Below are positions 1-64,000 of a stretch of DNA of 64,000 nucleotides, one piece after another; within the stretch, counting starts at the first letter, position 1, and each line of letters opens with the position of its first letter. This DNA is from an uncultured Actinomycetes bacterium (GTDB lineage: Bacteria > Actinomycetota > UBA4738 > JBBDTT01). A program made the translations under genes and the position numbers. The stretch lies in the NCBI GenBank assembly GCA_963742735.1, contig CAVUMN010000004.1, positions 640,001 through 704,000 on the forward strand. The letters run 5' to 3'. A model generated the notes under the pieces. The model was not told where the DNA came from. It was given only the letters and a program-made list of their open reading frames with translations, and ran no database searches.

Positions 1-2
1 CC

Positions 3-1280
3 GAGATGACCACCGAGCAGTTCGCTGAGCACGCCCGGGCGTCGGTGGCCGAGTTCGGGCGGACGAAGTCGCTCGACCGCTGGGACGAGTTCGCGGAGAT
101 GCTCTCCTATGTCCCGGGGGACTTCGCCGAGGAGGGCGGCTGCACCGCCCTGGCCGCGCACCTCGGGGATCTCGACGGCAGCCGGGGAACCGAGGGCCGG
201 CGCTTCTACTACGCGTCCACCCCGCCGTCGGTCTATCCCGGCATCGTTCGCCGGATCGGAGAGACCGGGATGGCCGAGAACGGCCGCGTCGTCCTGGAGA
301 AGCCCTTCGGTCAAGACCTGCAGAGCGCGCGAGAGCTCAACACGATCCTGCACGAGGTCTTCCGGGAGGAGCAGATCTTTCGGATCGACCACTACCTGGG
401 CAAGGAGACCGTCCAGAACATCCTGGCCTTCCGGTTCGCGAACGGGATGTTCGAGCCGATCTGGAACCGGCGCTACGTGGACAACGTGCAGATCACGGTG
501 GCCGAGGAGATCGGCATCGAGGGCCGGGGGTGGTTCTACGACCAGACCGGGACCATCCGCGACATGGTGCAGACCCACCTGTTCCAGGTGCTCACGTTCC
601 TGGCGATGGAGCCGCCGGTCTCCTTCGACCCCGAGCGTCTCCGCGACGAGAAGGTCCGGGTGCTGCGGTCGATGCAGCCGGTGGACCCGGCAAGGGTGGT
701 GCGCGGCCAGTTCCGGGGATACCGGGACGAGCCGGATGTGGCCAAGGATTCGGACACCGAGACGTTCGGGGCGCTGCAGGTCGAGGTCGACAACTGGCGG
801 TGGGCGGGCGTGCCGTTCAACCTCCGAACCGGCAAGGCGCTCGCGCGCAAGGTCACCGAGATCTCGCTCTCGTTCCGACATGTGCCCTACAACGTGTTCC
901 GCGGCACCGACGCGGCTCCCTCCGGCCGCGACGCGCTGGTCATCCGCGTGCAGCCCGACGAGGGGATCTCGCTGCACCTCAACATCAAGCGGCCCGGCCT
1001 GGGGATGGAGCTCGACCGGGCCACGCTGGACTTCGACTACGACCGATCGTTCAACCAGCCCCTGCTGGAGGCCTACGAGTACCTCCTGCTCGAGGCCATG
1101 GAGGGTGACCACTCGCTGTTCACGCGGGAGGACGAGGTGGAGCGGGCGTGGGAGGTCCTCCAGCCGGTGCTCGACGACCCGCCGCCACTGCTGATCTACG
1201 AGCCCGGCTCGTGGGGTCCCGAGGAGGCCCAGGAGCTGATCTTGCCGCGGCACTGGCACGTCACTCCGCCGCGGGAATAG
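3..1280 (+). CDS. zwf: Glucose-6-phosphate 1-dehydrogenase (5' end outside window)
   Basis: Motifs EKPFG, RIDHYLGKETVQN, RDMVQTHL, NWRWAGVPF.LRTGK and YEPGSWGP. The N-terminal Rossmann motif is missing and the frame is open to the window edge. Confidence 0.97.
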   Translation, partial: EMTTEQFAEHARASVAEFGRTKSLDRWDEFAEMLSYVPGDFAEEGGCTALAAHLGDLDGSRGTEGRRFYYASTPPSVYPGIVRRIGETGMAENGRVVLEKPFGQDLQSARELNTILHEVFREEQIFRIDHYLGKETVQNILAFRFANGMFEPIWNRRYVDNVQITVAEEIGIEGRGWFYDQTGTIRDMVQTHLFQVLTFLAMEPPVSFDPERLRDEKVRVLRSMQPVDPARVVRGQFRGYRDEPDVAKDSDTETFGALQVEVDNWRWAGVPFNLRTGKALARKVTEISLSFRHVPYNVFRGTDAAPSGRDALVIRVQPDEGISLHLNIKRPGLGMELDRATLDFDYDRSFNQPLLEAYEYLLLEAMEGDHSLFTREDEVERAWEVLQPVLDDPPPLLIYEPGSWGPEEAQELILPRHWHVTPPRE

Positions 1281-1284
1281 CCCG

Positions 1285-1322
1285 GAAGGAATGCGCCCCG
1301 ATGGTGTCGAATCGGTACCGCC
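1285..1322 (+). promoter_or_regulatory. Putative alternative-sigma promoter, copy 1 of a shared AGG..CGAAT motif
   Basis: AGGAA(1287-1291)-N16-CGAAT(1308-1312)-N10-ATG. The same layout occurs before two other secreted-protein genes. No SD sequence. Confidence 0.5.
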
Positions 1323-3410
1323 ATGCGCCCTGCCCGCTCTCGTCGCGCCCTGCTCGTGCTGCTCGTTCCCCTGATCGTCGGCCTGCCGGTCGGGGGGCCG
1401 GTGGCCGCCGATCCGCTCCCGGTGGTCGGCCAGGACCACACCGTGGACCCGGTCGTGCTCACCGGCGCGTCGTTCCGGACGTGGTCCGGCGGCCCGGAGA
1501 TCACCTTCCGCCGTCCCCAGGTGGCCCAGGCCACCCCGGCCAACCCGAGCGACTGCGAGGACGAGGCCGGGAACGAGCACGACCCGTCCACCGACCACTC
1601 GTGCAACCAGGAGCCCGACGCTCGCTTCGCTCCCGGCAACGGGGTTCCCGTGGACGGCCTGCTGGGCTACCGCTGGACCGGGAGCGGCTTCGAGCAGATC
1701 CCGTTCCAGGTGGACGAGAAGTTCGTGCGGTATCTCTCGAACAACCGGTCGGACTTCGCCATCTACTCCGGCGTCGACCAGCACACGACCTACGCGTGGG
1801 ACCGGGAGGGCTTCCGGTACACCGACGACGACCCCTCGAACCCCTGCCTGGCCACGCCCCGTAACGGCCTCGTGGCTCAGCCCGACCCGGTCGAGGGCCT
1901 CGACGACAACGACGAGCTCGTCTTCATGTGGCGAGACGCGGCGGGACAGGCTCCCGCGTCGGCCGAGCTGCCGGCGCAGATCGCGGACATGCGCCAGGTC
2001 ACGGTCGTGGATCCGACGAATCCCCTCGACGTCCGCTACGTCTACGTGGCCCTGCGGGAGGCGGCCGGTCCCGACCCCGCCTACACGGCCCAGACGGGCT
2101 ACGTCCGGTACGAGCGCGACGCCGACGCGGACGTCTACCACTTCTCCGAGTCCTCCTACGAGGGCTACGGCGCCGCGCCACAGGGCCCGTACTACGACCC
2201 CGCCACCGGGCGGTGCGTGCTGAGCCCGATCATCCAGCGTCGCCCCCTCGACACGGCGTGGGTGACCACCGATACCTACAAGTTCCGCTACGACGGCCGC
2301 TGGCTCATGACCCAGCTCCTGGTCCGTCAGCCCGACGGCTCGTACGGCCCCGACCTGATCGACCGGTGGAAGGCCCGCGCGTTCCAGCAGGACCCCGACT
2401 CCGAGACCCCGTGCTGCGGCTACGAGGAGGAGGACACGAACTGGGGCGGCTCCTCGATCCTGATGGGCGAGCGGTCCGGCGCGGTTCGGACGATTCGCGA
2501 GACGTGGGGGGCGGACTCGGGGACGAACGTGATCCGCCGCGAGGTGTTCTACCGCGACCAGATCCAGTACCAGACCTACCTGCGGGTCCACGTGATCCCG
2601 CCGCTCGACGGCATCTACCAGCAGTGGGACTACAACGCGAACCGCATCACCCGGTACTACAACCCGCAGAGACCCGCCGGGGTGAAGGTCGACGGGATGA
2701 ACGACGAGGTGTTCGGGAACTTCGACGACCCGTGCACCGCGAAGTGGGACGGCACCCACACCCACGACGTCCTCACGCCGACCTATCGCGAGGCCTACCG
2801 GACCGCCGGCCTGTGCGGCTTGCCGTACCACCAGAGCGTCGACCTTCTGGACCCGACACACTCGGCGGTGAACTCCGCCCTGCAGTGGGAGCAGCTCGCC
2901 GGCCCGTACGGGTCGATCGTCACCCGCAGCGCGCTGAACGAGGTCACCGCGGGCGGAGCCGTCCAGTCGATCTTCGCGGTCCCGTACTACCGGGACGACG
3001 CGTGCTTCGACGACGGGACGGGGACCGACCCCGGCCCGCGGCTGCGTCCCCGGAGCAACAACGAGCCGACCACGTACGTGAACCCGGCGAATCCGGGCGG
3101 TACCGTCCGGCCCCGCCGGTGCTGGACCGACAGCGCCGGTACGCCCAACCCCGCGTTCGCGCCGCAGGGCGACATCCGGGTGTTCCAGGGATCGATCGGA
3201 TCTCACGGCCTGCACCTGCTGTTCGTGGCCGAGTCCGACAACGCGTCGCTCACGGTGCCCCTCACCGAGATCGACGGCGTGCAGCGCCAGGTGATCCTGC
3301 GTGGCGAGCAGCCGAACGTGGGGGAGCGCTACGGGCGCTGGATCGAGTTCCCGCTCGTCGCGCTGGTCGGCGCGCTCCCGGTAGGCATGACCCCCGTCCC
3401 GGCCGGGTAA
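1323..3410 (+). CDS. Secreted hypothetical protein, 695 aa
   Basis: Signal peptide (RSRRALLVLLVPLIVGLPVGGPVAA/D), strong GC3 codon bias, rich in Asp, Tyr, Trp and Cys. No family recognised. Confidence 0.85.
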   Translation: MRPARSRRALLVLLVPLIVGLPVGGPVAADPLPVVGQDHTVDPVVLTGASFRTWSGGPEITFRRPQVAQATPANPSDCEDEAGNEHDPSTDHSCNQEPDARFAPGNGVPVDGLLGYRWTGSGFEQIPFQVDEKFVRYLSNNRSDFAIYSGVDQHTTYAWDREGFRYTDDDPSNPCLATPRNGLVAQPDPVEGLDDNDELVFMWRDAAGQAPASAELPAQIADMRQVTVVDPTNPLDVRYVYVALREAAGPDPAYTAQTGYVRYERDADADVYHFSESSYEGYGAAPQGPYYDPATGRCVLSPIIQRRPLDTAWVTTDTYKFRYDGRWLMTQLLVRQPDGSYGPDLIDRWKARAFQQDPDSETPCCGYEEEDTNWGGSSILMGERSGAVRTIRETWGADSGTNVIRREVFYRDQIQYQTYLRVHVIPPLDGIYQQWDYNANRITRYYNPQRPAGVKVDGMNDEVFGNFDDPCTAKWDGTHTHDVLTPTYREAYRTAGLCGLPYHQSVDLLDPTHSAVNSALQWEQLAGPYGSIVTRSALNEVTAGGAVQSIFAVPYYRDDACFDDGTGTDPGPRLRPRSNNEPTTYVNPANPGGTVRPRRCWTDSAGTPNPAFAPQGDIRVFQGSIGSHGLHLLFVAESDNASLTVPLTEIDGVQRQVILRGEQPNVGERYGRWIEFPLVALVGALPVGMTPVPAG

Positions 3411-3450
3411 GTACCGGCTTCACGGCGCCCCATCCCCCGATCGCCCGCTG

Positions 3451-4335
3451 GTGAGGTGGTTGCTCGTGCTGGCGCGCCATGCGGAGCTCGTGAGCGTGGA
3501 ATGGGCCCTGGACCACGGGGTTCGGATCCTGATCGTCCTGGCCGCCGCGACGGTGGTCTCGTGGCTGGCCCGGCAGTCCTTCCGGCGGATGCGCCGCCGG
3601 CTCGAGGGAACGGAGACCGTCACCCAGGAGTTGGATCCGACCCGGTCGGCGACGCTCACGACCTCGCTCTCCAGCGCGATCCGCGTGCTGATCTGGACCG
3701 TGGCCATCCTGTTGGTTCTGGGGGAGTTCGGGATGAACCTGGCCCCGTTGCTCGCCGGCGCCGGGGTGGCCGGCGTGGCCCTCGGGTTCGGCGCCCAGAA
3801 CCTGGTCAAGGACTTCCTCAGCGGCTTCTTCATCCTGCTCGAGCAGCAGTTCGGGGTGGGGCAGGTCGTCTCGCTGTCCACCGAGGGCGGACCCGTCGAG
3901 GGCAAGGTGGAATCGATGAGCCTGCGGGTCACCGCGGTGCGGTCGTTCGACGGGACACTCAACGTGGTGCCGAACGGCAACATCCTCCTGGTCGGGAACC
4001 AGGCGCGGGGCTGGGCCCGCGCGATCGTCGACGTGAGCGTGGACTACGAGGAGGACCTGGACACCATCCGCGAGCTGCTCGATGAGCTGTTCGAGGAGCT
4101 CCGGGAGGACGAGGACCTCGCGGGCATCCTGTTCTCCGGACCGAAGGTCCTGGGGGTCGAGGCGCTGGGGGACCAGGAGGTCGTCCTCCGCGTGGTCGCG
4201 CGGACGAAGCCTTCGCGGCGGCCCCACGTCGAGCGGGAGCTTCGCCGGCGGATCAAGGAGCGCTTCGGCGCCCGCGGCGTGCGGGTGCCCATGGGCCGGC
4301 GGGTGCTCGTGTCGTCGGGGTTCCCGGGCGAGTAG
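3451..4335 (+). CDS. mscS: Small-conductance mechanosensitive channel (MscS/YbiO-like)
   Basis: LLAGAGVAGVALGFGAQNLVKDFLSGFFILLE, G.VE.MSLRVT and VPNG motifs; three N-terminal hydrophobic segments. Confidence 0.92.
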   Translation: MRWLLVLARHAELVSVEWALDHGVRILIVLAAATVVSWLARQSFRRMRRRLEGTETVTQELDPTRSATLTTSLSSAIRVLIWTVAILLVLGEFGMNLAPLLAGAGVAGVALGFGAQNLVKDFLSGFFILLEQQFGVGQVVSLSTEGGPVEGKVESMSLRVTAVRSFDGTLNVVPNGNILLVGNQARGWARAIVDVSVDYEEDLDTIRELLDELFEELREDEDLAGILFSGPKVLGVEALGDQEVVLRVVARTKPSRRPHVERELRRRIKERFGARGVRVPMGRRVLVSSGFPGE

Positions 4336-4341
4336 CCCGGC

Positions 4342-6588
4342 TCAGGCCACCGGCGCGATCCGCAGGACGCGCGCGGAGTGCTTCGTCGGCGCCGCAACGA
4401 CGTAGCCCGCCCGGAGCTGGGTGCCCGTGACCGTGCCGAGCCACGCGCCGGTGACGACGTCGGTGACCCGGTAGGTCAGGTCGGCGCGGACGCTGCGCAG
4501 GCGCAGGCTCACGCTCGCCTGGTTCGTGTTCTGGCGGAACGCGAAGACGTAGCCGCGATGGGTGTCGGGGTTCCACGGCTGGAGGGCGGCCCAGTTGGTG
4601 CCCGGCATCGGGTCCGCCAGCAGTGGATACACGACCATCTTCCCGAGCTCGTCCCGGTGCGCCTTGTACAGGTCCGTCCAGAACCTCGTGCGCGTGACCT
4701 GAGCCGGTGTGAGCGTCGGCAGGTCGCGCCAGAACGTCATGTGCGACAGCATCGCCGCCGCCATGAGGTAGTCCACGCTGTACGTCCCCAGGGCGGTCGC
4801 CGCGGCCTGACCGATCGAGTACGTCGGGACGTACGGGGCGACGAGCCACAGGTTGTGCAACAGGATGTTCGGCGCCGGGGACCCGTTCTGGAACCACGAC
4901 GGCCCCCGTGCCACGGACTCGTACGGCCACATCCGGAAGTCGTTGGTCTCGTCGATCTGGAAGGTGACCTCCGGGTGCCGCGCGTGCAGCCGGTCGATCA
5001 TCGACACGAACACCTCGCGGTACCGATACATCGAGGTCGGGAACGGGTTCACGCAGTCGAGCCACACCAGAAAGTCGAACTTGAAGTACCGGGCGCCGTC
5101 CCGGGTGATGGCGCGCTCGATCTTCGCCTGGAGGTCGTCGATCATCCGGCCCCCGATGGAGACCGCGTCGGGGTTCCAGACGCCGATCCCGGCTTCCGCC
5201 GAGCCGCCCAGGATGGCCTCGCCGAGTGGGGTCCCGTTGGCGAGCCCCGTGGCGGTGCCCAGCGGCACGCACGACCACAGCGGGTTGGTGCGGAACGCGG
5301 CCGAGTCCGGGTGGAACGACATCGGGCTCATCCACAGGCCCAGGTTCATGCCCCGCTGCTCCAGGTCCGCGCTGATCTCGGGGAACCCGTTGGGGAACCT
5401 CCGAGGGTCCGGCTCCCAGTCGCCGGAGTTGAGCTGCCAGCCGTCGTCCAGGATGAAGGTCTCGATCCCGAGCTGCTCGGCCACGGCCACCTGGCGGAGG
5501 TACTCCGCCTTGTCCACGGAGTCCTTGGCCCCGCCGGGGGTGTTGTAGGGCAGGCGGTCCCCGTCGATGTTGTTCGTGTTGAAGGTGATCGCCCGGGGGT
5601 AGCTCCACCCGCCCGCCTGCAGGTACTTCTCGTGCTGCCAGGGCTCGTCGTCGGGGTGCGTTGACAGGCCCACGAAGGCCGGCTCGAGCACCAGAGGAGC
5701 GAGGGCCGTGGCGATGCGGTGCCGAACGGGGACCGGGGTCGGGTTCTCGACGTGCACGTCGGACTCGATCGGCCCGGTGACGATGATGTCCTGGGTCAGG
5801 TCGGTCTCCGCGGCCACCCGCCCTCCGGCGAACGACACCCTGGACGAGGGCAGGTTCGGCCGCTGGGAGACGACGAAGACGCTCTGTCCGCCGTTGTGTC
5901 GAGCCGTGACCCAGTTGCCGTACTGCTCGTACGGCCCGCCCTTCGGGCCCTGGGTCTGGACCCGCCAGTCGCTGCGTCCGCCGCGCGGGGCCTCGTCTCC
6001 GATGGTGATCGAGGGCGACCATCCGTCCTCGTCGCGCCAGTCGCTACCGGAGTGGAACGTCTGCCCGATCGGGGTGATGTTGCTCGTGAACCGGGTGGTG
6101 AGCTCGCCCATGGAGTAGCCGGTCACCGGCAGGACGACCAGGGCCTTGACCACGGTCTGGGTCCGGAATCCCGCGAGCCCGGGCCACGCGTCCACCAGGT
6201 AGTCCACGGCGAACAGCGCCGGGCCCGAGAGATGCATGGTCACCCGAGCGCCGCCGTTGGGCAGGGCCGAGCGCTCGGCCGAGTCCAGGGTGAAGTCCGA
6301 GGACGTGAAGTCCAGGATGCCGACGGTGATCGTGAAGTCGTCGGACGTCCCCGGCGCCACCCACTCGAGGGCGGTGCGCTTGTCCAGGAACGAGGTGGTC
6401 TGGAACCCGCCGCCGGCCGTGTCTCGCCACTTGCGCACCACCGTGCCGGTGTCGATCTGCACCTTGTCGTCGCTGAGCTCGATCTGCAGGATCGGGTCGG
6501 CCAGGGCGGGGCGGGTGGCGGGCTGGCCGGACAGGCCGAGCGCCAGGAGCAGGGTGAGCAGGGCGCGGGGCGCCCGGAGCGCGGACAT
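4342..6588 (-). CDS. Secreted glycoside hydrolase, alpha-galactosidase-like (GH36/clan GH-D), 748 aa
   Basis: FILDDGWQ, GDW.PD..RFP.G, GLWM.P and YFKFDF (KxD nucleophile). Start set at MSALRAPRALLTLLLAL, a signal peptide. Confidence 0.82.
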   Translation of the reverse strand: MSALRAPRALLTLLLALGLSGQPATRPALADPILQIELSDDKVQIDTGTVVRKWRDTAGGGFQTTSFLDKRTALEWVAPGTSDDFTITVGILDFTSSDFTLDSAERSALPNGGARVTMHLSGPALFAVDYLVDAWPGLAGFRTQTVVKALVVLPVTGYSMGELTTRFTSNITPIGQTFHSGSDWRDEDGWSPSITIGDEAPRGGRSDWRVQTQGPKGGPYEQYGNWVTARHNGGQSVFVVSQRPNLPSSRVSFAGGRVAAETDLTQDIIVTGPIESDVHVENPTPVPVRHRIATALAPLVLEPAFVGLSTHPDDEPWQHEKYLQAGGWSYPRAITFNTNNIDGDRLPYNTPGGAKDSVDKAEYLRQVAVAEQLGIETFILDDGWQLNSGDWEPDPRRFPNGFPEISADLEQRGMNLGLWMSPMSFHPDSAAFRTNPLWSCVPLGTATGLANGTPLGEAILGGSAEAGIGVWNPDAVSIGGRMIDDLQAKIERAITRDGARYFKFDFLVWLDCVNPFPTSMYRYREVFVSMIDRLHARHPEVTFQIDETNDFRMWPYESVARGPSWFQNGSPAPNILLHNLWLVAPYVPTYSIGQAAATALGTYSVDYLMAAAMLSHMTFWRDLPTLTPAQVTRTRFWTDLYKAHRDELGKMVVYPLLADPMPGTNWAALQPWNPDTHRGYVFAFRQNTNQASVSLRLRSVRADLTYRVTDVVTGAWLGTVTGTQLRAGYVVAAPTKHSARVLRIAPVA

Positions 6589-6625
6589 AGGTTGACCGAT
6601 TCGCGGTCGGCGGGCGCGTTCCTGC
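6589..6625 (-). promoter_or_regulatory. Putative alternative-sigma promoter, copy 2 of shared motif
   Basis: Minus strand reads GCAGGAA-N15-CGAAT-N10-ATG(6588). CGAATCGGT is identical to copy 1. Confidence 0.5.
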
Positions 6626-6637
6626 ATCCTTGCTCCC

Positions 6638-8020
6638 GTGCGGCAGCAGGTCGTGTTCGGGCAGGGCTTCGTCGAGGCGGAGCTTCCCGACCGCACGCAG
6701 GTGATCTCGGCGGGGGTCTCCATCCCGCTCGAGCCCGTGGCCGACCTGGCCGGAGCCGTCCGCGCCGCGCTGGACGCGCCGCTGGACCTTCCGCCGCTGC
6801 GCGAGCTGGCCCGCGGCAAGGGCCGGGTCACCGTGGCCTTCGACGACGCGACGGTGCCGTGCTACGCGCCGATGTGGGTCGAGGCGATGCCGAAGATCCT
6901 GGACGACCTGGCTGCGGCCGGCGTGCCCCGAGAGGCGATCACGCTGGTCTGCGCCAACGCCCTGCATCGCCAGTTCACCCACCAGGAGCTCGGGCGGCTG
7001 ATGGGCGAGGGGCTCGTCCGGGAGTGGGCCGACCGGCTGGTGTGCCACGACGCCGAGGACGCGTCAAACCTCGAGCACCTGGGGACGACGGCGTCGGGGT
7101 TGAACGTGGAGCTCTCGCGCCACGTCACCGACGCCGACCTGGTGATCTACCTCAACTGCTCGACCACGCGCGGGTTCAGCGGCGGCTGGAAGTCGGTGTG
7201 CGTCGGGCTGTCGACGTACCGGTCCATCGCCCACCACCACAACCCCGACGACATGTCGATGTCCCTCGACGGCAACCGCATGCACGAGATGCTCGACGAG
7301 ATGGGCGCGCTCGTGGTCGAACGCCTCGGTGCCGACCGGGTGTTCAAGGTCGAGACCGTCCTGGCCAACCCGCTGCAGGTGGCGAGGGTCGTCGCCGGGA
7401 CGGTGGACGCCTGCCGCGCCGAGGTCCTCGACGTCATGCGGGCCAAGCAGCCGTCCCGGCGCTCACTCGTGGACGAGCGGACCGACGTGGTGCTGTACGG
7501 GGTCCCGGACTGGAGCCCGTACGCCGCCTACTCGTACACCAACCCGATCCTCACCCTGATCTCCACCGGGCTGGGGTACCTCGGCGGGATGATCGAGGCG
7601 GTCGGGAAACCGGGGTGCACGGTGATCCTGGCGACGCCGTGCCCGAACCGTTGGGACGACGAGCGGCATCCCTCCTACCGGGAGGTCTGGGAGCGGGTGC
7701 TCCCCGAGACGCTCGATCCGTACGAGGCGCAGCATCGGTACGCGGGGGAGTTCGCGAGCCGCGAGGACTACCGGCAGGCGTACCGCGAACGGTTCGGCTT
7801 CCACGGGGTCCACGGGATCATGGCGTTGTACCCGCTCAAGCGGCTGAAGCACGCCGCGCGCGTGATCGTGGCCGGTGCGGAGGACGCGGGCGTGGTTCGC
7901 CACGTCGGCTTCGAGCCCGCGGCGTCGATCGAGGACGCCCTGTCGATCGCCCACGGGCACCACGGTTCGGAGGCAAACGTCGCCTTCGTCCCGTATCCGC
8001 TGGCCCTCAGTCGCAGCTAG
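6638..8020 (+). CDS. Lactate racemase (LarA/DUF2088) family protein
   Basis: ALDAPLD.PPL.ELA, VTVAFDDAT, CANALHR, LVCHDAED and GFSGGWKS (resembles LarA GFSGGRK). Confidence 0.8.
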   Translation: MRQQVVFGQGFVEAELPDRTQVISAGVSIPLEPVADLAGAVRAALDAPLDLPPLRELARGKGRVTVAFDDATVPCYAPMWVEAMPKILDDLAAAGVPREAITLVCANALHRQFTHQELGRLMGEGLVREWADRLVCHDAEDASNLEHLGTTASGLNVELSRHVTDADLVIYLNCSTTRGFSGGWKSVCVGLSTYRSIAHHHNPDDMSMSLDGNRMHEMLDEMGALVVERLGADRVFKVETVLANPLQVARVVAGTVDACRAEVLDVMRAKQPSRRSLVDERTDVVLYGVPDWSPYAAYSYTNPILTLISTGLGYLGGMIEAVGKPGCTVILATPCPNRWDDERHPSYREVWERVLPETLDPYEAQHRYAGEFASREDYRQAYRERFGFHGVHGIMALYPLKRLKHAARVIVAGAEDAGVVRHVGFEPAASIEDALSIAHGHHGSEANVAFVPYPLALSRS

Positions 8021-8023
8021 CGA

Positions 8024-8049
8024 GTTCGCGACAGGGCCCGAGCGGGTAC
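8024..8049 (+). promoter_or_regulatory. Putative SigB/SigF-type general-stress promoter
   Basis: GTTC(8024-8027)-N16-GGGTAC(8044-8049), close to the GTTT-N15/17-GGGTA consensus; SD AAGGAGGAGG lies downstream. Confidence 0.55.
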
Positions 8050-8083
8050 ATCTACGTCCACGAAGTTCACGAAGGAGGAGGCC

Positions 8084-8239
8084 ATGGGTACCGCGTTGCT
8101 GATCATCCTCCTCGCGCTGCTGCTGGGCGGAGTGGGCCTGGCGGTCGAGGCGCTCAGGTGGGTGTTGATCATCGGGATCGTGTTGCTGCTGATCGGTGCG
8201 TTCAGCGGGTTCCGGAGCTACGGGGGCCGAGGGGTCTAG
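8084..8239 (+). CDS. Small two-helix membrane protein, 51 aa (absent from ORF track)
   Basis: MGTALLIILLALLLGGVGLAVEALRWVLIIGIVLLLIGAFSGFRSYGGRGV; strong SD; fills the intergenic gap. Confidence 0.8.
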   Translation: MGTALLIILLALLLGGVGLAVEALRWVLIIGIVLLLIGAFSGFRSYGGRGV

Positions 8240-9471
8240 CGAACGCCTAGCTCGGGGCGCGCGATGTACAGCGGTGAGGTGAGCGCGCTCATCAGGTAGT
8301 GGTGCGTGAGGCATCGCGGCCGCTCGTCCTGCGGCAGGGTCGCCGGCAGGCAGAGCAGGTCGGATGCCTCTCGCGCATCCGCGAGGTCCTCGACGTACAC
8401 CTCGGCCCGGACCCACGTGCTGCCCGCCTCGGCCGCGAAGGTGTGCGCGAAGTCGTTCGACGTGATCGTCACCTGCTCGAGTGACTCCCCGCCCGTGGTG
8501 ACGAGCTGGAGGACCTGGCCGAAGCCGTTGCGCACCCGAACCCGGAAGCTCGAGGCGGGCGGCACGGTGCCGCCGACCATCGTCTCGTAGATCCCGTTGC
8601 GGTTCGCGTCGGCCTCCAGGTACACGAGGGTCGGCGCCTGCGTCGGCGGGTTGGCGCTCACGAACGTGCGCCCCAGCCGCAACCCGTTGAGGATCTGGCG
8701 CACCGTGGTTCCGCTGGAGTAGATCCACGTGGTGGGCTGGCCGACCCCTTGAATCGGGAACGTCAGGCGCCAGTGGCTGTCGCTGCCGCCCGTCGCCGCG
8801 ACGTGCTTGCCGGTGTCGAGCCAGGCGTTCCAGAACTCGAGCGCCTCGGGGTTGTTCGAGGCGACCAGCCCGTCGCCCTCGAGGTCGCGCTGGTTCGCCC
8901 ACGGGAGGTTCCAGACCTCGATCGTGTCGAAGTTCGAGACCTCCGGGCCGTAGCCCCAAGTCGGGTCCATCGGGTGGTTGATCTGGAACAGTCCGCGGTC
9001 GGCGTGGAGCGCGTCGATCATGGCGTTGACCGCCGGCGCCTCGTCGTTCCCGCTGTCGTAGACGCGGTGCGCGCCGAGCATCTGGGCGTGCCCGTGCAGC
9101 GAGTTCTCGTACGCGGGGATCAGGGTCAGCCTCGAGGAGTGGTAGCCGGGGTCGGTCTGGTGCTCGACGGTGTTGTGGTCGGTCAGGGCGATGTAGTCGA
9201 GGCCCCTCGACTCGGCGTTCGCGATCTGCTCGGCCGGGCTGAAGCCCCAGGTGTAGAACTCGTCGCCGCACTCGGTGCCGTCGTGGCGGGTGGTGGGCGT
9301 CTCGCAGACGTCGTGGGACCAGTAGGTGTGCACATGGAGATCGCCGGCCAGCCAGCCGTAGTCGGACTTGGCCTTGATCGGCCCGGCCCCGGCCCCGGAG
9401 GGCATCGCCAGGACGACCGCCGCCACCAAGAGGGCGAACGAAAGGAGGGCGCGGAGCGGGCGCTGGGCCAC
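8236..9471 (-). CDS. Secreted PHP-domain metallohydrolase (CehA/McbA-like), 411 aa
   Basis: WLAGDLHVHT..SHD, GLDYIALTDHN, INHP, IEVWN and GGSDSH; signal peptide. GTG 9471 preferred, ATG 9537 is an alternative. Confidence 0.87.
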   Translation of the reverse strand: MAQRPLRALLSFALLVAAVVLAMPSGAGAGPIKAKSDYGWLAGDLHVHTYWSHDVCETPTTRHDGTECGDEFYTWGFSPAEQIANAESRGLDYIALTDHNTVEHQTDPGYHSSRLTLIPAYENSLHGHAQMLGAHRVYDSGNDEAPAVNAMIDALHADRGLFQINHPMDPTWGYGPEVSNFDTIEVWNLPWANQRDLEGDGLVASNNPEALEFWNAWLDTGKHVAATGGSDSHWRLTFPIQGVGQPTTWIYSSGTTVRQILNGLRLGRTFVSANPPTQAPTLVYLEADANRNGIYETMVGGTVPPASSFRVRVRNGFGQVLQLVTTGGESLEQVTITSNDFAHTFAAEAGSTWVRAEVYVEDLADAREASDLLCLPATLPQDERPRCLTHHYLMSALTSPLYIARPELGVR

Positions 9472-9508
9472 GTGGGGTGGATTCGCCCCGATTGACGCCG
9501 GAACCTGC
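9472..9508 (-). promoter_or_regulatory. Putative alternative-sigma promoter, copy 3 of shared motif
   Basis: Minus strand reads GCAGGTT-N16-CGAAT-N9-GTG(9471). Confidence 0.45.
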
Positions 9509-9543
9509 CGAACGCCGGGGGCCGTTCGGGGGTTCATGGCGGT

Positions 9544-10060
9544 GTGGAGGTTCGACCTGCCACGCTTGCGATCGTGAGCGAGCCCGCCCCGGTCGGCTTC
9601 GAGGACTTCTTCCGGGCGCACTTCGTCACGCTCGGGCGGGCGCTGTACCTCCTGACGTCGAACGCGGGCGAGGCGGAAGACCTCGCGCAGGAGGCGATGG
9701 CCAGGGTGTTCGAGCGATGGGACCGGGTGGCCGCGATGGACTCACCCGAGGGCTACCTCTACAGGACGGCGAATGAACCTCCATCGAAAGGGACTGCGCC
9801 GGCTGGCGGTGCGCGCCCGTCGAACGCCCGGCGCGACGCGACCGGACCCGATCGCAGGCGCCGAGGCGCGCGCCGAGGTGCACCGGGCCCTGCAGTCGCT
9901 GACCCGGGAGCAGCGCGAGGCCGTGGTGCTCGTCGATTGGGTGGGCCTGACCGGGGACGAGGCCGGCGCGATCCTCGGCATCGACGCCGCCAGCGTCCGA
10001 GGCCGCCTCCACCGGGCCCGCGCGACCCTGAGAGAACGCTTCGGGGACGGCGATGAGTGA
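9544..10060 (+). pseudogene. ECF sigma-70 factor interrupted by a +1 frameshift at about 9772 (true lesion or sequencing error)
   Basis: Region 2 (FEDFFRAH..AEDLAQEA..GYLYRTA) is in one frame and region 4 (LTREQREAVVLVDWVGL..EAGAILGI..SVRGRLHRAR) in another. Removing one A from GCG-A-ATG restores YRTAMNL. GTG 9574 is an alternative start. Confidence 0.85.
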
Positions 10061-12116
10061 CGTCCGGACGATCCTCGAGCGCGGCGTCCAGGGCTTCGAC
10101 CCGGGCGACGGGCTCGACCGCACCCGGAGACGGGCGCAGCGCCGCCAGCGCAACCGTCGACTGTCGGCGGGAGCCCTCGCCATGGCGATCACCGTCGCCG
10201 GCGTCGCCGTCGCGGCCAGGCAGTTCTCGCGAACCGAGCTTCCTCCGCCCGCGGAGAGCCCTCGCGTGCTGCCCGACCTCGAGCTCGAGGCCGACGTGAC
10301 CAGCCCGACCGTTCGGTGGCCGGAGGTGCTCTCGCTCCCGTTCGGGCCAGGTGAGAACGAGCTCGGCTTCGAGAGCTTCGCCGGCGAGGATGCGAATCCC
10401 ATCGGACCGTCAGCCTTTGCGGTGGCGGCCGACGGCTCCTTCTGGATCGTCGACGAAGAGAAGAACCGGCTCGTGCACGTGGATCGCGCGGGGGGATTCC
10501 TCGGATCAGTCTCCGGGGTCCTGGACGGATCGCGCGTGGCGCAGGCTCCGGACCTCGTCCTCGCGGAGGGCGACCTCTTCGTTCTCGGGCGATTCGGGGA
10601 CACCTTCGTCCGCGTCGAGGAGGGCGGTGCGATCGTTCCGATCCGCGTCACGTTGGACAGGCAGACGGTCTTCCCGACGTCGCTCATCGGGACGCCGGAG
10701 GGCCTGTATGCCCTCCTCGAGGGCTTCTCGGGTGACCCTCCGATCCCGGGCGTGCATCGGATCGACGTCCGGCCGGCGGGTGAGGATCGGGCAATCGACG
10801 CCATCGCGACAGCTGTCGACGGTATCGCGACGATCCACGGCGTCAGGCTCTCTCTCGAGACGGGGCATCGCCTCCGCGCCGAGGCGACGTCGCGACGCGG
10901 CGCCGAGGAGCGCCGACGGGTCATCGACATCCGGTCCGCGTCGGGAGGAGAGCGCTTCGAGGGCAGGGGCCGGATCGTGGAGCTCGCCATCGGGCCGTCG
11001 TCGCTGGCCGCGTACGTCGAGGTCGGCCCCGACGAGGATCATGAGGGCGGCGCCTGGGTGCTCCAGCTCGACGACAACCTCGAGCCGGTTGGCTGGGATC
11101 ACGTCCCGGCCAACAACATCGAGGAGTACTTCGACGTCTCGCAGGTCGGTCGCCATCTGGCCTTCGGCCCCGACGGCAGCCTGTACCTGATGCTCGTCGA
11201 CCTGGAAGGCCTGCACATCCTTCGCATGACGGAGGAATCCCGAGAGGACGCTTCCTTCGCGCCGTCCGAGGTCCAGTTCTTCGACGAGCAGCATGGCATC
11301 GCAACGGTCGTGGTCGACGATCCAAGCCTCTGCATGGACGGTCGCTGCGGAGGGCAGATCCGCGTGACAGACGACGGCGGTCGGACCTGGTCTACGACAC
11401 GCGAGTTCATGGGGCCGGCTGGTTCCTTGACCCTCGTTGGAGCTTGGGGAGAGGCCTGGGCGAAGACCAGCAAGTGCGGTACCGAGGCCTGTCGCCCGAT
11501 CCTTCTGCACTCGGGTGATCGCGGGCTGACCTGGGAGGTCCGCAGCGAAACCCGTGGCCTGATAGACGTTGTCTTCACGGATCCGCAGCACGGCTGGGGG
11601 ACACTCAGTCCGCTCGGCGATCAGGAAGAGCTACTCGCCACCAGTACGGATGCGGGCCGCACCTGGAGCCCGATCGAAACTCCGTGCGATGGGGAGGATG
11701 CCCGTATCGACGGGTTCGCGCTCATGCACGCCACCACCGGGTGGATCGCTTGTTCGGGCGGTGGCCTGCGAAGCCGAACGGACCGGCTGTACCAGACGAT
11801 CGATGGCGGACTGAGCTGGAAGCTCCTTAACTCCGGCACGACGCTCGGCGGTTCGCTCCCGGAGGGTTTCTTCGGGGGGCTATGGCTCCGCTACGACGGC
11901 GTCGGATTCCTCTCGCTCCTCGGCGGCGGATCGTACGTGACCACGGATGTGGGTCGCTCGTGGGCGGCTCTTCCGAGGGAAATCCTTGATCTGTCGTTCG
12001 TCAATGAGACCTTGTTCGCTCGGATCGTGAACGATGATGGCGGATCGACCCTGGCCGAATCTCAAGACGATGGCGTTACGTGGCGTGAGATTCGATCGTT
12101 CAGAGGGCTGCGTTAG
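10053..12116 (+). CDS. Putative anti-sigma/sensor membrane protein with extracytoplasmic beta-propeller and BNR/Asp-box repeats
   Basis: Overlaps the ECF stop codon. Short cytoplasmic N-terminus, Arg-rich patch, one TM helix, GPSAFAVAADGSFWIVD blade, then six (S/T)xDxGxTW-like repeats. Confidence 0.75.
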   Translation: MSDVRTILERGVQGFDPGDGLDRTRRRAQRRQRNRRLSAGALAMAITVAGVAVAARQFSRTELPPPAESPRVLPDLELEADVTSPTVRWPEVLSLPFGPGENELGFESFAGEDANPIGPSAFAVAADGSFWIVDEEKNRLVHVDRAGGFLGSVSGVLDGSRVAQAPDLVLAEGDLFVLGRFGDTFVRVEEGGAIVPIRVTLDRQTVFPTSLIGTPEGLYALLEGFSGDPPIPGVHRIDVRPAGEDRAIDAIATAVDGIATIHGVRLSLETGHRLRAEATSRRGAEERRRVIDIRSASGGERFEGRGRIVELAIGPSSLAAYVEVGPDEDHEGGAWVLQLDDNLEPVGWDHVPANNIEEYFDVSQVGRHLAFGPDGSLYLMLVDLEGLHILRMTEESREDASFAPSEVQFFDEQHGIATVVVDDPSLCMDGRCGGQIRVTDDGGRTWSTTREFMGPAGSLTLVGAWGEAWAKTSKCGTEACRPILLHSGDRGLTWEVRSETRGLIDVVFTDPQHGWGTLSPLGDQEELLATSTDAGRTWSPIETPCDGEDARIDGFALMHATTGWIACSGGGLRSRTDRLYQTIDGGLSWKLLNSGTTLGGSLPEGFFGGLWLRYDGVGFLSLLGGGSYVTTDVGRSWAALPREILDLSFVNETLFARIVNDDGGSTLAESQDDGVTWREIRSFRGLR

Positions 12117-13507
12117 ATGGGGGCGAAGGTCGCGGTGAAGTGGGGGAGGTCCAGGGGGGCCTCCAGGAGCTTCAGGCCGTTGATCTCCTCGCGCTTCGCG
12201 TAGAGCCGCACTAGGGCGTCGGCCACGTACTCGAGGTGGTTGTCGGTGTAGACGCGGCGGGGGATGGCTAGGCGGAGGTACTCCCACGGCGGCATGACGA
12301 CGGCCTTGGTCTCGGGGTCGATCTCGGCGAAGGCCAGGCCGCCCAGGCCCACCCCCCGCACGCCGGCCTCCAGGTACAAGGCGGCGGCCAGCGACTCCGC
12401 CGGGAAGTTCGCCTGCGTCAGGTGGTCCAGGAACCGGCCGCAGTCGATCATCACCGAGTGCCCGCCGGGGGGGCGGATCAGCGGCACCCCGGCGTCTAAG
12501 AGCCAGCCGTGCAGCAGCCGGACCTGGCGGATCCGCGCCGCCAGGTACTCCTCGTCCATCCCCTCGATCAGCCCGGTGGCCATCGCCTCCAGGTCGCGAC
12601 CGGCCATCCCTCCGTACGTCAGGTAGCCCTCGTACAGGACCGCCCACTTCCGGGCCTCGAGCCAGTCGGCCTCGTTGCGGAACGCCAGCCAGCCGCCGAT
12701 GTTCACCAGCGCGTCCTTCTTCGCGCTCATCGCGGCCATGTCGGCCAGCGAGAACACCTCCTGTGCGATGTCGCGAACCGACCGCCCGGCCTGGTCGGGG
12801 TCGCGCTCCTTCACCAGGAAGGCGTTCTCGGCGAACCGCGCCGCGTCCAGGAGCAGCTTGATCCCGTGAGCCCGGCAGAACTCGCTGACCGCCCGCGCGT
12901 TCTGCAGCGAGACGGGCTGCCCGCCGTTCGTGTTGCTGGTGACCGTGAGGATGCACAGGGGCACGTTGGCCGCCCCCTTCTCAGCCACGAAGCGCTCCGC
13001 CTTCTCCAGATCCAGGTCGCCCTTGAACGGGGAGGGGTCGTCGGGGTCCAGGCCCGCGTCGACCACGAGGTTCACCGGCCACGCGCCACGGTTGTAGATG
13101 TGGGCCCGCGTCGTGTCGAAGTGCATGTTGCCGATCACGAACTGGCCCTCCTGGACGTACGCTCGCGTGTAGACGGTCTCGGCGCCGCGGCCCTGGTGGA
13201 CCGGCAGGACGTGCTCGCATCCCGTCAGGTCGCGGAGGACCGTCTCGAGCGAGGACCAGTTGCGCGCGCCCGCGTACGCCTCATCGCCGCGCTGGATGGA
13301 GGCCCACTGCTCCGAGCTCATCGCCGAGGTGCCGGAGTCGGTCAGGAGGTCGACGAACACGTCGTCGGATCGCAGTCGAAAGACGTTGAATCCGGCGTCG
13401 GTGAGGGCGCGCCGGCGCTCCTCGTCGGGGATCCTGCGGATCGGCTCGACGGACTTGACGCGCCAGGGCTCGGGCGAGGGCGGGGGTGGGTCGGCCTGAT
13501 CCGCCAA
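12113..13507 (-). CDS. tnaA: Tryptophanase (beta-eliminating lyase family; tyrosine phenol-lyase less likely)
   Basis: EPWRVKSVE, VDLLTDSGT, GDEAYAG, HQGRGAE, HFDTTR, DAARFAEN, MSAKKD (PLP Lys), TYGGMAGRD, RLAIPRRVYT and HFTA. Confidence 0.9.
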   Translation of the reverse strand: MADQADPPPPSPEPWRVKSVEPIRRIPDEERRRALTDAGFNVFRLRSDDVFVDLLTDSGTSAMSSEQWASIQRGDEAYAGARNWSSLETVLRDLTGCEHVLPVHQGRGAETVYTRAYVQEGQFVIGNMHFDTTRAHIYNRGAWPVNLVVDAGLDPDDPSPFKGDLDLEKAERFVAEKGAANVPLCILTVTSNTNGGQPVSLQNARAVSEFCRAHGIKLLLDAARFAENAFLVKERDPDQAGRSVRDIAQEVFSLADMAAMSAKKDALVNIGGWLAFRNEADWLEARKWAVLYEGYLTYGGMAGRDLEAMATGLIEGMDEEYLAARIRQVRLLHGWLLDAGVPLIRPPGGHSVMIDCGRFLDHLTQANFPAESLAAALYLEAGVRGVGLGGLAFAEIDPETKAVVMPPWEYLRLAIPRRVYTDNHLEYVADALVRLYAKREEINGLKLLEAPLDLPHFTATFAPI

Positions 13508-13598
13508 GGCACCTCCTCGTGCGCGCGCTTTCGGGTGGCTCGGCTAGCCTACGCCCCTGATGGCTGAGACCGTGATGATCGACTCGGGGGGAAGCGAT

Positions 13599-13778
13599 AT
13601 GGCCAGGGATCCAGACTGGGTGTTCGAGAAGGCGATCGAGCTCACCGCGGCCACGATGGCCGGCCGGGCTGGGCAGGGACAGCCGGCGGAGTACATCGCC
13701 GACGTGTTCAAGGCCGCGCACGGGGCGCTGAAGGAGGCCGCGGAGGGCCTCAGCGACAAGCGGAAGCCGGGGTTCTGA
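13599..13778 (+). CDS. Small helical hypothetical protein, 59 aa
   Basis: GC3-biased ORF filling the gap, with a G-rich SD-like sequence. ATG 13560 is an alternative start. Confidence 0.65.
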   Translation: MARDPDWVFEKAIELTAATMAGRAGQGQPAEYIADVFKAAHGALKEAAEGLSDKRKPGF

Positions 13779-13784
13779 GGGCCC

Positions 13785-14159
13785 TCAGGCCGAGCCGAGC
13801 CAGCGGGAGATGTCCCGCATCGAGACCACGCCGACGACCTTCTTGCCGTCCATGATCGGGAGATGGCGGTAGCCGCCGTCGAGCATGACCTGGAGGGCCT
13901 CCTGGACCGGCATGTCTGAGGGCACCGAGGTCGGGTTGGCCGTCATCCACTCGGTGACCTGGTGGCCCGACGCGTCGTGGTGCTGCGCGAGGGCGCGGAC
14001 GATGTCGCGCTCGGTGAAGATGCCGGCCATGTCCTCGCCGTCCATCACCAGGATCGAGGACACGCGGCGCTCGCCCATGACCGTCGCCGCCTCCGCCACG
14101 CTGGAGGACGGGGGAACCGTCACCAGGTCCTTGCTCATCAGGTCGCCGATGCTCGCCAT
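13785..14159 (-). CDS. Tandem CBS-domain protein
   Basis: IGDLMS..LVTV, GIFTERDIVR, V.EWMT.NP, YRHLPI and VGVVSMRDI. Confidence 0.93.
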   Translation of the reverse strand: MASIGDLMSKDLVTVPPSSSVAEAATVMGERRVSSILVMDGEDMAGIFTERDIVRALAQHHDASGHQVTEWMTANPTSVPSDMPVQEALQVMLDGGYRHLPIMDGKKVVGVVSMRDISRWLGSA

Positions 14160-14213
14160 GCCGCGAACCTTACCAATGCTGCCCGCGCGGCCGCGAGTCG
14201 GATCGGGGACGGC

Positions 14214-15080
14214 GTGACCGCACGTTCCTTGCTCCGCTGGTTCGAACCCCGGAGGGGTGCCTATCCCTGGCGTGGGGGCTCGCCGTGGGCCGTCCTGGTG
14301 TCCGAGGTCATGCTGCAGCAGACCCAGGCGGAACGGGTTCGCCCGTACTTCGAGCGGTTCGTCGGGCGGTTCCCGACCCCGGCGTCGCTCGCCTCGGCCC
14401 CTCCCGCCGAGGCGATCCGGGAATGGGCCGGCCTCGGCTACAACCGCCGCGCCGTGAACCTGCACCGCGCGGCCACCCAGATCGTGGCCCGCCACGGCGG
14501 CGAGGTCCCCGCCGAGGTGGGCGAGCTGCGCGCGCTGTCGGGCGTCGGGCCGTACACGGCCTCTGCGGTGGCCAGCTTCGCCTTCGGGTCGCCGGTACCG
14601 GTCGTGGACACGAACGTCCGGCGGGTGCTCGCCCGGTACGCGCTCGGCGTCGAGCCCCGCGAGGCCCTGGACGCGGACGTCGCCCGCACGGCGGCGGAGC
14701 TGCTCCCCGTCCGACGATCCGGGGACTGGAGCCAGGCCCTGATGGATCTGGCCCGCGACGTGTGCCGCTCTCGCCCTCGGTGCGAGACGTGTCCGATCGC
14801 CTCCGGATGCGTGTACCTGGCGGCCGGCCGGGTCCCGGGACGTGCCCCGAACGGCCGGAGCCAGCCGGCGTTCGAGGGGTCGGTCCGGCAGGCCCGGGGC
14901 AGAGTGGTCGCCCTGCTCCGGGAGCGGGGGACGGTCACGGTGGCCGCCGCGGCGCGGGCCGGCGGGCTCGCCATGCCGGCCGCGAGCGAGCTCATCGACG
15001 GGCTCGCCCGCGACGGGCTCTGCGTCGCCTCGCCGGCGGCTCGGGCCGGCCGCCCGAGGGGCCGGATCCGACTTCCGTGA
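14214..15080 (+). CDS. mutY: A/G-specific adenine DNA glycosylase
   Basis: PWAVLVSEVMLQQTQ, WAGLGYNRRA, LSGVGPYTA (HhH), VDTNVRR and the 4Fe-4S motif C-x6-C-x2-C-x5-C. Confidence 0.92.
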   Translation: MTARSLLRWFEPRRGAYPWRGGSPWAVLVSEVMLQQTQAERVRPYFERFVGRFPTPASLASAPPAEAIREWAGLGYNRRAVNLHRAATQIVARHGGEVPAEVGELRALSGVGPYTASAVASFAFGSPVPVVDTNVRRVLARYALGVEPREALDADVARTAAELLPVRRSGDWSQALMDLARDVCRSRPRCETCPIASGCVYLAAGRVPGRAPNGRSQPAFEGSVRQARGRVVALLRERGTVTVAAAARAGGLAMPAASELIDGLARDGLCVASPAARAGRPRGRIRLP

Positions 15081-15086
15081 GCCGCG

Positions 15087-15112
15087 GGAACTCCTCCCCG
15101 TCTCGTCCCGTC
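15087..15112 (+). promoter_or_regulatory. Putative ECF-sigma promoter GGAAC-N17-CGTC
   Basis: GGAAC 15087-15091 and CGTC 15109-15112; an identical spacing occurs at 62896-62921. Confidence 0.45.
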
Positions 15113-15141
15113 GTACAACCAGTCAACGGAAGGGGTCCGCG

Positions 15142-16146
15142 ATGAAGCGTTTCCTGGGTTGGAGTGTGGCCGTGCTGGCGCTGGCGGCCGTGGTGGGGCT
15201 GGTCGCCAAGGGCGGAGGCACGACCGACCAGGCCGCGAGCCCTGCGTACGCGCCGATGGAGGCGAGCGGCGGGCCCCAGGCGTCGGACGAGGCCACGGCT
15301 CGGAAGGCGGCCACCTACGGCGTGACGGAGAGCAACCAGCTGGGCGTGTCCGCCGGGGAACCCGCACCCGGGCCGGTCTTCGCGCCGGCCGGCGCCGACG
15401 GGGACAGCGTGGCATTCAGCGAGGAGTCCGGCGGCCTGGCCCTTCCCGAGATCGCCGAGCCCGGCGTCGACCCGAAGGTCATCAAGACGGCCTCGCTCGA
15501 GGTGGAGCTCGCCGACGGGACGTTCGACCGGTCGTTCCGCGACGCGTCGCTCGTGGCCAGCAGCCACGGCGGCTACATCCAGTCCTCCTCCACCAGCCGG
15601 TTCGACGAGGCGCGGAGCGCGTCGCTCGTCGTCCGGGTGCCGGCCTCCCGGTTCGACCAGGCGCTCGCGGCGTTCAGGGAGCTGGGAGACGTCGTCGCCG
15701 AGGACGCCTCGGGCCAGGACGTCAGCGCGCAGTTCGTCGATCTCCAGGCCCGCCTGCGGAACTGGGAGGCTCAGGAGTCGGTGCTGCTCCGGCTGATGTC
15801 CGAGGCCAACACCATCGACGAGAGCATCAAGGTCCAGCGCAACCTCTCGGATGTCCAGCTGAACATCGAGCGGCTCCGCGGGCAGCTGCGCCTGCTCCGC
15901 GACCAGACGGACCTGGGCACGATCGGGCTGACCCTCACCGAGGGCGACCAGTCCGCGCTGTCGGAGAAGCAGGAGGACGACTCGATCCTCGGCAAGGCCT
16001 GGCGGGACGCGGTCGACGGCTTCCAGAACGTGCTGGCCGCGACGGTGGTCGGCCTGGGCTACCTGGTCCCGATCGCCCTGCTGGTCCTGATCGTGGGCTT
16101 CGTGGTCCGGCGCACGCGGCGCGCGCCGGCCGCCGCGGAGTCGTAG
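15142..16146 (+). CDS. DUF4349 domain-containing membrane protein
   Basis: KVIKTASLEVE, GGYIQSS, LVVRVPA..FD, QDVSAQFVDLQARL, IERLRGQLR.L, and a C-terminal TM helix. Confidence 0.88.
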   Translation: MKRFLGWSVAVLALAAVVGLVAKGGGTTDQAASPAYAPMEASGGPQASDEATARKAATYGVTESNQLGVSAGEPAPGPVFAPAGADGDSVAFSEESGGLALPEIAEPGVDPKVIKTASLEVELADGTFDRSFRDASLVASSHGGYIQSSSTSRFDEARSASLVVRVPASRFDQALAAFRELGDVVAEDASGQDVSAQFVDLQARLRNWEAQESVLLRLMSEANTIDESIKVQRNLSDVQLNIERLRGQLRLLRDQTDLGTIGLTLTEGDQSALSEKQEDDSILGKAWRDAVDGFQNVLAATVVGLGYLVPIALLVLIVGFVVRRTRRAPAAAES

Positions 16147-16153
16147 GGGGGCG

Positions 16154-17185
16154 CTACTCGCCCTTCAGGGCGGGGAGGACCTCGGTCCCGAACAGCTGCA
16201 CGGCGTCCCGGGCGGTGTCGTCGTCCATGCCCGGGTAGTACAGCCGGACGATCAGGTGGAACTCGCGCCGGCCGGCGAACGCCTCGGCCACCGGCGCCAG
16301 GCCGGCAACGACGTCCTCCGGCGTGCCGTGGAGCGTGAGCCCTTTCAGCGTGTCCTCCGCGACCTGGGGGACGTCCAGCCCGTGGCCGGGCGTGTCCGAC
16401 CCCGCTCCCCACGCGGCGTACACGCCCAGCTGGTGGTTCGCGCCGTCGCGGACCTTCGCCCAGGCCTGCTCCGGGTCGCGGTCGACGAACGCGTTCTGCA
16501 GGAGCGCGAACCCGAGCGCCTCGGGGTCCTTGCCGGCCTCGCGGGCCCCCTCCTCGGCCCACCGAACCGCTTCCTTCGAGCCCTCGAGCGGGGAACGGCT
16601 GCGGATGTAGCCGTCGGCGACCCGGCCCGCGCGGCGGATCGTCTTCTCGTCGAAGCCCCCGAGGTAGATCGGGGGCCCGCCCTCCCGGGCCGGCGCGGGG
16701 GTGACCTTCACGTCCTCGTACCGGTGGACCTTCCCCTCGAACGAGAACCGCTCGCCGGTCCACGCGCGCCGGAGGATCTCGATCGGCTCCAGCGTCAGCG
16801 CGAGCCGCCGTCCCTCGGGGATGCCGAACATGCGGAACTCCTCCTCGCGCCACCCCCGGGCGAGCCCGAGGATCAGCCGTCCGTCGGAGAGGTTGTCCAC
16901 GACCGCGGCGTCCTCGGCCAGGCGCAGCGGGTCGTGCATCGGGGCCAGGACGACGCCGGTGCCGAGCGTGACGCGCTCGGTCACCGCGGCGATCGCGGCG
17001 AGCATGGGCAGCAGCGAGGGAAGGTAGCCGTCGGACGAGCCGTGGTGCTCGCTGACCCAGATCGAGTCGAACCCCAGGACCTCGGCCTCCCGGGAGAGCT
17101 CCAGGATCGTCCGGTACTCCTCGGCGAACGTCCGGCCGGAGCCAGGTGGAACCTGTCCGGTGAACAGCCCGAGCCCGATCTTCAC
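16154..17185 (-). CDS. LLM-class flavin-dependent oxidoreductase
   Basis: AE.LGFDSIWVSEHH, LGTGVVLAPMHDPLRLAEDAA..D.LS.GRL.LG and PPIYLGG. Confidence 0.92.
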   Translation of the reverse strand: MKIGLGLFTGQVPPGSGRTFAEEYRTILELSREAEVLGFDSIWVSEHHGSSDGYLPSLLPMLAAIAAVTERVTLGTGVVLAPMHDPLRLAEDAAVVDNLSDGRLILGLARGWREEEFRMFGIPEGRRLALTLEPIEILRRAWTGERFSFEGKVHRYEDVKVTPAPAREGGPPIYLGGFDEKTIRRAGRVADGYIRSRSPLEGSKEAVRWAEEGAREAGKDPEALGFALLQNAFVDRDPEQAWAKVRDGANHQLGVYAAWGAGSDTPGHGLDVPQVAEDTLKGLTLHGTPEDVVAGLAPVAEAFAGRREFHLIVRLYYPGMDDDTARDAVQLFGTEVLPALKGE

Positions 17186-17234
17186 GCCCACGACCGGAAA
17201 CGCTATACAAAAGGACAGGAGGAAGATTGCGGAC

Positions 17235-20200
17235 GTGAGCATCCCCGAGACCGCCACCGTCCTGTTCACCGACGTGGTCGGGTCGACCGACCTGGCGAAC
17301 CGCGTCGGCGACGCGGAGTGCCGGCGCCTGCTCGGGTCCCACGAGACCGTGATCCGCGAGGAGCTGGCCGCGCACGACGGCCGCGAGATCAAGACGATGG
17401 GCGACGGCTTCATGGTCTCGTTCCCGAAGCCCGAGGGCGGGCTGGCCTGTGCGGTGGCGGTCCAGCGCCGGCTGGCCGCGGAGGCCGAGGGCGTGAGCGT
17501 CCGTATGGGGCTGCACACGGGCGAGGTCACCGAGGAGCGGGGCGACCTGTTCGGCGTGGCCGTCAACGCCGCGGCCCGGGTCGCGGCGAAGGCGCGGGGC
17601 GGTCAGATCCTGGTGTCCGAGCCGCTGCTGGCCGCGCTCGACGGCCTGGAATCGGTGGACCGCGGACTGTTCTGGCTGAAGGGGTTCCCCGACCGGTGGC
17701 GCCTGTACGAGGTCCTGTGGCGGGAGGGGTCCGCGGGTGCCCAGGCCGCCGCCGGGAGCGATCGAACCCCCTTCGTCGCCCGCGACGACGAGCTGGCCGA
17801 CCTGCGCCGGGCGCTCGAGGCGGCCGCGGGTGAGCACGGCTCGCTCGTGCTGATCGGCGGCGAGCCGGGCGTCGGCAAGACGCGGCTGACCATGGAGCTG
17901 GCCGCCGAGGCCGACGCGATGGCGATGCGCGTCCTGACCGGCCACTGCGTCGAGCGAGAGGGAGCCGCCCCGTACATGCCGTGGGTGGAGGTGCTCGAGC
18001 AGGCCCTGGCCCGGGCGCAGAGCCCAGAGGCCTTCCGAGGGCTGCTCGGCGAGTCGGCCGGGGAGGTGGCCCGCATCGTCCCCGAGCTCCGGAGGGTGTT
18101 CGACGACATCCCCGCGCCGCTCGACCTGCCCCCGGAGCAGGAGCGGCGGTACCTGTTCAACTCCATCCGGGAGTTCATCGGGCGGGCGGCGGAGATCCGC
18201 CCGCTCCTGATCGTCCTGGACGACCTGCACTGGGCCGACGAGCCGACCCTGCTCCTGTTGGAGCACGTGGCCGAGGGTCTGGCCGGCGCGCCGGTGCTGG
18301 TGCTCGGCACGTACCGGGACGTGGAGCTCGAGGTGGGCCGTCCGCTGGCGCGCGCCATCGAGGACCTTCGCCGCCGCGGCCTCGCGCAGCGCCTGTCGCT
18401 CCGCCGGCTCGACGAGCGCGGCGTCGCCGACATGCTGCGCGGCCTGACCGGCCAGGATCCGCCCGCCGAGCTGGTCCGGGCGATCTACACCGAGAGCGAC
18501 GGCAACGCGTTCTTCGTCGAGGAGGTGTTCCACCACCTGATGGAGGAGGGCCGCCTGCTCGACGCGGCGGGCCGGTGGCGCACCGACGTCGCCGTAGCGG
18601 AGTTCGACGTGCCCGAGAGCGTGCGGCTGGTGATCGGCCGGCGGTTGGAGCGGGTCACCGAGGACGCCCGGAAGCTCCTGGCCGCGGCGGCGATCCTCGG
18701 CCGGGTGTTCGACGCGGCGGCGCTGGAGACCGTCGCCGGGGTGGACGAGGACCAACTGCTCGACGGGCTCGAGGAGGCCGAGCGCGCGCGGCTCGTCGCC
18801 GCCGTCGAGGGCCCGGGGGAGCGCTTCGAGTTCGCCCACGAGCTGATCCGCCAGACCCTCCTGGCCGAGGTGTCCACGCTCCGGCGCCAGCGGCTGCACC
18901 TTCGGGCCGCCGACGCGATCGAGGCGGGGGCCGAGGGACGACAGGAGGAGGTCGCGGCCGACCTCGCCTACCACCTGATGCAGGCGGGGGCGGGCGCGCC
19001 GGTCGAGCGAACGGCGAAGGCGTTGCACCTCGCCGGCACGCGCGCGCTCGAGGCGGTGGCCTTCGAGGGCGCCGTCGGCTACCTGGAGTCCGCGGCGTCG
19101 ATGCCGGGCGCGTTCGACGACCGAACCCGGGCGGAGCTGATGCACGGCCTGGGGCAGGCCTACGCGGGCGTCGGCCGGTGGGATGAGGCCCTCGAAGCTT
19201 GGGACCAGGCCCTCGACGGGTTCGAGCGGCTGAAGGACGAGGAGACGGTGGGCCGGATCGCCTACCCGATCTCCTACCAGCTGATCTGGGGCGCGAGGTT
19301 CGAGGACGCGTTGATGGCGGTGGGCCGCGGCCTCGGGGCCCTCGGCGATCGCGAGACCCTGGACCGGGTCCGGCTGCTCTCGAACGGTGCGCTGCTGTTC
19401 GGCGGCGGCGGGTACGCGGAGGCGTCGGAGCAGATGGCAGGCGATGCGCTCGCGATGGCCGAGCGACTCGGCGACGACCGGGTCCTGGGCGAGGTGCTCT
19501 CGACGCGGGCCATCGTTCGATGGCAGTTCTGCCGGTTCGCGGACACGGTCGAGCTCGGGCTGCGCGCCGCCGATCTGCTCCGCGCGGAGAACGCCCTCTG
19601 GGAGCTCGCCGCGAACCAGGGCTTCGTCGCCGTCGCCCTGGCGTGGTGCGGCCGCTTCGAGGAGACGCTCGAAGTGGCCGGCGAGGCGATCCGTCTGGGC
19701 GACCGCATCGGCCATCCGGGCGCGCACCTCACGGCGCATCGCGGCCGATTCAACGCCGAGTTCGTCGGCTCGGGCGACCTGGCCATCCTGGCCGCCGCGG
19801 CCGAGGAGGACCGCGACATCGCGACGGCCAACCAGCTTCCCTGGATCGCGCAGTCCTACGTGTGGATCGGCCTGGCCGCGTTCCTGCGCGGCGACTGGAG
19901 CCGCGCCCGCGAGTCGTTCGAGGAGGCCGTGCGCCGTGAACCTCCCGCCCCGCTGTTCACGGGGTGGGAGCGGGGCACGCTCATGTGGCTGCTGGCCCAT
20001 CTTGGCGACCAGGACGGCGCCCTCGAGCTGTGGTCGCGCGACGGGGTGGAGATTCCGGTCGAGGGAGAGGCCATCGGGCTCGGCGCCAGCGCGATGCTCC
20101 TGTTCGGTGTCGAGACGTTCGCGATCCTCGGCCGCCTCGAGGAGGCGGCGGCAGTGTACCCGGTGGTCCTCGCGCACTCGAAGGTTATCGACGCCCGGAT

Positions 20201-20495
20201 CTGGGATCTGGCTCCCACCAAGCGCATCGCGGCGGTGGCCGCGGCCTGCGCCGGTGACTTCGAGGCGGCGGAGCGGCTGTTCGATGCCGCCGAGGAGCAG
20301 GCGCGGGCCTGGCCCCACGTGATCGAGCGGGATGCCGAGGGGCCGCGGTGGCGGGCCTGGATGCTGCTCGAGCGGAACGGGCCCGGCGACCGGGAGCGCG
20401 CCGCGGAGCTCCTGACCGGCGCGATCGACCGGTATCGCGACCTCGGCATGCCGAGGCACGTCGAGCTGGCAGAGAGGATGCTGGCGAGCACATGA
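17235..20495 (+). CDS. Class III adenylate/guanylate cyclase-STAND ATPase-helical repeat protein, paralog 1 (1086 aa)
   Basis: FTDVVGST, KTMGDG, DLFG.AVN.AAR, LKG; Walker A GEPGVGKT; Walker B LDDLHWAD; GNAFF; F.HELIR; TPR-like C-terminal half. Confidence 0.9.
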   Translation: MSIPETATVLFTDVVGSTDLANRVGDAECRRLLGSHETVIREELAAHDGREIKTMGDGFMVSFPKPEGGLACAVAVQRRLAAEAEGVSVRMGLHTGEVTEERGDLFGVAVNAAARVAAKARGGQILVSEPLLAALDGLESVDRGLFWLKGFPDRWRLYEVLWREGSAGAQAAAGSDRTPFVARDDELADLRRALEAAAGEHGSLVLIGGEPGVGKTRLTMELAAEADAMAMRVLTGHCVEREGAAPYMPWVEVLEQALARAQSPEAFRGLLGESAGEVARIVPELRRVFDDIPAPLDLPPEQERRYLFNSIREFIGRAAEIRPLLIVLDDLHWADEPTLLLLEHVAEGLAGAPVLVLGTYRDVELEVGRPLARAIEDLRRRGLAQRLSLRRLDERGVADMLRGLTGQDPPAELVRAIYTESDGNAFFVEEVFHHLMEEGRLLDAAGRWRTDVAVAEFDVPESVRLVIGRRLERVTEDARKLLAAAAILGRVFDAAALETVAGVDEDQLLDGLEEAERARLVAAVEGPGERFEFAHELIRQTLLAEVSTLRRQRLHLRAADAIEAGAEGRQEEVAADLAYHLMQAGAGAPVERTAKALHLAGTRALEAVAFEGAVGYLESAASMPGAFDDRTRAELMHGLGQAYAGVGRWDEALEAWDQALDGFERLKDEETVGRIAYPISYQLIWGARFEDALMAVGRGLGALGDRETLDRVRLLSNGALLFGGGGYAEASEQMAGDALAMAERLGDDRVLGEVLSTRAIVRWQFCRFADTVELGLRAADLLRAENALWELAANQGFVAVALAWCGRFEETLEVAGEAIRLGDRIGHPGAHLTAHRGRFNAEFVGSGDLAILAAAAEEDRDIATANQLPWIAQSYVWIGLAAFLRGDWSRARESFEEAVRREPPAPLFTGWERGTLMWLLAHLGDQDGALELWSRDGVEIPVEGEAIGLGASAMLLFGVETFAILGRLEEAAAVYPVVLAHSKVIDARIWDLAPTKRIAAVAAACAGDFEAAERLFDAAEEQARAWPHVIERDAEGPRWRAWMLLERNGPGDRERAAELLTGAIDRYRDLGMPRHVELAERMLAST

Positions 20496-23400
20496 CCGAG
20501 AACGCCTCCGGGACGAAGACGATCCTGTTCACCGACGTCGAGGGATCGACCGGCCTCCGGACGCGCGTCGGGGACGACGCCGCCCATGCGGTCCTGCGGG
20601 AGCACGAGGAGCGCGTGCGCGAGCTGATCGCGAGCAACGGGGGCCGGGAGGTCAAGTCGCTCGGCGACGGCTTCATGGCCGCGTTCGTCTCGGCACGCTC
20701 GGCCGTCGACTGCGCGGTCGCCATCCAGCGCGCGTTCGAGGCCTTCGGCGAGGAGGGGCTGCGCGTGCGGGTCGGGGTCAACGCGGGGGACGTTCGCGAG
20801 GAGGCCGGGGACCTCTACGGCTCGGCGGTGAACGCGGCGGCCCGGATCGCCGCCGCCGCGAACGGGCGGCAGATCCTGGTGTCCGGCGTCGTCAAGGATC
20901 TGGCCGGCACGATGCCGGGCGTGCAGTTCGTGGACCGGGGCCTCTACTGGCTGAAGGGGTTCCCGGAGAAGTGGCGGCTGCACGAGGTGCAGTGGTCGGC
21001 GGGGCGGGCTCGGACCGCGTCGCCGCTGGGGCCGGCGGAGCGGACGCCGCTGGCCGGCCGCGAGGAGGAGATGGCGGACCTGCGGCGCCTGCTCGACCAG
21101 GCGCTGGCCGGCCGCGGAGCCCTCGTCCTGATCGGGGGGGAGCCCGGCCTGGGCAAGACCCGGCTCGCCGAGGAGATCCTCGAGGAGGCCTCGGGCCGGG
21201 GGTTCCTGGCGCTCACCGGCCGGTGCTACGAGATGGAGGGCGCTCCTCCGTACATGCCGCTCGTGGAGATCCTGCACACGGCGGCGAAGGTGGTCCCGCC
21301 CGAGGTGTTCCGGGAGGCGCTGGGCGACGCGGCGGGGGAGGTGGCCCGTCTGCTCCCGGAGCTCGGCCGGCTCTTCGCGGACATCCCCGCCCCGGTCGAC
21401 ATGCCGCCCGAGCAGGCCCGCCGGTACCTGCTGAACAGCCTCCGGGACTTCTTCGACCGCACCAGCCGCCGCCGCCCGCTGGTCCTGTTGCTCGACGACC
21501 TCCACTGGGCGGACGAGTCCTCGCTGTTGCTGCTGCAGCACACCGCCGAGCGCCTGGCCGACATGCCGGCCCTGATCATCGGAACGTACCGGGACGTCGA
21601 GCTGGACGTTGGACGCCCGCTGGCGATGAGCCTGGACTGGCTGCTTCGTCACCGGCTGGCCCACCGCGTGGCCCTGCACCGCCTGGGCGAGGACGGCATC
21701 CGCGACATGCTTACGGGCCTGGCCGGTCAGGACCCGCCGGACCCCCTGGTCAAGGTCATCTACTCCGAGACCGAGGGCAACCCGTTCTTCGTGGAGGAGG
21801 TGTTCCGACACCTCTCCGAGGAGGGCCGCCTGCTGAACGAGGAGGGCGGGTTCCGTGCCGACCTCATCATCGACGAGCTCGACGTGCCGGAGGGCGTCCG
21901 CCTGGTCATCGGCCGGCGCCTGCAGCGGCTCGAGGAGGACACGCGAAAGGTCCTCTCGGCGGCCGCGGTCCTCGGGCGGAGCTTCGAGTACGAGCTCGTG
22001 CGGGCGATGGACGGGTTGAGCGACGACCAGGTGCTCGACGCCGTGGAGGAGGCGGAGCGGGCCCGGCTGATCGTCCCCGCGGGGACCGGCTCCCGGTACT
22101 TCTTCGGACACGAGCTGATCCGGCAGACCTTGCTGTCCGGCCTGTCGCTGCCCCGGCGCCAGCGGCTGCACCTGCGGGCCGCCGAGGCGATCGAGAGCAC
22201 CCATTTCGTGGCGGGGGACGCCGCCGCCTCGGACCTGGCCCATCACCTGTTCCAGGCCGGGGCCGCCGCCGACCCGGACAAGACCGTGCGGGCGCTCGCC
22301 CTGGCCGGAGAGGTCGCCATGCGGACCATGGCGTTCGACGACGCCCTCCGGCACTTCGACAACGCGCTCGCCCTGGAGCCGGAGGACCCCCGGACCCGGG
22401 CCGGCCTGCTGCACGGACGGGCGCGAGCCCTGCGCAGCCACGGGCGGTGGGACGAGGCCCTCGATGCGTGGCGCGAGGCCCTCTCGCTCGCGGAGGCCGT
22501 CGGCGATCACGAGGCCACGGGCCAGATGGCCTGGGAGCTCGCCCATCAGCTCGCCTGGGCCACGCGCTGGCAGGAGGCCGCGGAGACGGCCGCGCGAGGG
22601 CTCGCCGGCCTGGGGGACGCCGAGACCGCGGAGCGCGCCCAGCTCACCCTGCTGTGTGGGATCGCCTTCGCGATGGGGGGCAACGGCGCCTTCGGGTGGC
22701 AGATGATCGAGGAGGGGGCGGCCCTCGCCGAGCGGCTGGGCGAGGGCGAGCTGATCGGGTATGCCGGCTACTGCCAGGCGATCTACCACTGGGCGTACTG
22801 GAACGCCGACGCGTGCGTCGAGGCCGGTCGCCGGGCGATCGAGCCGCTGCGCGCGGCGGGCGACCTATGGGACCTCGCCGCGCTTCTGGGCTTCATCGAA
22901 TTCATGCTGTTCGCCCAGGCCCGCACCGACGAGGCGCTGCCCGTCGCCCGAGAGAGCCTCGAGCTCTCCCAACGGCTGGGACATCGTGGAGCCGAGCTGA
23001 TCCCCGGACGAACGATCGCCTACCTGGAGCTGTTCTTCGACGGTCGATGGGAGGAGTTCGACGCCTATCTCGATCGCGACATCGAGATCTGCCGCACGAT
23101 CGAGTCGCCGTTCATCCACGACGCCTACTCGTGGAAGGGGATGGTCGCGCACGCGCGGGGGGACTGGGCGGAGGCCCTCGCGTGGTACGAGCGCGGGGCC
23201 GAGGAGGCCGTGCCGGGCCTGTGGGCGCCGATCCATCCCATGTTCCTCGCCCGTCACCTGGCCCGGATGGGCGACGGGGACCGGGCGCGCGGACTGATCG
23301 AGGAGCACCTGCCGTTCCTGCCTCGCCCGTCCGAGGGGCCCGTCTCGCTTGGATCGTGGGTGACCCTCTCGCTCGTGGTGGACGCCTTCGTCGAGCTCGG

Positions 23401-23770
23401 CGAGGACGAGCGGGCGGCGGAGCTGTATCCGCTGACCCTCGACTACCTGGCCGCCGGAAGCGTCGGCCAGCCCTACGAGCCTCTCCCGGTCGAATTCCTC
23501 GCTGGGCTCGCCGCCGCCGCGGGCGGCCGGTGGGACGACGCCGAGGCCCACTACGACCGGGCCCTCGAGGGGGCCGCGGCGTACGGAAACCGCGTCGCGG
23601 ACCCGGACATCCGCTCCCGGCTTGCCGCCACGCTGCTGGGTCGGAACGGGCCCGGCGATCGGGAGCGCGCCGTGGAGGTCCTCGGCGAAGCGATCGACCG
23701 CTATCGCGACCTCGGCATGCCCAAGCACGCGGAGCGCGCGGAGGGCATGCTTCAGCGAGCCGAGCCATGA
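20492..23770 (+). CDS. Cyclase-STAND ATPase-helical repeat protein, paralog 2 (1092 aa)
   Basis: ATGA overlap with paralog 1; FTDVEGST, KSLGDG, DLYG.AVN.AAR, LKG; GEPGLGKT; LDDLHWAD; GNPFF. Confidence 0.9.
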   Translation: MTENASGTKTILFTDVEGSTGLRTRVGDDAAHAVLREHEERVRELIASNGGREVKSLGDGFMAAFVSARSAVDCAVAIQRAFEAFGEEGLRVRVGVNAGDVREEAGDLYGSAVNAAARIAAAANGRQILVSGVVKDLAGTMPGVQFVDRGLYWLKGFPEKWRLHEVQWSAGRARTASPLGPAERTPLAGREEEMADLRRLLDQALAGRGALVLIGGEPGLGKTRLAEEILEEASGRGFLALTGRCYEMEGAPPYMPLVEILHTAAKVVPPEVFREALGDAAGEVARLLPELGRLFADIPAPVDMPPEQARRYLLNSLRDFFDRTSRRRPLVLLLDDLHWADESSLLLLQHTAERLADMPALIIGTYRDVELDVGRPLAMSLDWLLRHRLAHRVALHRLGEDGIRDMLTGLAGQDPPDPLVKVIYSETEGNPFFVEEVFRHLSEEGRLLNEEGGFRADLIIDELDVPEGVRLVIGRRLQRLEEDTRKVLSAAAVLGRSFEYELVRAMDGLSDDQVLDAVEEAERARLIVPAGTGSRYFFGHELIRQTLLSGLSLPRRQRLHLRAAEAIESTHFVAGDAAASDLAHHLFQAGAAADPDKTVRALALAGEVAMRTMAFDDALRHFDNALALEPEDPRTRAGLLHGRARALRSHGRWDEALDAWREALSLAEAVGDHEATGQMAWELAHQLAWATRWQEAAETAARGLAGLGDAETAERAQLTLLCGIAFAMGGNGAFGWQMIEEGAALAERLGEGELIGYAGYCQAIYHWAYWNADACVEAGRRAIEPLRAAGDLWDLAALLGFIEFMLFAQARTDEALPVARESLELSQRLGHRGAELIPGRTIAYLELFFDGRWEEFDAYLDRDIEICRTIESPFIHDAYSWKGMVAHARGDWAEALAWYERGAEEAVPGLWAPIHPMFLARHLARMGDGDRARGLIEEHLPFLPRPSEGPVSLGSWVTLSLVVDAFVELGEDERAAELYPLTLDYLAAGSVGQPYEPLPVEFLAGLAAAAGGRWDDAEAHYDRALEGAAAYGNRVADPDIRSRLAATLLGRNGPGDRERAVEVLGEAIDRYRDLGMPKHAERAEGMLQRAEP

Positions 23771-24939
23771 CCGAGACCGCGACCATCCTGTTCACGCACG
23801 TCGAGGGGGCCACCGCGCTGCGCGCGCGCGCCGGCGACCAGGCCACCGATCAGGCGCTGGCCGCCCACGAGGCGATCGTGCGCGAGGCCATCGAGCGCCA
23901 CGGCGGGCGCGACGCCGTCTCGTTCGAGGAGGGGTTCACGGCGGCGTTCGTGACCCCTCGGGCCGCGGTCGACTGCGCGGCGGCGATCCAGCGGGCGATG
24001 GACGCGTACGCCGACGAGGGGCTGCGGATCCGTGCCGGCGTCCACCACGGACCCGTCGAGGAGGGACCCGAGGGAGCCGTTGGCCCCGGCGTCACCGGCG
24101 CGGCCGCGATCGTGGCCGCCGCCCGGGGCCGTCAGATCCTGGTCTCCGACGAGGTTCGCGAGCTGGCCGGCACGATGCCCGGCCTCCAGTTCGTTGACCG
24201 CGGTGAGTTCCGGTTCTCGGCAGACGGCGAGCCGACCCGGGTCCACGAGGTCCTGTGGTCGATCCGCCGGGAGCGGACGGCCTCGCCGATCCCGCAGGCC
24301 ACCACGCCGTTCGTCGGCCGCGAGGCCGAGCGGGACGAGCTTCGGGAGGTCCTCGACGCGGCGCTGGCCGGCCGCGGCTCGCTGGTGATGATCTCGGGCG
24401 ACGCGGGGGTGGGGAAGTCCCGCCTGGCCGAGGACCTGGCCGAGGAGGCGTCGCGCCGTGGGTTCCTGGCCCTCTCCGGTCGCTGCGAGGACCTGGAGGA
24501 CCCTCCCGCGTTCATGCCGCTGCTCGAGATCCTGCGGACCGCCATGAGCCTGGTGCCGCAGCAGGTGTTCCGCGAGTCGATGGGGGCCGCATTCTCGGGG
24601 ATCGCCAGCCTGCTCCCGGAGCTCGCCGAGGAGCCGCCGTCCGGCGCGGCGCCCGATCGGGAGGCGCTCCTGGACGCATGCCGGGACTTCCTGGAGCGCA
24701 CGAGCCGGCGGCGTCCGACCCTGTTGATCCTGGAGCACCTCCAGTGGGCCGACGCGGAGAGCGTCGCCCTCATCAGACACTCGGCCGACCGGCTCGCCCA
24801 GCTCCCGGCGGTGCTGGTGGGACTGTACCGCCCGGGCGGCCTGACCGAACGGCCCCTGGGTGCGGCCCTCGACGGGCTGCTGTCCCTGCCCGTCGTTCGG
24901 AGCCTTGAGCTTCAACGGTCGGTCCCCGGAACACCGTGA
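23767..24939 (+). CDS. Degenerate cyclase plus NTPase domain only, paralog 3 (390 aa)
   Basis: ATGA overlap upstream and GTGA downstream. Cyclase motifs altered (FTHVEGAT, VSFEEG, VTGAAAI); Walker A GDAGVGKS intact; Walker B reads LEHLQWAD. Confidence 0.85.
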   Translation: MTETATILFTHVEGATALRARAGDQATDQALAAHEAIVREAIERHGGRDAVSFEEGFTAAFVTPRAAVDCAAAIQRAMDAYADEGLRIRAGVHHGPVEEGPEGAVGPGVTGAAAIVAAARGRQILVSDEVRELAGTMPGLQFVDRGEFRFSADGEPTRVHEVLWSIRRERTASPIPQATTPFVGREAERDELREVLDAALAGRGSLVMISGDAGVGKSRLAEDLAEEASRRGFLALSGRCEDLEDPPAFMPLLEILRTAMSLVPQQVFRESMGAAFSGIASLLPELAEEPPSGAAPDREALLDACRDFLERTSRRRPTLLILEHLQWADAESVALIRHSADRLAQLPAVLVGLYRPGGLTERPLGAALDGLLSLPVVRSLELQRSVPGTP

Positions 24940-27900
24940 GCCGCCCCGAACCCGCGAATGGGGGCGAGACCACCAACACGACGATCCTGTTCACCGACGT
25001 CGAGGGATCCACGGACCTGCGCACCCGTCTGGGCGACGAGGCCGCCAATCGCGTCCTGGCCGACTGCGAGCGCAGCGTTCGGGACGCCGTCGAGGCGAAC
25101 GGCGGTGAGGTCGTGAAACAGCTCGGAGACGGCGTCATGGCCACGTTCCAGTCGGCGCGCGCCGCGGTCCTGGCCGCCGTCGATGTGCAGGCGCGGACCG
25201 CCCGGGACGGCCCGCGGGTCCGCGTCGGCGTGCACTTCGGCGAGGTGGCGCGGGAGGGCGGCGACCTGCAGGGCGCGGCGGTCCACGCGGCGGCGCGCAT
25301 CATGGCGAGCGCCGCGGGCGGCCAGGTCCTGATCTCCGAGCGTGCCCGGGACATGGCCGGCCTCCTGCCGGAGGGCACGCGCCTGATCGACCGCGGCCTG
25401 TTCTGGCTGAAGGGGTTCCCCGAGCGGTGGCGCCTGGTCGAGGTCCTCGGAGAGTCGGCGGACGAGGGTGTGGTTGCGTCTGCCGGCGGCGCGCCGTACG
25501 TCGGCCGCGACGACGAGCTCGCGGACCTCCGCCGGGCCCTGGAGGCCGCGGACGGGGGGCACGGGTCGCTGGTGATGATCGGCGGCGAGCCCGGCGTCGG
25601 GAAGACCCGGCTGGCGGAGGAGACGGCCGCGTTCGCCCGCCGCCGAGGCATGCTGGTGTTCACCGGCCGGTGCTCCGACATGGAGGGGGCACCCCCGTAC
25701 CTGCCCTTCGTCGAGATCCTCGAGGCGGTCGCCCGGTTCGTTCCCCTCGACGCGCTGCGCGCCGCGCTCGGGGAGACCGCGGGGGACGTCGCCCGGGTCG
25801 TGCCCGAACTCCGCCGTCTGCTCCCGGACCTCCCGCCGGCGGCCGACCTTCCGCCGGAGCAGGAACGCCGCTACCTCCTGAACGCGGTCCGCGACGTGCT
25901 CGCCCGCTCGGCCCGGATGCACGCCCTGGTCCTGATCCTCGACGACCTGCACTGGGCCGACGAGCCGTCGCTGCTGCTGCTCGAGCATCTCGCCGAGCTG
26001 CTTCCCGAGCTCCCGTGCCTGGTCGTGGGGACCTATCGCGACGTCGAGCTCGAGGTGGCACGCCCCCTGGCCCGGACCCTCGAGTCCCTCCTGCGCCGCA
26101 AGCTCGCCGCGCGGGTGTCGCTCCACCGGCTCTCGGAGGACGCGGTGCGCGAGCTCCTTGCCGCCCACGCCGGCCAGCACCCGCCGGAGGGGCTCGTCAA
26201 GGTGGTGTTCGCGGAGACCGAGGGCAACCCGTTTTTCGTCGAGGAGGTGTTCCGCCACCTCGCCGAGGAGGGCCGGTTGTTCGACGAGTCCGGCCGGTTC
26301 CGCACGGACCTGGAGATCTCCGAGGTGGACGTGCCCGAGGGCGTCCGGCTGGTGATCGGGCGGCGTCTCGACAGGCTGTCGGAGGCCGCTCGAGAGGCCC
26401 TCACCGCCGGCGCGGTCCTTGGCCGGGTGTTCCCGTTCGCGCTACTGGCCACGGTCGCGGAGCGCGAGAACGAGGAGCTGCTCGACGCTATCGACGAGGC
26501 GGAGCGGGCGAAGCTCCTGGCCCCGGCCGGCCACGGTCGCGACGAGCGGTACGCGTTCTCGCACGAGCTCGTGCGACAGACCCTGCTCGCCGGGGTGACC
26601 TCCGCGCGCCGGCGCCGGCTCCACCTGCGCGCCGCCGAGGCGATCGAGGCCGCTCACGGCGAGTCGCCCGAACACGCCGCCGACGTCGCGCATCACCTGC
26701 TCACGGCGGGCGCGACGGCGGACCCCGCGCGGACGGTTCGGTGGCTACGGATGGCCGGGGAGCGCGCCCTGGAGGCGGCGGCGTTCGAGGACGCGGCCCG
26801 GCACCTGGAGGCAGCCCTCGAGCTCGAGACGGGGCTCGACGACGCCGCCGAGGCCGACCTGCGGTTCTCGCTCGGCATCGCCCAGCGGGGAGCCGGCCGG
26901 TGGGAGGACGCCCTGGCCACGTGGATGGACACGCTCGGCCGGTTCCGGGCCCTCGGCGAGCGCGAGCGCCTGGCCGAGGTTGCGTGGCACGTGGGCTACC
27001 AGCTGCTGTGGGCCGGCCGCGAGGAGGTCCTGGCTCAGGTCCTGACCGAGGCGCTCGTGGACCTGGAGGGCAGCGACTCGGCCGGCCACGCGCGGCTCCT
27101 CCTCGGCGCGGCCGTGGGGTTTGCCACCGTCGCCCAGCTCGCCGGTTCGGAGCTGATGCTGGGCAAGGCCGAGGCGATGGCGGGAACCCTGAACGACGAC
27201 GTGCTGAACCGCGACCTCGACCAGGCCCGCGCGGTCGTTCACTGGACCTTTCCGGGGCTCGCCGAATGCATCACCGCGGCCCGCCGCGCCGAGGTCCGGA
27301 TGGAGGCGGCGGGAGCTCTGTGGGATCTGGCCAACATCCGGAGCTTCATCGTCGCCGCCCAGATCCTTTCCGGCGAGGTCGAGGAGGCGATCGCCCTCGG
27401 CGGGCCGACGCTGGAGCTCGCCGACCGGCTCGGGCACGTCGGCGCACACATCTACGTCAGCCGCGCGCTCGATCCGACTCGGGCGCAGACGAGTGGCGAC
27501 GCGAAGGGACTCCTGGTCTCGATGGAGTCCGAAGCCACGCTGGCCCACGACGCCGGGATCGTGTGGGCCGAGTCGAACGCGGTGTGGCACTGCGCCATCG
27601 CCGAGCTCTGGCTGGGCCACTGGGACGACGCGCTGGCCAGGGGACGCGACGGGATGACCCGGAAGATCCCCGCGGGCTACGAGGGCTGGGGCGACGGGGT
27701 GCTCGCCGTGATCCTCGCCCTCGCCGGCCCGCGCGAGGAGGCCGTCGCGTGGATCGAGGCACGGCTCGACAGGGTCCCGACGCCTGGAGAACGGGGGACG
27801 ATCGGAGCGTGGATGCTGGCGCTGTTCCTGACGGAGGCGCTCGCCGTAGTCGGGAACTGGGACCGGCTCGCGTCCCTCGCGCCCGTCATGGAGGGTCTCC

Positions 27901-28196
27901 CGGCCACCGGCATCGCCTATCGGGTCATCGACACGCGCTCGGCGAAGGTCTCCCTCGGCCTGGTCGCGGCCGCGCGCGGAGACGCGGAGGGCGCGCGGGC
28001 GGCCTTCGAGGAGACCGTCGCCGACGCCGATCGCCGGGGGTTCGTGATCGAGGGAGCCGAGACGCGGCGTCTGTACGCGCTCGCCCTGGCCCGTCTGGGC
28101 ATCGAGCCCGAACGTGCGGCCGCCCTGCGCGCCGAGGCGGCGGTGCGCTACCGCGAGCTCGGCATGGACCGCCACGCGGCCCTGGTCTCTGGCTGA
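24936..28196 (+). CDS. Cyclase-STAND ATPase-helical repeat protein, paralog 4 (1086 aa)
   Basis: FTDVEGST, KQLGDG, DLQG.AVH.AAR, LKG; GEPGVGKT; LDDLHWAD; GNPFF. Confidence 0.9.
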   Translation: MSRPEPANGGETTNTTILFTDVEGSTDLRTRLGDEAANRVLADCERSVRDAVEANGGEVVKQLGDGVMATFQSARAAVLAAVDVQARTARDGPRVRVGVHFGEVAREGGDLQGAAVHAAARIMASAAGGQVLISERARDMAGLLPEGTRLIDRGLFWLKGFPERWRLVEVLGESADEGVVASAGGAPYVGRDDELADLRRALEAADGGHGSLVMIGGEPGVGKTRLAEETAAFARRRGMLVFTGRCSDMEGAPPYLPFVEILEAVARFVPLDALRAALGETAGDVARVVPELRRLLPDLPPAADLPPEQERRYLLNAVRDVLARSARMHALVLILDDLHWADEPSLLLLEHLAELLPELPCLVVGTYRDVELEVARPLARTLESLLRRKLAARVSLHRLSEDAVRELLAAHAGQHPPEGLVKVVFAETEGNPFFVEEVFRHLAEEGRLFDESGRFRTDLEISEVDVPEGVRLVIGRRLDRLSEAAREALTAGAVLGRVFPFALLATVAERENEELLDAIDEAERAKLLAPAGHGRDERYAFSHELVRQTLLAGVTSARRRRLHLRAAEAIEAAHGESPEHAADVAHHLLTAGATADPARTVRWLRMAGERALEAAAFEDAARHLEAALELETGLDDAAEADLRFSLGIAQRGAGRWEDALATWMDTLGRFRALGERERLAEVAWHVGYQLLWAGREEVLAQVLTEALVDLEGSDSAGHARLLLGAAVGFATVAQLAGSELMLGKAEAMAGTLNDDVLNRDLDQARAVVHWTFPGLAECITAARRAEVRMEAAGALWDLANIRSFIVAAQILSGEVEEAIALGGPTLELADRLGHVGAHIYVSRALDPTRAQTSGDAKGLLVSMESEATLAHDAGIVWAESNAVWHCAIAELWLGHWDDALARGRDGMTRKIPAGYEGWGDGVLAVILALAGPREEAVAWIEARLDRVPTPGERGTIGAWMLALFLTEALAVVGNWDRLASLAPVMEGLPATGIAYRVIDTRSAKVSLGLVAAARGDAEGARAAFEETVADADRRGFVIEGAETRRLYALALARLGIEPERAAALRAEAAVRYRELGMDRHAALVSG

Positions 28197-28200
28197 CCCC

Positions 28201-29037
28201 CTAGGCCAGCGCCGGGGCGATCTCCCGGCCGAACGCCGCGACCGCGTCCAGGTCTCGGTGCTCCAGATGCTGGAGGTACGCGCGGGTCGCCCCGGCGTCG
28301 CGATACCGGCCCAGCCGGTCGATCAGCTCCTGCCCCCGCTCGGGGACGCGCCCCATCCAGGTCAGGCGGACCTCCGACGGCCTCCGACGGTGGCGCTCGC
28401 AGGCCTCGGCCAGCATCGGCCCGACCGGCGCGAGCTCCTCGGGTTCCACGCCCAAGACGTTCAGCTCGTCCCCCCACCGCGCCGCGAGGTCGGCGGCGCG
28501 CTTGCCGCCCCGGCTGCCCACGAGCAGGGGCGGGTGCGGCGACTGCGCGGGCTTGTGCAACCCGGGGGAATCCTCGAGCCGGTAGTGCTCGCCCTCGTGG
28601 GTGAAGGTGTCCTGCGTCCAGGTCTCGTGGACGATCCGCAGCTGCTCGGCGAGCATCGCCATGCGGTCCCCGAGCGGGGGGAACGGGAAGCCGTAGGTCC
28701 GGTGCTCCTCCTCGTTCCAGCCGGCGCCCATACCGAGCTCCACCCGCCCGCCGCTGACGTGGTCGGCGGTGACGACGGTCTTCGCCAGGTGCGACGGGTG
28801 GCGAAAGGTCACCGGCGAGACCAGCGTGCCGAGCCGGATCCGCTCGGTCCGCGCCCCGAGCGCGGACACGACCGTCCACGCGTCGAACGATCCCTGCTTC
28901 GGTCCGCGGTGGAACGAGAGGTAGTGGTCGGAGGTGAACAGGCCCGTCAGGCCGTTCTCCTCGCAGGCGCCGGCAAGCGCGAGCCAGTCGTCCCAGGTCA
29001 CGCCCTCCTGGCCCTCGATCATCAGACAGATCTCCAT
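28201..29037 (-). CDS. LLM-class (probably F420-dependent) oxidoreductase
   Basis: MEICLMIEGQEGVTW, LFTSDHY, IRLGTLVSPVTFRHP and GRVELGMGAGW.E.EH. Confidence 0.9.
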   Translation of the reverse strand: MEICLMIEGQEGVTWDDWLALAGACEENGLTGLFTSDHYLSFHRGPKQGSFDAWTVVSALGARTERIRLGTLVSPVTFRHPSHLAKTVVTADHVSGGRVELGMGAGWNEEEHRTYGFPFPPLGDRMAMLAEQLRIVHETWTQDTFTHEGEHYRLEDSPGLHKPAQSPHPPLLVGSRGGKRAADLAARWGDELNVLGVEPEELAPVGPMLAEACERHRRRPSEVRLTWMGRVPERGQELIDRLGRYRDAGATRAYLQHLEHRDLDAVAAFGREIAPALA

Positions 29038-29073
29038 GGGGATAGATTGTCCTCCCCACCTATGGAGGTGCGC

Positions 29074-29553
29074 ATGCCGGTCTGGCCGAGCGAGGAGTGG
29101 AACGCCGAGTACGTCAAGCTCATCAACGCCTCGAAGGAGTACCAGGAGGCCGCCCACGACTGGGAGGGTTCGGTCGTGTACGGGATCGAGGCCGACCCCG
29201 AGAAGGGCCTGGCCGAGAACGTCTACGCCTTCTACGACCTGTGGCACGGCCAGTGCCGCGAGGGCAAGCAGGTCACGGCGGAGGAGGCCGCGCAGGCCGA
29301 CTTCGTGATCACCGCGCCGTACGCGATCTGGAAGCAGATCTCGACGAAGGAGCTCGACCCGGTGAAGGCCCTCATGCAGGGCCGGCTGAAGATGAAGGGC
29401 GACCTGGCGAAGGCCATGAAGTACACCAAGGCCACGATCGTCCTCAACGACCTGGCCACCCAGGTCGCCGACACCGAGTACCTGGACGAGCTCCCGAAGG
29501 AACGCCTCCAGGAGCTCAAGGACCAGGGCCAGCCCGTCGCCGTCCCCGACTAG
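29074..29553 (+). CDS. SCP2 sterol/lipid-binding domain protein
   Basis: PSEEW, DLWHG.CR, ADFVITAPY..W and LDPVKALMQGRLKMKGD; SD GGAGG. Confidence 0.88.
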   Translation: MPVWPSEEWNAEYVKLINASKEYQEAAHDWEGSVVYGIEADPEKGLAENVYAFYDLWHGQCREGKQVTAEEAAQADFVITAPYAIWKQISTKELDPVKALMQGRLKMKGDLAKAMKYTKATIVLNDLATQVADTEYLDELPKERLQELKDQGQPVAVPD

Positions 29554-29556
29554 GCC

Positions 29557-30543
29557 GTGGCGGGAGCGGGGAAGCTGACGGTCGCGGTCACCGGGCCGAC
29601 GGGCGACATCGGCAAGGCCGCGGTCCGCGCGCTGGAACGCTCCCGCGAGGTCGGTGAGATCCGGGGCATGGCCCGCCGGCCGTTCTCGGCCGCCGCCGAG
29701 GGGTGGAAGAAGACCGAGTACGTGCAGGGCGACGTCCTGGACGCGAAGGCCGTGGCCCGTCTGGTGAAGGGGGCGGACGTCGTGGTCCACCTCGCTTTCA
29801 TCATCATGGGCTCGGACGAGGAGAGCCGCCGGATCAACCTCCGCGGCACCCGCAACGTCTTCAAGGCCGCGGTCGCCGCCGGGGCCAAGCGGATCGTGTA
29901 CACCTCCTCGGTCGCGGCGTACGGCTTCCGCGACGACCACCCCCCCTCGCTCACCGAGGACCAGCCGGCCCGGGGGAGCGACCACCCGTACTCCGCGCAG
30001 AAGCACGAGCTGGAGGCCGTGGTCGAGAAGCTGACGGCCGGCACCAAGACCAAGGCCTACGTGTTCCGACCGTGCGTCGTCGCCGGGCCGACCGCGCTGG
30101 CGATGGTCGAGGAGGTCCCGGCCGCGATCCGCAAGCTCTCCAGGATCCGCGGGATCCAGCCGGTGGTCCCGGACCCGGGAGTCCCGCTGCAGATCGTGCA
30201 CGAGGACGACGTCGCCACCGCGATCCGGGCGGCCGTTCTCGGACGCGGCGAGCCCGGCGTCTACAACCTGGCCGGCGAGGGAACCGTCTCGCTCTCGGAG
30301 GTGGCCCGGGCCTACGGGTGGCGCTCGGTCGGCGTGCCGAGGGCAACCCTCAAGGTCGCCGCCGACGTGGTGGCCGCCCTCCCGTTCCTGCCCTCCAAGA
30401 CGCGATGGGTCGAGGCGCTTCGCTCACCGATGCTGATGGACACATCGAAGGCGAAGCGGGAGCTGCGGTGGCGGCCGAAGCACGACGCCCGCTCCACGCT
30501 GCACCAGACGGTGGCCGCGGCGCGGGAGCGGGGCCTGCTCTAG
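29557..30543 (+). CDS. NAD-dependent epimerase/dehydratase (extended SDR)
   Basis: VAVTGPTGDIG, VVHLAF, IN..GT.NV, YTSS.AAYG and YSAQK. Confidence 0.9.
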   Translation: MAGAGKLTVAVTGPTGDIGKAAVRALERSREVGEIRGMARRPFSAAAEGWKKTEYVQGDVLDAKAVARLVKGADVVVHLAFIIMGSDEESRRINLRGTRNVFKAAVAAGAKRIVYTSSVAAYGFRDDHPPSLTEDQPARGSDHPYSAQKHELEAVVEKLTAGTKTKAYVFRPCVVAGPTALAMVEEVPAAIRKLSRIRGIQPVVPDPGVPLQIVHEDDVATAIRAAVLGRGEPGVYNLAGEGTVSLSEVARAYGWRSVGVPRATLKVAADVVAALPFLPSKTRWVEALRSPMLMDTSKAKRELRWRPKHDARSTLHQTVAAARERGLL

Positions 30544-32180
30544 CTCGTCTCGGGCGCCGGGTAGGCGCGGACGCCGGCGAGCCAGGTCTCTCGTACGACC
30601 GTGCCGTCGGCGAACGGGTCCCCGGAGAGCACGGCCAGGTCGGCCCGGTAGCCGGGAAGGATCGCTCCCGCCTGTTCGATCCCCAGCACCCGCGCGCCGG
30701 CGAGGGTCTGCGCGCCGAGAGCCTCGGAGGGGCTGAGCGCCTGATCCGCCGCCAAGAGGTTGCCGCCTTCGGTCATGCGGGTGACGGCGACGGGCATCGT
30801 TCGCAGGGGCGGCGCGGACGCCGTGGGCGCGTCGCTCGACAGGGCGAACGCGACCCCCGCGTCGGTGAAGCGGCGAAGCGGGACCGGCGGAAGGGCGTCC
30901 GCGACGCCCATCGAGTGGATCACCTCGCCGTACTCCGAGAGGTGAGCGGGCTGGACGACGGCGGTGATCCCCAGCCCGGCCATCCGGTCCGCCTCGCGCG
31001 GATCGGTGAACATGGCGTGCTCGATCCGAGCTCCCTCCGCGCCGGCCGCCTCGATCGCGTCGACCGCGTAGCGGACGCCCTCGTTGCCGATGGCATGGAT
31101 CGCCACGCCGAATCCTCGACGGACGGCCTCGCGAGCCATCGCATCCAGGCGGTCGGGCTCGTAGTGTGCCAGCCCGATGCGGATCGCTCCGGGGGCCGGC
31201 CGCGGCCGCAGGAGCCGAAGCTCGTCGAGCGGGCTGCTTCCCCCGCCGGCCCCGGCGCGGCTGCGGACCATCCGCCCGGCCACGGGGTAGGGGATCCGCA
31301 TACAGCCCCGCTCCGCGCCGTCGGCGAAAAGCTTGACGGGACCCACCGTGACCCGGCCCATGACCTCTCCGGTGACGGGGCCGGCGAGGGCGTCCCGGGG
31401 GGTGGCGAACAGACCGCCCCGGCCGACGGGGAGCGCGACGATGTCGATCGGCAGGTCCGCCTTCACCAGCAGCGTGAGCTCCTGGGGGGTCGCGCCGGTC
31501 TCTCCGATGGCGACGACCCCTTCCGAGAGCAGGAGCCGGGTGTAGTCGCGGGCCCGCTCCGCCCATCCCACGCCGAGCGCCTCGAGCTCGACGCGCTTCG
31601 CCGCGATCTCCAGCACGCCGAACGCCCGCTCCCAGGCCCGGCCGTTCGGCTCGCCGCGAAGGTCGCGCTCGAGCTCGCCGCCGGGCCATCGGGGGGTGCC
31701 TCGTCCGAAGCCCACCGCGGCCAGGGCGGCCGAGTTGGCGGCCCCGGAATGCATCGAGCGGTGACACATCAGGACCGGACGGTCGATGCTCACCCGGTCG
31801 AGGTCGGCGCGGCCGATCCGAGTCCCCCGCCCCATGAACGCCTCCCGGTAGCCGAACCCCACGATCCACCGGCCCGGAGGGGTCGCGCTCGCCCCTCGCC
31901 GGAGCCGGGTGATGACCTCGGCCGTGGACCGCGCATGGGTCAGGTCGACCCAACCCGGATGCATGAGCGCGTGCGAGAAGTGGTGGTGCGGGTCGACGAA
32001 CCCCGGGACCACGACGGCGCCACCGAGGTCCACCGCGTTCTTCGGCGCGCGGCCGGGAAGCTCGTCCCGCCGGCCGGCCCACTCGATGCGGTCCCCGTCC
32101 AGGACCAGCGCGTCGGCGTCGGGGAGCGGCGGGTCGCCCGCCCACACCGCGGCGGCGGTGAGGAGCGTCCGGTCGGCCAT
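30540..32180 (-). CDS. Amidohydrolase (YtcJ-like)
   Basis: DLGG..VVPGFVD.H.H, VKLFADG, AIHAIGN, RIEHA, SSDAP and G.I.PG.RADL.VL. Confidence 0.88.
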   Translation of the reverse strand: MADRTLLTAAAVWAGDPPLPDADALVLDGDRIEWAGRRDELPGRAPKNAVDLGGAVVVPGFVDPHHHFSHALMHPGWVDLTHARSTAEVITRLRRGASATPPGRWIVGFGYREAFMGRGTRIGRADLDRVSIDRPVLMCHRSMHSGAANSAALAAVGFGRGTPRWPGGELERDLRGEPNGRAWERAFGVLEIAAKRVELEALGVGWAERARDYTRLLLSEGVVAIGETGATPQELTLLVKADLPIDIVALPVGRGGLFATPRDALAGPVTGEVMGRVTVGPVKLFADGAERGCMRIPYPVAGRMVRSRAGAGGGSSPLDELRLLRPRPAPGAIRIGLAHYEPDRLDAMAREAVRRGFGVAIHAIGNEGVRYAVDAIEAAGAEGARIEHAMFTDPREADRMAGLGITAVVQPAHLSEYGEVIHSMGVADALPPVPLRRFTDAGVAFALSSDAPTASAPPLRTMPVAVTRMTEGGNLLAADQALSPSEALGAQTLAGARVLGIEQAGAILPGYRADLAVLSGDPFADGTVVRETWLAGVRAYPAPETS

Positions 32181-32186
32181 GCTCGC

Positions 32187-33125
32187 TTAGGCCACCGCCG
32201 GCCCGACCTCGTTACCGAGCCACTCTACGGTCGGGAGCAGCTCGTCCATCGTCAGGGCGAGGTCGATGGACAGGAAGTCGGCTTCGGCCTTCGCGTAGGC
32301 GGCGATCTGCTCGAGCATCTCCGGCCGCGACCCGCGGATCGCCGGGCGATCGGGGGTGAAGTCGGCGGCGCCCTCCGGCGCCAGACCGACGCGGACGGCG
32401 ATCATGATCGCCGCCGGGTCGCGTCCGGCCACGCTCGCCTGGGAGCGGATCCGGTCGGCGCCCTCCCGGACCTCCTCGGGCGTCAGGTCGAACGCCAGCC
32501 AGCCGTCGGCGATCGTCGCCGTCCGCCGCAGGGCGGCCGGGGAGTTCCCGCCGATCAGGATGGGCGGCCCGCCGGGCGTGAACGGCCGCGTCGCGAGCTG
32601 GACGTCGGTGAAGTTGACGAACTCGCCCTCGAACGAGGTCGGCTCGACGTTCGTCCACAGATGACGCATCGCGGCGAGGTACTCGTCGGTCATCCGCCCG
32701 CGCGTCTTCGGGTTCACGCCGAGGGCCTCGAACTCCTCGACCAACCACCCCGACCCGATCCCGAGGAGCACCCGGCCCTCGGAGAGGCGGTCGATCGTGG
32801 CGATCTCGTTCGCCAGGACCAGCGGGTTCCGGTACGGAAGGACCAGGATGCTCGAGCCGACCCTGATCCGCTCGGTGGCGCCGGAGACGAAGGACATGAC
32901 CGCCACCGGGTCGAGCCAGTCGATGCCCGGCTCGTAGGCCCACCACAGGCCCTTGTCCGACTGGGGGAACGGGTAGGTGCTCCCGGTGCGTTCCTTGGGG
33001 AGCACGACGTGGTCGGCCGTCCACACGCTGTGCAATCCGGCCTCCTCGGCCGCGCGAGCGACCTGGATGACGAACTCGCGGAACGCGACCGGCCCGATCG
33101 TGGGCAAGGAGATGCCGATCTCCAT
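32187..33125 (-). CDS. LLM-class (probably F420-dependent) oxidoreductase
   Basis: AEEAG.HSVWTADHVVLP, LVLPYRNP, GIGSGWL.EEF.ALG and PPILIGG.S.AA.RR. Confidence 0.9.
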   Translation of the reverse strand: MEIGISLPTIGPVAFREFVIQVARAAEEAGLHSVWTADHVVLPKERTGSTYPFPQSDKGLWWAYEPGIDWLDPVAVMSFVSGATERIRVGSSILVLPYRNPLVLANEIATIDRLSEGRVLLGIGSGWLVEEFEALGVNPKTRGRMTDEYLAAMRHLWTNVEPTSFEGEFVNFTDVQLATRPFTPGGPPILIGGNSPAALRRTATIADGWLAFDLTPEEVREGADRIRSQASVAGRDPAAIMIAVRVGLAPEGAADFTPDRPAIRGSRPEMLEQIAAYAKAEADFLSIDLALTMDELLPTVEWLGNEVGPAVA

Positions 33126-33154
33126 CGCGGCAGCCTAACGGTAGGGTCCGCGGG

Positions 33155-34492
33155 GTGCGCACCCTGATCCAGACGGTGGAGGCGATCGCGTCGGGGTCGA
33201 TCGGGCCGGCCGAGGCCGTCGGCGACGCCCTCGACGCGATCGAGGCCTGGCATTCGGTCACCAACCTGGCCAGCCAGGTGTGGGCGGACGAGGCCCGCGA
33301 GCTCGCCGCGACGCTGGGCGACCGCGCGGTGGGGCCGCTCCACGGCGTGCCGGTGATGGTGAAGGACCTCTACGACGTGCAGGGCCACGAGACCACCGGG
33401 TGCTGCGACGCGTTCGCGGGCGTCGTCGCCCAGGGGACCTCTCCGCTCGTGTACCGGCTGCGCCGCGCCGGGGCGATCGTAATCGGCAAGACGAACCAGC
33501 ACGAGCTCGCCGCGGGTTCCTCGAACCTGGTCTCGGCGTGCGGCGCCACGCGGAACCCCTGGGACCTCGAGCGGCTCACCGGCGGCTCGAGCGGCGGTTC
33601 CGGCGTTGCCGCCGCGGCGGGCTGCGTGCCGCTGACGCTGGGCTCGGACACGGGTGGGTCGATCCGGATGCCGGCCGCGCTGTGCGGCGTCACGGGGCTG
33701 AAGCCGACCCACGGGCGGCTCCCGCTGCACGGCATGATGCCGCTCAGCCCCTCGATGGACTGCCCGGGGCCGATGGCGCGGACCGCCCTGGACGCCGCGT
33801 TCGCGTTCTCGCTGCTCGACGGCGAGCGACCCGACCGGGTGCCGGGCCCCGTGAACGGCCTGCGCGTGGGCGTGCCGCGGGAGGGTCTGTTCGCGGGCCC
33901 GATGGAACCGGACCTGCGGGCGGGGCTGGCCCACGTCGAGGAGGTCCTGACCTCGGCCGGGGCGACGATCGTGGACGCGCCGCTCGGCGGGCTCGAGGAC
34001 GCCCCCGACGTGTGGACCGACGTCGCGTGGCCGGAGTTCGCCGAGGCTTACCCCGACCTGGACCTCGACCGGGTCTTCCCGCAGACCCGCCGGTCCTACG
34101 AGTTCGGCCGCGACCTGCCGGAGGAGCGCCGCCGGTCCGCCCGGTTCCGCCGGGCGGAGATCCGGACGACGTTCGCCCGCGCCCTGGAGGCCTGCGACGT
34201 GCTCCTGCTTCCCGCCACACCGGTGACCGTTCCGCGCGCGGACCGGGACGAGGTCGAGGTCGAGGGCACCACGATGCACGTCTCGAAGGGGGCGCTGGCC
34301 TGGTTCACGCGCCCGGTCAGCCTGGCCGGCCTGCCCGCGCTCTCGCTGCCCGCGGGGTTCGACGCCGGGGGGCTGCCGCTCGGCGTGCAGCTGGTCGGCC
34401 GCGACCGCGACGAGTGGACGCTGCTGCGCGCGGGGGCCGCGTTCCAGGAGCGCACCGACCACCACCTGCGGGAGCCCGTCCTCCCTAGGTGA
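33155..34492 (+). CDS. Amidase-signature family protein
   Basis: GPLHGVP..VKD, GKTN.HE, GGSSGGS, GSDTGGSIR.PAALCG..GLKPT and GLP.GVQL.G. Confidence 0.92.
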   Translation: MRTLIQTVEAIASGSIGPAEAVGDALDAIEAWHSVTNLASQVWADEARELAATLGDRAVGPLHGVPVMVKDLYDVQGHETTGCCDAFAGVVAQGTSPLVYRLRRAGAIVIGKTNQHELAAGSSNLVSACGATRNPWDLERLTGGSSGGSGVAAAAGCVPLTLGSDTGGSIRMPAALCGVTGLKPTHGRLPLHGMMPLSPSMDCPGPMARTALDAAFAFSLLDGERPDRVPGPVNGLRVGVPREGLFAGPMEPDLRAGLAHVEEVLTSAGATIVDAPLGGLEDAPDVWTDVAWPEFAEAYPDLDLDRVFPQTRRSYEFGRDLPEERRRSARFRRAEIRTTFARALEACDVLLLPATPVTVPRADRDEVEVEGTTMHVSKGALAWFTRPVSLAGLPALSLPAGFDAGGLPLGVQLVGRDRDEWTLLRAGAAFQERTDHHLREPVLPR

Positions 34493-35162
34493 GGCGCGCC
34501 CGCACCGCCTCGCTCTCCAGCTCGCGCAGCGCGTCGCGGGCGATCCACCGGGCGGCGTGCGTCCCCCGGCTCTCGATCCGACGGGCCACCCGGATCGCGC
34601 GGACGTTCAGGGCCGGGTTGCGCTTGCCGATCTGTCGCAGGGACCAGTTGACGGCCTTGCGGACGAAGTTCCGGTCGTCGTCGGACTCGCGCTCGATCGC
34701 CCGCAGGAACGGGGTGAACGCCGGATCCTTCGCCCGCTTGTCGTGGACCGCGAGGGAGGCCATCAGGGCGAACCCGGCCCGCTTCTCGAACTCCGGCTCG
34801 CGGCCGCCCCATTCGAGGGCCTTGGCCCACGCCCACGGCGTTCGGTCGAACAGGTTGCCGCACGCCACGTCGCACACGTCCCACGCGTCGAACGAGGCGG
34901 CCCAGCGATCCGCGAGGGCCTCGTCGGTCAGGGCCGGGTCGGCCACGAGGACCGCGAGCAGCCGCCCCTCGTGCACGCCGGCGTCCCAGAGGTTGAGGGC
35001 GAGCGCGTGGTCGCGCTTGATCCGGCGCGCGAGCACTCGCAGCTCGGTGAGGGTCGTGCCCACGATCTCGGTCTCCGGTCGGATGCCGAACCGCCTGAGG
35101 CCATCGATCCCGCCAGGCCTCGCCAGCGAACGGATCTCCTCGAGGGCCTGCGCGACGTCCAT
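34485..35162 (-). CDS. DNA alkylation repair protein (AlkD-like)
   Basis: DHALA..LW...HE.R, FD.WDVCD, EFEKRAGF and DDRNFVRKAVNWSLRQIGKRN. Confidence 0.9.
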   Translation of the reverse strand: MDVAQALEEIRSLARPGGIDGLRRFGIRPETEIVGTTLTELRVLARRIKRDHALALNLWDAGVHEGRLLAVLVADPALTDEALADRWAASFDAWDVCDVACGNLFDRTPWAWAKALEWGGREPEFEKRAGFALMASLAVHDKRAKDPAFTPFLRAIERESDDDRNFVRKAVNWSLRQIGKRNPALNVRAIRVARRIESRGTHAARWIARDALRELESEAVRARLT

Positions 35163-35183
35163 GGCCCGATAGCATCGCCCGCC

Positions 35184-36089
35184 GTGGACCGGCGTGACGA
35201 CCTGATCGGCGGCGGGTACGCCGTCGTGGCCAGCGTGGCGTTCAGTGGCGTGACCGTGATGGGCCGCAGCCTGGCGGTCGCGGGCGTCGACGTGACGAGC
35301 ATCCTGGCCGTTCGGTTCGGCGTCGCCTCGCTCGTGCTGTTCCTGGTCCTGCCCGTGGCGCGCCAGCCGGTCCGTCCCCCCGGCTCGGAGTGGCCGAAGC
35401 TCATCGCCCTGGGCGTGTTCGGCTACGCCGTGGAGGCCGGGTTCTTCTTCGCCGCCCTCCGGGAGGGGACGGCGACGGCCGTCACGCTGTTGTTCTTCAC
35501 GTACCCGGTCGTGGTCACCATCGGGTCGATGCTGCTCGGGCGGGGGATGCCCGGATGGCTGGTCGCCGGCTCGCTGGTGGCGGCCCTGGCGGGGACGGCG
35601 ATCGTGGTCGGCTCCGGCGGGGGGATCGACATCTCCACCGTCGGGATCGTCCTGGCGCTGGCCTCCTCGGTGATGTTCAGCGCGTACTTCCTGGGCGCCG
35701 AGGCCACCCTGCGCGAGACGCCCTCGCTGACCGGGGCGGCGTGGGTGGCCGGGTCGGCGTCGGCGGCGCTGGCGGCCACCGCCCTCGTCACGGGGAACGC
35801 CGAACTCCCGGAGTCCTCCGCCCAGACCCTCACCCTGCTGGCGATGGGCGGGCTGACGGCCGTGGCGTTCGTCACGCTCTTCGGTGCGCTTCGACGGCTG
35901 GGGGCGGTGCGCACCTCCGTCGTGATGGCCACGGAGCCCGTCGCGGCGGCCGCCTTCGCCATCGCGTTCCTGGAGGAGCCCCTGCGCGCGCTGATGGTGC
36001 TGGGGGGCGTGCTGATCGTCATGGGCGCCGTCGGGGCGAGCGTCGCCCGCGGCGCGCCCGAGGGAGAGATCCCGGTGGGGGAGCACTAG
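35184..36089 (+). CDS. DMT/EamA family transporter
   Basis: About 10 TM helices; RF, LLFFTYP and ATEPV...A..FL.E motifs. Confidence 0.9.
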   Translation: MDRRDDLIGGGYAVVASVAFSGVTVMGRSLAVAGVDVTSILAVRFGVASLVLFLVLPVARQPVRPPGSEWPKLIALGVFGYAVEAGFFFAALREGTATAVTLLFFTYPVVVTIGSMLLGRGMPGWLVAGSLVAALAGTAIVVGSGGGIDISTVGIVLALASSVMFSAYFLGAEATLRETPSLTGAAWVAGSASAALAATALVTGNAELPESSAQTLTLLAMGGLTAVAFVTLFGALRRLGAVRTSVVMATEPVAAAAFAIAFLEEPLRALMVLGGVLIVMGAVGASVARGAPEGEIPVGEH

Positions 36090-36099
36090 GCTGGAGCCC

Positions 36100-36996
36100 A
36101 TGGGCGAGGTTCGCGTCGGGATCACCGCGTGGACGGAGAAGACCCTCATCGAGGGCTCGGACTTCTACCCGCCGGACGCGAAGTCGGCGGAGGCGCGGCT
36201 GCGGCACTACGCATCCCAGTTCCCCGTCGTCGAGGTGGACTCGACGTTCTATGGGATGCCCTCGGAGCGCAACGCCGTCCTCTGGCACGAGCGCACCCCC
36301 GCCGAGTTCGACTTCCACGTCAAGGCGTTCGCGCTGCTCACCGGGCACCCGACCCGGCCCGAGGCGCTGGTGAAGGACGTCCGCGACGCCCTCCCCGAGG
36401 CCGTACGCCAGAAGCGAACGGTCTACCCGAAGGACCTTCCCGAGGAGCTGCTGACCGAGGTGTGGGAGCGGTTCCGGCAGGCCCTGATGCCGCTGCACTC
36501 CGCCGGCAAGCTGGTGGCGATCCTGTTCCAGTTCCCGCCGTGGTTCGTCATCTCGCGCCGCGCGAAGGAGGACATCATCCGGGCGACGGAGCGCCTGCCC
36601 GACTACCGGATCGTGGTCGAGCTTCGGCACAAGACCTGGATGGAGGAGCGCAACCGGGAGGAGACCCTCGAGTTCCTGGCCCAGAACGACATCCCGTACG
36701 TGGCCGTGGACATGCCCCAGGGGTTCGACAACTCGCTGCCTCCCGTCGCGGAGGCGACGTCGAAGGAGCTCGCGGTCGTCCGGTTCCACGGCCGCAACGA
36801 GGAGACGTGGACCAAGCGCGTCGAGACCGCGGCCGAGCGGTTCAACTACCTCTACGAGGAGAAGGAGCTTCGGGAGTGGGTTCCCAGGGTGAAGGCCCTG
36901 AAGGAACAGGCGATGGAGACCCACGTCCTGTTCAACAACTGCTACCGGGACTACGCCGTGCAGAACGCCCGCCAGCTCGCCGCGCTCCTCGAATAG
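36100..36996 (+). CDS. DUF72 family protein
   Basis: L.HYA.QF.VVEVDSTFY, F.F.VKA, LFQFPPWF, VELRH..W, VRFHGRN and HVLFNN. Confidence 0.92.
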   Translation: MGEVRVGITAWTEKTLIEGSDFYPPDAKSAEARLRHYASQFPVVEVDSTFYGMPSERNAVLWHERTPAEFDFHVKAFALLTGHPTRPEALVKDVRDALPEAVRQKRTVYPKDLPEELLTEVWERFRQALMPLHSAGKLVAILFQFPPWFVISRRAKEDIIRATERLPDYRIVVELRHKTWMEERNREETLEFLAQNDIPYVAVDMPQGFDNSLPPVAEATSKELAVVRFHGRNEETWTKRVETAAERFNYLYEEKELREWVPRVKALKEQAMETHVLFNNCYRDYAVQNARQLAALLE

Positions 36997-37008
36997 GCTA
37001 CGCGGGCC

Positions 37009-38085
37009 GTGGCCGACACCGTCCCCACCCCCGCGCCCACCGACGACCTCTCGAGGCCGCTGGTCGACCCGGACGCGCTGCGCCGCTACCTGGACGAGCG
37101 CCTGGGCGAGGGTCCGCCGATCGAGGTCGAGCGGCACCAGGTCGGCCACTCGAACGAGACGTTCTTCATCACGCGGGGCGACGCGAGGTGGGTCCTGCGC
37201 CGTCCGCCGCGGGGCGCGTTCCTGCCCACCGCGCACGACGTCAAGCGCGAGTTCACCGTCCTCGACGCGCTGAAGGACACGCCGGTGCGCACCCCTCGCC
37301 CGATCCTGCTCTGCGAGGACACCGAGGTCATCGGCGTGCCCTTCTACGTCATGGATCGCGTGGACGGGGCGGTGATCCGCGCCGAGCTGCCGCCCGCGTT
37401 CGCCGCCGACGTGGCCGCCCGTCGGGGGCTGGGTGAGGAGGTCATCGACGCCCTGGCCGAGCTGCACGCCGCGGACTGGCGGGCCGTCGGCCTGGAGGGC
37501 TTCGGCAAGCCGAGCGGCTACCTGGAACGGCAGCTGCGCCGGTGGGCCGGCCAGCTCGAGCTGACCGAGCCGTTCTCGCGACGGGTGGACGAGCTCCACG
37601 AGATCAGCGACTACCTGAGGTCGAACGTTCCCGCTTCAGGCGACGCCACGATCGTCCACGGCGACTACCGGCTCGACAACGCAACGTTCGCCACCGAGGC
37701 CCCCGCGCGCCTCCTCGCGATCTTCGACTGGGAGATGTCGACCATCGGCGATCCGCTGGCCGACGTCGGCTGGCTGATGACGTCGTGGGTGGAGCCCGGG
37801 GACCCCACCGACCCGGTGTTCGCGTCGCTGGCGCAGGTGACTCGGGAGGAGGGGTTCCCCACGCGCGCCCAGATGGTGGCCCGCTACGAGGAGCGCACCG
37901 GACGCGAGGTCCACGCCCTCGCCTGGTACATGGTCCTCGCCATCTGGAAGCTGGCGATCCTGCTCGAGGGCTCCTACGCGCGGCATCTGGCCGGGCTCAC
38001 CGACGACCCGTTCTTCGCCTCGCTCGAGGTCGGGGTCCCCACGATCGCCCGCCGCGCTCTCGACGTGGCCCGGGGCGGCGCCTGA
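37009..38085 (+). CDS. APH-family phosphotransferase (ACAD10/11 kinase-like, LvaA-like)
   Basis: GHSNETF, WVLRRPP...[21 protein letters not shown] and [13 protein letters not shown]. Confidence 0.92.
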
Positions 38086-38735
38086 TGGCCGAGCACGAGG
38101 CTCTGTTGGTGGACTGGGGCGGGGTGCTCACGACCCCGATCCTCGAGTCGTTCCAGGCCTTCGTCGAGGAGCACGGCGTCGACCCCGAGGCCCTGCCCCG
38201 GCTGTTCAAGGACGCGTACGGGGGGGACGCGGACGCCGATCACCCGGTGCTGGCGATCGAGACCGGACGCATGTCCGAGGAGGAGTTCGGCCGCAAGCTC
38301 GCCGAGGCGCTCTCCGAGGGGCTGGAGACCCCGATCGATCCCGAGGGCCTCCGAGACCGGCTCTTCGCGACGATCCGCCCGGACGAAGCGATGATCGAGG
38401 CGGTCCGGCGCGTGCATCACGCCGGCTTCAAGACCGCGCTCGTCTCGAACTCGTGGGGCGGCTCCACCTACGCGCCCGACCTGATGGAGGACCTGTTCGA
38501 CGGGGTGGTCGTGTCCGGACGGGTCGGCCACCGCAAGCCCGACCCGGAGATCTACCGGATGGCGGCCGAGCTCATCGAGACGCCGCCCGACCGGTGCGTG
38601 TTCGTCGACGACATCGGCGCGAACGTGAAGGGGGCCGAGGCGGTGGGCATGACCGCGCTGCTTCACCGGACGGCCCAGGAGACACTCCCCGAGCTCGAGC
38701 GGCTGTTCGGGGTCTCGCTCAACGACGGGAGGTAA
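38085..38735 (+). CDS. HAD-superfamily phosphatase
   Basis: [25 protein letters not shown] and VFVDD...NV..A..VGM. Confidence 0.92.
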
Positions 38736-38740
38736 GGCCG

Positions 38741-39955
38741 GTGGACTTCGAGCACAGCCCGAGATCGCAGGAGCTCCAGGCGCGGCTCCTGGAGTTCATG
38801 GACTCCCACATCTACCCGAACGAGCGCGTCTACGAAGAGCAGCTGATGTCGCAGGACGACGTGCACGTGACGCCCCCGATCATGGAGGAGCTCAAGGCCG
38901 AGGCCCGAACCCGCGGCCTGTGGAACCTGTTCCTCCCCGACCCCGAGCTCGGCGCCGGCCTGTCGAACCTGGACTACGCGCCGCTGTGCGAGATCATGGG
39001 CCGCAGCGGGATCGCCTCCGAGGCCACGAACTGCTCGGCGCCCGACACCGGCAACATGGAGATCCTCGCCGAGTTCGGCACGCCCGTGCAGAAGGACACC
39101 TGGCTGAAGCCGCTGCTCGAGGGCGAGATCCGGTCGTGCTTCGGGATGACCGAGCCGGACGTCGCCAGCTCCGACCCGACGAACCTGCACTCCACGATCA
39201 CCCGGGACGGCGACGACTACGTGGTCAACGGCCGGAAGTGGTGGACGAGCGGCGCCGCCGACCCGCGGTGCCGGGTCTGCCTGTTCATCGGCGTCTCCAA
39301 CCCCGACGGCGACAAGTACCAGCGCCACAGCCTGGTCCTGATCCCCATGGACGCGCCGGGGGTGAACGTCCTGCGGACCCTGCCGGTGTTCGGCTACGAC
39401 GCCGGCCACGGACACTGCGAGATCGCCTTCGAGGACGTGCGCATCACCGTCAAGGACAGCCTCCTGGGCGTCGAGGGCGGCGGGTTCATGATCGGCCAGG
39501 CCCGCCTGGGGCCCGGTCGCATCCACCACTGCATGCGGGCGATCGGCATGGCCGAGCGGGCGCTGGAGCTGATGATCAAGCGAGCGCAGTCCCGGGTGGC
39601 GTTCGGGATCCCCCTGGCGAAGCAGGGCGTGATCCGGGACTGGATCGCCGAGGCCCGAGTGCGGATCGAGCAGTCCCGACTGCTGACCCTGAAGGCCGCG
39701 TGGATGATGGACACGGTGGGCAAGGACCGTGCCCGGACCGAGATCTCCGCGATCAAGGTGGCCGCGGCGGACCTGGCAACGTGGGTGGTCGACCGCGCGA
39801 TCCAGGTCCACGGCGGAGGCGGCGTGTCGAACGACTTCCCGCTCGCGCAGATGTACGCCTACGCGCGCACCCTGCACCTGGTGGACGGGGCGGACGAGGT
39901 CCACAAGATGGTCATCGCCCGCGAGGAGCTCGCCCGCTTCAAGCCCGAGGCCTAG
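38741..39955 (+). CDS. Acyl-CoA dehydrogenase (ACAD10/11, LvaC-like)
   Basis: [52 protein letters not shown] and DGADEVH. Confidence 0.94.
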
Positions 39956-40467
39956 CCCGGCCTTCCCGCCCGCTCGATCAGCTCGTCCAGGAGCTCGGCG
40001 TTCACCGTGCCCAGGACCCGGTAACGAAGGTTCCCGTCGGCGTCGGCGATCACCGTGGCCGGCAGCCCCGGGATCGAGAGCTCACCCAGGATGCGACCGG
40101 GGAAGTCGACGATCGAGGGATACGTGACCCCGAACTCGTCCAGGTAGGCGCGGGCGGCGTTCTCGTCGTCGCGGTAGTTCACCCCGACGAACGCGACGTC
40201 CGCGCCCCCGAGCCGCTCCCACGTCGCCTGAAGGTCCGGCTGCTCATCCCGGCACGGCGCGCACCAGTTCGCCCAGAAGTTCAGGACGACGACCTTCCCC
40301 CGGTAGTCCCCGGGCTCGACCCGCCCCCCGGCGAGGGCGGGGCCCGACAGGTCGGGGAGCGTGCCCGAGATCTCGACGACCCCCGTCTCCACCTGGCTCG
40401 AGCCGGGATCGCCGGTGGTCAGGGCGACGGCGAGCGCCACCAGCGTGATCACCACTGCGGAGATCAC
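39952..40467 (-). CDS. TlpA/ResA-family membrane-anchored thiol-disulfide oxidoreductase
   Basis: [19 protein letters not shown] and GLPAT; N-terminal anchor. Start codon uncertain. Confidence 0.9.
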
Positions 40468-40507
40468 GAACGACCCGAGGTACGGCTGCAGGCGTGACCT
40501 CGCCGGG

Positions 40508-41521
40508 CTACTCGACAGTCAGCGTCCCCGTCATCTGCGTCGGGTGGGCCTGGCAGTAGAAGAAGTAGTCGCCGGGATCGGGCGCCTCGAACGTGTAGGT
40601 CACCGTGTCGGGACCGGTCACGAACTCGCCCTCGAAGATCGCCGGCGCCGAGGCGTCGTTCCCATCGGTCACGGCGACGTTGTGCGCGACCCCGTCCAGG
40701 TTCTCGAACACGATGGACACGTCGGCCCCGTGCGTGTGCACGGTCAGGTCGGTCGGGTCGAACGCAGTGTTCTCCGCGGTCAGGTCGGGCTCGCCGGACG
40801 GCTCCTCGGTGGGGGGCGGCTCGCCCGACGGCGGCGGCTCACCGGACGGCGGCGGGCCCTCACCGGTCCCCGGCTCGGCGCCCTCCTCGGCGTGGATCGT
40901 CCCCTCCATGTTCGGGTGCACGTCGCAGATGAACCCGTACGCCCCGGGGGGGAGCGGCTCGACCTCGTACGCGATCGTCGCGGGACCGGTGAGGAGCGCC
41001 CCCACCAGGTGGCCGGGGTCCCCGGGCGCCGGGTGCTCGGCGCCCTCGCCGATGTGGACGTTGTGGTCGGTGGCCGCGTCGCGGTTGTCGAACTCGATCT
41101 CGAACGCCTCGTTCGCGGGGACGGTGACCTCGGGGGTGGTGAACGCGACCCCCTCGGCCACGATCGTCACGCTGGGGAGCTGCTCCTCCGGGGGCTCGGT
41201 GAACGGCAGCGCCACCGCGCCGCCGGCGACGACCAGGGCCGCGGCGATCACGATGAGCGGGAACGCGGCGGGCCGGTTGCGCACCCAGCGTCCGGCCGAG
41301 ACGAGGGCCGCGCCGACCAGGACGTTCAACGACAGGAACAGCGCGATCATCACGGCCGAGGTCTTCGAGACGGCGAGCAGCATCCGCGACGTCGAGAACA
41401 CCAGGACGAGCATCAGGACCAGCGAGACGAGCGGGATGGCCACCGGGGGCAGCCCCGTGGGGCGCTTGGGGGCCTCGGGCTGGGGAGCCGGCTCGGTGCG
41501 CTCGTCCACCGTCTCGCTCAT
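40508..41521 (-). CDS. Membrane-anchored protein with two cupredoxin (type 1 Cu) domains, 337 aa
   Basis: Three TM helices, then HNVH...CDVHPNM and HNVA...CQAHPTQM, joined by a Pro-rich linker. Confidence 0.85.
   Translation of the reverse strand: MSETVDERTEPAPQPEAPKRPTGLPPVAIPLVSLVLMLVLVFSTSRMLLAVSKTSAVMIALFLSLNVLVGAALVSAGRWVRNRPAAFPLIVIAAALVVAGGAVALPFTEPPEEQLPSVTIVAEGVAFTTPEVTVPANEAFEIEFDNRDAATDHNVHIGEGAEHPAPGDPGHLVGALLTGPATIAYEVEPLPPGAYGFICDVHPNMEGTIHAEEGAEPGTGEGPPPSGEPPPSGEPPPTEEPSGEPDLTAENTAFDPTDLTVHTHGADVSIVFENLDGVAHNVAVTDGNDASAPAIFEGEFVTGPDTVTYTFEAPDPGDYFFYCQAHPTQMTGTLTVE
40790..40865 (-). repeat. Coding imperfect 18-bp repeat (GEPPPS-like units) in the cupredoxin linker
   Basis: Translates as GEGPPPSGEPPPSGEPPPTEEPSGE; boundaries approximate. 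Confidence 0.6.
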
Positions 41522-42366
41522 GGCCTGCGGGAGCCTACCCGGTTGATCTCGCGCTCGACCGACTGCCACTCGACGGTGTTGGGACCGCCGCTGCGCTCGG
41601 CGCCGGCCCACTTGAAGAACACGATCGTGAGGACGCCCCACAGGATCGCCCCGCCTCCCAGCTTCATGATCAGGCCCGCGATGCGCATGTCCTCGAGGGC
41701 GGAGAGACCCCACAGCCGGGGGAACGTCTCGTAGACGTGGTACAGGGGCGCGCTCCCGAACGTCAGGAACGAGGCCGGCACCGTCGGCAGGATCGACTGG
41801 AGGAACAGGTAGAGCATCTGGCCCGGATACGACAGGCGGGGGAGCTCGGCGAGCGGGCTCAGCACCGGCCACCACATGATCAGCCCCGACAGGACCAGCA
41901 CGAAGTGGATCGCGAAGTGCAGCGGCTCGGAGTCGACGGAGGCCTCGACCACCGCGGGCCAGTGCGTGGTCACCAGCACGGCGTTGAACACCACGAACGC
42001 GACCGCCGGCTTCAGCACCACCCGCGCCACCGGCATCACCGGGCGGAGGAACGCCCGCAGAAGCCAGTCGGGCGTCCCTCGGATGAGCAGCGGCGGCGCG
42101 ATGAGCGTGAACAGCAGGTGCTGGGTCATGTGTGCGCTGTAGAGGTAGCCCTCGGAGAGGTCGTGCATCGGCCACTCGGCCCCGACGAGCATGACCACGA
42201 CGCCGGTGACGAACAGCGCGATCTGTCCGCGCGTGGCCGCCGGCTCGCCCCGGCCCACGTACCGCGGGCCGAGCCACCGCAGGGCCAGCCCGTAGAGCAC
42301 CAGCACGCCCGCCATGACCGCCCACACATCGGGGTGGGGATGCCAGGCGGGGAACTCAGCCACCAA
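41518..42366 (-). CDS. ctaG: caa3-type cytochrome c oxidase assembly factor
   Basis: YLYSAHM.QHLL...APPLL..G.P, HW, WWPV, and DMRIAGLIMK. Confidence 0.88.
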   Translation of the reverse strand: MVAEFPAWHPHPDVWAVMAGVLVLYGLALRWLGPRYVGRGEPAATRGQIALFVTGVVVMLVGAEWPMHDLSEGYLYSAHMTQHLLFTLIAPPLLIRGTPDWLLRAFLRPVMPVARVVLKPAVAFVVFNAVLVTTHWPAVVEASVDSEPLHFAIHFVLVLSGLIMWWPVLSPLAELPRLSYPGQMLYLFLQSILPTVPASFLTFGSAPLYHVYETFPRLWGLSALEDMRIAGLIMKLGGGAILWGVLTIVFFKWAGAERSGGPNTVEWQSVEREINRVGSRRP

Positions 42367-42712
42367 GCACCGTTCCGCTCGACCGGTTCGCCAGCGTGAG
42401 GAACAGCACGATCGCGTACACGGACGCGGCCAGGATCAGCCCGGTGACGAACAGGCGCTTGAGGATGGGGGCGTCGAAGCGCAGGTGCATGAACCACAGC
42501 ACGACCAGCGCGAACTTCAGCCCGGAGAACGCCACCAGCAGGCCGATGAGCGGCCCGTTCGGCAGGTCGATGTAGTACAGGCCGACCTCGAGCGCGGTGA
42601 TGATCGCCAGGATGACGGCGACCTTGATGTACTCCTTCGGACTGGGGTGAGGCTTCGTGTGGGGCGCCGGGGCGCCGGCCGGTCCGGCCTGGTGACCGTG
42701 CTGGGTGTCCAT
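42356..42712 (-). CDS. ctaF: Cytochrome c oxidase subunit IV family
   Basis: YI.VA.ILA.IT..EV and KF.LVV.WFMHL.FD; position in the operon. Confidence 0.85.
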   Translation of the reverse strand: MDTQHGHQAGPAGAPAPHTKPHPSPKEYIKVAVILAIITALEVGLYYIDLPNGPLIGLLVAFSGLKFALVVLWFMHLRFDAPILKRLFVTGLILAASVYAIVLFLTLANRSSGTVLGG

Positions 42713-42715
42713 GGC

Positions 42716-43354
42716 TCAGCCCCCTCCGGGCCGGGCGGGCGCCGGGACCAGGTACACGAGCGTGAAGATCACGATCCACACGACGTCCACGAAGTGCCAG
42801 TACAGACCGACGAGCTCCACGGCCTCGCTCTTCTCCGGCGGGATCTTGCCGGCCAGGCTCATCTGCTGCAGCGAGAGCAGCATGAGGATCCCGATCGTCA
42901 CGTGGGCCCCATGGAAGCCGGTGAGGACGAAGAACGCGGTGGACGCGACGTTCGTCCGAAGGGTCAGCCCCTCCTCGACGAACGTCGTGAACTCGTAGAC
43001 CTGGCCGGAGATGAACACCATCCCCAGCAGGGCGGTGGCCACCAACCACACCCGCAGGCGGCGCTCGTCGCCCCGCTGGATCGCGGACAGGGCCAGCACC
43101 ATGGTCAGCGAGGACATCAGCAGTACGAACGAGGACACGGAGGTGAACGGGATGTCGTAGACGTCGTGGGGGATCGGGCCGCCCGAGGTCCCGACTCGCC
43201 CGCGGTAGAGCAGGTACGTCGAGATGAGCGCCCCGAACAGCAGGCACTCCGAGGCGAGGAAGGTCCACATCCCCACCTTGGCGTGGGACATGCCGGTGTT
43301 CGTCGGGGGGTGCTCGGCCTGGACCGCCGCCTCGGCGTGCGCCTCGACGCTCAT
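42716..43354 (-). CDS. ctaE: Cytochrome c oxidase subunit III
   Basis: GMW.FLASE..LF, FFVLTGFHG.HV..G and GLYWHFVDVVW. Confidence 0.95.
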   Translation of the reverse strand: MSVEAHAEAAVQAEHPPTNTGMSHAKVGMWTFLASECLLFGALISTYLLYRGRVGTSGGPIPHDVYDIPFTSVSSFVLLMSSLTMVLALSAIQRGDERRLRVWLVATALLGMVFISGQVYEFTTFVEEGLTLRTNVASTAFFVLTGFHGAHVTIGILMLLSLQQMSLAGKIPPEKSEAVELVGLYWHFVDVVWIVIFTLVYLVPAPARPGGG

Positions 43355-45237
43355 TCGCTCGAGGGCTCCATGGCCCAGCCGTACAGCCCGGTCAGCAGCA
43401 GGGCCACCCCGATCACCAGCATCGCCGGGGAATAGATCAGCCCCCACCCGAGCAGGGGGAACCCGAGCGACGTGAGGATCGGGTAGTAGGAGGGCGACGG
43501 CATGTGGATGCTCCCGTGTCCCTCGCCGTTCGCGTCACCGTGCGCCTCGGCGGCGCCGGCGACCGCCGGCGCCAGCCGGCCCTCCTCGTCCTCCGCGTAC
43601 TTCTTGTGCCAGAAGTCGTCGACCTCGTGGACCTCGGGGATCTCGTCGAAGTTGTGCGGCGGGGGCGGGGAGGAGGTCGACCACTCGAGCGAGCGCCCGT
43701 CCCAGGGGTCGTCGCCGGCGACCTCGCCCTTCCTTCGTGTGCGGACGACGTTGTACATGAACACCAGGATCGAGACCGCGATCAGGAACGCGCCGACGGT
43801 GGAGACCATGTTCCAGAAGTCGAACCCGTAGTTCGCCGGGTAGGTGTGCGTCCGCCGGGCCTGGCCCCTCAGGCCCAGGATGTGCATCGGCGCGAACGTC
43901 AGGTTGAACCCGATGAACATCAGCCAGAAGTGGAGCTTGCCGATCCGCTCGTTCAGCAGCCGGCCGGTGATCTTCGGCCACCAGAAGTAGATGCCGCCGA
44001 ACAGCCCGAGGATGGCCCCGCCGAACAGCACGTAGTGGAAGTGGGCCACGATGTAGTAGGTGTCGGTCTGCTGCGCGTCGCTGGGCACGATCGCGTGGGT
44101 CACGCCCGACAGCCCGCCGATCGTGAACATGGCGATGAACCCGATCGCGAAGAGCATCGGCGTCTTGAACCGCAGGTCCCCGCCCCACATCGTCGCCAGC
44201 CAGTTGAAGATCTTCACCCCGGTGGGCACGGCGATGAACATCGTCGACATCGCGAACGCGGAGTTCGCCACCGGGCCCAGCCCCACCGCGAACATGTGGT
44301 GGGCCCACACGCCCCATCCCATGAACCCGATCGCGATCCCCGAGAACACCACGACGGAGTAGCCGAACAGCGGCTTGCGGCTGAACACGGGGAGGATCTC
44401 CGAGACGACCCCCATCGCCGGCAGGACCAGGATGTAGACCTCGGGGTGGCCGAACAGCCAGAACAGGTGCTGCCACAGGACCGGGTCGCCCCCGGCCGCG
44501 ACGTTGAAGAAGTTGGTCCCGAACAATCGGTCGAACATCAGCTCGAACAGCGCGACGGTGATCACCGGCAGCGCGAACACCAGCAGGAACTGCACGACGA
44601 AGGTCATCCACGTGAACACCGGCATCCGCATGAACGTCATGCCGGGCGCGCGCATGTTGATGATCGTGACGAGCAGGTTGACCGCCGAGACGGTCGAGGC
44701 GATGCCCAGGATGATCAGGCCGATCGCCCAGAAGTCCATGTTGTGGTTGCGCCCGAGGGTGTCGAGCACGCCGCCCTGGGTGCTGTTCGGTGCGTAGGCG
44801 AACCACCCACCGTTCGGCGCGCCGCCCAGGATGAACGAGGAGTTCATGAAGATCGCCCCGCTCAGGAACACCCAGTAGCTGAACGCGTTCAGCCGGGGGA
44901 ACGCGACGTCGCGCGCCCCGAGCTGCAACGGCAGGAAGTAGTTGAAGAACGCCGCCGACAGCGGCATGACGACCAGGAAGATCATGGTCGTGCCGTGCAT
45001 GGTGAACAGCTGGTTGTAGGTCTCCGCGGAGATGAAGGCGTTCTCGGGCTTGGCCAGCTGGATGCGCAGGATCAGGGCCTCGATGCCGCCGAGCAGGAAC
45101 AGGAAGAACGCGCTGTACCCGTACAGGATCCCGATCCGCTTGTGGTCGACCGTCGTGATCCACGACCACCAGCCGGTGGTGGCCGCCGGCCGCCGCAGGC
45201 TCCACCTGCGGGCCGCCGGCATCGTCTCGGTCGCCAT
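43351..45237 (-). CDS. ctaD: Cytochrome c oxidase subunit I (A1 type)
   Basis: TVDHKRIG, TMHGTTMIF, WLFGHPEVY, VWAHHMF and VAHFHYV; C-terminal IHMPSPS extension. Confidence 0.97.
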   Translation of the reverse strand: MATETMPAARRWSLRRPAATTGWWSWITTVDHKRIGILYGYSAFFLFLLGGIEALILRIQLAKPENAFISAETYNQLFTMHGTTMIFLVVMPLSAAFFNYFLPLQLGARDVAFPRLNAFSYWVFLSGAIFMNSSFILGGAPNGGWFAYAPNSTQGGVLDTLGRNHNMDFWAIGLIILGIASTVSAVNLLVTIINMRAPGMTFMRMPVFTWMTFVVQFLLVFALPVITVALFELMFDRLFGTNFFNVAAGGDPVLWQHLFWLFGHPEVYILVLPAMGVVSEILPVFSRKPLFGYSVVVFSGIAIGFMGWGVWAHHMFAVGLGPVANSAFAMSTMFIAVPTGVKIFNWLATMWGGDLRFKTPMLFAIGFIAMFTIGGLSGVTHAIVPSDAQQTDTYYIVAHFHYVLFGGAILGLFGGIYFWWPKITGRLLNERIGKLHFWLMFIGFNLTFAPMHILGLRGQARRTHTYPANYGFDFWNMVSTVGAFLIAVSILVFMYNVVRTRRKGEVAGDDPWDGRSLEWSTSSPPPPHNFDEIPEVHEVDDFWHKKYAEDEEGRLAPAVAGAAEAHGDANGEGHGSIHMPSPSYYPILTSLGFPLLGWGLIYSPAMLVIGVALLLTGLYGWAMEPSSE

Positions 45238-45262
45238 CTCCCTCAGTCCGTCCTTCCCACGT

Positions 45263-46339
45263 TCACTCGAGCGACAGCAAGAACGCGACCAGCGCCTCGA
45301 TCTGGTCTGGGGTGAGCCCGTAGTCTGGCATCCGCGAGCCTGGCTTCATGGCGGCGGGGTTCTCGAGCCACCGCGTCAGCTCCTCGGCGTTCATGTCGAA
45401 GAGATTCGCGCCGAAGGTCTCCCGCGAGGCCAGGTGGGTGAGGTCCGGGCCGATCCGCACGTCGGCACCCTGCAGGCCGTTGATCGCGTGGCACTGCATG
45501 CAGGACCGTCCGTCGCCGAAGTCCCTGAACAGCTCCATCCCGCGCTGGGCCAGCGGGTCGCTCGGGGCCACGTTCGCCGCCGCCTCCTGCTCGTCGAGCC
45601 ACGCCTCGTAGTCCTCGGGCGACTCCGCGACCACCGCCATCCGCATGTACGCATGGCTCAGCCCGCAGTACTCGGTGCACTGGCCGGGATACCGGCCGGG
45701 ATGGTCGGCCTGGAGGATGAGATGGTTGACCCGCCCCGGGACCACGTCCTGCTTGCCGCCCAGCTTCGGGATCCAGAACGAGTGGATCACGGGGATCTCC
45801 GCGTTCTGGTTCCGCGCCTCGAGCGTGAAGTAGACCGGCCGCCCGGTCGGGATGTGGATCTCGTTCGCGGTGACCAGCCGCTCGTCGATGTACTCGACCT
45901 CCCACCACCACTGGTGGGCGATGATCCGCACGTCGACGCGCTCGGCGGGGTCCGGCTCCTTCGCCAGCTCGAAGATGGTGGCCACCGTGGGGACGGAGAT
46001 GGCCGCCAGGAGCACGGTGGGGATGAGGGTCCAGCCGATCTCCAGCCGCTTGTTCCCGTGGACCTGCTTGGGGATCGCGTCCACGCCCTCGCGGTGGCGG
46101 AACCGGTACGAGATGAACAGGACCAGCCCCTCCACGAGCACGAACACGAACGCCGCGATCCACATCACCGGGATCAGCAGGTCGTACTGCTTCTGGGCGA
46201 CCGGCCCCTCGGGCTTGAGCGTGTCGAGGGGCCCCGTGTCGGAGCACGCCACGAGCAGGAGAAGCGCGGCGACCCCGGCGAGGAGCGCGCCGGTTCGGGT
46301 CCAGCTCGTTCGTGGGCGTCGCGCGGTCATGTCCTCCAT
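45263..46339 (-). CDS. ctaC: Cytochrome c oxidase subunit II with fused cytochrome c (caa3 type), lipoprotein
   Basis: Lipobox LVAC; HQWWW; VIHSFW; CuA motif CTEYCGLSHAYM; heme c motif CMQCH, GPDLTH and KPGSRMP. Confidence 0.95.
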   Translation of the reverse strand: MEDMTARRPRTSWTRTGALLAGVAALLLLVACSDTGPLDTLKPEGPVAQKQYDLLIPVMWIAAFVFVLVEGLVLFISYRFRHREGVDAIPKQVHGNKRLEIGWTLIPTVLLAAISVPTVATIFELAKEPDPAERVDVRIIAHQWWWEVEYIDERLVTANEIHIPTGRPVYFTLEARNQNAEIPVIHSFWIPKLGGKQDVVPGRVNHLILQADHPGRYPGQCTEYCGLSHAYMRMAVVAESPEDYEAWLDEQEAAANVAPSDPLAQRGMELFRDFGDGRSCMQCHAINGLQGADVRIGPDLTHLASRETFGANLFDMNAEELTRWLENPAAMKPGSRMPDYGLTPDQIEALVAFLLSLE

Positions 46340-46403
46340 CGGGGGGTTCGTCCGTGCGGCGGGCGGAACGATATCAGTTCCCCTTCGAGCACCCCGCCGC
46401 GAG

Positions 46404-47351
46404 TCATACCCCCGCGTAGGAGTGCAGTCCCACGATGAACAGGTTCACCGCGTAGTAGGTGACGAGCAGCGCGGCGAATCCGCCCACGCCGACCCAGGCG
46501 GCCTTCCGCCCTCTCCACCCGGCCGTGGCTCGCGCGTGGAGGTAGCCGGCGAACACCACCCAGGTGATGAACGCCCACGTCTCCTTCGGGTCCCACCCCC
46601 AGTAGCGGCCCCAGGCGCGCTCGGCCCAGATCGCCCCGGCGATGATGGCGAAGGTCCAGATCGGGAACGCCACGGCGATCGTCCGGTACGCGAGCCGGTC
46701 CAGGGTCGCCGCGGACGGCAGCAGGCCGCGCCGCCGGGTGCCGGCGGCCGTGGCCGGCTCGTCCGCGCCGGCGGCGTAGTCGGGGGGCGCCGTCTCGTCC
46801 AGGTCCTGCGAACCTCCGGCGATCGGCACGAGCTCGGCGGCCTCCCGCTGCTCGCGGCGGTCCTTCACCAGGTACAGGATCGAGAAGATGCCCCCCAGCG
46901 TGAGCAGCGACGAGCCCGTGATCACCGAGATCACGTGGATCTCTCGCCAGTAGCTGTTGAGCGCGGGGACGAGCGGAGCGGGGTAGGTGTACAGGGCCAT
47001 GCTCGCCACGGCCATGGTGAGCGCCGCGAACCCCAGGACGAACGCGCCGGTCGTGCGGACCTTCGCGCGGACCTCGACGAACAGCAGGTAGCCGGCCACG
47101 ACCAGCAGGGAGAGCAGCGAGGAGTACTCGAACATGTTCCCCCACGGGCCCCGCCCGGCGGCAACGCCCCGGGCGACCACCGAGCCGGCGTGGACGGCCA
47201 GGCCGGCCCACGCCAGGCCGCTCGCCCACCGTCCGATCGGCTCGCGGCGCGTGCGCAGGTGGAACGCGTACAGGGCGGTGGCCACGGCGTACGCCGCCAG
47301 CGCGCCCCCGAACAGCCATCGGGAGAGGCTCGCCACCTGCTCGGACGTCAT
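46404..47351 (-). CDS. ccsB: c-type cytochrome biogenesis protein CcsB (system II)
   Basis: PWGNMFEY, LVPALNSYW..IHV and GAIWAE.AWGRYWGWDPKETW (WWD domain). Confidence 0.95.
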   Translation of the reverse strand: MTSEQVASLSRWLFGGALAAYAVATALYAFHLRTRREPIGRWASGLAWAGLAVHAGSVVARGVAAGRGPWGNMFEYSSLLSLLVVAGYLLFVEVRAKVRTTGAFVLGFAALTMAVASMALYTYPAPLVPALNSYWREIHVISVITGSSLLTLGGIFSILYLVKDRREQREAAELVPIAGGSQDLDETAPPDYAAGADEPATAAGTRRRGLLPSAATLDRLAYRTIAVAFPIWTFAIIAGAIWAERAWGRYWGWDPKETWAFITWVVFAGYLHARATAGWRGRKAAWVGVGGFAALLVTYYAVNLFIVGLHSYAGV

Positions 47352-48862
47352 CGGCGTTCCACCTTCCCCAGCTCCTCCACCAGGCGGGTGAACTCCTCCT
47401 CGAACTGATCTCGGCGCTGCAGGGCGAAGCCGCCGACCTTCAGCACCGTCCCCCCCTCGCCGGGCTCCGCCCGAACCCACAGCTTGCGCCGGGAGTCGTA
47501 CAGGGCGGGCAGCAGGCCGGCGAAGATGAGGATGGCCGCGGCCAGGATAATCCCGAGCCCTCGATCGCGGCTCACCTGGAGCACCGTGTACTCCCCGAGG
47601 TCGGGGAACGCGAGCGTGAGCCCCCCGATCTCCTCGGTCTCGCCCTCGCCCACCAGCCCGTCGGCGAACGGCTCCATCCCCGTGGTGTCGAGCGTGGTCA
47701 GGGTCTGCGACGCCGTGGTCGGCAGGTCGCCGCGGTACGCCGTGTACGTGATGAACGGGTCCCGGGCGATGAGCATGGGGAGGGCCTGGCCCGTCTGCAG
47801 GCCCCGGGCGAAGGCGCGGGAATCCGGGAACAGCCTGAGCTCCAGCGCCACCTGGGGCCGGAGCGAGGGCAGCCGCAGGACGCCCCGCCACGGCAGCGTG
47901 GCGGGGTTCGCGCCCTCCCGGGCCGGCGACGACACGAACACCAGCGGCGCCGACGCCAGGAGGCGGTCGCCGTCGCGGATCTCGATCACCGGCGCCCACC
48001 CGTAGCCGGCCTGAAAGATCTTCACGCCGAGCGCGCTCGCGGGGTGGTTCACGCGGATGTCCACCGGGCCGATCGGGTTCCCGTCCGGTGCCAGGAGGTC
48101 CGCTCGCGTGACGAACTCGCGGGGGGAGCCGTCGGCGCGGTAGTCGACCTCGAAGTCGCGGACCTGCACCTGGAGCCCCGAGTGGTCCTCGCGGAAGAAG
48201 CGGCCCTCGCGGGCCGACCCGTCGTATCCGGCGTGGACCTCGGCCCACGTCTCGCCCTCGGCGATCACCGCGGTCCCCGTGAATCCCGTCCCCTTGCCCC
48301 AGATCACTCCGATCAGCAGGAGGAAGAACGACCAGTGGAATACCAGGCTGCCGGCCTCACGGAACACGCCCTTTTCGGCGGCGATCGTCCCTCCCCCCCG
48401 GTCCGGTCCGCGGACGCGGAATCTCCTCCGGCGGAGGATGCGCCGGGCGCGGGTGAGAGCGGGGCCCGGCTCCTCGGATACCGTCCGCTCCGCGTAGTGG
48501 CGGAAGCCGTCGAGCTCGCGGACCAGCTCGGGCCGGGCGAACAGGTTGCGGACCAGGGCCCGGGTTCGCGGGAACAGGCACGCCGCCAGCGAGATCAGCA
48601 GCAGCGTGTAGATCAGGGTGAACCACCACGACCCGAACACGTCCAGGAGCCCCAGCTTCCGGAACAGCTCGGCCCGGAACGGATGGTCGCGGACGAGCTG
48701 CGCGATCTTCCCGTCGCCCAGCCCCACCTGGGGGACCAGCGACCCGGCGACCGCGGCCAGGGCCAGCAGCAGCAGGAGGATCAGCGCGGTGCGCATCGAC
48801 CGCAGCGTTCTCCACGCCAGGGCCAGCGACGCGCGCAGGCGGTTCCCGGGTCCGGCGGGCAT
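47348..48862 (-). CDS. resB: Cytochrome c biogenesis protein ResB
   Basis: LRSMRTAL.LL.LLA, GSLVPQ, DVF.SWWF, AEKG..RE.G.L.FH and IRVNHP. Confidence 0.9.
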   Translation of the reverse strand: MPAGPGNRLRASLALAWRTLRSMRTALILLLLLALAAVAGSLVPQVGLGDGKIAQLVRDHPFRAELFRKLGLLDVFGSWWFTLIYTLLLISLAACLFPRTRALVRNLFARPELVRELDGFRHYAERTVSEEPGPALTRARRILRRRRFRVRGPDRGGGTIAAEKGVFREAGSLVFHWSFFLLLIGVIWGKGTGFTGTAVIAEGETWAEVHAGYDGSAREGRFFREDHSGLQVQVRDFEVDYRADGSPREFVTRADLLAPDGNPIGPVDIRVNHPASALGVKIFQAGYGWAPVIEIRDGDRLLASAPLVFVSSPAREGANPATLPWRGVLRLPSLRPQVALELRLFPDSRAFARGLQTGQALPMLIARDPFITYTAYRGDLPTTASQTLTTLDTTGMEPFADGLVGEGETEEIGGLTLAFPDLGEYTVLQVSRDRGLGIILAAAILIFAGLLPALYDSRRKLWVRAEPGEGGTVLKVGGFALQRRDQFEEEFTRLVEELGKVERR

Positions 48863-48869
48863 CCGCGCG

Positions 48870-49781
48870 CTAGGCGCCGGCGCGCGCGACGGTGTCCACC
48901 GCGACGGCCGCGAACAGCAGCCCGAGGTACCAGATCGAGTGCCGGAACATGGCCATAGCCATGGCGGGCCGGCCGTCGGAGCGGTGCAGGCGAACCGCGT
49001 CGGCGACGAACCAGGCGCCGAGCAGCCCCGCGGCCACGGCATAGCCGGGCCCGACGTCGCTCACCGGGATCAGTGCGATCGAAGCGGCCGCGGTCAGCAC
49101 GGCGTAGACGAGGCTCTGCCGCGTGGTCTCCGCGACGCCGGCCACGACCGGGAGCATCGGCACGCCGGCGGCCTCGTAGTCCTTGGAGTAGCGCAGCGAG
49201 AGTGCCCAGAAATGCGGAGGCGTCCACAGGAACACGACCAGGAACAGGATCACCGCCGGCAGGTCGACGCGTCCGGTCACCGCCGCCCACCCGACCAGGG
49301 CCGGAGCCGCGCCGGCCGCCCCGCCGATGACGATGTTCTGCGGGGTTCGCCGCTTCAGCCACAGCGTGTACACCAGGACGTAGAAGAGCAGGGCGCCGAG
49401 CGAGAGGGCGGCAGCGGGCAGGTTGACGGTGGCGGCCAGCCACGCGAACGACGCCACCCCGAGGATCACCCCGAACGCGAACGCGCTGGCCGGGGTCACC
49501 CGGTGGTTCGGGAGCGGGCGCCGGCGGGTCCGGGCCATGACCTCGTCGATGTCGCGGTCGAAGTACTGGTTGAGGGCGTTGGCCCCGCCGGCCGCGACCG
49601 TACCCCCGAAAAGGGTTGCGAGGATCAGCCAGCCCGACGGCATCCCGCCCTCGGCCAGGACCATGGCCGGAACGGTGGTGACCAGCAGCAGCAGGATGAT
49701 CCGCGGCTTGGTGAGCTCGACGTAGGCGCGGACGACCTCGGTCACCGACCGCCGCAGCGCGACGTTCGCGGCCACGCTCAT
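48870..49781 (-). CDS. ctaB: Protoheme IX farnesyltransferase (heme O synthase)
   Basis: LTKPRII.LL, N..FDRDID..M.RT..RP, LKRRTPQNIVIGG and WTPPHFWAL. Confidence 0.95.
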   Translation of the reverse strand: MSVAANVALRRSVTEVVRAYVELTKPRIILLLLVTTVPAMVLAEGGMPSGWLILATLFGGTVAAGGANALNQYFDRDIDEVMARTRRRPLPNHRVTPASAFAFGVILGVASFAWLAATVNLPAAALSLGALLFYVLVYTLWLKRRTPQNIVIGGAAGAAPALVGWAAVTGRVDLPAVILFLVVFLWTPPHFWALSLRYSKDYEAAGVPMLPVVAGVAETTRQSLVYAVLTAAASIALIPVSDVGPGYAVAAGLLGAWFVADAVRLHRSDGRPAMAMAMFRHSIWYLGLLFAAVAVDTVARAGA

Positions 49782-50737
49782 GCCGGCTCCTCACGCGTCG
49801 TCCGCGAGGCGGCGGCGGTACCGACCAGCGCGGCCCACACCAGCGAGGCGAGCACGACGTGGGCCATCGCCGCGGGGATCGCCAGTCCCGACCAAACATT
49901 CGCGGCCCCGACAACGATCTGGACCGCCAGCGCGGCCGCCGCGACCGCGGCGAGGGCGTAGGCGGCCGGACGCTGCCCCCGGGCTCGGGCCGCGGAGACC
50001 GCCACCCACGCGACGAGAGGCACAGCCGCCGCCGCGAGCAGACGGTGAACGAACTGGGAGACACGGTCGGTCGAGTACACGTCGGGCAAGACGCGCCCGT
50101 CCATCAACGGCCAGTCGGGGAACGCCAGGCCCGCCCCGCGGCCACGCACGTACGCCCCCGCGAGGACGACCAGGAGGACGGCGCCGGCGGCGAACCACGC
50201 CCGCCGGGCCAGCCCGTCCACCGCTGGGGCCCCGCCCGGGGACCAGACGAGGACGGTGAGATACACGAGCGTCCCGACCAGGGCCATCGCGGTGGCCAGG
50301 TGGAAGGTGACCAGCACCGGGCTGAGCCCGTGCTTCACGACCAGGGCGCCCAGGGCGGCCTGTACGAACAGCAGGCCGAACGCGACCGTGGCGGGCACAA
50401 CGATGTGCCGCTCACCGCGGTGGCGGCGCCTCGCGGTCCAGGCAAGGCCGCCGATCAGCACAGTCAGCACCGGCGTGGCCAGGCGGTGGACGTACTCGAT
50501 GAGCACGTTCGCGTCGAGCTCGGGGATGATCCGGCCGTTGCAGACGGGCCAGTGATCGCCGCAAGCGTCGCCCGAGCCCGTGGTCCGGACGAGCGCGCCG
50601 AGGGCGATGGTCACCAGCGCGGCGATGGTCGCGGCGAGGGAAAGCCGGCGGAGGGCCCGGCCCGGGCGCGGGACGTCGCCCGCCTCCGGAGGGCGCGTTT
50701 GGTAGCGTGCCGAGAGGAGCGACTCCCTTCGAGACAT
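49778..50737 (-). CDS. ctaA: Heme A synthase (COX15/CtaA family)
   Basis: LGALVR.TGSG.AC..HWP.C.G, IEYVHR, H and HR motifs in the second half. Start uncertain (50737 or about 50674). Confidence 0.88.
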   Translation of the reverse strand: MSRRESLLSARYQTRPPEAGDVPRPGRALRRLSLAATIAALVTIALGALVRTTGSGDACGDHWPVCNGRIIPELDANVLIEYVHRLATPVLTVLIGGLAWTARRRHRGERHIVVPATVAFGLLFVQAALGALVVKHGLSPVLVTFHLATAMALVGTLVYLTVLVWSPGGAPAVDGLARRAWFAAGAVLLVVLAGAYVRGRGAGLAFPDWPLMDGRVLPDVYSTDRVSQFVHRLLAAAAVPLVAWVAVSAARARGQRPAAYALAAVAAAALAVQIVVGAANVWSGLAIPAAMAHVVLASLVWAALVGTAAASRTTREEPA

Positions 50738-51608
50738 GCGTTCTCCAGTATCGCTCGCGCGCCTCGTCTCCGTCTGCCTCGCCGTCGCGCTGACGGCGTG
50801 CGGCGCGACGAACGGCCGTCCCGTCCCCGGCCCGACACCCAGCGTCGGGCCGGTGGCAGTCGTGCTCTCCGGCGACCTCGCCGTGGGCCAGAACCGGTTC
50901 CTGTTCACGCTCGTGGATGCGCGAAGCCAGCGCAACGTCGCCGTCCCGGAGACGCGGGTGAGCGTGGAGTTCTTCGACCTGGCGTCGTCGCACACGTCCC
51001 CGGTCGCCCGCGGCGACGGAGTCTTCGTCTGGGCCGACCCCGACCGAGAGGGCGTGTTCGTGGTCCCGGTCGTCCTCGGCGCGGCGGGAGCGTGGGAGGC
51101 CGTGGTCCGGCCGGAGGGGGCGCCCGCGTCCCGGGTGGGGTTCGAGGTTCGGGACGAGCCGTCCACCCCCAGGATCGGCTCGAAGGCGCCGGCGTCGCCC
51201 ACCCGCACACTCGCCGACGTCGGGGGGCGGGTCGGGGAGATCACCTCGGACCCCCGGCCGAATCGGCGCTTCTACCAGCGCTCGATCTCCCAGGCGATCA
51301 GCATGGCGATCCCTTTCGTCGTGGTGTTCGGGAGCCCGGGGCACTGCTCGGGGACCGGATGCGCGCACATGCTGACCGTGGCCAAGCGGGTGGCCGCGAC
51401 CACCAGTGAGCTGACGTTCATCCACGTCGAGGTGTACCGGGATCCCCAGGCCCCGACGCCGCAGTCGGTGCACCCGGCGGTGGGGGAGTGGGGCTTGCCC
51501 AGCGAGCCGTGGCTGTTCGTCGTCAACGCCCGCGGAAGCGTCGTGGCGAAGTTCGAGCGCGTGGTCTCCCAGGAGGAGCTCAGTGGGGTGATCGCCTCCC
51601 TGTACTGA
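50736..51608 (+). CDS. Lipoprotein with C-terminal thioredoxin-like domain (CxxxxC)
   Basis: Lipobox LTAC; LAVGQNRF; PFVVVFGSPGHCSGTGC; FIHVEVY; WGLPSEPWLFVV. Confidence 0.78.
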   Translation: MRSPVSLARLVSVCLAVALTACGATNGRPVPGPTPSVGPVAVVLSGDLAVGQNRFLFTLVDARSQRNVAVPETRVSVEFFDLASSHTSPVARGDGVFVWADPDREGVFVVPVVLGAAGAWEAVVRPEGAPASRVGFEVRDEPSTPRIGSKAPASPTRTLADVGGRVGEITSDPRPNRRFYQRSISQAISMAIPFVVVFGSPGHCSGTGCAHMLTVAKRVAATTSELTFIHVEVYRDPQAPTPQSVHPAVGEWGLPSEPWLFVVNARGSVVAKFERVVSQEELSGVIASLY

Positions 51609-51634
51609 CGCCGAGTGCGAGGTAGCGTTCGTGC

Positions 51635-52705
51635 GTGCGTTCTCCGTTCCTGATCCCACGATTCGACGACGCCACCGTCGAGCTCCAGGCCCGCGTGGAC
51701 GAGGTCCTCGAGATGGCCGTCGACGGCCTCGCCACACGGCTCGAGCCCGACGCACGCGGAGCGCTCCCGCTCGTGGCGGCCTTGCGCGAGGCGGTCCTGT
51801 CCGGAGGCAAGCGGTTCCGGCCGATCCTGTGCGTGTGGGGGTACCGGGCCGGTGGCGGCGAGGACGAGGCCGCGATCGCGCGGGCGGCGGCCGCTCTGGA
51901 GCTCGTCCACGTCTTCGCGATCGTGCAGGACGACCTGATGGACGACGCGCTCATCCGCCGCGGGCGGCCTGCCCTCCACGTGCGGCTGGCCGAGATCCCC
52001 GGGGAGGAGAGCCAGGGCGCCGCCCTGGCGCTCCTCGTGGCGGACCTGGCCATGTTCCTGGCCGACGAGCTGCTGGCGGGCGCCGCGTTCCCGGCCGAGC
52101 GGATCCTGCAGGCTTTCGCGCCGTTCAACCGGATGCGCGTCGACGCCGTCGCCGGGCAGTACCTGGACCTGATCGGCAGCGACGACCTGGCCGACCACGA
52201 CGAGGCGGAGGCGGCCAAGATCGGCGCGCTGAAGACCGGGGGCTACACGGTCGAGGGCCCGCTGTCCGTCGGCGCGGCGCTCGCCGGCGCGGACCCGGCG
52301 GTCTCGGACGCGCTCTCGCGCTACGGCCGGGCGGTGGGACGGGCCTTCCAGATCCGCGACGACGTTCTGGGCGCCTTCGGCGACGAGGGCGACACCGGGA
52401 AGGACGCCGGGGCCGACCTGCGCCGCCGCAAGCCGACGGTGCTGCTCGCGAAGGCGCTGCGCGCGGCGTCGGAGGCGGAGCGCCGGTTCTTCGAGGCCCG
52501 CCTGGGCCGGCCCGACCTGACCGAGGGCGAGCTCGAGCAGGTGCGACAGGTGATCATCTCGAGCGGGGCGCTCGAGGAGACGCTGCTGCTGATCCGCTCG
52601 CTGCTTCGCGAGGCGAAGGGTGCGGTCGACGTCCTGGCCATCCCCTCGCCCGCCCGCGACGGCCTCCGCGCGCTCGCCGACCTGCTGGCGCTGAATCCCG
52701 CCTAG
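51635..52705 (+). CDS. Polyprenyl diphosphate synthase (GGPP synthase-like)
   Basis: GGKRFRP, DDLMD...RRG.P (FARM), GQYLD, KT..Y and FQIRDD (SARM). Confidence 0.92.
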   Translation: MRSPFLIPRFDDATVELQARVDEVLEMAVDGLATRLEPDARGALPLVAALREAVLSGGKRFRPILCVWGYRAGGGEDEAAIARAAAALELVHVFAIVQDDLMDDALIRRGRPALHVRLAEIPGEESQGAALALLVADLAMFLADELLAGAAFPAERILQAFAPFNRMRVDAVAGQYLDLIGSDDLADHDEAEAAKIGALKTGGYTVEGPLSVGAALAGADPAVSDALSRYGRAVGRAFQIRDDVLGAFGDEGDTGKDAGADLRRRKPTVLLAKALRAASEAERRFFEARLGRPDLTEGELEQVRQVIISSGALEETLLLIRSLLREAKGAVDVLAIPSPARDGLRALADLLALNPA

Positions 52706-52712
52706 CCGCGGA

Positions 52713-53654
52713 TCAGGCCGTGGCCTTGATCCCGCTCCGGCGGTCGATCTGCTCGCGGACGAAGGGGTCGGCGAGCCACGCACGTGTCGCCTCCAGCCAG
52801 CGCCCCGGCGCCTCGAGCTGCGGGACGTGGCCGACCCCGCGGACGATGCGAAGCGTCCAGTCGGGCCTCCGGCGGATGAGCTCCTGCGCCGAGCGGACCG
52901 GGACCAGCCGGTCGGCCGCGCCGTGGATCACCAGGGTCGGCGCCTGGACCGCCTCCACCATCTGCCAGGTCCGCTTCGGGGCCAGGGTTGAACGCACGAG
53001 CGTGCGCGCGGCGCGGAGGAACGCGTGCACCGCGTAGCCCATCTCGGCTCGCTCCTTCGCCAGCTCGATGTGGGCGTCCAGCACCGCGGGGTCGATCCGC
53101 GAGGGATCGACCGTGCACAGCTTCATGGTCTCGCGTACGAGCCCCTCGGGGCCGGCGCGGCGGGCGCGCCGCCGGGCCACCAGCTCGCCCAGTCCGGGCA
53201 CCACGTTCGCCGCGAACAGGGCCACGACGAGGGGATCGATGCGCGACCCCGGGGCTCGGGGGACCGCGGGGTCCGTCAGGATCAGCCCGGCCACCGACGA
53301 TCCGCCGATCGCGCCCTCCATGATCGAGATCCATCCGCCCATGGAGTTCCCGACGACGACCGCGGGACGGCCCACGACCTCCTCGATGAAGCGGTGCACC
53401 AGCTCGCGGTTCGCGTGGGGGGTCGCCGAGCGTGCGTCCAGCGGGGTGCGGCCGAACCCGGCGAGGTCGAGGGCGTGGACGGCGCCGTGCTCGGCCAGGC
53501 CGGGCGCGATCGGCAGCCAGTTCAGGAGCGATCCGCCCAGGCCGTGAACCAGGACGAAGACCGGCCCGTCCGCGGGACCATCCCAGAGGACGTGATGCAC
53601 GGGGCCGTTCAGGTCGGCCCACTGCGAGGGCGGCACGAGCTTCCTGCGGACCAT
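52713..53654 (-). CDS. Alpha/beta hydrolase
   Basis: VLVHGLGGS, DLAGFG, GNSMGG, HG..DRLV and GHVPQLE.P. Confidence 0.92.
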   Translation of the reverse strand: MVRRKLVPPSQWADLNGPVHHVLWDGPADGPVFVLVHGLGGSLLNWLPIAPGLAEHGAVHALDLAGFGRTPLDARSATPHANRELVHRFIEEVVGRPAVVVGNSMGGWISIMEGAIGGSSVAGLILTDPAVPRAPGSRIDPLVVALFAANVVPGLGELVARRRARRAGPEGLVRETMKLCTVDPSRIDPAVLDAHIELAKERAEMGYAVHAFLRAARTLVRSTLAPKRTWQMVEAVQAPTLVIHGAADRLVPVRSAQELIRRRPDWTLRIVRGVGHVPQLEAPGRWLEATRAWLADPFVREQIDRRSGIKATA

Positions 53655-53710
53655 GTCAGCCGAAGCGTACCGGGTCGGGGGCAGAATCCGGCGCGAGTAC
53701 ACTGGCTCGA

Positions 53711-54676
53711 ATGACCCCCGAAGCGGCCCGCGTGGGCGTCGTGATGGCCATCGGCGGCGCCGAGGACAAGCTTCGTGATCGCGCGATCCTCGAGCGCTTC
53801 GTGCAGCTCGCCGGCGGGACCAGGGCGCGGATCGCGATCATCAGCACGGCGTCGTCGCTCGGCGACGAGGCGACGGAGCTCTACTCCGCCCTGTTCGCCC
53901 GCGAGGGCGCGGCCGAGAGCTTCGGGTTGCGCCCCACAACGCGCGAGGAGGCCAACGACCTCGGGCTCGCCGAGCTGATCGGCGTCGCCACCGGCATCTT
54001 CATGACGGGCGGCAACCAGCTGCGGCTGGCCAGCATCGTGGGCGGGACGATCCTCGGCCAGGCCCTGCTCGACGCGCACACCCGCGGCGCGGTGATCGCC
54101 GGGACCTCCGCGGGGGCGAGCGCGATGTCCTCGCACATGATCGCCTTCGGCCGCGCCGGCGCCAGCCCGAAGCACCGGATGGTCCAGCTGGCTTCCGGCT
54201 TCGGCGTCCTGCCGGGCGTGGTCATCGACCAGCACTTCGAGCAGCGCAACCGCCTGGGCCGGCTCCTGGCCGCGGTCGCGCAGTCGCCCGGCCTCATCGG
54301 GATCGGCATCGACGAGGACACCGCGATCGTGGTCGACGACGGCGTGCTCGAGGTGATCGGCAAGGGCGCGGCGACGATCGTCGACGGGTCCCACGTCGTC
54401 ACGGACGCGTTCGTGACGAAGGGCCATCGGCCGATGATGGTCTCCGGGGCGAAGCTGCATTCGCTTCCCTCTGGGTGGCGCTACGACCTCCGGTCCCGGA
54501 CCCTCGTGCACGAGGACGGGACCCTCGAGCCCCGCGAGGCGGCGCGGCTGACGCTGGCCGGCGAGCGAGCCCGGAAGCTGGCGCGCCGGATCGCCGCGGA
54601 GGGAGCCGACGACCGGGCCCCCGAGCGCGCGGAGAAGCGCCGGGAACGGGAGCGCCGCCGGGAGGCCTCGGAGTGA
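53711..54676 (+). CDS. cphB: Cyanophycinase
   Basis: IGGAEDK, TGGNQ.RL, GTSAGA (catalytic Ser), IDQHF.QRNRLGRL and GIDEDT; coupled to cphA. Confidence 0.94.
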   Translation: MTPEAARVGVVMAIGGAEDKLRDRAILERFVQLAGGTRARIAIISTASSLGDEATELYSALFAREGAAESFGLRPTTREEANDLGLAELIGVATGIFMTGGNQLRLASIVGGTILGQALLDAHTRGAVIAGTSAGASAMSSHMIAFGRAGASPKHRMVQLASGFGVLPGVVIDQHFEQRNRLGRLLAAVAQSPGLIGIGIDEDTAIVVDDGVLEVIGKGAATIVDGSHVVTDAFVTKGHRPMMVSGAKLHSLPSGWRYDLRSRTLVHEDGTLEPREAARLTLAGERARKLARRIAAEGADDRAPERAEKRRERERRREASE

Positions 54677-57501
54677 GCGCGGTCCGCAAGGAGGACGTCC
54701 CCGCCCCCAAGAAGCCGGCGAAGAAGCGGGCGCCGAAGCCCACGCCGGGGCCGAAGGTGGCGAAGCTCCAGCCCGACCTGACGATCCTCGAGTCGCGCGT
54801 GTACCGAGGCCCCAACTACTGGTCGTACGAGCCGTGCATCCGCCTGCTGGTGGACCTCGGCTCGCTCGAGGAGTGGCCCTCGAACACGATCGCCGGGTTC
54901 ACCGAGCAGCTCCTGGACCTGTTGCCCGGCCTCCAGGACCACGCGTGCTCGCTCGGCCGGCGGGGAGGCTTCGTCAAGCGGCTCCGGGACGGGACGTGGG
55001 CGGGCCACGTCGCCGAGCACGTGGCCCTGGAGCTCCAGCGCGAGACCGGGACGGAGATCCGCCGAGGAAAGACGCGCGGCGCCGACGCCACCGGCCAGTA
55101 CAACGTGATCTACGGCTACGCCGAGGAGACCGTCGGCCTGACCGCCGGCCGGCTCGCGGTGAAGCTCGTGAACCATCTCGTCGAGGCGGATCCCGGCTTC
55201 GACTTCGTCGCCGAGCTCGAGTCGCTGATCCTGCTCGCCGAGCGGGCCGCCTTCGGCCCGTCGACCCAGGCGCTGATCGACGAGGCCGTCTCCCGGGACA
55301 TCCCCTTCATCCGGCTGAACGAGGCCTCGCTGGTCCAGCTCGGGCAGGGCGTCCATCAGAAGCGGATCCGGGCCACGATGACCTCGGCCACGCCGGCGCT
55401 CGCCGTCGACATCGCGGGCGACAAGAAGCTGACCAACAAGCTTCTGGGTGCGGCCGGCGTCCCCGTTCCCAAGTCGCAGGTCGTCCGGGAGGAGGACGAG
55501 GCCGTCCGGGCGGCGCGCGGGATCGGGTTCCCGGTGGTGACCAAGCCGCTCGACGGCAACCACGGCCGGGGGGTCTCCATCGACCTGCGGACCGACGCCG
55601 CCGTCCGCAAGGGGTTCCGCCTGGCCCGCGAGCAGACCCGCGGCGGGCGCGTCGTCGTCGAGACGTACATCGCCGGCAACGACTACCGGGTCCTGGTGAT
55701 CGGCGGCGTCATGGCGGCGATCGCCGAGCGCGTGCCGGCCCACGTGACCGGCGACGGGACGCAGACGGTCGCCCAGCTCCTGGAGGAGACCAACGCCGAC
55801 CCCCGGCGGGGGATCGGTCACGAGAAGGTCCTCACCAAGATCAAGCTCGACGACGAGTCGGTCGCGCTGGTGAAGGGGCAGGGCTACGCGATGGACGACG
55901 TGCCCCCCAAGGGCGAGATGGTGAAGCTGAAGCTGACCGGCAACATGAGCACCGGCGGGATCTCCATCGACCGGACCATGGAGGCGCATCCCGACAACGT
56001 GGAGATCGCGGAGGAGGCCGCGCGCGTGACCGGGCTCGACGTGGCCGGGATCGACTTCATCACCCCGGATATCTCGACGCCGGTCCGCGAGACGGGCGGC
56101 GCGATCGTCGAGGTCAACGCCGCGCCGGGCTTCCGGATGCACACCAATCCCACCGAAGGCGAGCCGCAGTACGTGGCCAAGCCGGTGCTGGACCTCCTGT
56201 TCCCGGCCGGCGCCTCCTCGCGCATCCCGATCGTCGCGGTGACCGGATCGAACGGGAAGACGACGACGGTGCGGATGATCGCCCACATCTTTCGCGGCAT
56301 GGGCCGCAAGGTCGGGATGACCTCGACCGACGGCATCTACATCGACGAGCGCCTGGTGAAGAAGGCCGACGCCAGCGGCCCGAAGTCCGCGCAGATGGTC
56401 CTGCAGAACCCGCGGGTGGACTTCGCCGTGTTCGAGGTCGCCCGCGGCGGCATCCTTCGAGAGGGCCTCGGCTACGGCCGCAACGACGTCGCGGTCGTCC
56501 TGAACGTGACCGGGGACCACATGGGCCTCGGCGAGGTGAAGTCGATCCGCCAGCTGGCCGCCGTGAAACGGGTGATCGTGGAGGCCGTCCCGCGTGGAGG
56601 GACCGCGGTCCTCAACGCCGACGACCCCCACGTCGCGGAGATGCGCAAGCACTGCTCGGGCTCGATCGTGTTCTTCTCGATGGAGCCGAACAACGAGCTC
56701 GTCGAGCGCTACGTCCGCCGGGGGGGCCGGGCGGCGGTCCTGGGTGAGGGCGCCCACGGCGAGATGATCGTGATCCGCGACGGGCGGCGGACCATGCCGC
56801 TGGCCTACACCCACCTGCTTCCCGCGACGTTCGGCGGGCGGGCCCGGATGAACGTCCAGAACGCGCTCGCCGCCACCGCCGGCGCGTATGCGGCCGGCGC
56901 GCACCTGCACGACATCCGTCAGGGGCTGCGGACGTTCTCCACCAGCTACTACCAGGCGCCGGGGAGGCTGAACCTGTTCGAGCTGGATGGCGTGAAGGTC
57001 GTCGTGGACTACGCGCACAACCCCGCGGCGCTGCAGGCCGTCGGCCAGTTCGTCGACTCCATGACGTCGTCGCTGGGCGAGTGGCAGGCCGGTCTGCGGC
57101 TGGGGGTGATCGCCACGCCCGGCGACCGGCGCGATCAGGACGCCCGCGAGATCGGCAAGATCGCCGCCCGGTACTTCGACGAGATCATCGTGCGCGAGGA
57201 CCGCAACCTCCGGGGCCGCGAGCCCGGCGAGACGGCCGGCCTGATCGTCGAGGGGATCCGCCAGGAGATGAAGAAGGGCGCCCGCTGCGGGTCCGTCCAG
57301 GTGGTCCTCGAGGAGATGGAGGCCACCCGCACGGCGCTCGACCGGAGTCGTTCGGGCGATCTGGTGGTGCTCTGCATCGACTACGCGACCGACGTGTGGG
57401 CCGAGCTGCAGGACCGCCTCGAAAACGCGAAGGCCGGCGTGGGCGGCGTGCCGCCCGGGGCCGGGCGCGAAGGCGACCCCGACTTCGGCCGCCCCGTCTA
57501 G
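54673..57501 (+). CDS. cphA: Cyanophycin synthetase (CphA1)
   Basis: N domain (RGPNYWS, HACS..GGF, HVAEH), ATP-grasp (KPLDGNHGRG, DYRVLV, NMSTGG, EVNAAPGFRMH) and Mur domain (TGSNGKTT, EVARGG, DYAHN). Confidence 0.96.
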   Translation: MSAVRKEDVPAPKKPAKKRAPKPTPGPKVAKLQPDLTILESRVYRGPNYWSYEPCIRLLVDLGSLEEWPSNTIAGFTEQLLDLLPGLQDHACSLGRRGGFVKRLRDGTWAGHVAEHVALELQRETGTEIRRGKTRGADATGQYNVIYGYAEETVGLTAGRLAVKLVNHLVEADPGFDFVAELESLILLAERAAFGPSTQALIDEAVSRDIPFIRLNEASLVQLGQGVHQKRIRATMTSATPALAVDIAGDKKLTNKLLGAAGVPVPKSQVVREEDEAVRAARGIGFPVVTKPLDGNHGRGVSIDLRTDAAVRKGFRLAREQTRGGRVVVETYIAGNDYRVLVIGGVMAAIAERVPAHVTGDGTQTVAQLLEETNADPRRGIGHEKVLTKIKLDDESVALVKGQGYAMDDVPPKGEMVKLKLTGNMSTGGISIDRTMEAHPDNVEIAEEAARVTGLDVAGIDFITPDISTPVRETGGAIVEVNAAPGFRMHTNPTEGEPQYVAKPVLDLLFPAGASSRIPIVAVTGSNGKTTTVRMIAHIFRGMGRKVGMTSTDGIYIDERLVKKADASGPKSAQMVLQNPRVDFAVFEVARGGILREGLGYGRNDVAVVLNVTGDHMGLGEVKSIRQLAAVKRVIVEAVPRGGTAVLNADDPHVAEMRKHCSGSIVFFSMEPNNELVERYVRRGGRAAVLGEGAHGEMIVIRDGRRTMPLAYTHLLPATFGGRARMNVQNALAATAGAYAAGAHLHDIRQGLRTFSTSYYQAPGRLNLFELDGVKVVVDYAHNPAALQAVGQFVDSMTSSLGEWQAGLRLGVIATPGDRRDQDAREIGKIAARYFDEIIVREDRNLRGREPGETAGLIVEGIRQEMKKGARCGSVQVVLEEMEATRTALDRSRSGDLVVLCIDYATDVWAELQDRLENAKAGVGGVPPGAGREGDPDFGRPV

Positions 57502-57776
57502 CCCCCCTCCGAGTCCGCCTTCTTCCCTCGATGCCACCAGCGCGTCGCGACGACCCTCGTCTGCTTCGCCTTCTCCTTCGCGCGCTCGAGGGCCACCTGC
57601 GCCCATGTGTACTGCGTGGCGAGGACGGCCAGCCCCGCGATGATCACCAGCAGCCCCGGCCCGGGCAGGACCAGCATGGCCACCCCGGCCAGGATCAGGA
57701 CCAGGCCGACGATGGTGACGGCCACGGCCTTGGAGTTCCGGCCGATCCAGCGCAGGACGTCCATGGGCTTCACCAT
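57498..57776 (-). CDS. PGPGW-domain small membrane protein
   Basis: G..MLVLPGPGLL.I.AGL.VLA..Y.WA. Confidence 0.88.
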   Translation of the reverse strand: MVKPMDVLRWIGRNSKAVAVTIVGLVLILAGVAMLVLPGPGLLVIIAGLAVLATQYTWAQVALERAKEKAKQTRVVATRWWHRGKKADSEGG

Positions 57777-57783
57777 CGCGAGT

Positions 57784-59505
57784 TCATTCTCTCCCGCGCC
57801 CCCTGGCCGCGAGCGTCCGTACCCGGGCCGGGGTCAGGCGGCGCGCGCCCGCCGCGTCCAGCCACGCGAACACCTCCGGCCGCATCGCGAGGGCGGTGAC
57901 CGCGACCACGTCCCCCCGCGCCGACGCCTCGAGCATCGAGCCCAGCGCGACCACCTCGTCGGGGTGGATGTCGATCTCCTGCGCGCCCCCGTCCACCGCT
58001 CCGGCGCGCATCCGGTCGATCAGCTCCTGCCGGTCGCGGCCTCGCAAGTACCGCAGGAGCTCGGCGATGCCGACCCGGTCGGCCCTCCGCGCGGCGATGT
58101 AGCCCAAGCCGTGCAGGATCGCGTCGCTGCGGTCGCCCGCCGCGGCGATGGTGATCCACACCCGCCCCCCGGGCTTATGGAGCCCGGTGCAAACCTCCAG
58201 CAGTCCCTCCAGTCCGGCCTCGTTGTGCGCGTAGTCCACGACGACGACGCGGCCGTCGAGCTCCCACAGGTTCATCCGCCCCGGGTTGCGCTCCGGATCC
58301 AGGACGAACGTCCGCAGCCCGTCCAGCACCGCCGTCTGGGGGAGGCCGGCGCCCAGCGCCGCCGCCGCGGCCGCCATCGCGTTCGCGAGGTTGATCGAGG
58401 ACAGGCCGGCGATCGTCATCGGCACGTCCAGGGTCGGCATCAGGTGACGGACCCGGCTGCCGGTGAGGAGGGCCAGGTCCCCGTCGACCACCGAAAGGGC
58501 CCGGCCGCCCTCGTCGAGGGTGGCGCGGATCCACGGGTTGTCCGGGCTGAGCGCGAACGCGAACGCCCCGGCCGGGGACAGCCGCCCCATCGCGATCACC
58601 CGCGGGTCGTCGGCGTTGAGCACCGCCCAGCCGTCGCGCTTGGTGATGCGCGTGATCGTGGCCTTCACCTCGGCGAGCTGGTCGAGCGTCTCGATCCCGT
58701 GGAGCCCGAGATGGTCGGCCGACACGTTGGTGACGACCGAGACGTCGTTGTAGGCGGTGCCGATGCCCCGGAGGAGGATCCCGCCCCGGGCGGTCTCCAG
58801 GATCGCGAGCTGCACGCCCGGCTGCGCGAGGGCCATCCCCGCACCGCCGAACCCCGAGTAGTCGCCCTCCTCCACGCGTTCGTCGTCCAGATAGACGCCG
58901 TCGGTGCACGAGTACGCGGTGACCAGTCCGGCGGTCCGCCCGATGTGGGAGAGGAGGCGGACGACCGTGGTCTTCCCGTTCGTTCCGGTGACCTGGATCA
59001 CCGGGATCTTCGGGCGAGGGAGCGAGGGCCGCGCGCCGGGGTCGACACGGACCAGGCGCCGGGCGGCGTCCTCGACCGCGCGGTCGATGGGACCCCGGGC
59101 CGAGACGGCCCGCTCGAGCAGGCCCTCCAGGAGCGGGGCGAGGGCGGTGGCCGTCCCGCGGTTGCGCCACGGGTAGGCGAGCACGACCTCGTCGGCCGCG
59201 GCCCCGGCTCGCCACCGGACCCCCACGCGCACCTTGCGCGCGAGGGCGACGCGCCGCGCGAGGTGGGCGGCCAGCCGGGCCACGAACCGCCGGCGGTGAT
59301 CGGTCCCGGGCGGCCCGGGCGCGATCGAGGCGGGGAGGGCGGCGTTGCGGGCGGCCCTGGCGGCTCGTTCCTCGGTGAGGTCGAGCCAGCCGGCGACCGA
59401 CATCGTCAGCTTCACGGCGGGACGGGTGAAGTAGAGGTTCGGTCCGTCGAGGACACGAACCTCGGTCACCCGTGCGAGCGGCGAACGCGCCGGACCCCGA
59501 GACAC
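57784..59505 (-). CDS. CphA-related Mur-ligase protein lacking the ATP-grasp domain, about 573 aa
   Basis: EVRVLDGPNLY N-terminus, then VTGTNGKTT, LETARGG, TNVSADHLG, VLNADDP, PGRMN, DYAHN and GDR. GTG 59469 is an alternative start. Confidence 0.85.
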   Translation of the reverse strand: MSRGPARSPLARVTEVRVLDGPNLYFTRPAVKLTMSVAGWLDLTEERAARAARNAALPASIAPGPPGTDHRRRFVARLAAHLARRVALARKVRVGVRWRAGAAADEVVLAYPWRNRGTATALAPLLEGLLERAVSARGPIDRAVEDAARRLVRVDPGARPSLPRPKIPVIQVTGTNGKTTVVRLLSHIGRTAGLVTAYSCTDGVYLDDERVEEGDYSGFGGAGMALAQPGVQLAILETARGGILLRGIGTAYNDVSVVTNVSADHLGLHGIETLDQLAEVKATITRITKRDGWAVLNADDPRVIAMGRLSPAGAFAFALSPDNPWIRATLDEGGRALSVVDGDLALLTGSRVRHLMPTLDVPMTIAGLSSINLANAMAAAAAALGAGLPQTAVLDGLRTFVLDPERNPGRMNLWELDGRVVVVDYAHNEAGLEGLLEVCTGLHKPGGRVWITIAAAGDRSDAILHGLGYIAARRADRVGIAELLRYLRGRDRQELIDRMRAGAVDGGAQEIDIHPDEVVALGSMLEASARGDVVAVTALAMRPEVFAWLDAAGARRLTPARVRTLAARGRGRE

Positions 59506-59529
59506 GCGCGGATCGTAGACTCCGCGCCC

Positions 59530-60696
59530 GTGGATGCCACCGCCATGCTCCAGGCCGCGCAGCGCGGCTACGACCGCTTCCTCGACGACCTTCGTTCCCT
59601 GGTCGGTCTCGATTGCGGGTCGTTCACTCCCGAGGGCGTGAACCGAGTGGCCCAGTTCTGCGAGGACCGCCTGGGCGGGCTGGAGTTCGAAACGCGCCGC
59701 GTCCCGCACGTCCAGGCTCCCGGCGAGGCCGAGCTCGGGGACTGCGTCGTCGCCACCCGCGCCGGTGCCGGAGGCCCCCGCTACGTCCTGATCGGGCACA
59801 TGGACACGGTCTTCCCCGAGGGGACCGCCGCCGCCCGCCCGTTCAGAATCGAGGCAGACCGGGCGTTCGGGCCCGGGGTGTGCGACATGAAGGCGGGACT
59901 GCTCGCCGGCTTCCACGCGCTGGAGATCCTGTTCGAGTCCGGGTGGGACCGGTTCGGCGAGGTGGCGTTCGTGTGCAACCCCGACGAGGAGATCGGCTCG
60001 ACGTTCTCCGGGCCGGTCATCCGGCAGGTCGCCGAGGGGCGCGACGTCTCCTTCGTCCTGGAGTGCGCCCGAGAGACCGGCGCGATCGTCTCCGCGCGCA
60101 AGGGGACCACCGGGGGGCCCATCGAGGTGGTCGGTCGCAGCGCCCACGCCGGTGTGGAACCCGAGCGGGGCCGCAGCGCCATCCTCGCGGCGGCGCATCT
60201 CATCCGCTCCCTCCACGATCTGAACGGCCGGTGGCCGGGGGTGACCCTGAACGTGGGCGTCATCGAGGGGGGGACGCGCCCCAACGTCGTCCCGGACCGA
60301 TGCCGGATGGAGATCGACATCCGCGCGCCCGAGGCGGCGTCGTTCGACGCGGCCAAGTCCGAGGTCGAGGCGATCGTGGCCGGGGTGCCGCTCGAGTGCA
60401 CCGCGGCGATCCGCTGGTACGGCGAACACCGGCCCATGGAGCGGACGGAGGCGACCGCCCGGCTGGTGAAGGAGGCGCAGGCCGCCGCGCTCGAGCTCGG
60501 GATCGGGGACCTGCCGGAGGCGGCGACCGGTGGGGCCTCGGACGCGAACACGACGGCGGGGATGGGGATCCCCACCCTCGACGGGCTTGGGCCGGTCGGC
60601 GGTGCCCCCCACTCCGACGACGAGTGGCTGGACCTCTCGAGCGTCGTCCCCAGGGTCGCGCTGCTCGCGCGTCTGATCGAGCGCGTGGGCGGGTAG
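59530..60696 (+). CDS. M20 family metallopeptidase (glutamate carboxypeptidase-like)
   Basis: GHMDTVF, GPGV.DMKAG, DEEIGS, RKG, GRSAHAG, GGASDAN, LDGLG and HS.DE. Confidence 0.92.
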   Translation: MDATAMLQAAQRGYDRFLDDLRSLVGLDCGSFTPEGVNRVAQFCEDRLGGLEFETRRVPHVQAPGEAELGDCVVATRAGAGGPRYVLIGHMDTVFPEGTAAARPFRIEADRAFGPGVCDMKAGLLAGFHALEILFESGWDRFGEVAFVCNPDEEIGSTFSGPVIRQVAEGRDVSFVLECARETGAIVSARKGTTGGPIEVVGRSAHAGVEPERGRSAILAAAHLIRSLHDLNGRWPGVTLNVGVIEGGTRPNVVPDRCRMEIDIRAPEAASFDAAKSEVEAIVAGVPLECTAAIRWYGEHRPMERTEATARLVKEAQAAALELGIGDLPEAATGGASDANTTAGMGIPTLDGLGPVGGAPHSDDEWLDLSSVVPRVALLARLIERVGG

Positions 60697-60705
60697 GCGA
60701 TCGCC

Positions 60706-61566
60706 GTGACCACCGTGGAGGAGCTCCTGGAGGAGGGCGCCCGCCGGATCGCCGCCTCACCGCACATCGATCACTGGCAGGAAGACGCCGACGTCTACGA
60801 CGCGGAGTCGTTCCTGCAGGAGGTGATCGGCGACCTCGATCCGGCCGCCGAGGTCCGCACGCGCGACGAACGACGGTTCCTGGAGATGATCGATCGCCGC
60901 GCGGCCGGGGAGCCGTCGTCGCGGATCCTCGGGTTCGTCGATTTCCTCGACATCCGGATCCCCGTCCACGAGGGCGCGTTCTACCCGCGGATCTCCAGCG
61001 AGACGATGGCCACCGAGGCCGGCAGGCGGCTCCGGAGGCGGAAGCAGCCGGTGCTGGTCGACCTCGCGACGGGCGTGGGCACCGTGGCCCTGGCCGTGGG
61101 CAGCGGCGTCAAGGGCGCGCGGGTCTACGGGGTGGACGTCCTCCCCGAGGCCGTCCGGGGAGCCACGTCGAACGCCAGGGGCCTGGGGTTGAAGCGGGCC
61201 ACGTTCCTGGAGGGCGACCTGTTCGAGCCCCTCCCGGACGACCTCCGGGGAACGGTCGACGCGATCACGATCCATCCGCCCTACGTGGGGGTGGACGAGG
61301 TGCGCGACCAGCCGAAGGAGATCGTCGACTACGAGCCGGTGGTCACGCTCACCGACGGCTCACCGGACGGGCTCGGCATGGTCCGCCGGGTCGCCGCCGA
61401 GTCCGTGGACTGGCTGCGCGCCTCCGGATGGCTCCTTATCGAGGTTGGCTCGGACATGGGCAGGAAGGTGGCCGCGATCCTCCGCAAGGCCGGCTACCGC
61501 GACATCACCACTGTCCCCGACGAGTACGGCGTCACCCGCACCGTCTGCGCCCGCCGCCCCCGCTGA
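60706..61566 (+). CDS. PrmC/HemK-like SAM-dependent methyltransferase
   Basis: RR..GEP...I.G...F, F.PR..SE, VDLATG.G.VA, GDLFEPL, HPPYV, EP..L..G.DGL and L.IEVG. Confidence 0.85.
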   Translation: MTTVEELLEEGARRIAASPHIDHWQEDADVYDAESFLQEVIGDLDPAAEVRTRDERRFLEMIDRRAAGEPSSRILGFVDFLDIRIPVHEGAFYPRISSETMATEAGRRLRRRKQPVLVDLATGVGTVALAVGSGVKGARVYGVDVLPEAVRGATSNARGLGLKRATFLEGDLFEPLPDDLRGTVDAITIHPPYVGVDEVRDQPKEIVDYEPVVTLTDGSPDGLGMVRRVAAESVDWLRASGWLLIEVGSDMGRKVAAILRKAGYRDITTVPDEYGVTRTVCARRPR

Positions 61567-61573
61567 CCGCGGC

Positions 61574-62854
61574 TCAGGCGGTCGCCAGCTCGTCGTCGCC
61601 GGCGTGGTAGCGGGCCAGCGCCGGGGCGAGGAAGACCATGAGGCCGACGCCCGCGATGCAGGCCAGGCCGCCCGAGACGACCGAGAACACGGGCGAGACG
61701 AGCTGGGCCACCGCGCCGGCCTCGAAGTCCCCCAGCCGTGGACCACCGGTGACCACGAGCGTGTTGATGGCGGTCAGCCGGCCCCGGAGACGGTCGGGGA
61801 CGGACAGGACCAGGATGGTGCTCCGGAAGACCGCGCTGATCACGTCCGCCGCACCCGCCACGGCCAGCCAGACGAGCGCCAGCCAGAACCACCCCGGGGC
61901 CCAGGCTGCCACGGCCCCGAACGCGGCGATCGCCAGCCCCCAGAGCGCCACGGCCCACATCACGGCGCGCCCCTGGTGGCGGACGCGCTTGACCCAGCCG
62001 GACGCCGCCGCCCCGAGCACCGCCCCAGCGGCCGGCGCGGCGAACAGCAGCCCGGCGCCCGAGGGCCCCACGTGGAAGACCTCCGCCGCGAGCACCGGGA
62101 ACAGGGCGCGGGGCATCCCGAAGATCATGGCGATGAGGTCGATCCAGAACGTCGCCTGGATCGCCCGCCGTCCCTTCAGGTACGCGAAGCCCTCGCGGAT
62201 CGCGGCCAGCCCGGTCGCGTGCTCCTCGCCCGCCTTCAGCTCCGGAGGCAGGGGCGGCAGGAGGAGGGTGGCCACGATCGCGGCGGTGAACGAGATGACG
62301 TCGATGCCGTACGCCCAGCCCAGGCCGAGGCGGGCGATCAGCAGGCCGCCGATGGCGGGGCCGACCAGGCTCGTTCCGTTGTACATGATCTGCCCCAGCG
62401 TCAGCGCGGAGGGGATGAGCTCCTCGCCGACCAGCCGGGGGGTGGTGGCCACCCGAGCGGGCAGCTCGATGCCGACCAGGCCCGCGATGAGCGCGGCGAC
62501 GACATACACAACGGCCACCGACGGGTTCGGGAGGAGCGCGTTGAGCAGGAGTACCGCGCTGAGCGCGGCGAAGCAGATCTCGCAGACCAGGATGATCTTC
62601 TTCCGGTCGAGGCGGTCGACGATCGCCCCGGCTCCGACCGACGCCACGACCAGCGCGACCAGCTGGAACAGGCCCACGAGCCCCACCGCCGCGGCCGATC
62701 CGGTCAGATCGTAGATCTGCACGAAGAGCGCGACGACGGTGATCTGGGAGCCCGTGTGGGAGACGAGCTGGCCGAACCACACCCGGCGGTAGGCCTTCGA
62801 AACCCTCAGGGGACTGAGGTCGATGGCCAGTCCGCGGAGGCGCGAGGAGGACAT
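61574..62854 (-). CDS. MFS transporter (EntS-like)
   Basis: DLSPLR, G..VDR.DRKK, IDL.AM.FGMPRALFP, PD.LRGR and GGPRLGD. Confidence 0.92.
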   Translation of the reverse strand: MSSSRLRGLAIDLSPLRVSKAYRRVWFGQLVSHTGSQITVVALFVQIYDLTGSAAAVGLVGLFQLVALVVASVGAGAIVDRLDRKKIILVCEICFAALSAVLLLNALLPNPSVAVVYVVAALIAGLVGIELPARVATTPRLVGEELIPSALTLGQIMYNGTSLVGPAIGGLLIARLGLGWAYGIDVISFTAAIVATLLLPPLPPELKAGEEHATGLAAIREGFAYLKGRRAIQATFWIDLIAMIFGMPRALFPVLAAEVFHVGPSGAGLLFAAPAAGAVLGAAASGWVKRVRHQGRAVMWAVALWGLAIAAFGAVAAWAPGWFWLALVWLAVAGAADVISAVFRSTILVLSVPDRLRGRLTAINTLVVTGGPRLGDFEAGAVAQLVSPVFSVVSGGLACIAGVGLMVFLAPALARYHAGDDELATA

Positions 62855-62895
62855 CAGCCGAGGGTAGCAGCGGCTCCCGAAGCGGCCGATCGGGC

Positions 62896-62921
62896 GGAAC
62901 GTTCCGCGCGGCCGGCGCGTC
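62896..62921 (+). promoter_or_regulatory. Putative ECF-sigma promoter GGAAC-N17-CGTC overlapping a 14-bp palindrome
   Basis: GGAAC 62896-62900, CGTC 62918-62921, palindrome GCGGAACGTTCCGC 62894-62907; SD GGAGG at 62941. Confidence 0.45.
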
Positions 62922-62951
62922 TTCATCTACGCCTTGACACGGAGGATTAGA

Positions 62952-64000
62952 GTGCCCGAGATGCGTGCCCCTTCCCCTTCGTCGTTCCTCGTCTCGGCGG
63001 CGCTCCTGTTGGCCCTGATCGCCGGCGTCTCCCATCCGGCGGCGGCGGCCGACCCCCTCGTCGTGGAGATCGTCCAGCCCGAGGACGGCACGACCGTCTC
63101 GGGGAGCGTGGCGGTGAGCGCCACCACCGGCGGGCCCGCGGCCACGAGCGTCGCCTTCGACTGGTCCGACGACGACGGCGCGACGTGGACGCCGATCTCG
63201 ACCGACTCGAACGGCGTGAACGGCTGGTCCGCGACGTGGAACCCCGGGAGCTACGTGGGCGGCGCGCGCCTGCGGGCGACGGCCACGGATGGGGCCTCCA
63301 CCGCGGAGGACACGGTGAACGTGACCGTCGAGGAGGTCCCCCTGGACCTCAGCCTGACGGCGCTCCCGAACCCGTTCAGCCCCAACAACAACGGCATGAA
63401 GGACACCACGACGTTCACCGCGGTGGCGAGCGATCCGGCCACGATCTCGTTCAAGCTGCTCGACGATGGCGGCGCCGAGATGCGGACCTTCCCGGGCCTC
63501 CTCGCCGCCTCGGGGACGCGGACGTTGGTGTTCGGCGGCAACGCGGAGGGGGGCGGGATCCTTCCGGCCGGCTCGTACACGGTCGAGGCCGCGGCCGTTA
63601 CCGCCGCCGGCGGGTCGGCCACCGCGACCGCCCCGCTTCGCATCGACGTCGGGTTCCCCGACGCCTCCTGGGAGTCGATCTCTCCCGAGCCGATCTCGAC
63701 GCAGTCCTCGATGTCGTTCACCTACTTCGGCTGGGATCGGGCGGAGCAGCTGAACATCGAGCTGCACCTGTACGACCGCGTCGGCGAGGTCGGCCAGCCC
63801 CTGCTGGGGCTCGTGCGGGAGCGGGGGACGCGCACGCTGAGCTGGTCGCCCCGGTACCGGGGGGGAGAGCTGCTGTTCCCCGGCCGGTACCGCGCCCGCG
63901 TCCGGGTGGAGGACGACGCCGGGAACGTCACCTGGACTGGGTACAGGGCGTGGCGCGTGCACCGGGCCGTCAGCGCGAAGGTGTTCAAGCGCCTCAACGG
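62952..64000 (+). CDS. Secreted multi-Ig-domain protein with FlgD-Ig-like module (3' truncated; absent from ORF track)
   Basis: SD GGAGG plus GTG; signal peptide ending PAAA/A; IVQPEDGTTVSGSV Ig-like start; PNPFSPNNNGMKD motif; frame open to the window end. Confidence 0.85.
   Translation, partial: MPEMRAPSPSSFLVSAALLLALIAGVSHPAAAADPLVVEIVQPEDGTTVSGSVAVSATTGGPAATSVAFDWSDDDGATWTPISTDSNGVNGWSATWNPGSYVGGARLRATATDGASTAEDTVNVTVEEVPLDLSLTALPNPFSPNNNGMKDTTTFTAVASDPATISFKLLDDGGAEMRTFPGLLAASGTRTLVFGGNAEGGGILPAGSYTVEAAAVTAAGGSATATAPLRIDVGFPDASWESISPEPISTQSSMSFTYFGWDRAEQLNIELHLYDRVGEVGQPLLGLVRERGTRTLSWSPRYRGGELLFPGRYRARVRVEDDAGNVTWTGYRAWRVHRAVSAKVFKRLN

What the first reader, a model, noticed from the sequence alone, without database searches (positions are those of the whole stretch)
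23767..24939. Sensor-less pseudo-cyclase embedded in the array: candidate decoy or inhibitory subunit
Seen: every canonical cyclase catalytic position is changed. Metal Asp1 D>H (FTHVEG); substrate Lys and metal Asp2 (KSLGDG>VSFEEG); substrate Asp (DLYG>GAVG); transition-state Asn and Arg (VNAAAR>VTGAAA); LKG lost. Fold residues (GVH.G, GRQILVS, FVDRG) and Walker A (GDAGVGKS) are kept, Walker B DD becomes EH, and the protein ends at the end of the nucleotide-binding domain. The frame is intact and coupled at both ends. Shared segments (LAGTMPG.QFVDRG, EEAS.RGFLAL.GRC, RTSRRRP) suggest it derives from paralog 2. Inference: loss concentrated on catalytic residues fits selection for a dead partner that tunes or poisons cyclase dimers or STAND oligomers, loosely analogous to eukaryotic decoy proteins, rather than random decay.
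Basis: partly seen in the sequence, partly recalled or inferred. Interest (0 to 1): 0.85.

Follow-up and report, generated by a model that had tools for sequence, protein, structure and literature searches.

The report
Conserved dead cyclase–ATPase mini-paralog
A short gene wedged inside an operon of large sensor adenylate cyclases encodes a copy that has lost its catalytic residues and its sensor yet is kept by selection, so it most likely works as a non-catalytic partner of its full-length neighbour.

Summary
Window 23767-24939 (+) encodes a 390-aa protein with a class III cyclase-homology domain (CHD) and an AAA_16/STAND nucleotide-binding domain (NBD). It stops just after the NBD and shares 4-base start/stop overlaps with both neighbours.

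- **Catalytic loss:** it lacks all six conserved catalytic or substrate positions, which 88-99 of 99 long homologues keep.
- **Not decay:** five other full-length short proteins (51-89% identity, 383-403 aa) end at the same point, and all lack the second metal Asp, Lys and Arg.
- **One origin:** the six form one clade beside the paralog-2 orthologues.
- **Selection:** one relative's contig keeps the overlap with paralog 2. dN/dS over the first 105 codons is 0.095, against 0.08-0.11 for the active paralog.
- **Fold:** the model is confident (pLDDT 91.9) and matches solved cyclases.

The "transition-state Asn" varies across this family, and Glu at the first Walker B position is common; only the His is unusual.

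Function is inferred: a non-catalytic partner of paralog 2, probably inhibitory. Binding is untested. The family is rare (8 sequence clusters). I rate it a new variant of a known kind.

The parts
23767..24939 (+). g3: 390-aa pseudo-cyclase + NBD gene (P0001)
   Evidence: Open frame. Pfam Guanylate_cyc + AAA_16. GC3 0.92. Orthologues found.
23767..24264 (+). Catalytically dead cyclase-homology domain (residues 1-166)
   Evidence: Foldseek match to Ma1120 5d0e_B: TM 0.92, rmsd 1.8 over 165 columns. VIA match to Rv1900c 1ybt_A: Z 23.6. Positions H11, V51, E55, G103, A114, S151 replace D, K, D, D, R, K.
24265..24300 (+). Inter-domain linker (residues 167-178), predicted disordered
   Evidence: pLDDT below 50 for residues 167-178. 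Its start, WSIRRxR, is still invariant in the 6 short proteins.
24307..24918 (+). AAA_16 / STAND-type nucleotide-binding domain (residues 181-384); the protein ends 6 residues later
   Evidence: Pfam AAA_16 E 1.7e-30. VIA matches: Orc1/Cdc6 Z 14.4, STAND-TPR 6mfv Z 12.2, Avs3 Z 11.9.
24397..24420 (+). Walker A GDAGVGKS (residues 211-218), intact
   Evidence: G211, G214, G216 and K217 are invariant in all 105 aligned sequences.
24721..24738 (+). Walker B LLILEH (residues 319-324); second acid is His
   Evidence: The second acid is Asp in 99 of 99 long homologues; the six short ones read H, H, H, H, D, A.
23767..23770 (+). ATGA overlap of the g2 stop and the g3 start
   Evidence: The same overlap is kept in relative L011 at 5851-5854.
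24936..24939 (+). GTGA overlap of the g3 stop and the g4 start
20492..23770 (+). g2: full-length CHD-AAA_16-TPR cyclase (1092 aa, P0017), parent lineage and likely partner of g3
   Evidence: Pfam. Identical to database protein P0017. Sister group of the short clade in the tree.
24936..28196 (+). g4: full-length paralog (1086 aa), CHD + AAA_16
   Evidence: Pfam; 41% identical to g3.
17160..20495 (+). g1: full-length paralog (up to 1111 aa; true start probably near residue 26)
   Evidence: Pfam. Its best homologue, P0083, aligns from g1 residue 26. ATGA junction with g2.

Best explanation
g3 is a real gene kept by selection. It encodes a pseudoenzyme that arose once by duplication of the g2 lineage. 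The copy kept only the first two modules: a cyclase-homology domain that has lost the residues for metal binding, substrate binding and the transition state, and a STAND-type P-loop domain. The P-loop domain can probably still bind ATP (Walker A and the sensor-like Arg are kept). It probably hydrolyses ATP poorly, because the second Walker B acid is His. The helical, winged-helix and TPR sensor modules are gone.

g3 is expressed from the same operon as g2, probably by translational coupling through the ATGA overlap.

Most likely mechanism (inferred, not shown): g3 joins its full-length parent g2, through CHD-CHD pairing, NBD-NBD contacts or both. Each class III cyclase active site is built across the dimer interface, with the metal Asps from one subunit and Lys, Asp and Arg from the other. 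A subunit lacking both sets leaves no complete site in a g2:g3 pair. g3 would then lower or set a threshold on the cAMP output of the g2 signalling complex, without responding to g2's ligand.
For: Shown by tool results:
- Intact frame, domain content and overlaps.
- Loss of all 6 conserved catalytic or substrate positions, which 88-99 of 99 long homologues keep. Concentration on these positions has p = 0.0011.
- A confident two-domain model (pLDDT 91.9) with a cyclase fold (TM 0.92 to Ma1120).
- Five other full-length short proteins of 383-403 aa at 51-89% identity, ending within a few residues of the same point.
- No long protein closer than 52% identity.
- The six short proteins form one clade (SH-aLRT 100) beside the g2 orthologue group (SH-aLRT 97).
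- g2-g3 adjacency with the ATGA overlap is kept in L011.
- dN/dS is 0.095 over codons 1-105, against 0.081-0.111 for the g2 CHD.
- In the window-L011 genome pair, the dead CHD is 90.3% identical and g2's CHD 92.1%.
- Conservation dips at the former active-site loops (residues 51-60, 101-110, 151-160) but is high in the core.

From established knowledge (recalled, not from any call): class III cyclases are obligate dimers with composite active sites, and STAND NTPases signal by ATP-dependent oligomerisation that brings their effector domains together.
Against: - No direct evidence that g3 binds g2 or any paralog.
- No expression data.
- Codon-level selection could be measured on only the first 105 of 390 codons and in one genome pair.
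- The NBD evolves about twice as fast as g2's NBD (83.8% against 92.6% identity).
- The C-terminal 40 residues are poorly conserved.
- Two diverged members (P0007, P0009) have lost 10-15 residues of the hairpin that carries the substrate Asp. If that hairpin contributes to dimer contacts, canonical pairing may be weakened in them.
- P0009 keeps the first metal Asp.
- The family is tiny (6 full-length and 2 fragment clusters) and was not found in 293 other genomes of the order, so it is not a general feature of these cyclases.
Confidence: 0.5

Rival explanations
1. Positive partner. The sensor-less NBD, slow at hydrolysis, is held in the assembly-competent ATP state. It seeds or stabilises oligomers of full-length g2, and so sensitises cyclase signalling instead of damping it. 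The dead CHD serves only as a spacer or docking module.
For: Walker A is intact, the sensor-like Arg355 is kept in 6 of 6 short proteins, and the second Walker B acid is replaced in 5 of 6. The modules that hold STAND proteins closed are absent. The operon coupling and selection evidence is the same as for the main reading.
Against: It does not explain why the dead CHD is the more conserved domain in the closest pairs (95.2% against 85.3%, and 90.3% against 83.8%). A g2:g3 CHD pair would still have no complete active site. No binding data exist.
Confidence: 0.15
2. Independent new function. The pseudo-CHD has become a binding module for a ligand or another protein, switched by the ATP-binding domain. 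It acts on a target other than the paralogous cyclases, and the operon position is only a legacy of tandem duplication.
For: A long stem branch (0.39) followed by purifying selection fits neofunctionalisation. Derived residues are conserved within the clade: T63 in 6 of 6, and R122, E55 and A114 each in 5 of 6. The linker motif is conserved although predicted disordered. Non-catalytic cyclase-fold proteins with solved structures exist, namely 6yii (Z 14.8) and 7sua (Z 14.0).
Against: The g2-g3 overlap is kept in a relative whose g2 is only 86% identical. Three further contigs appear to carry both genes. The residues that bind phosphate and metal in cyclases are gone, so nucleotide binding in the old pocket is unlikely.
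Confidence: 0.2
3. Decaying remnant. g3 is a truncated duplicate on its way to loss, and its frame stays open only because stop codons are rare at 73% GC.
For: Long spurious open frames are common in this window; the g3 frame is open from 20971. The family is rare and evolves about twice as fast as g2.
Against: dN/dS is 0.095, with 0 of 500 bootstraps at 1 or above. Six full-length members down to 51% identity differ only by in-frame indels and share the same end point. GC3 is 0.92 throughout. The model is confidently folded.
Confidence: 0.04
4. Still an enzyme. The altered pocket (His11, Glu54, Glu55) binds a metal and catalyses a cyclase-like or other nucleotidyl reaction.
For: His and two Glu sit where the two metal Asps were in the three closest members. 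P0009 keeps Asp11.
Against: The H/E/E set is not conserved across the clade (L/G/E, H/G/E, D/Q/Q). Lys51, Asp103, Arg114 and Lys151 are lost in all six, and the loop carrying position 103 is deleted in two. Conservation is lowest exactly at these loops.
Confidence: 0.04

Closest known systems
Full-length CHD-AAA_16-TPR adenylate cyclases (the window's own g2/P0017; from recall, the Mycobacterium tuberculosis Rv0386 type)
   Same: Homologous over all 390 residues: 53-54% identical to g2. Same domain order, same operon, same Walker A.
   Different: g3 lacks all catalytic and substrate residues, has His at the second Walker B acid, and ends after the NBD with no helical, winged-helix or TPR part. 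The Rv0386 comparison is recalled, not tested here.
Ma1120 (M. avium) and Rv1900c (M. tuberculosis) cyclase domains, the closest solved structures
   Same: Same fold: TM 0.92, rmsd 1.8 over 165 columns, 34% identity; Z 23.6 to 1ybt_A; sequence E 3e-24.
   Different: Both are active enzymes with the Asp pair, Lys/Asp and Arg. The alignment places g3's H, V, E, G and A at those positions.
Class III adenylyl cyclase-like ATP-binding protein of Pseudomonas aeruginosa (PDB 6yii)
   Same: A bacterial cyclase-fold protein whose depositors describe it as cyclase-like and ATP-binding, not as a cyclase (entry title; Z 14.8, rmsd 2.7, 153 residues aligned).
   Different: Only 15% identical. It has no fused STAND NBD and is not known to me as a truncated tandem copy of an active cyclase. 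Its paper is not in the searchable library, so details are unread.
Pseudo-symmetric cyclase heterodimers (mammalian adenylyl cyclase C1/C2, soluble guanylate cyclase alpha/beta); recalled
   Same: A catalytically incomplete cyclase-homology domain pairs with a complementary one. The fold match includes 1cs4 (Z 20.9) and 3uvj (Z 19.9).
   Different: Each half there keeps one complementary set of residues, so one site works. g3 has lost both sets, so no site could form with it.
Truncated decoy paralogs of eukaryotic STAND/death-fold signalling (CARD-only and PYD-only proteins beside caspase-1; truncated helper NLR NRG1C); recalled analogy
   Same: A tandem duplicate of a signalling gene, truncated so that it keeps the assembly modules but not the sensor or output. 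It sits next to its parent and may interfere with assembly.
   Different: No homology or shared effector chemistry. The interference is experimentally shown for those proteins and only inferred here.

Membership tests
Class III nucleotidyl cyclase (Pfam PF00211 fold family) | Cyclase-homology domain fold and sequence signature | tested here: met
   27.6 bits against a cut-off of 21.9. TM 0.92 to Ma1120. Z 23.6 to Rv1900c.
Class III nucleotidyl cyclase (as an enzyme) | Two metal-binding Asp residues | tested here: not met
   H11 and E55. These are D in 97 and 99 of 99 long homologues. The six short proteins read HHHLHD and EEEEEQ.
Class III nucleotidyl cyclase (as an enzyme) | Substrate-defining Lys/Asp pair | tested here: not met
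   V51 and G103. These are K and D in 88 of 99 each. The short proteins read VVVVE- and GGGG--. The Ma1120 'KDA to EGY' mutant marks these positions as the specificity positions.
Class III nucleotidyl cyclase (as an enzyme) | Transition-state Arg and phosphate-binding Lys | tested here: not met
   A114 (R in 98 of 99) and S151 (K in 90 of 99). The Asn position is uninformative because it is N in only 47 of 99.
STAND NTPase (AAA_16 type) | P-loop NBD with Walker A | tested here: met
   AAA_16 at 107 bits. GDAGVGKS is present, with G211, G214, G216 and K217 invariant in 105 of 105 sequences.
STAND NTPase (AAA_16 type) | Walker B with two consecutive acidic residues | tested here: not met
   g3 has E323-H324. 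The second acid is D in 99 of 99 long homologues; the short proteins read HHHHDA.
STAND NTPase (AAA_16 type) | Helical and winged-helix modules plus a C-terminal repeat sensor | tested here: not met
   The protein ends 6 residues after the last NBD strand. There is no TPR hit, although g1 and g2 have them.
Pseudogene | Broken frame or neutral evolution (dN/dS near 1), no conserved orthologues | tested here: not met
   dN/dS 0.095 over 105 codons. Six full-length members differ only by in-frame indels.
Dominant-negative or decoy subunit | Physical association with the active paralog and a change in its output | not testable with these tools
   This needs binding and activity assays. Only the gene-order coupling is shown.
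Anti-phage defence system component (PADLOC models) | Match to a known defence protein model | tested here: inconclusive
   No PADLOC family matches g3 at E <= 1e-5. g1, g2 and g4 give only weak PycC matches over the cyclase domain (23-31 bits). The flanking genes are metabolic.

The most novel reading that the evidence does not exclude
g3 is a natural, genetically encoded dominant-negative subunit of a bacterial STAND-cyclase signalling complex. It is a sensor-less, ATP-locked, catalytically dead copy, made in fixed ratio with its parent by translational coupling. It caps or poisons the parent's oligomer and so sets the ligand threshold for cAMP production. It would be a bacterial counterpart of CARD-only/PYD-only decoys and truncated NLRs, and direct evidence that these cyclases are activated by proximity-induced pairing of their N-terminal domains.
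Probability: 0.3. Interest if true: 0.75.

Novelty: new variant of a known kind. Interest (0 to 1): 0.6.

Why it matters
Large cyclase-STAND-TPR proteins are abundant in high-GC soil bacteria; this 3.08 Mb genome alone gives 36 matches to g3's domains. How they are switched on and restrained is largely unstudied.

A dead, sensor-less copy that selection keeps, and that stays overlapped with its active parent, offers a simple two-gene test. The test asks whether output depends on pairing of the N-terminal cyclase domains inside an ATP-driven oligomer.

It would also be a clean bacterial case of a pseudoenzyme arising by tandem duplication, truncation and targeted loss of catalytic residues. This route is well documented for eukaryotic immune decoys.

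My literature searches found no description of such a partner for bacterial class III cyclases.

Tried and rejected
- **Complex prediction** of g2 CHD (residues 1-175) with g3 CHD (residues 1-166), each with its alignment: score 0.03 against a mark of 0.32, no verdict, controls not run. This is neither for nor against binding.
- **Sequencing runs:** one DNA holder (X1) with 0.16 of the sampled words, plus two runs of the same study. No RNA holder was listed.
- **Laying those runs** gave only short identical fragments from X1 and conserved-motif pieces from other organisms. There was no usable polymorphism and no bridging contig.
- **Genome-contig scan** with the short-family alignment: one distant long relative only, L010 at 36%.
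- **Metagenome-contig scan:** one locus, L011. It carries only the first 105 codons of the g3 orthologue, so the NBD could not be tested at codon level.
- **Genome searches for orthologues:** no short orthologue in 40 relatives or 293 other genomes of the order. The best hits are long forms at 44% identity or less. The single same-genus genome is 61% complete and gave no match at E <= 1e-40.
- **Further family members:** the profile search of 1.84 billion representatives gave two short-family clusters (745 and 614 bits), then long forms at 351 bits or less, apart from giant multi-NBD proteins whose several matches add up. The alignment search of the 90% clusters added nothing.
- **Other ~390-aa hits** (P0011, P0082, P0098, P0135) stop inside the NBD and look like contig-end fragments. 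I did not count them as family members.
- **ESM Atlas:** only generic cyclase + AAA_16 clusters, many labelled as fragments.
- **PDB by sequence:** only cyclase domains matched; nothing matched the NBD at E <= 0.001.
- **Promoter and terminator scan** of 16000-29500: 0 promoter-like sites and 1 terminator-like site, fewer than in shuffles.
- **YN00 dN/dS** failed numerically on the short alignments, so NG86 and LWL85 are reported. My first dN/dS attempt used a start one base off for the L011 g3 fragment and is void for g3; one search is the corrected run.
- **Earlier findings of the scan:** nothing returned.
- **Shenoy et al. 2004** (PMC2447327): only the abstract and reference list are held, so its treatment of short or inactive mycobacterial cyclases could not be read.
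Full report
**What is in the window**

The window is 73% G+C and lies in a 3.08 Mb, 5-contig genome estimated 88.9% complete. Four genes on the + strand form an array joined by 4-base start/stop overlaps:
- g1, 17160-20495
- g2, 20492-23770
- g3, 23767-24939
- g4, 24936-28196

The junctions read ATGA, ATGA and GTGA.

Pfam finds Guanylate_cyc + AAA_16 + TPR in g1 and g2, and Guanylate_cyc + AAA_16 in g4. In g3 it finds only a weak Guanylate_cyc (27.6 bits, cut-off 21.9) and a strong AAA_16 (107 bits). g3 translates to 390 residues with no stop. Its third-position GC is 0.92 all along, like its neighbours.

The flanking genes are metabolic: luciferase-like monooxygenases, DUF4349, SCP2, an epimerase, an amidohydrolase and an amidase. 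None are mobile or defence genes. PADLOC has no model for g3.

**Checking the observation**

I aligned g3 with 5 short relatives and 99 long homologues (A4) and counted each position:

| Position | Long homologues (of 99) | g3 |
|---|---|---|
| Metal Asp1 | D in 97 | H |
| Substrate Lys | K in 88 | V |
| Metal Asp2 | D in 99 | E |
| Substrate Asp | D in 88 | G |
| Transition-state Arg | R in 98 | A |
| Phosphate Lys of LKG | K in 90 | S |

Which columns are catalytic follows from established knowledge of class III cyclases. It is anchored here by the HMMER alignment to Ma1120 and its 'KDA to EGY' specificity mutant.

Thirty-five CHD columns are at least 85% conserved in the long homologues. 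g3 keeps 22 of them. All six catalytic columns are among the 13 it lost, which has a hypergeometric probability of 0.0011.

- The 'transition-state Asn' column varies in this family. It is N in only 47 of 99 long homologues, and H, as in g4, in 13.
- Glu at the first Walker B acid is common (29 of 99). Only His at the second acid is exceptional, since Asp occupies it in 99 of 99.

In the NBD, 27 of 34 conserved columns are kept. Walker A and the sensor-like Arg355 are intact.

**Is it decay or a kept gene?**

The 5.8-billion-cluster protein search returned five other full-length short proteins:
- P0002: 89% identity, 390 aa
- P0003: 86%, 390 aa
- P0004: 69%, 403 aa
- P0007: 59%, 384 aa
- P0009: 50%, 383 aa

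It also returned two fragments, P0005 and P0006. All six full-length proteins end within a few residues of the same point after the last NBD strand. They differ only by in-frame indels. All lack Asp2, Lys, Arg and the LKG Lys. Only P0009 keeps Asp1.

No long protein is closer to g3 than 52% identity, and the closest is the window's own g2.

A profile search of 1.84 billion representatives found two short-family clusters (745 and 614 bits). The next hits were long forms at 351 bits or less, apart from giant multi-NBD proteins whose several matches add up. An alignment search added no further member. The family is real but rare.

No short orthologue was found in 40 relatives or in 293 other genomes of the order. 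These counts include the unpublished genomes G014, G030 and G059, and only this negative statement rests partly on them.

**Origin**

I built a maximum-likelihood tree of 28 rows (the first 430-460 residues of the long forms; quick search, SH-aLRT support). It puts the six short proteins in one clade (support 100) on a long stem (0.39). That clade is sister to the g2 orthologue group (97), with P0022 outside both.

The truncation and most catalytic losses happened once, on the stem. g3s group with g3s and g2s with g2s, so recent gene conversion between the two is unlikely.

**Selection**

The metagenome contig L011 carries DUF4349, a luciferase-like monooxygenase on the minus strand, and then a g2 orthologue identical to P0018. 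After it, with the same ATGA overlap, come the first 105 codons of a g3 orthologue identical to the start of P0003.

Over those 105 codons, 27 differ synonymously and 9 non-synonymously:

| Region | dN/dS |
|---|---|
| g3 codons 1-105, NG86 (dN 0.0445, dS 0.468) | 0.095 |
| g3 codons 1-105, LWL85 | 0.086 |
| g2 codons 1-120, same genome pair | 0.081 |
| g2 CHD | 0.111 |
| g2 NBD | 0.120 |
| g2 whole gene | 0.208 |

The bootstrap 95% range for g3 is 0.036-0.197, and 0 of 500 replicates reached 1. The dead domain is thus as constrained as the live one.

At protein level in the same genome pair:
- The g3 CHD is 90.3% identical and the g2 CHD 92.1%.
- The g3 NBD is 83.8% identical and the g2 NBD 92.6%.
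- In a deeper pair (P0004/P0008), g3 is 69.5% identical and g2 86.7%.

Within the short clade, conservation relative to the clade mean is lowest at the former active-site loops: residues 51-60 (0.85), 101-110 (0.44) and 151-160 (0.68). It is also low at the C-terminal 40 residues. It is highest in 61-90, 231-260 and 311-320. This is the pattern of a fold kept for something other than catalysis.

Limit: codon-level data cover only 105 of 390 codons and one genome pair.

**Structure**

AlphaFold2 with the 105-row alignment gives mean pLDDT 91.9. The model has two compact domains joined by a low-confidence linker, residues 167-178.
- Domain 1 matches Ma1120 (TM 0.92, rmsd 1.8 over 165 columns, 34% identity) and Rv1900c.
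- Domain 2 matches Orc1/Cdc6-type and STAND NBDs: 2qby Z 14.4, 6mfv Z 12.2, Avs3 Z 11.9.

**How it most likely works**

Shown: g3 is a conserved, selected, catalytically dead CHD fused to a P-loop domain with an intact Walker A and an altered Walker B. It has no sensor, and it overlaps its parent gene.

Inferred from established knowledge (recalled):
- Class III cyclase active sites are composite. The metal Asps come from one subunit, and Lys, Asp and Arg come from the other. A subunit lacking both sets cannot complete either site of a heterodimer.
- STAND proteins signal by ATP-dependent oligomerisation that brings their effector domains together.
- Loss of the second Walker B acid usually spares nucleotide binding and slows hydrolysis.

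Together these suggest that g3 is made alongside g2, enters g2 assemblies through its CHD and/or NBD, and lowers or gates cAMP output.

I put about 0.9 on 'real, selected, non-catalytic gene', about 0.5 on 'acts through g2 or its paralogs', and about 0.35 on 'the effect is inhibitory'.

The rivals are a positive nucleator, an independent new function, residual enzyme activity and decay. They are scored separately; decay is contradicted.

**Comparison with what is known, and novelty**

g3 belongs to the cyclase-homology fold family and the AAA_16 P-loop family by homology. It fails the defining features of a cyclase enzyme and of a complete STAND protein (see the membership table).

Non-catalytic cyclase-fold proteins exist among solved structures: the 6yii and 7sua entry titles, and a preprint on the latter seen only as a listing. 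Pseudo-symmetric eukaryotic cyclases use one degenerate site (recalled). Truncated tandem decoys are well known in eukaryotic death-fold and NLR signalling (recalled).

My searches turned up no report of a conserved, sensor-less, fully dead CHD-NBD copy coupled to its active parent. For each paper I saw listings and abstracts only, except PMC2447327, of which the abstract and references are held. Supplements were closed.

I rate it a new variant of a known kind, with interest 0.6. It is a solid and testable pseudoenzyme case, but it is narrowly distributed and has no functional data.

Noticed in passing
window 17160-20495 and L011 1-5854: In the relative L011 the order is DUF4349, luciferase-like monooxygenase (minus strand), g2, g3. 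The window has an extra full-length paralog, g1, between the monooxygenase and g2. g1 was therefore gained here or lost there. g1's best homologue, P0083 (82%), aligns only from g1 residue 26, and the minus-strand monooxygenase frame overlaps 17160-17566, so g1's true start is probably later than 17160.
   Followed up: partly
window 24936-28196 (g4), residue motif VHAAAR: g4 has His at the position usually called the transition-state Asn, as does the g2 orthologue P0008. Across 99 long homologues this column is N 47, H 13, V 11, D 9, S 7, A 5. This cyclase-STAND family evidently does not require the Asn.
   Followed up: partly
window 24256-24288 (g3 residues 164-174): The start of the inter-domain linker (W-S-I-R-R-x-R-T/S-x-S-P) is invariant at S165, I166, R167, R168, R170 and S173 in all six short proteins, although the model is disordered there (pLDDT about 43). 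It could be a docking or modification site.
   Followed up: no
P0007 and P0009 (short-family members), aligned to g3 residues about 96-110: The two most diverged short proteins have in-frame deletions of 10-15 residues that remove the hairpin carrying the former substrate Asp. The loop is dispensable for whatever the family does.
   Followed up: no
whole genome G000: A 3.08 Mb genome gives 36 matches to g3's cyclase and/or AAA_16 domains, many in open frames of 850-1900 aa. This is a large expansion of cyclase-STAND signalling proteins for so small a genome.
   Followed up: no
P0034, P0050, P0086 (database proteins of 3024-3257 aa): These giant proteins have up to one cyclase domain followed by two or three AAA_16 domains, matched by the short-family profile. 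They are either real multi-NBD fusions or read-through gene calls across tandem arrays at high GC.
   Followed up: partly
window 16154-17566 (-), 28201-30201 (-), 32187-33125 (-): Three luciferase-like monooxygenase genes, plus an amidase, an amidohydrolase, an SCP2 protein and an epimerase, surround the cyclase array. I examined no link to the array.
   Followed up: no
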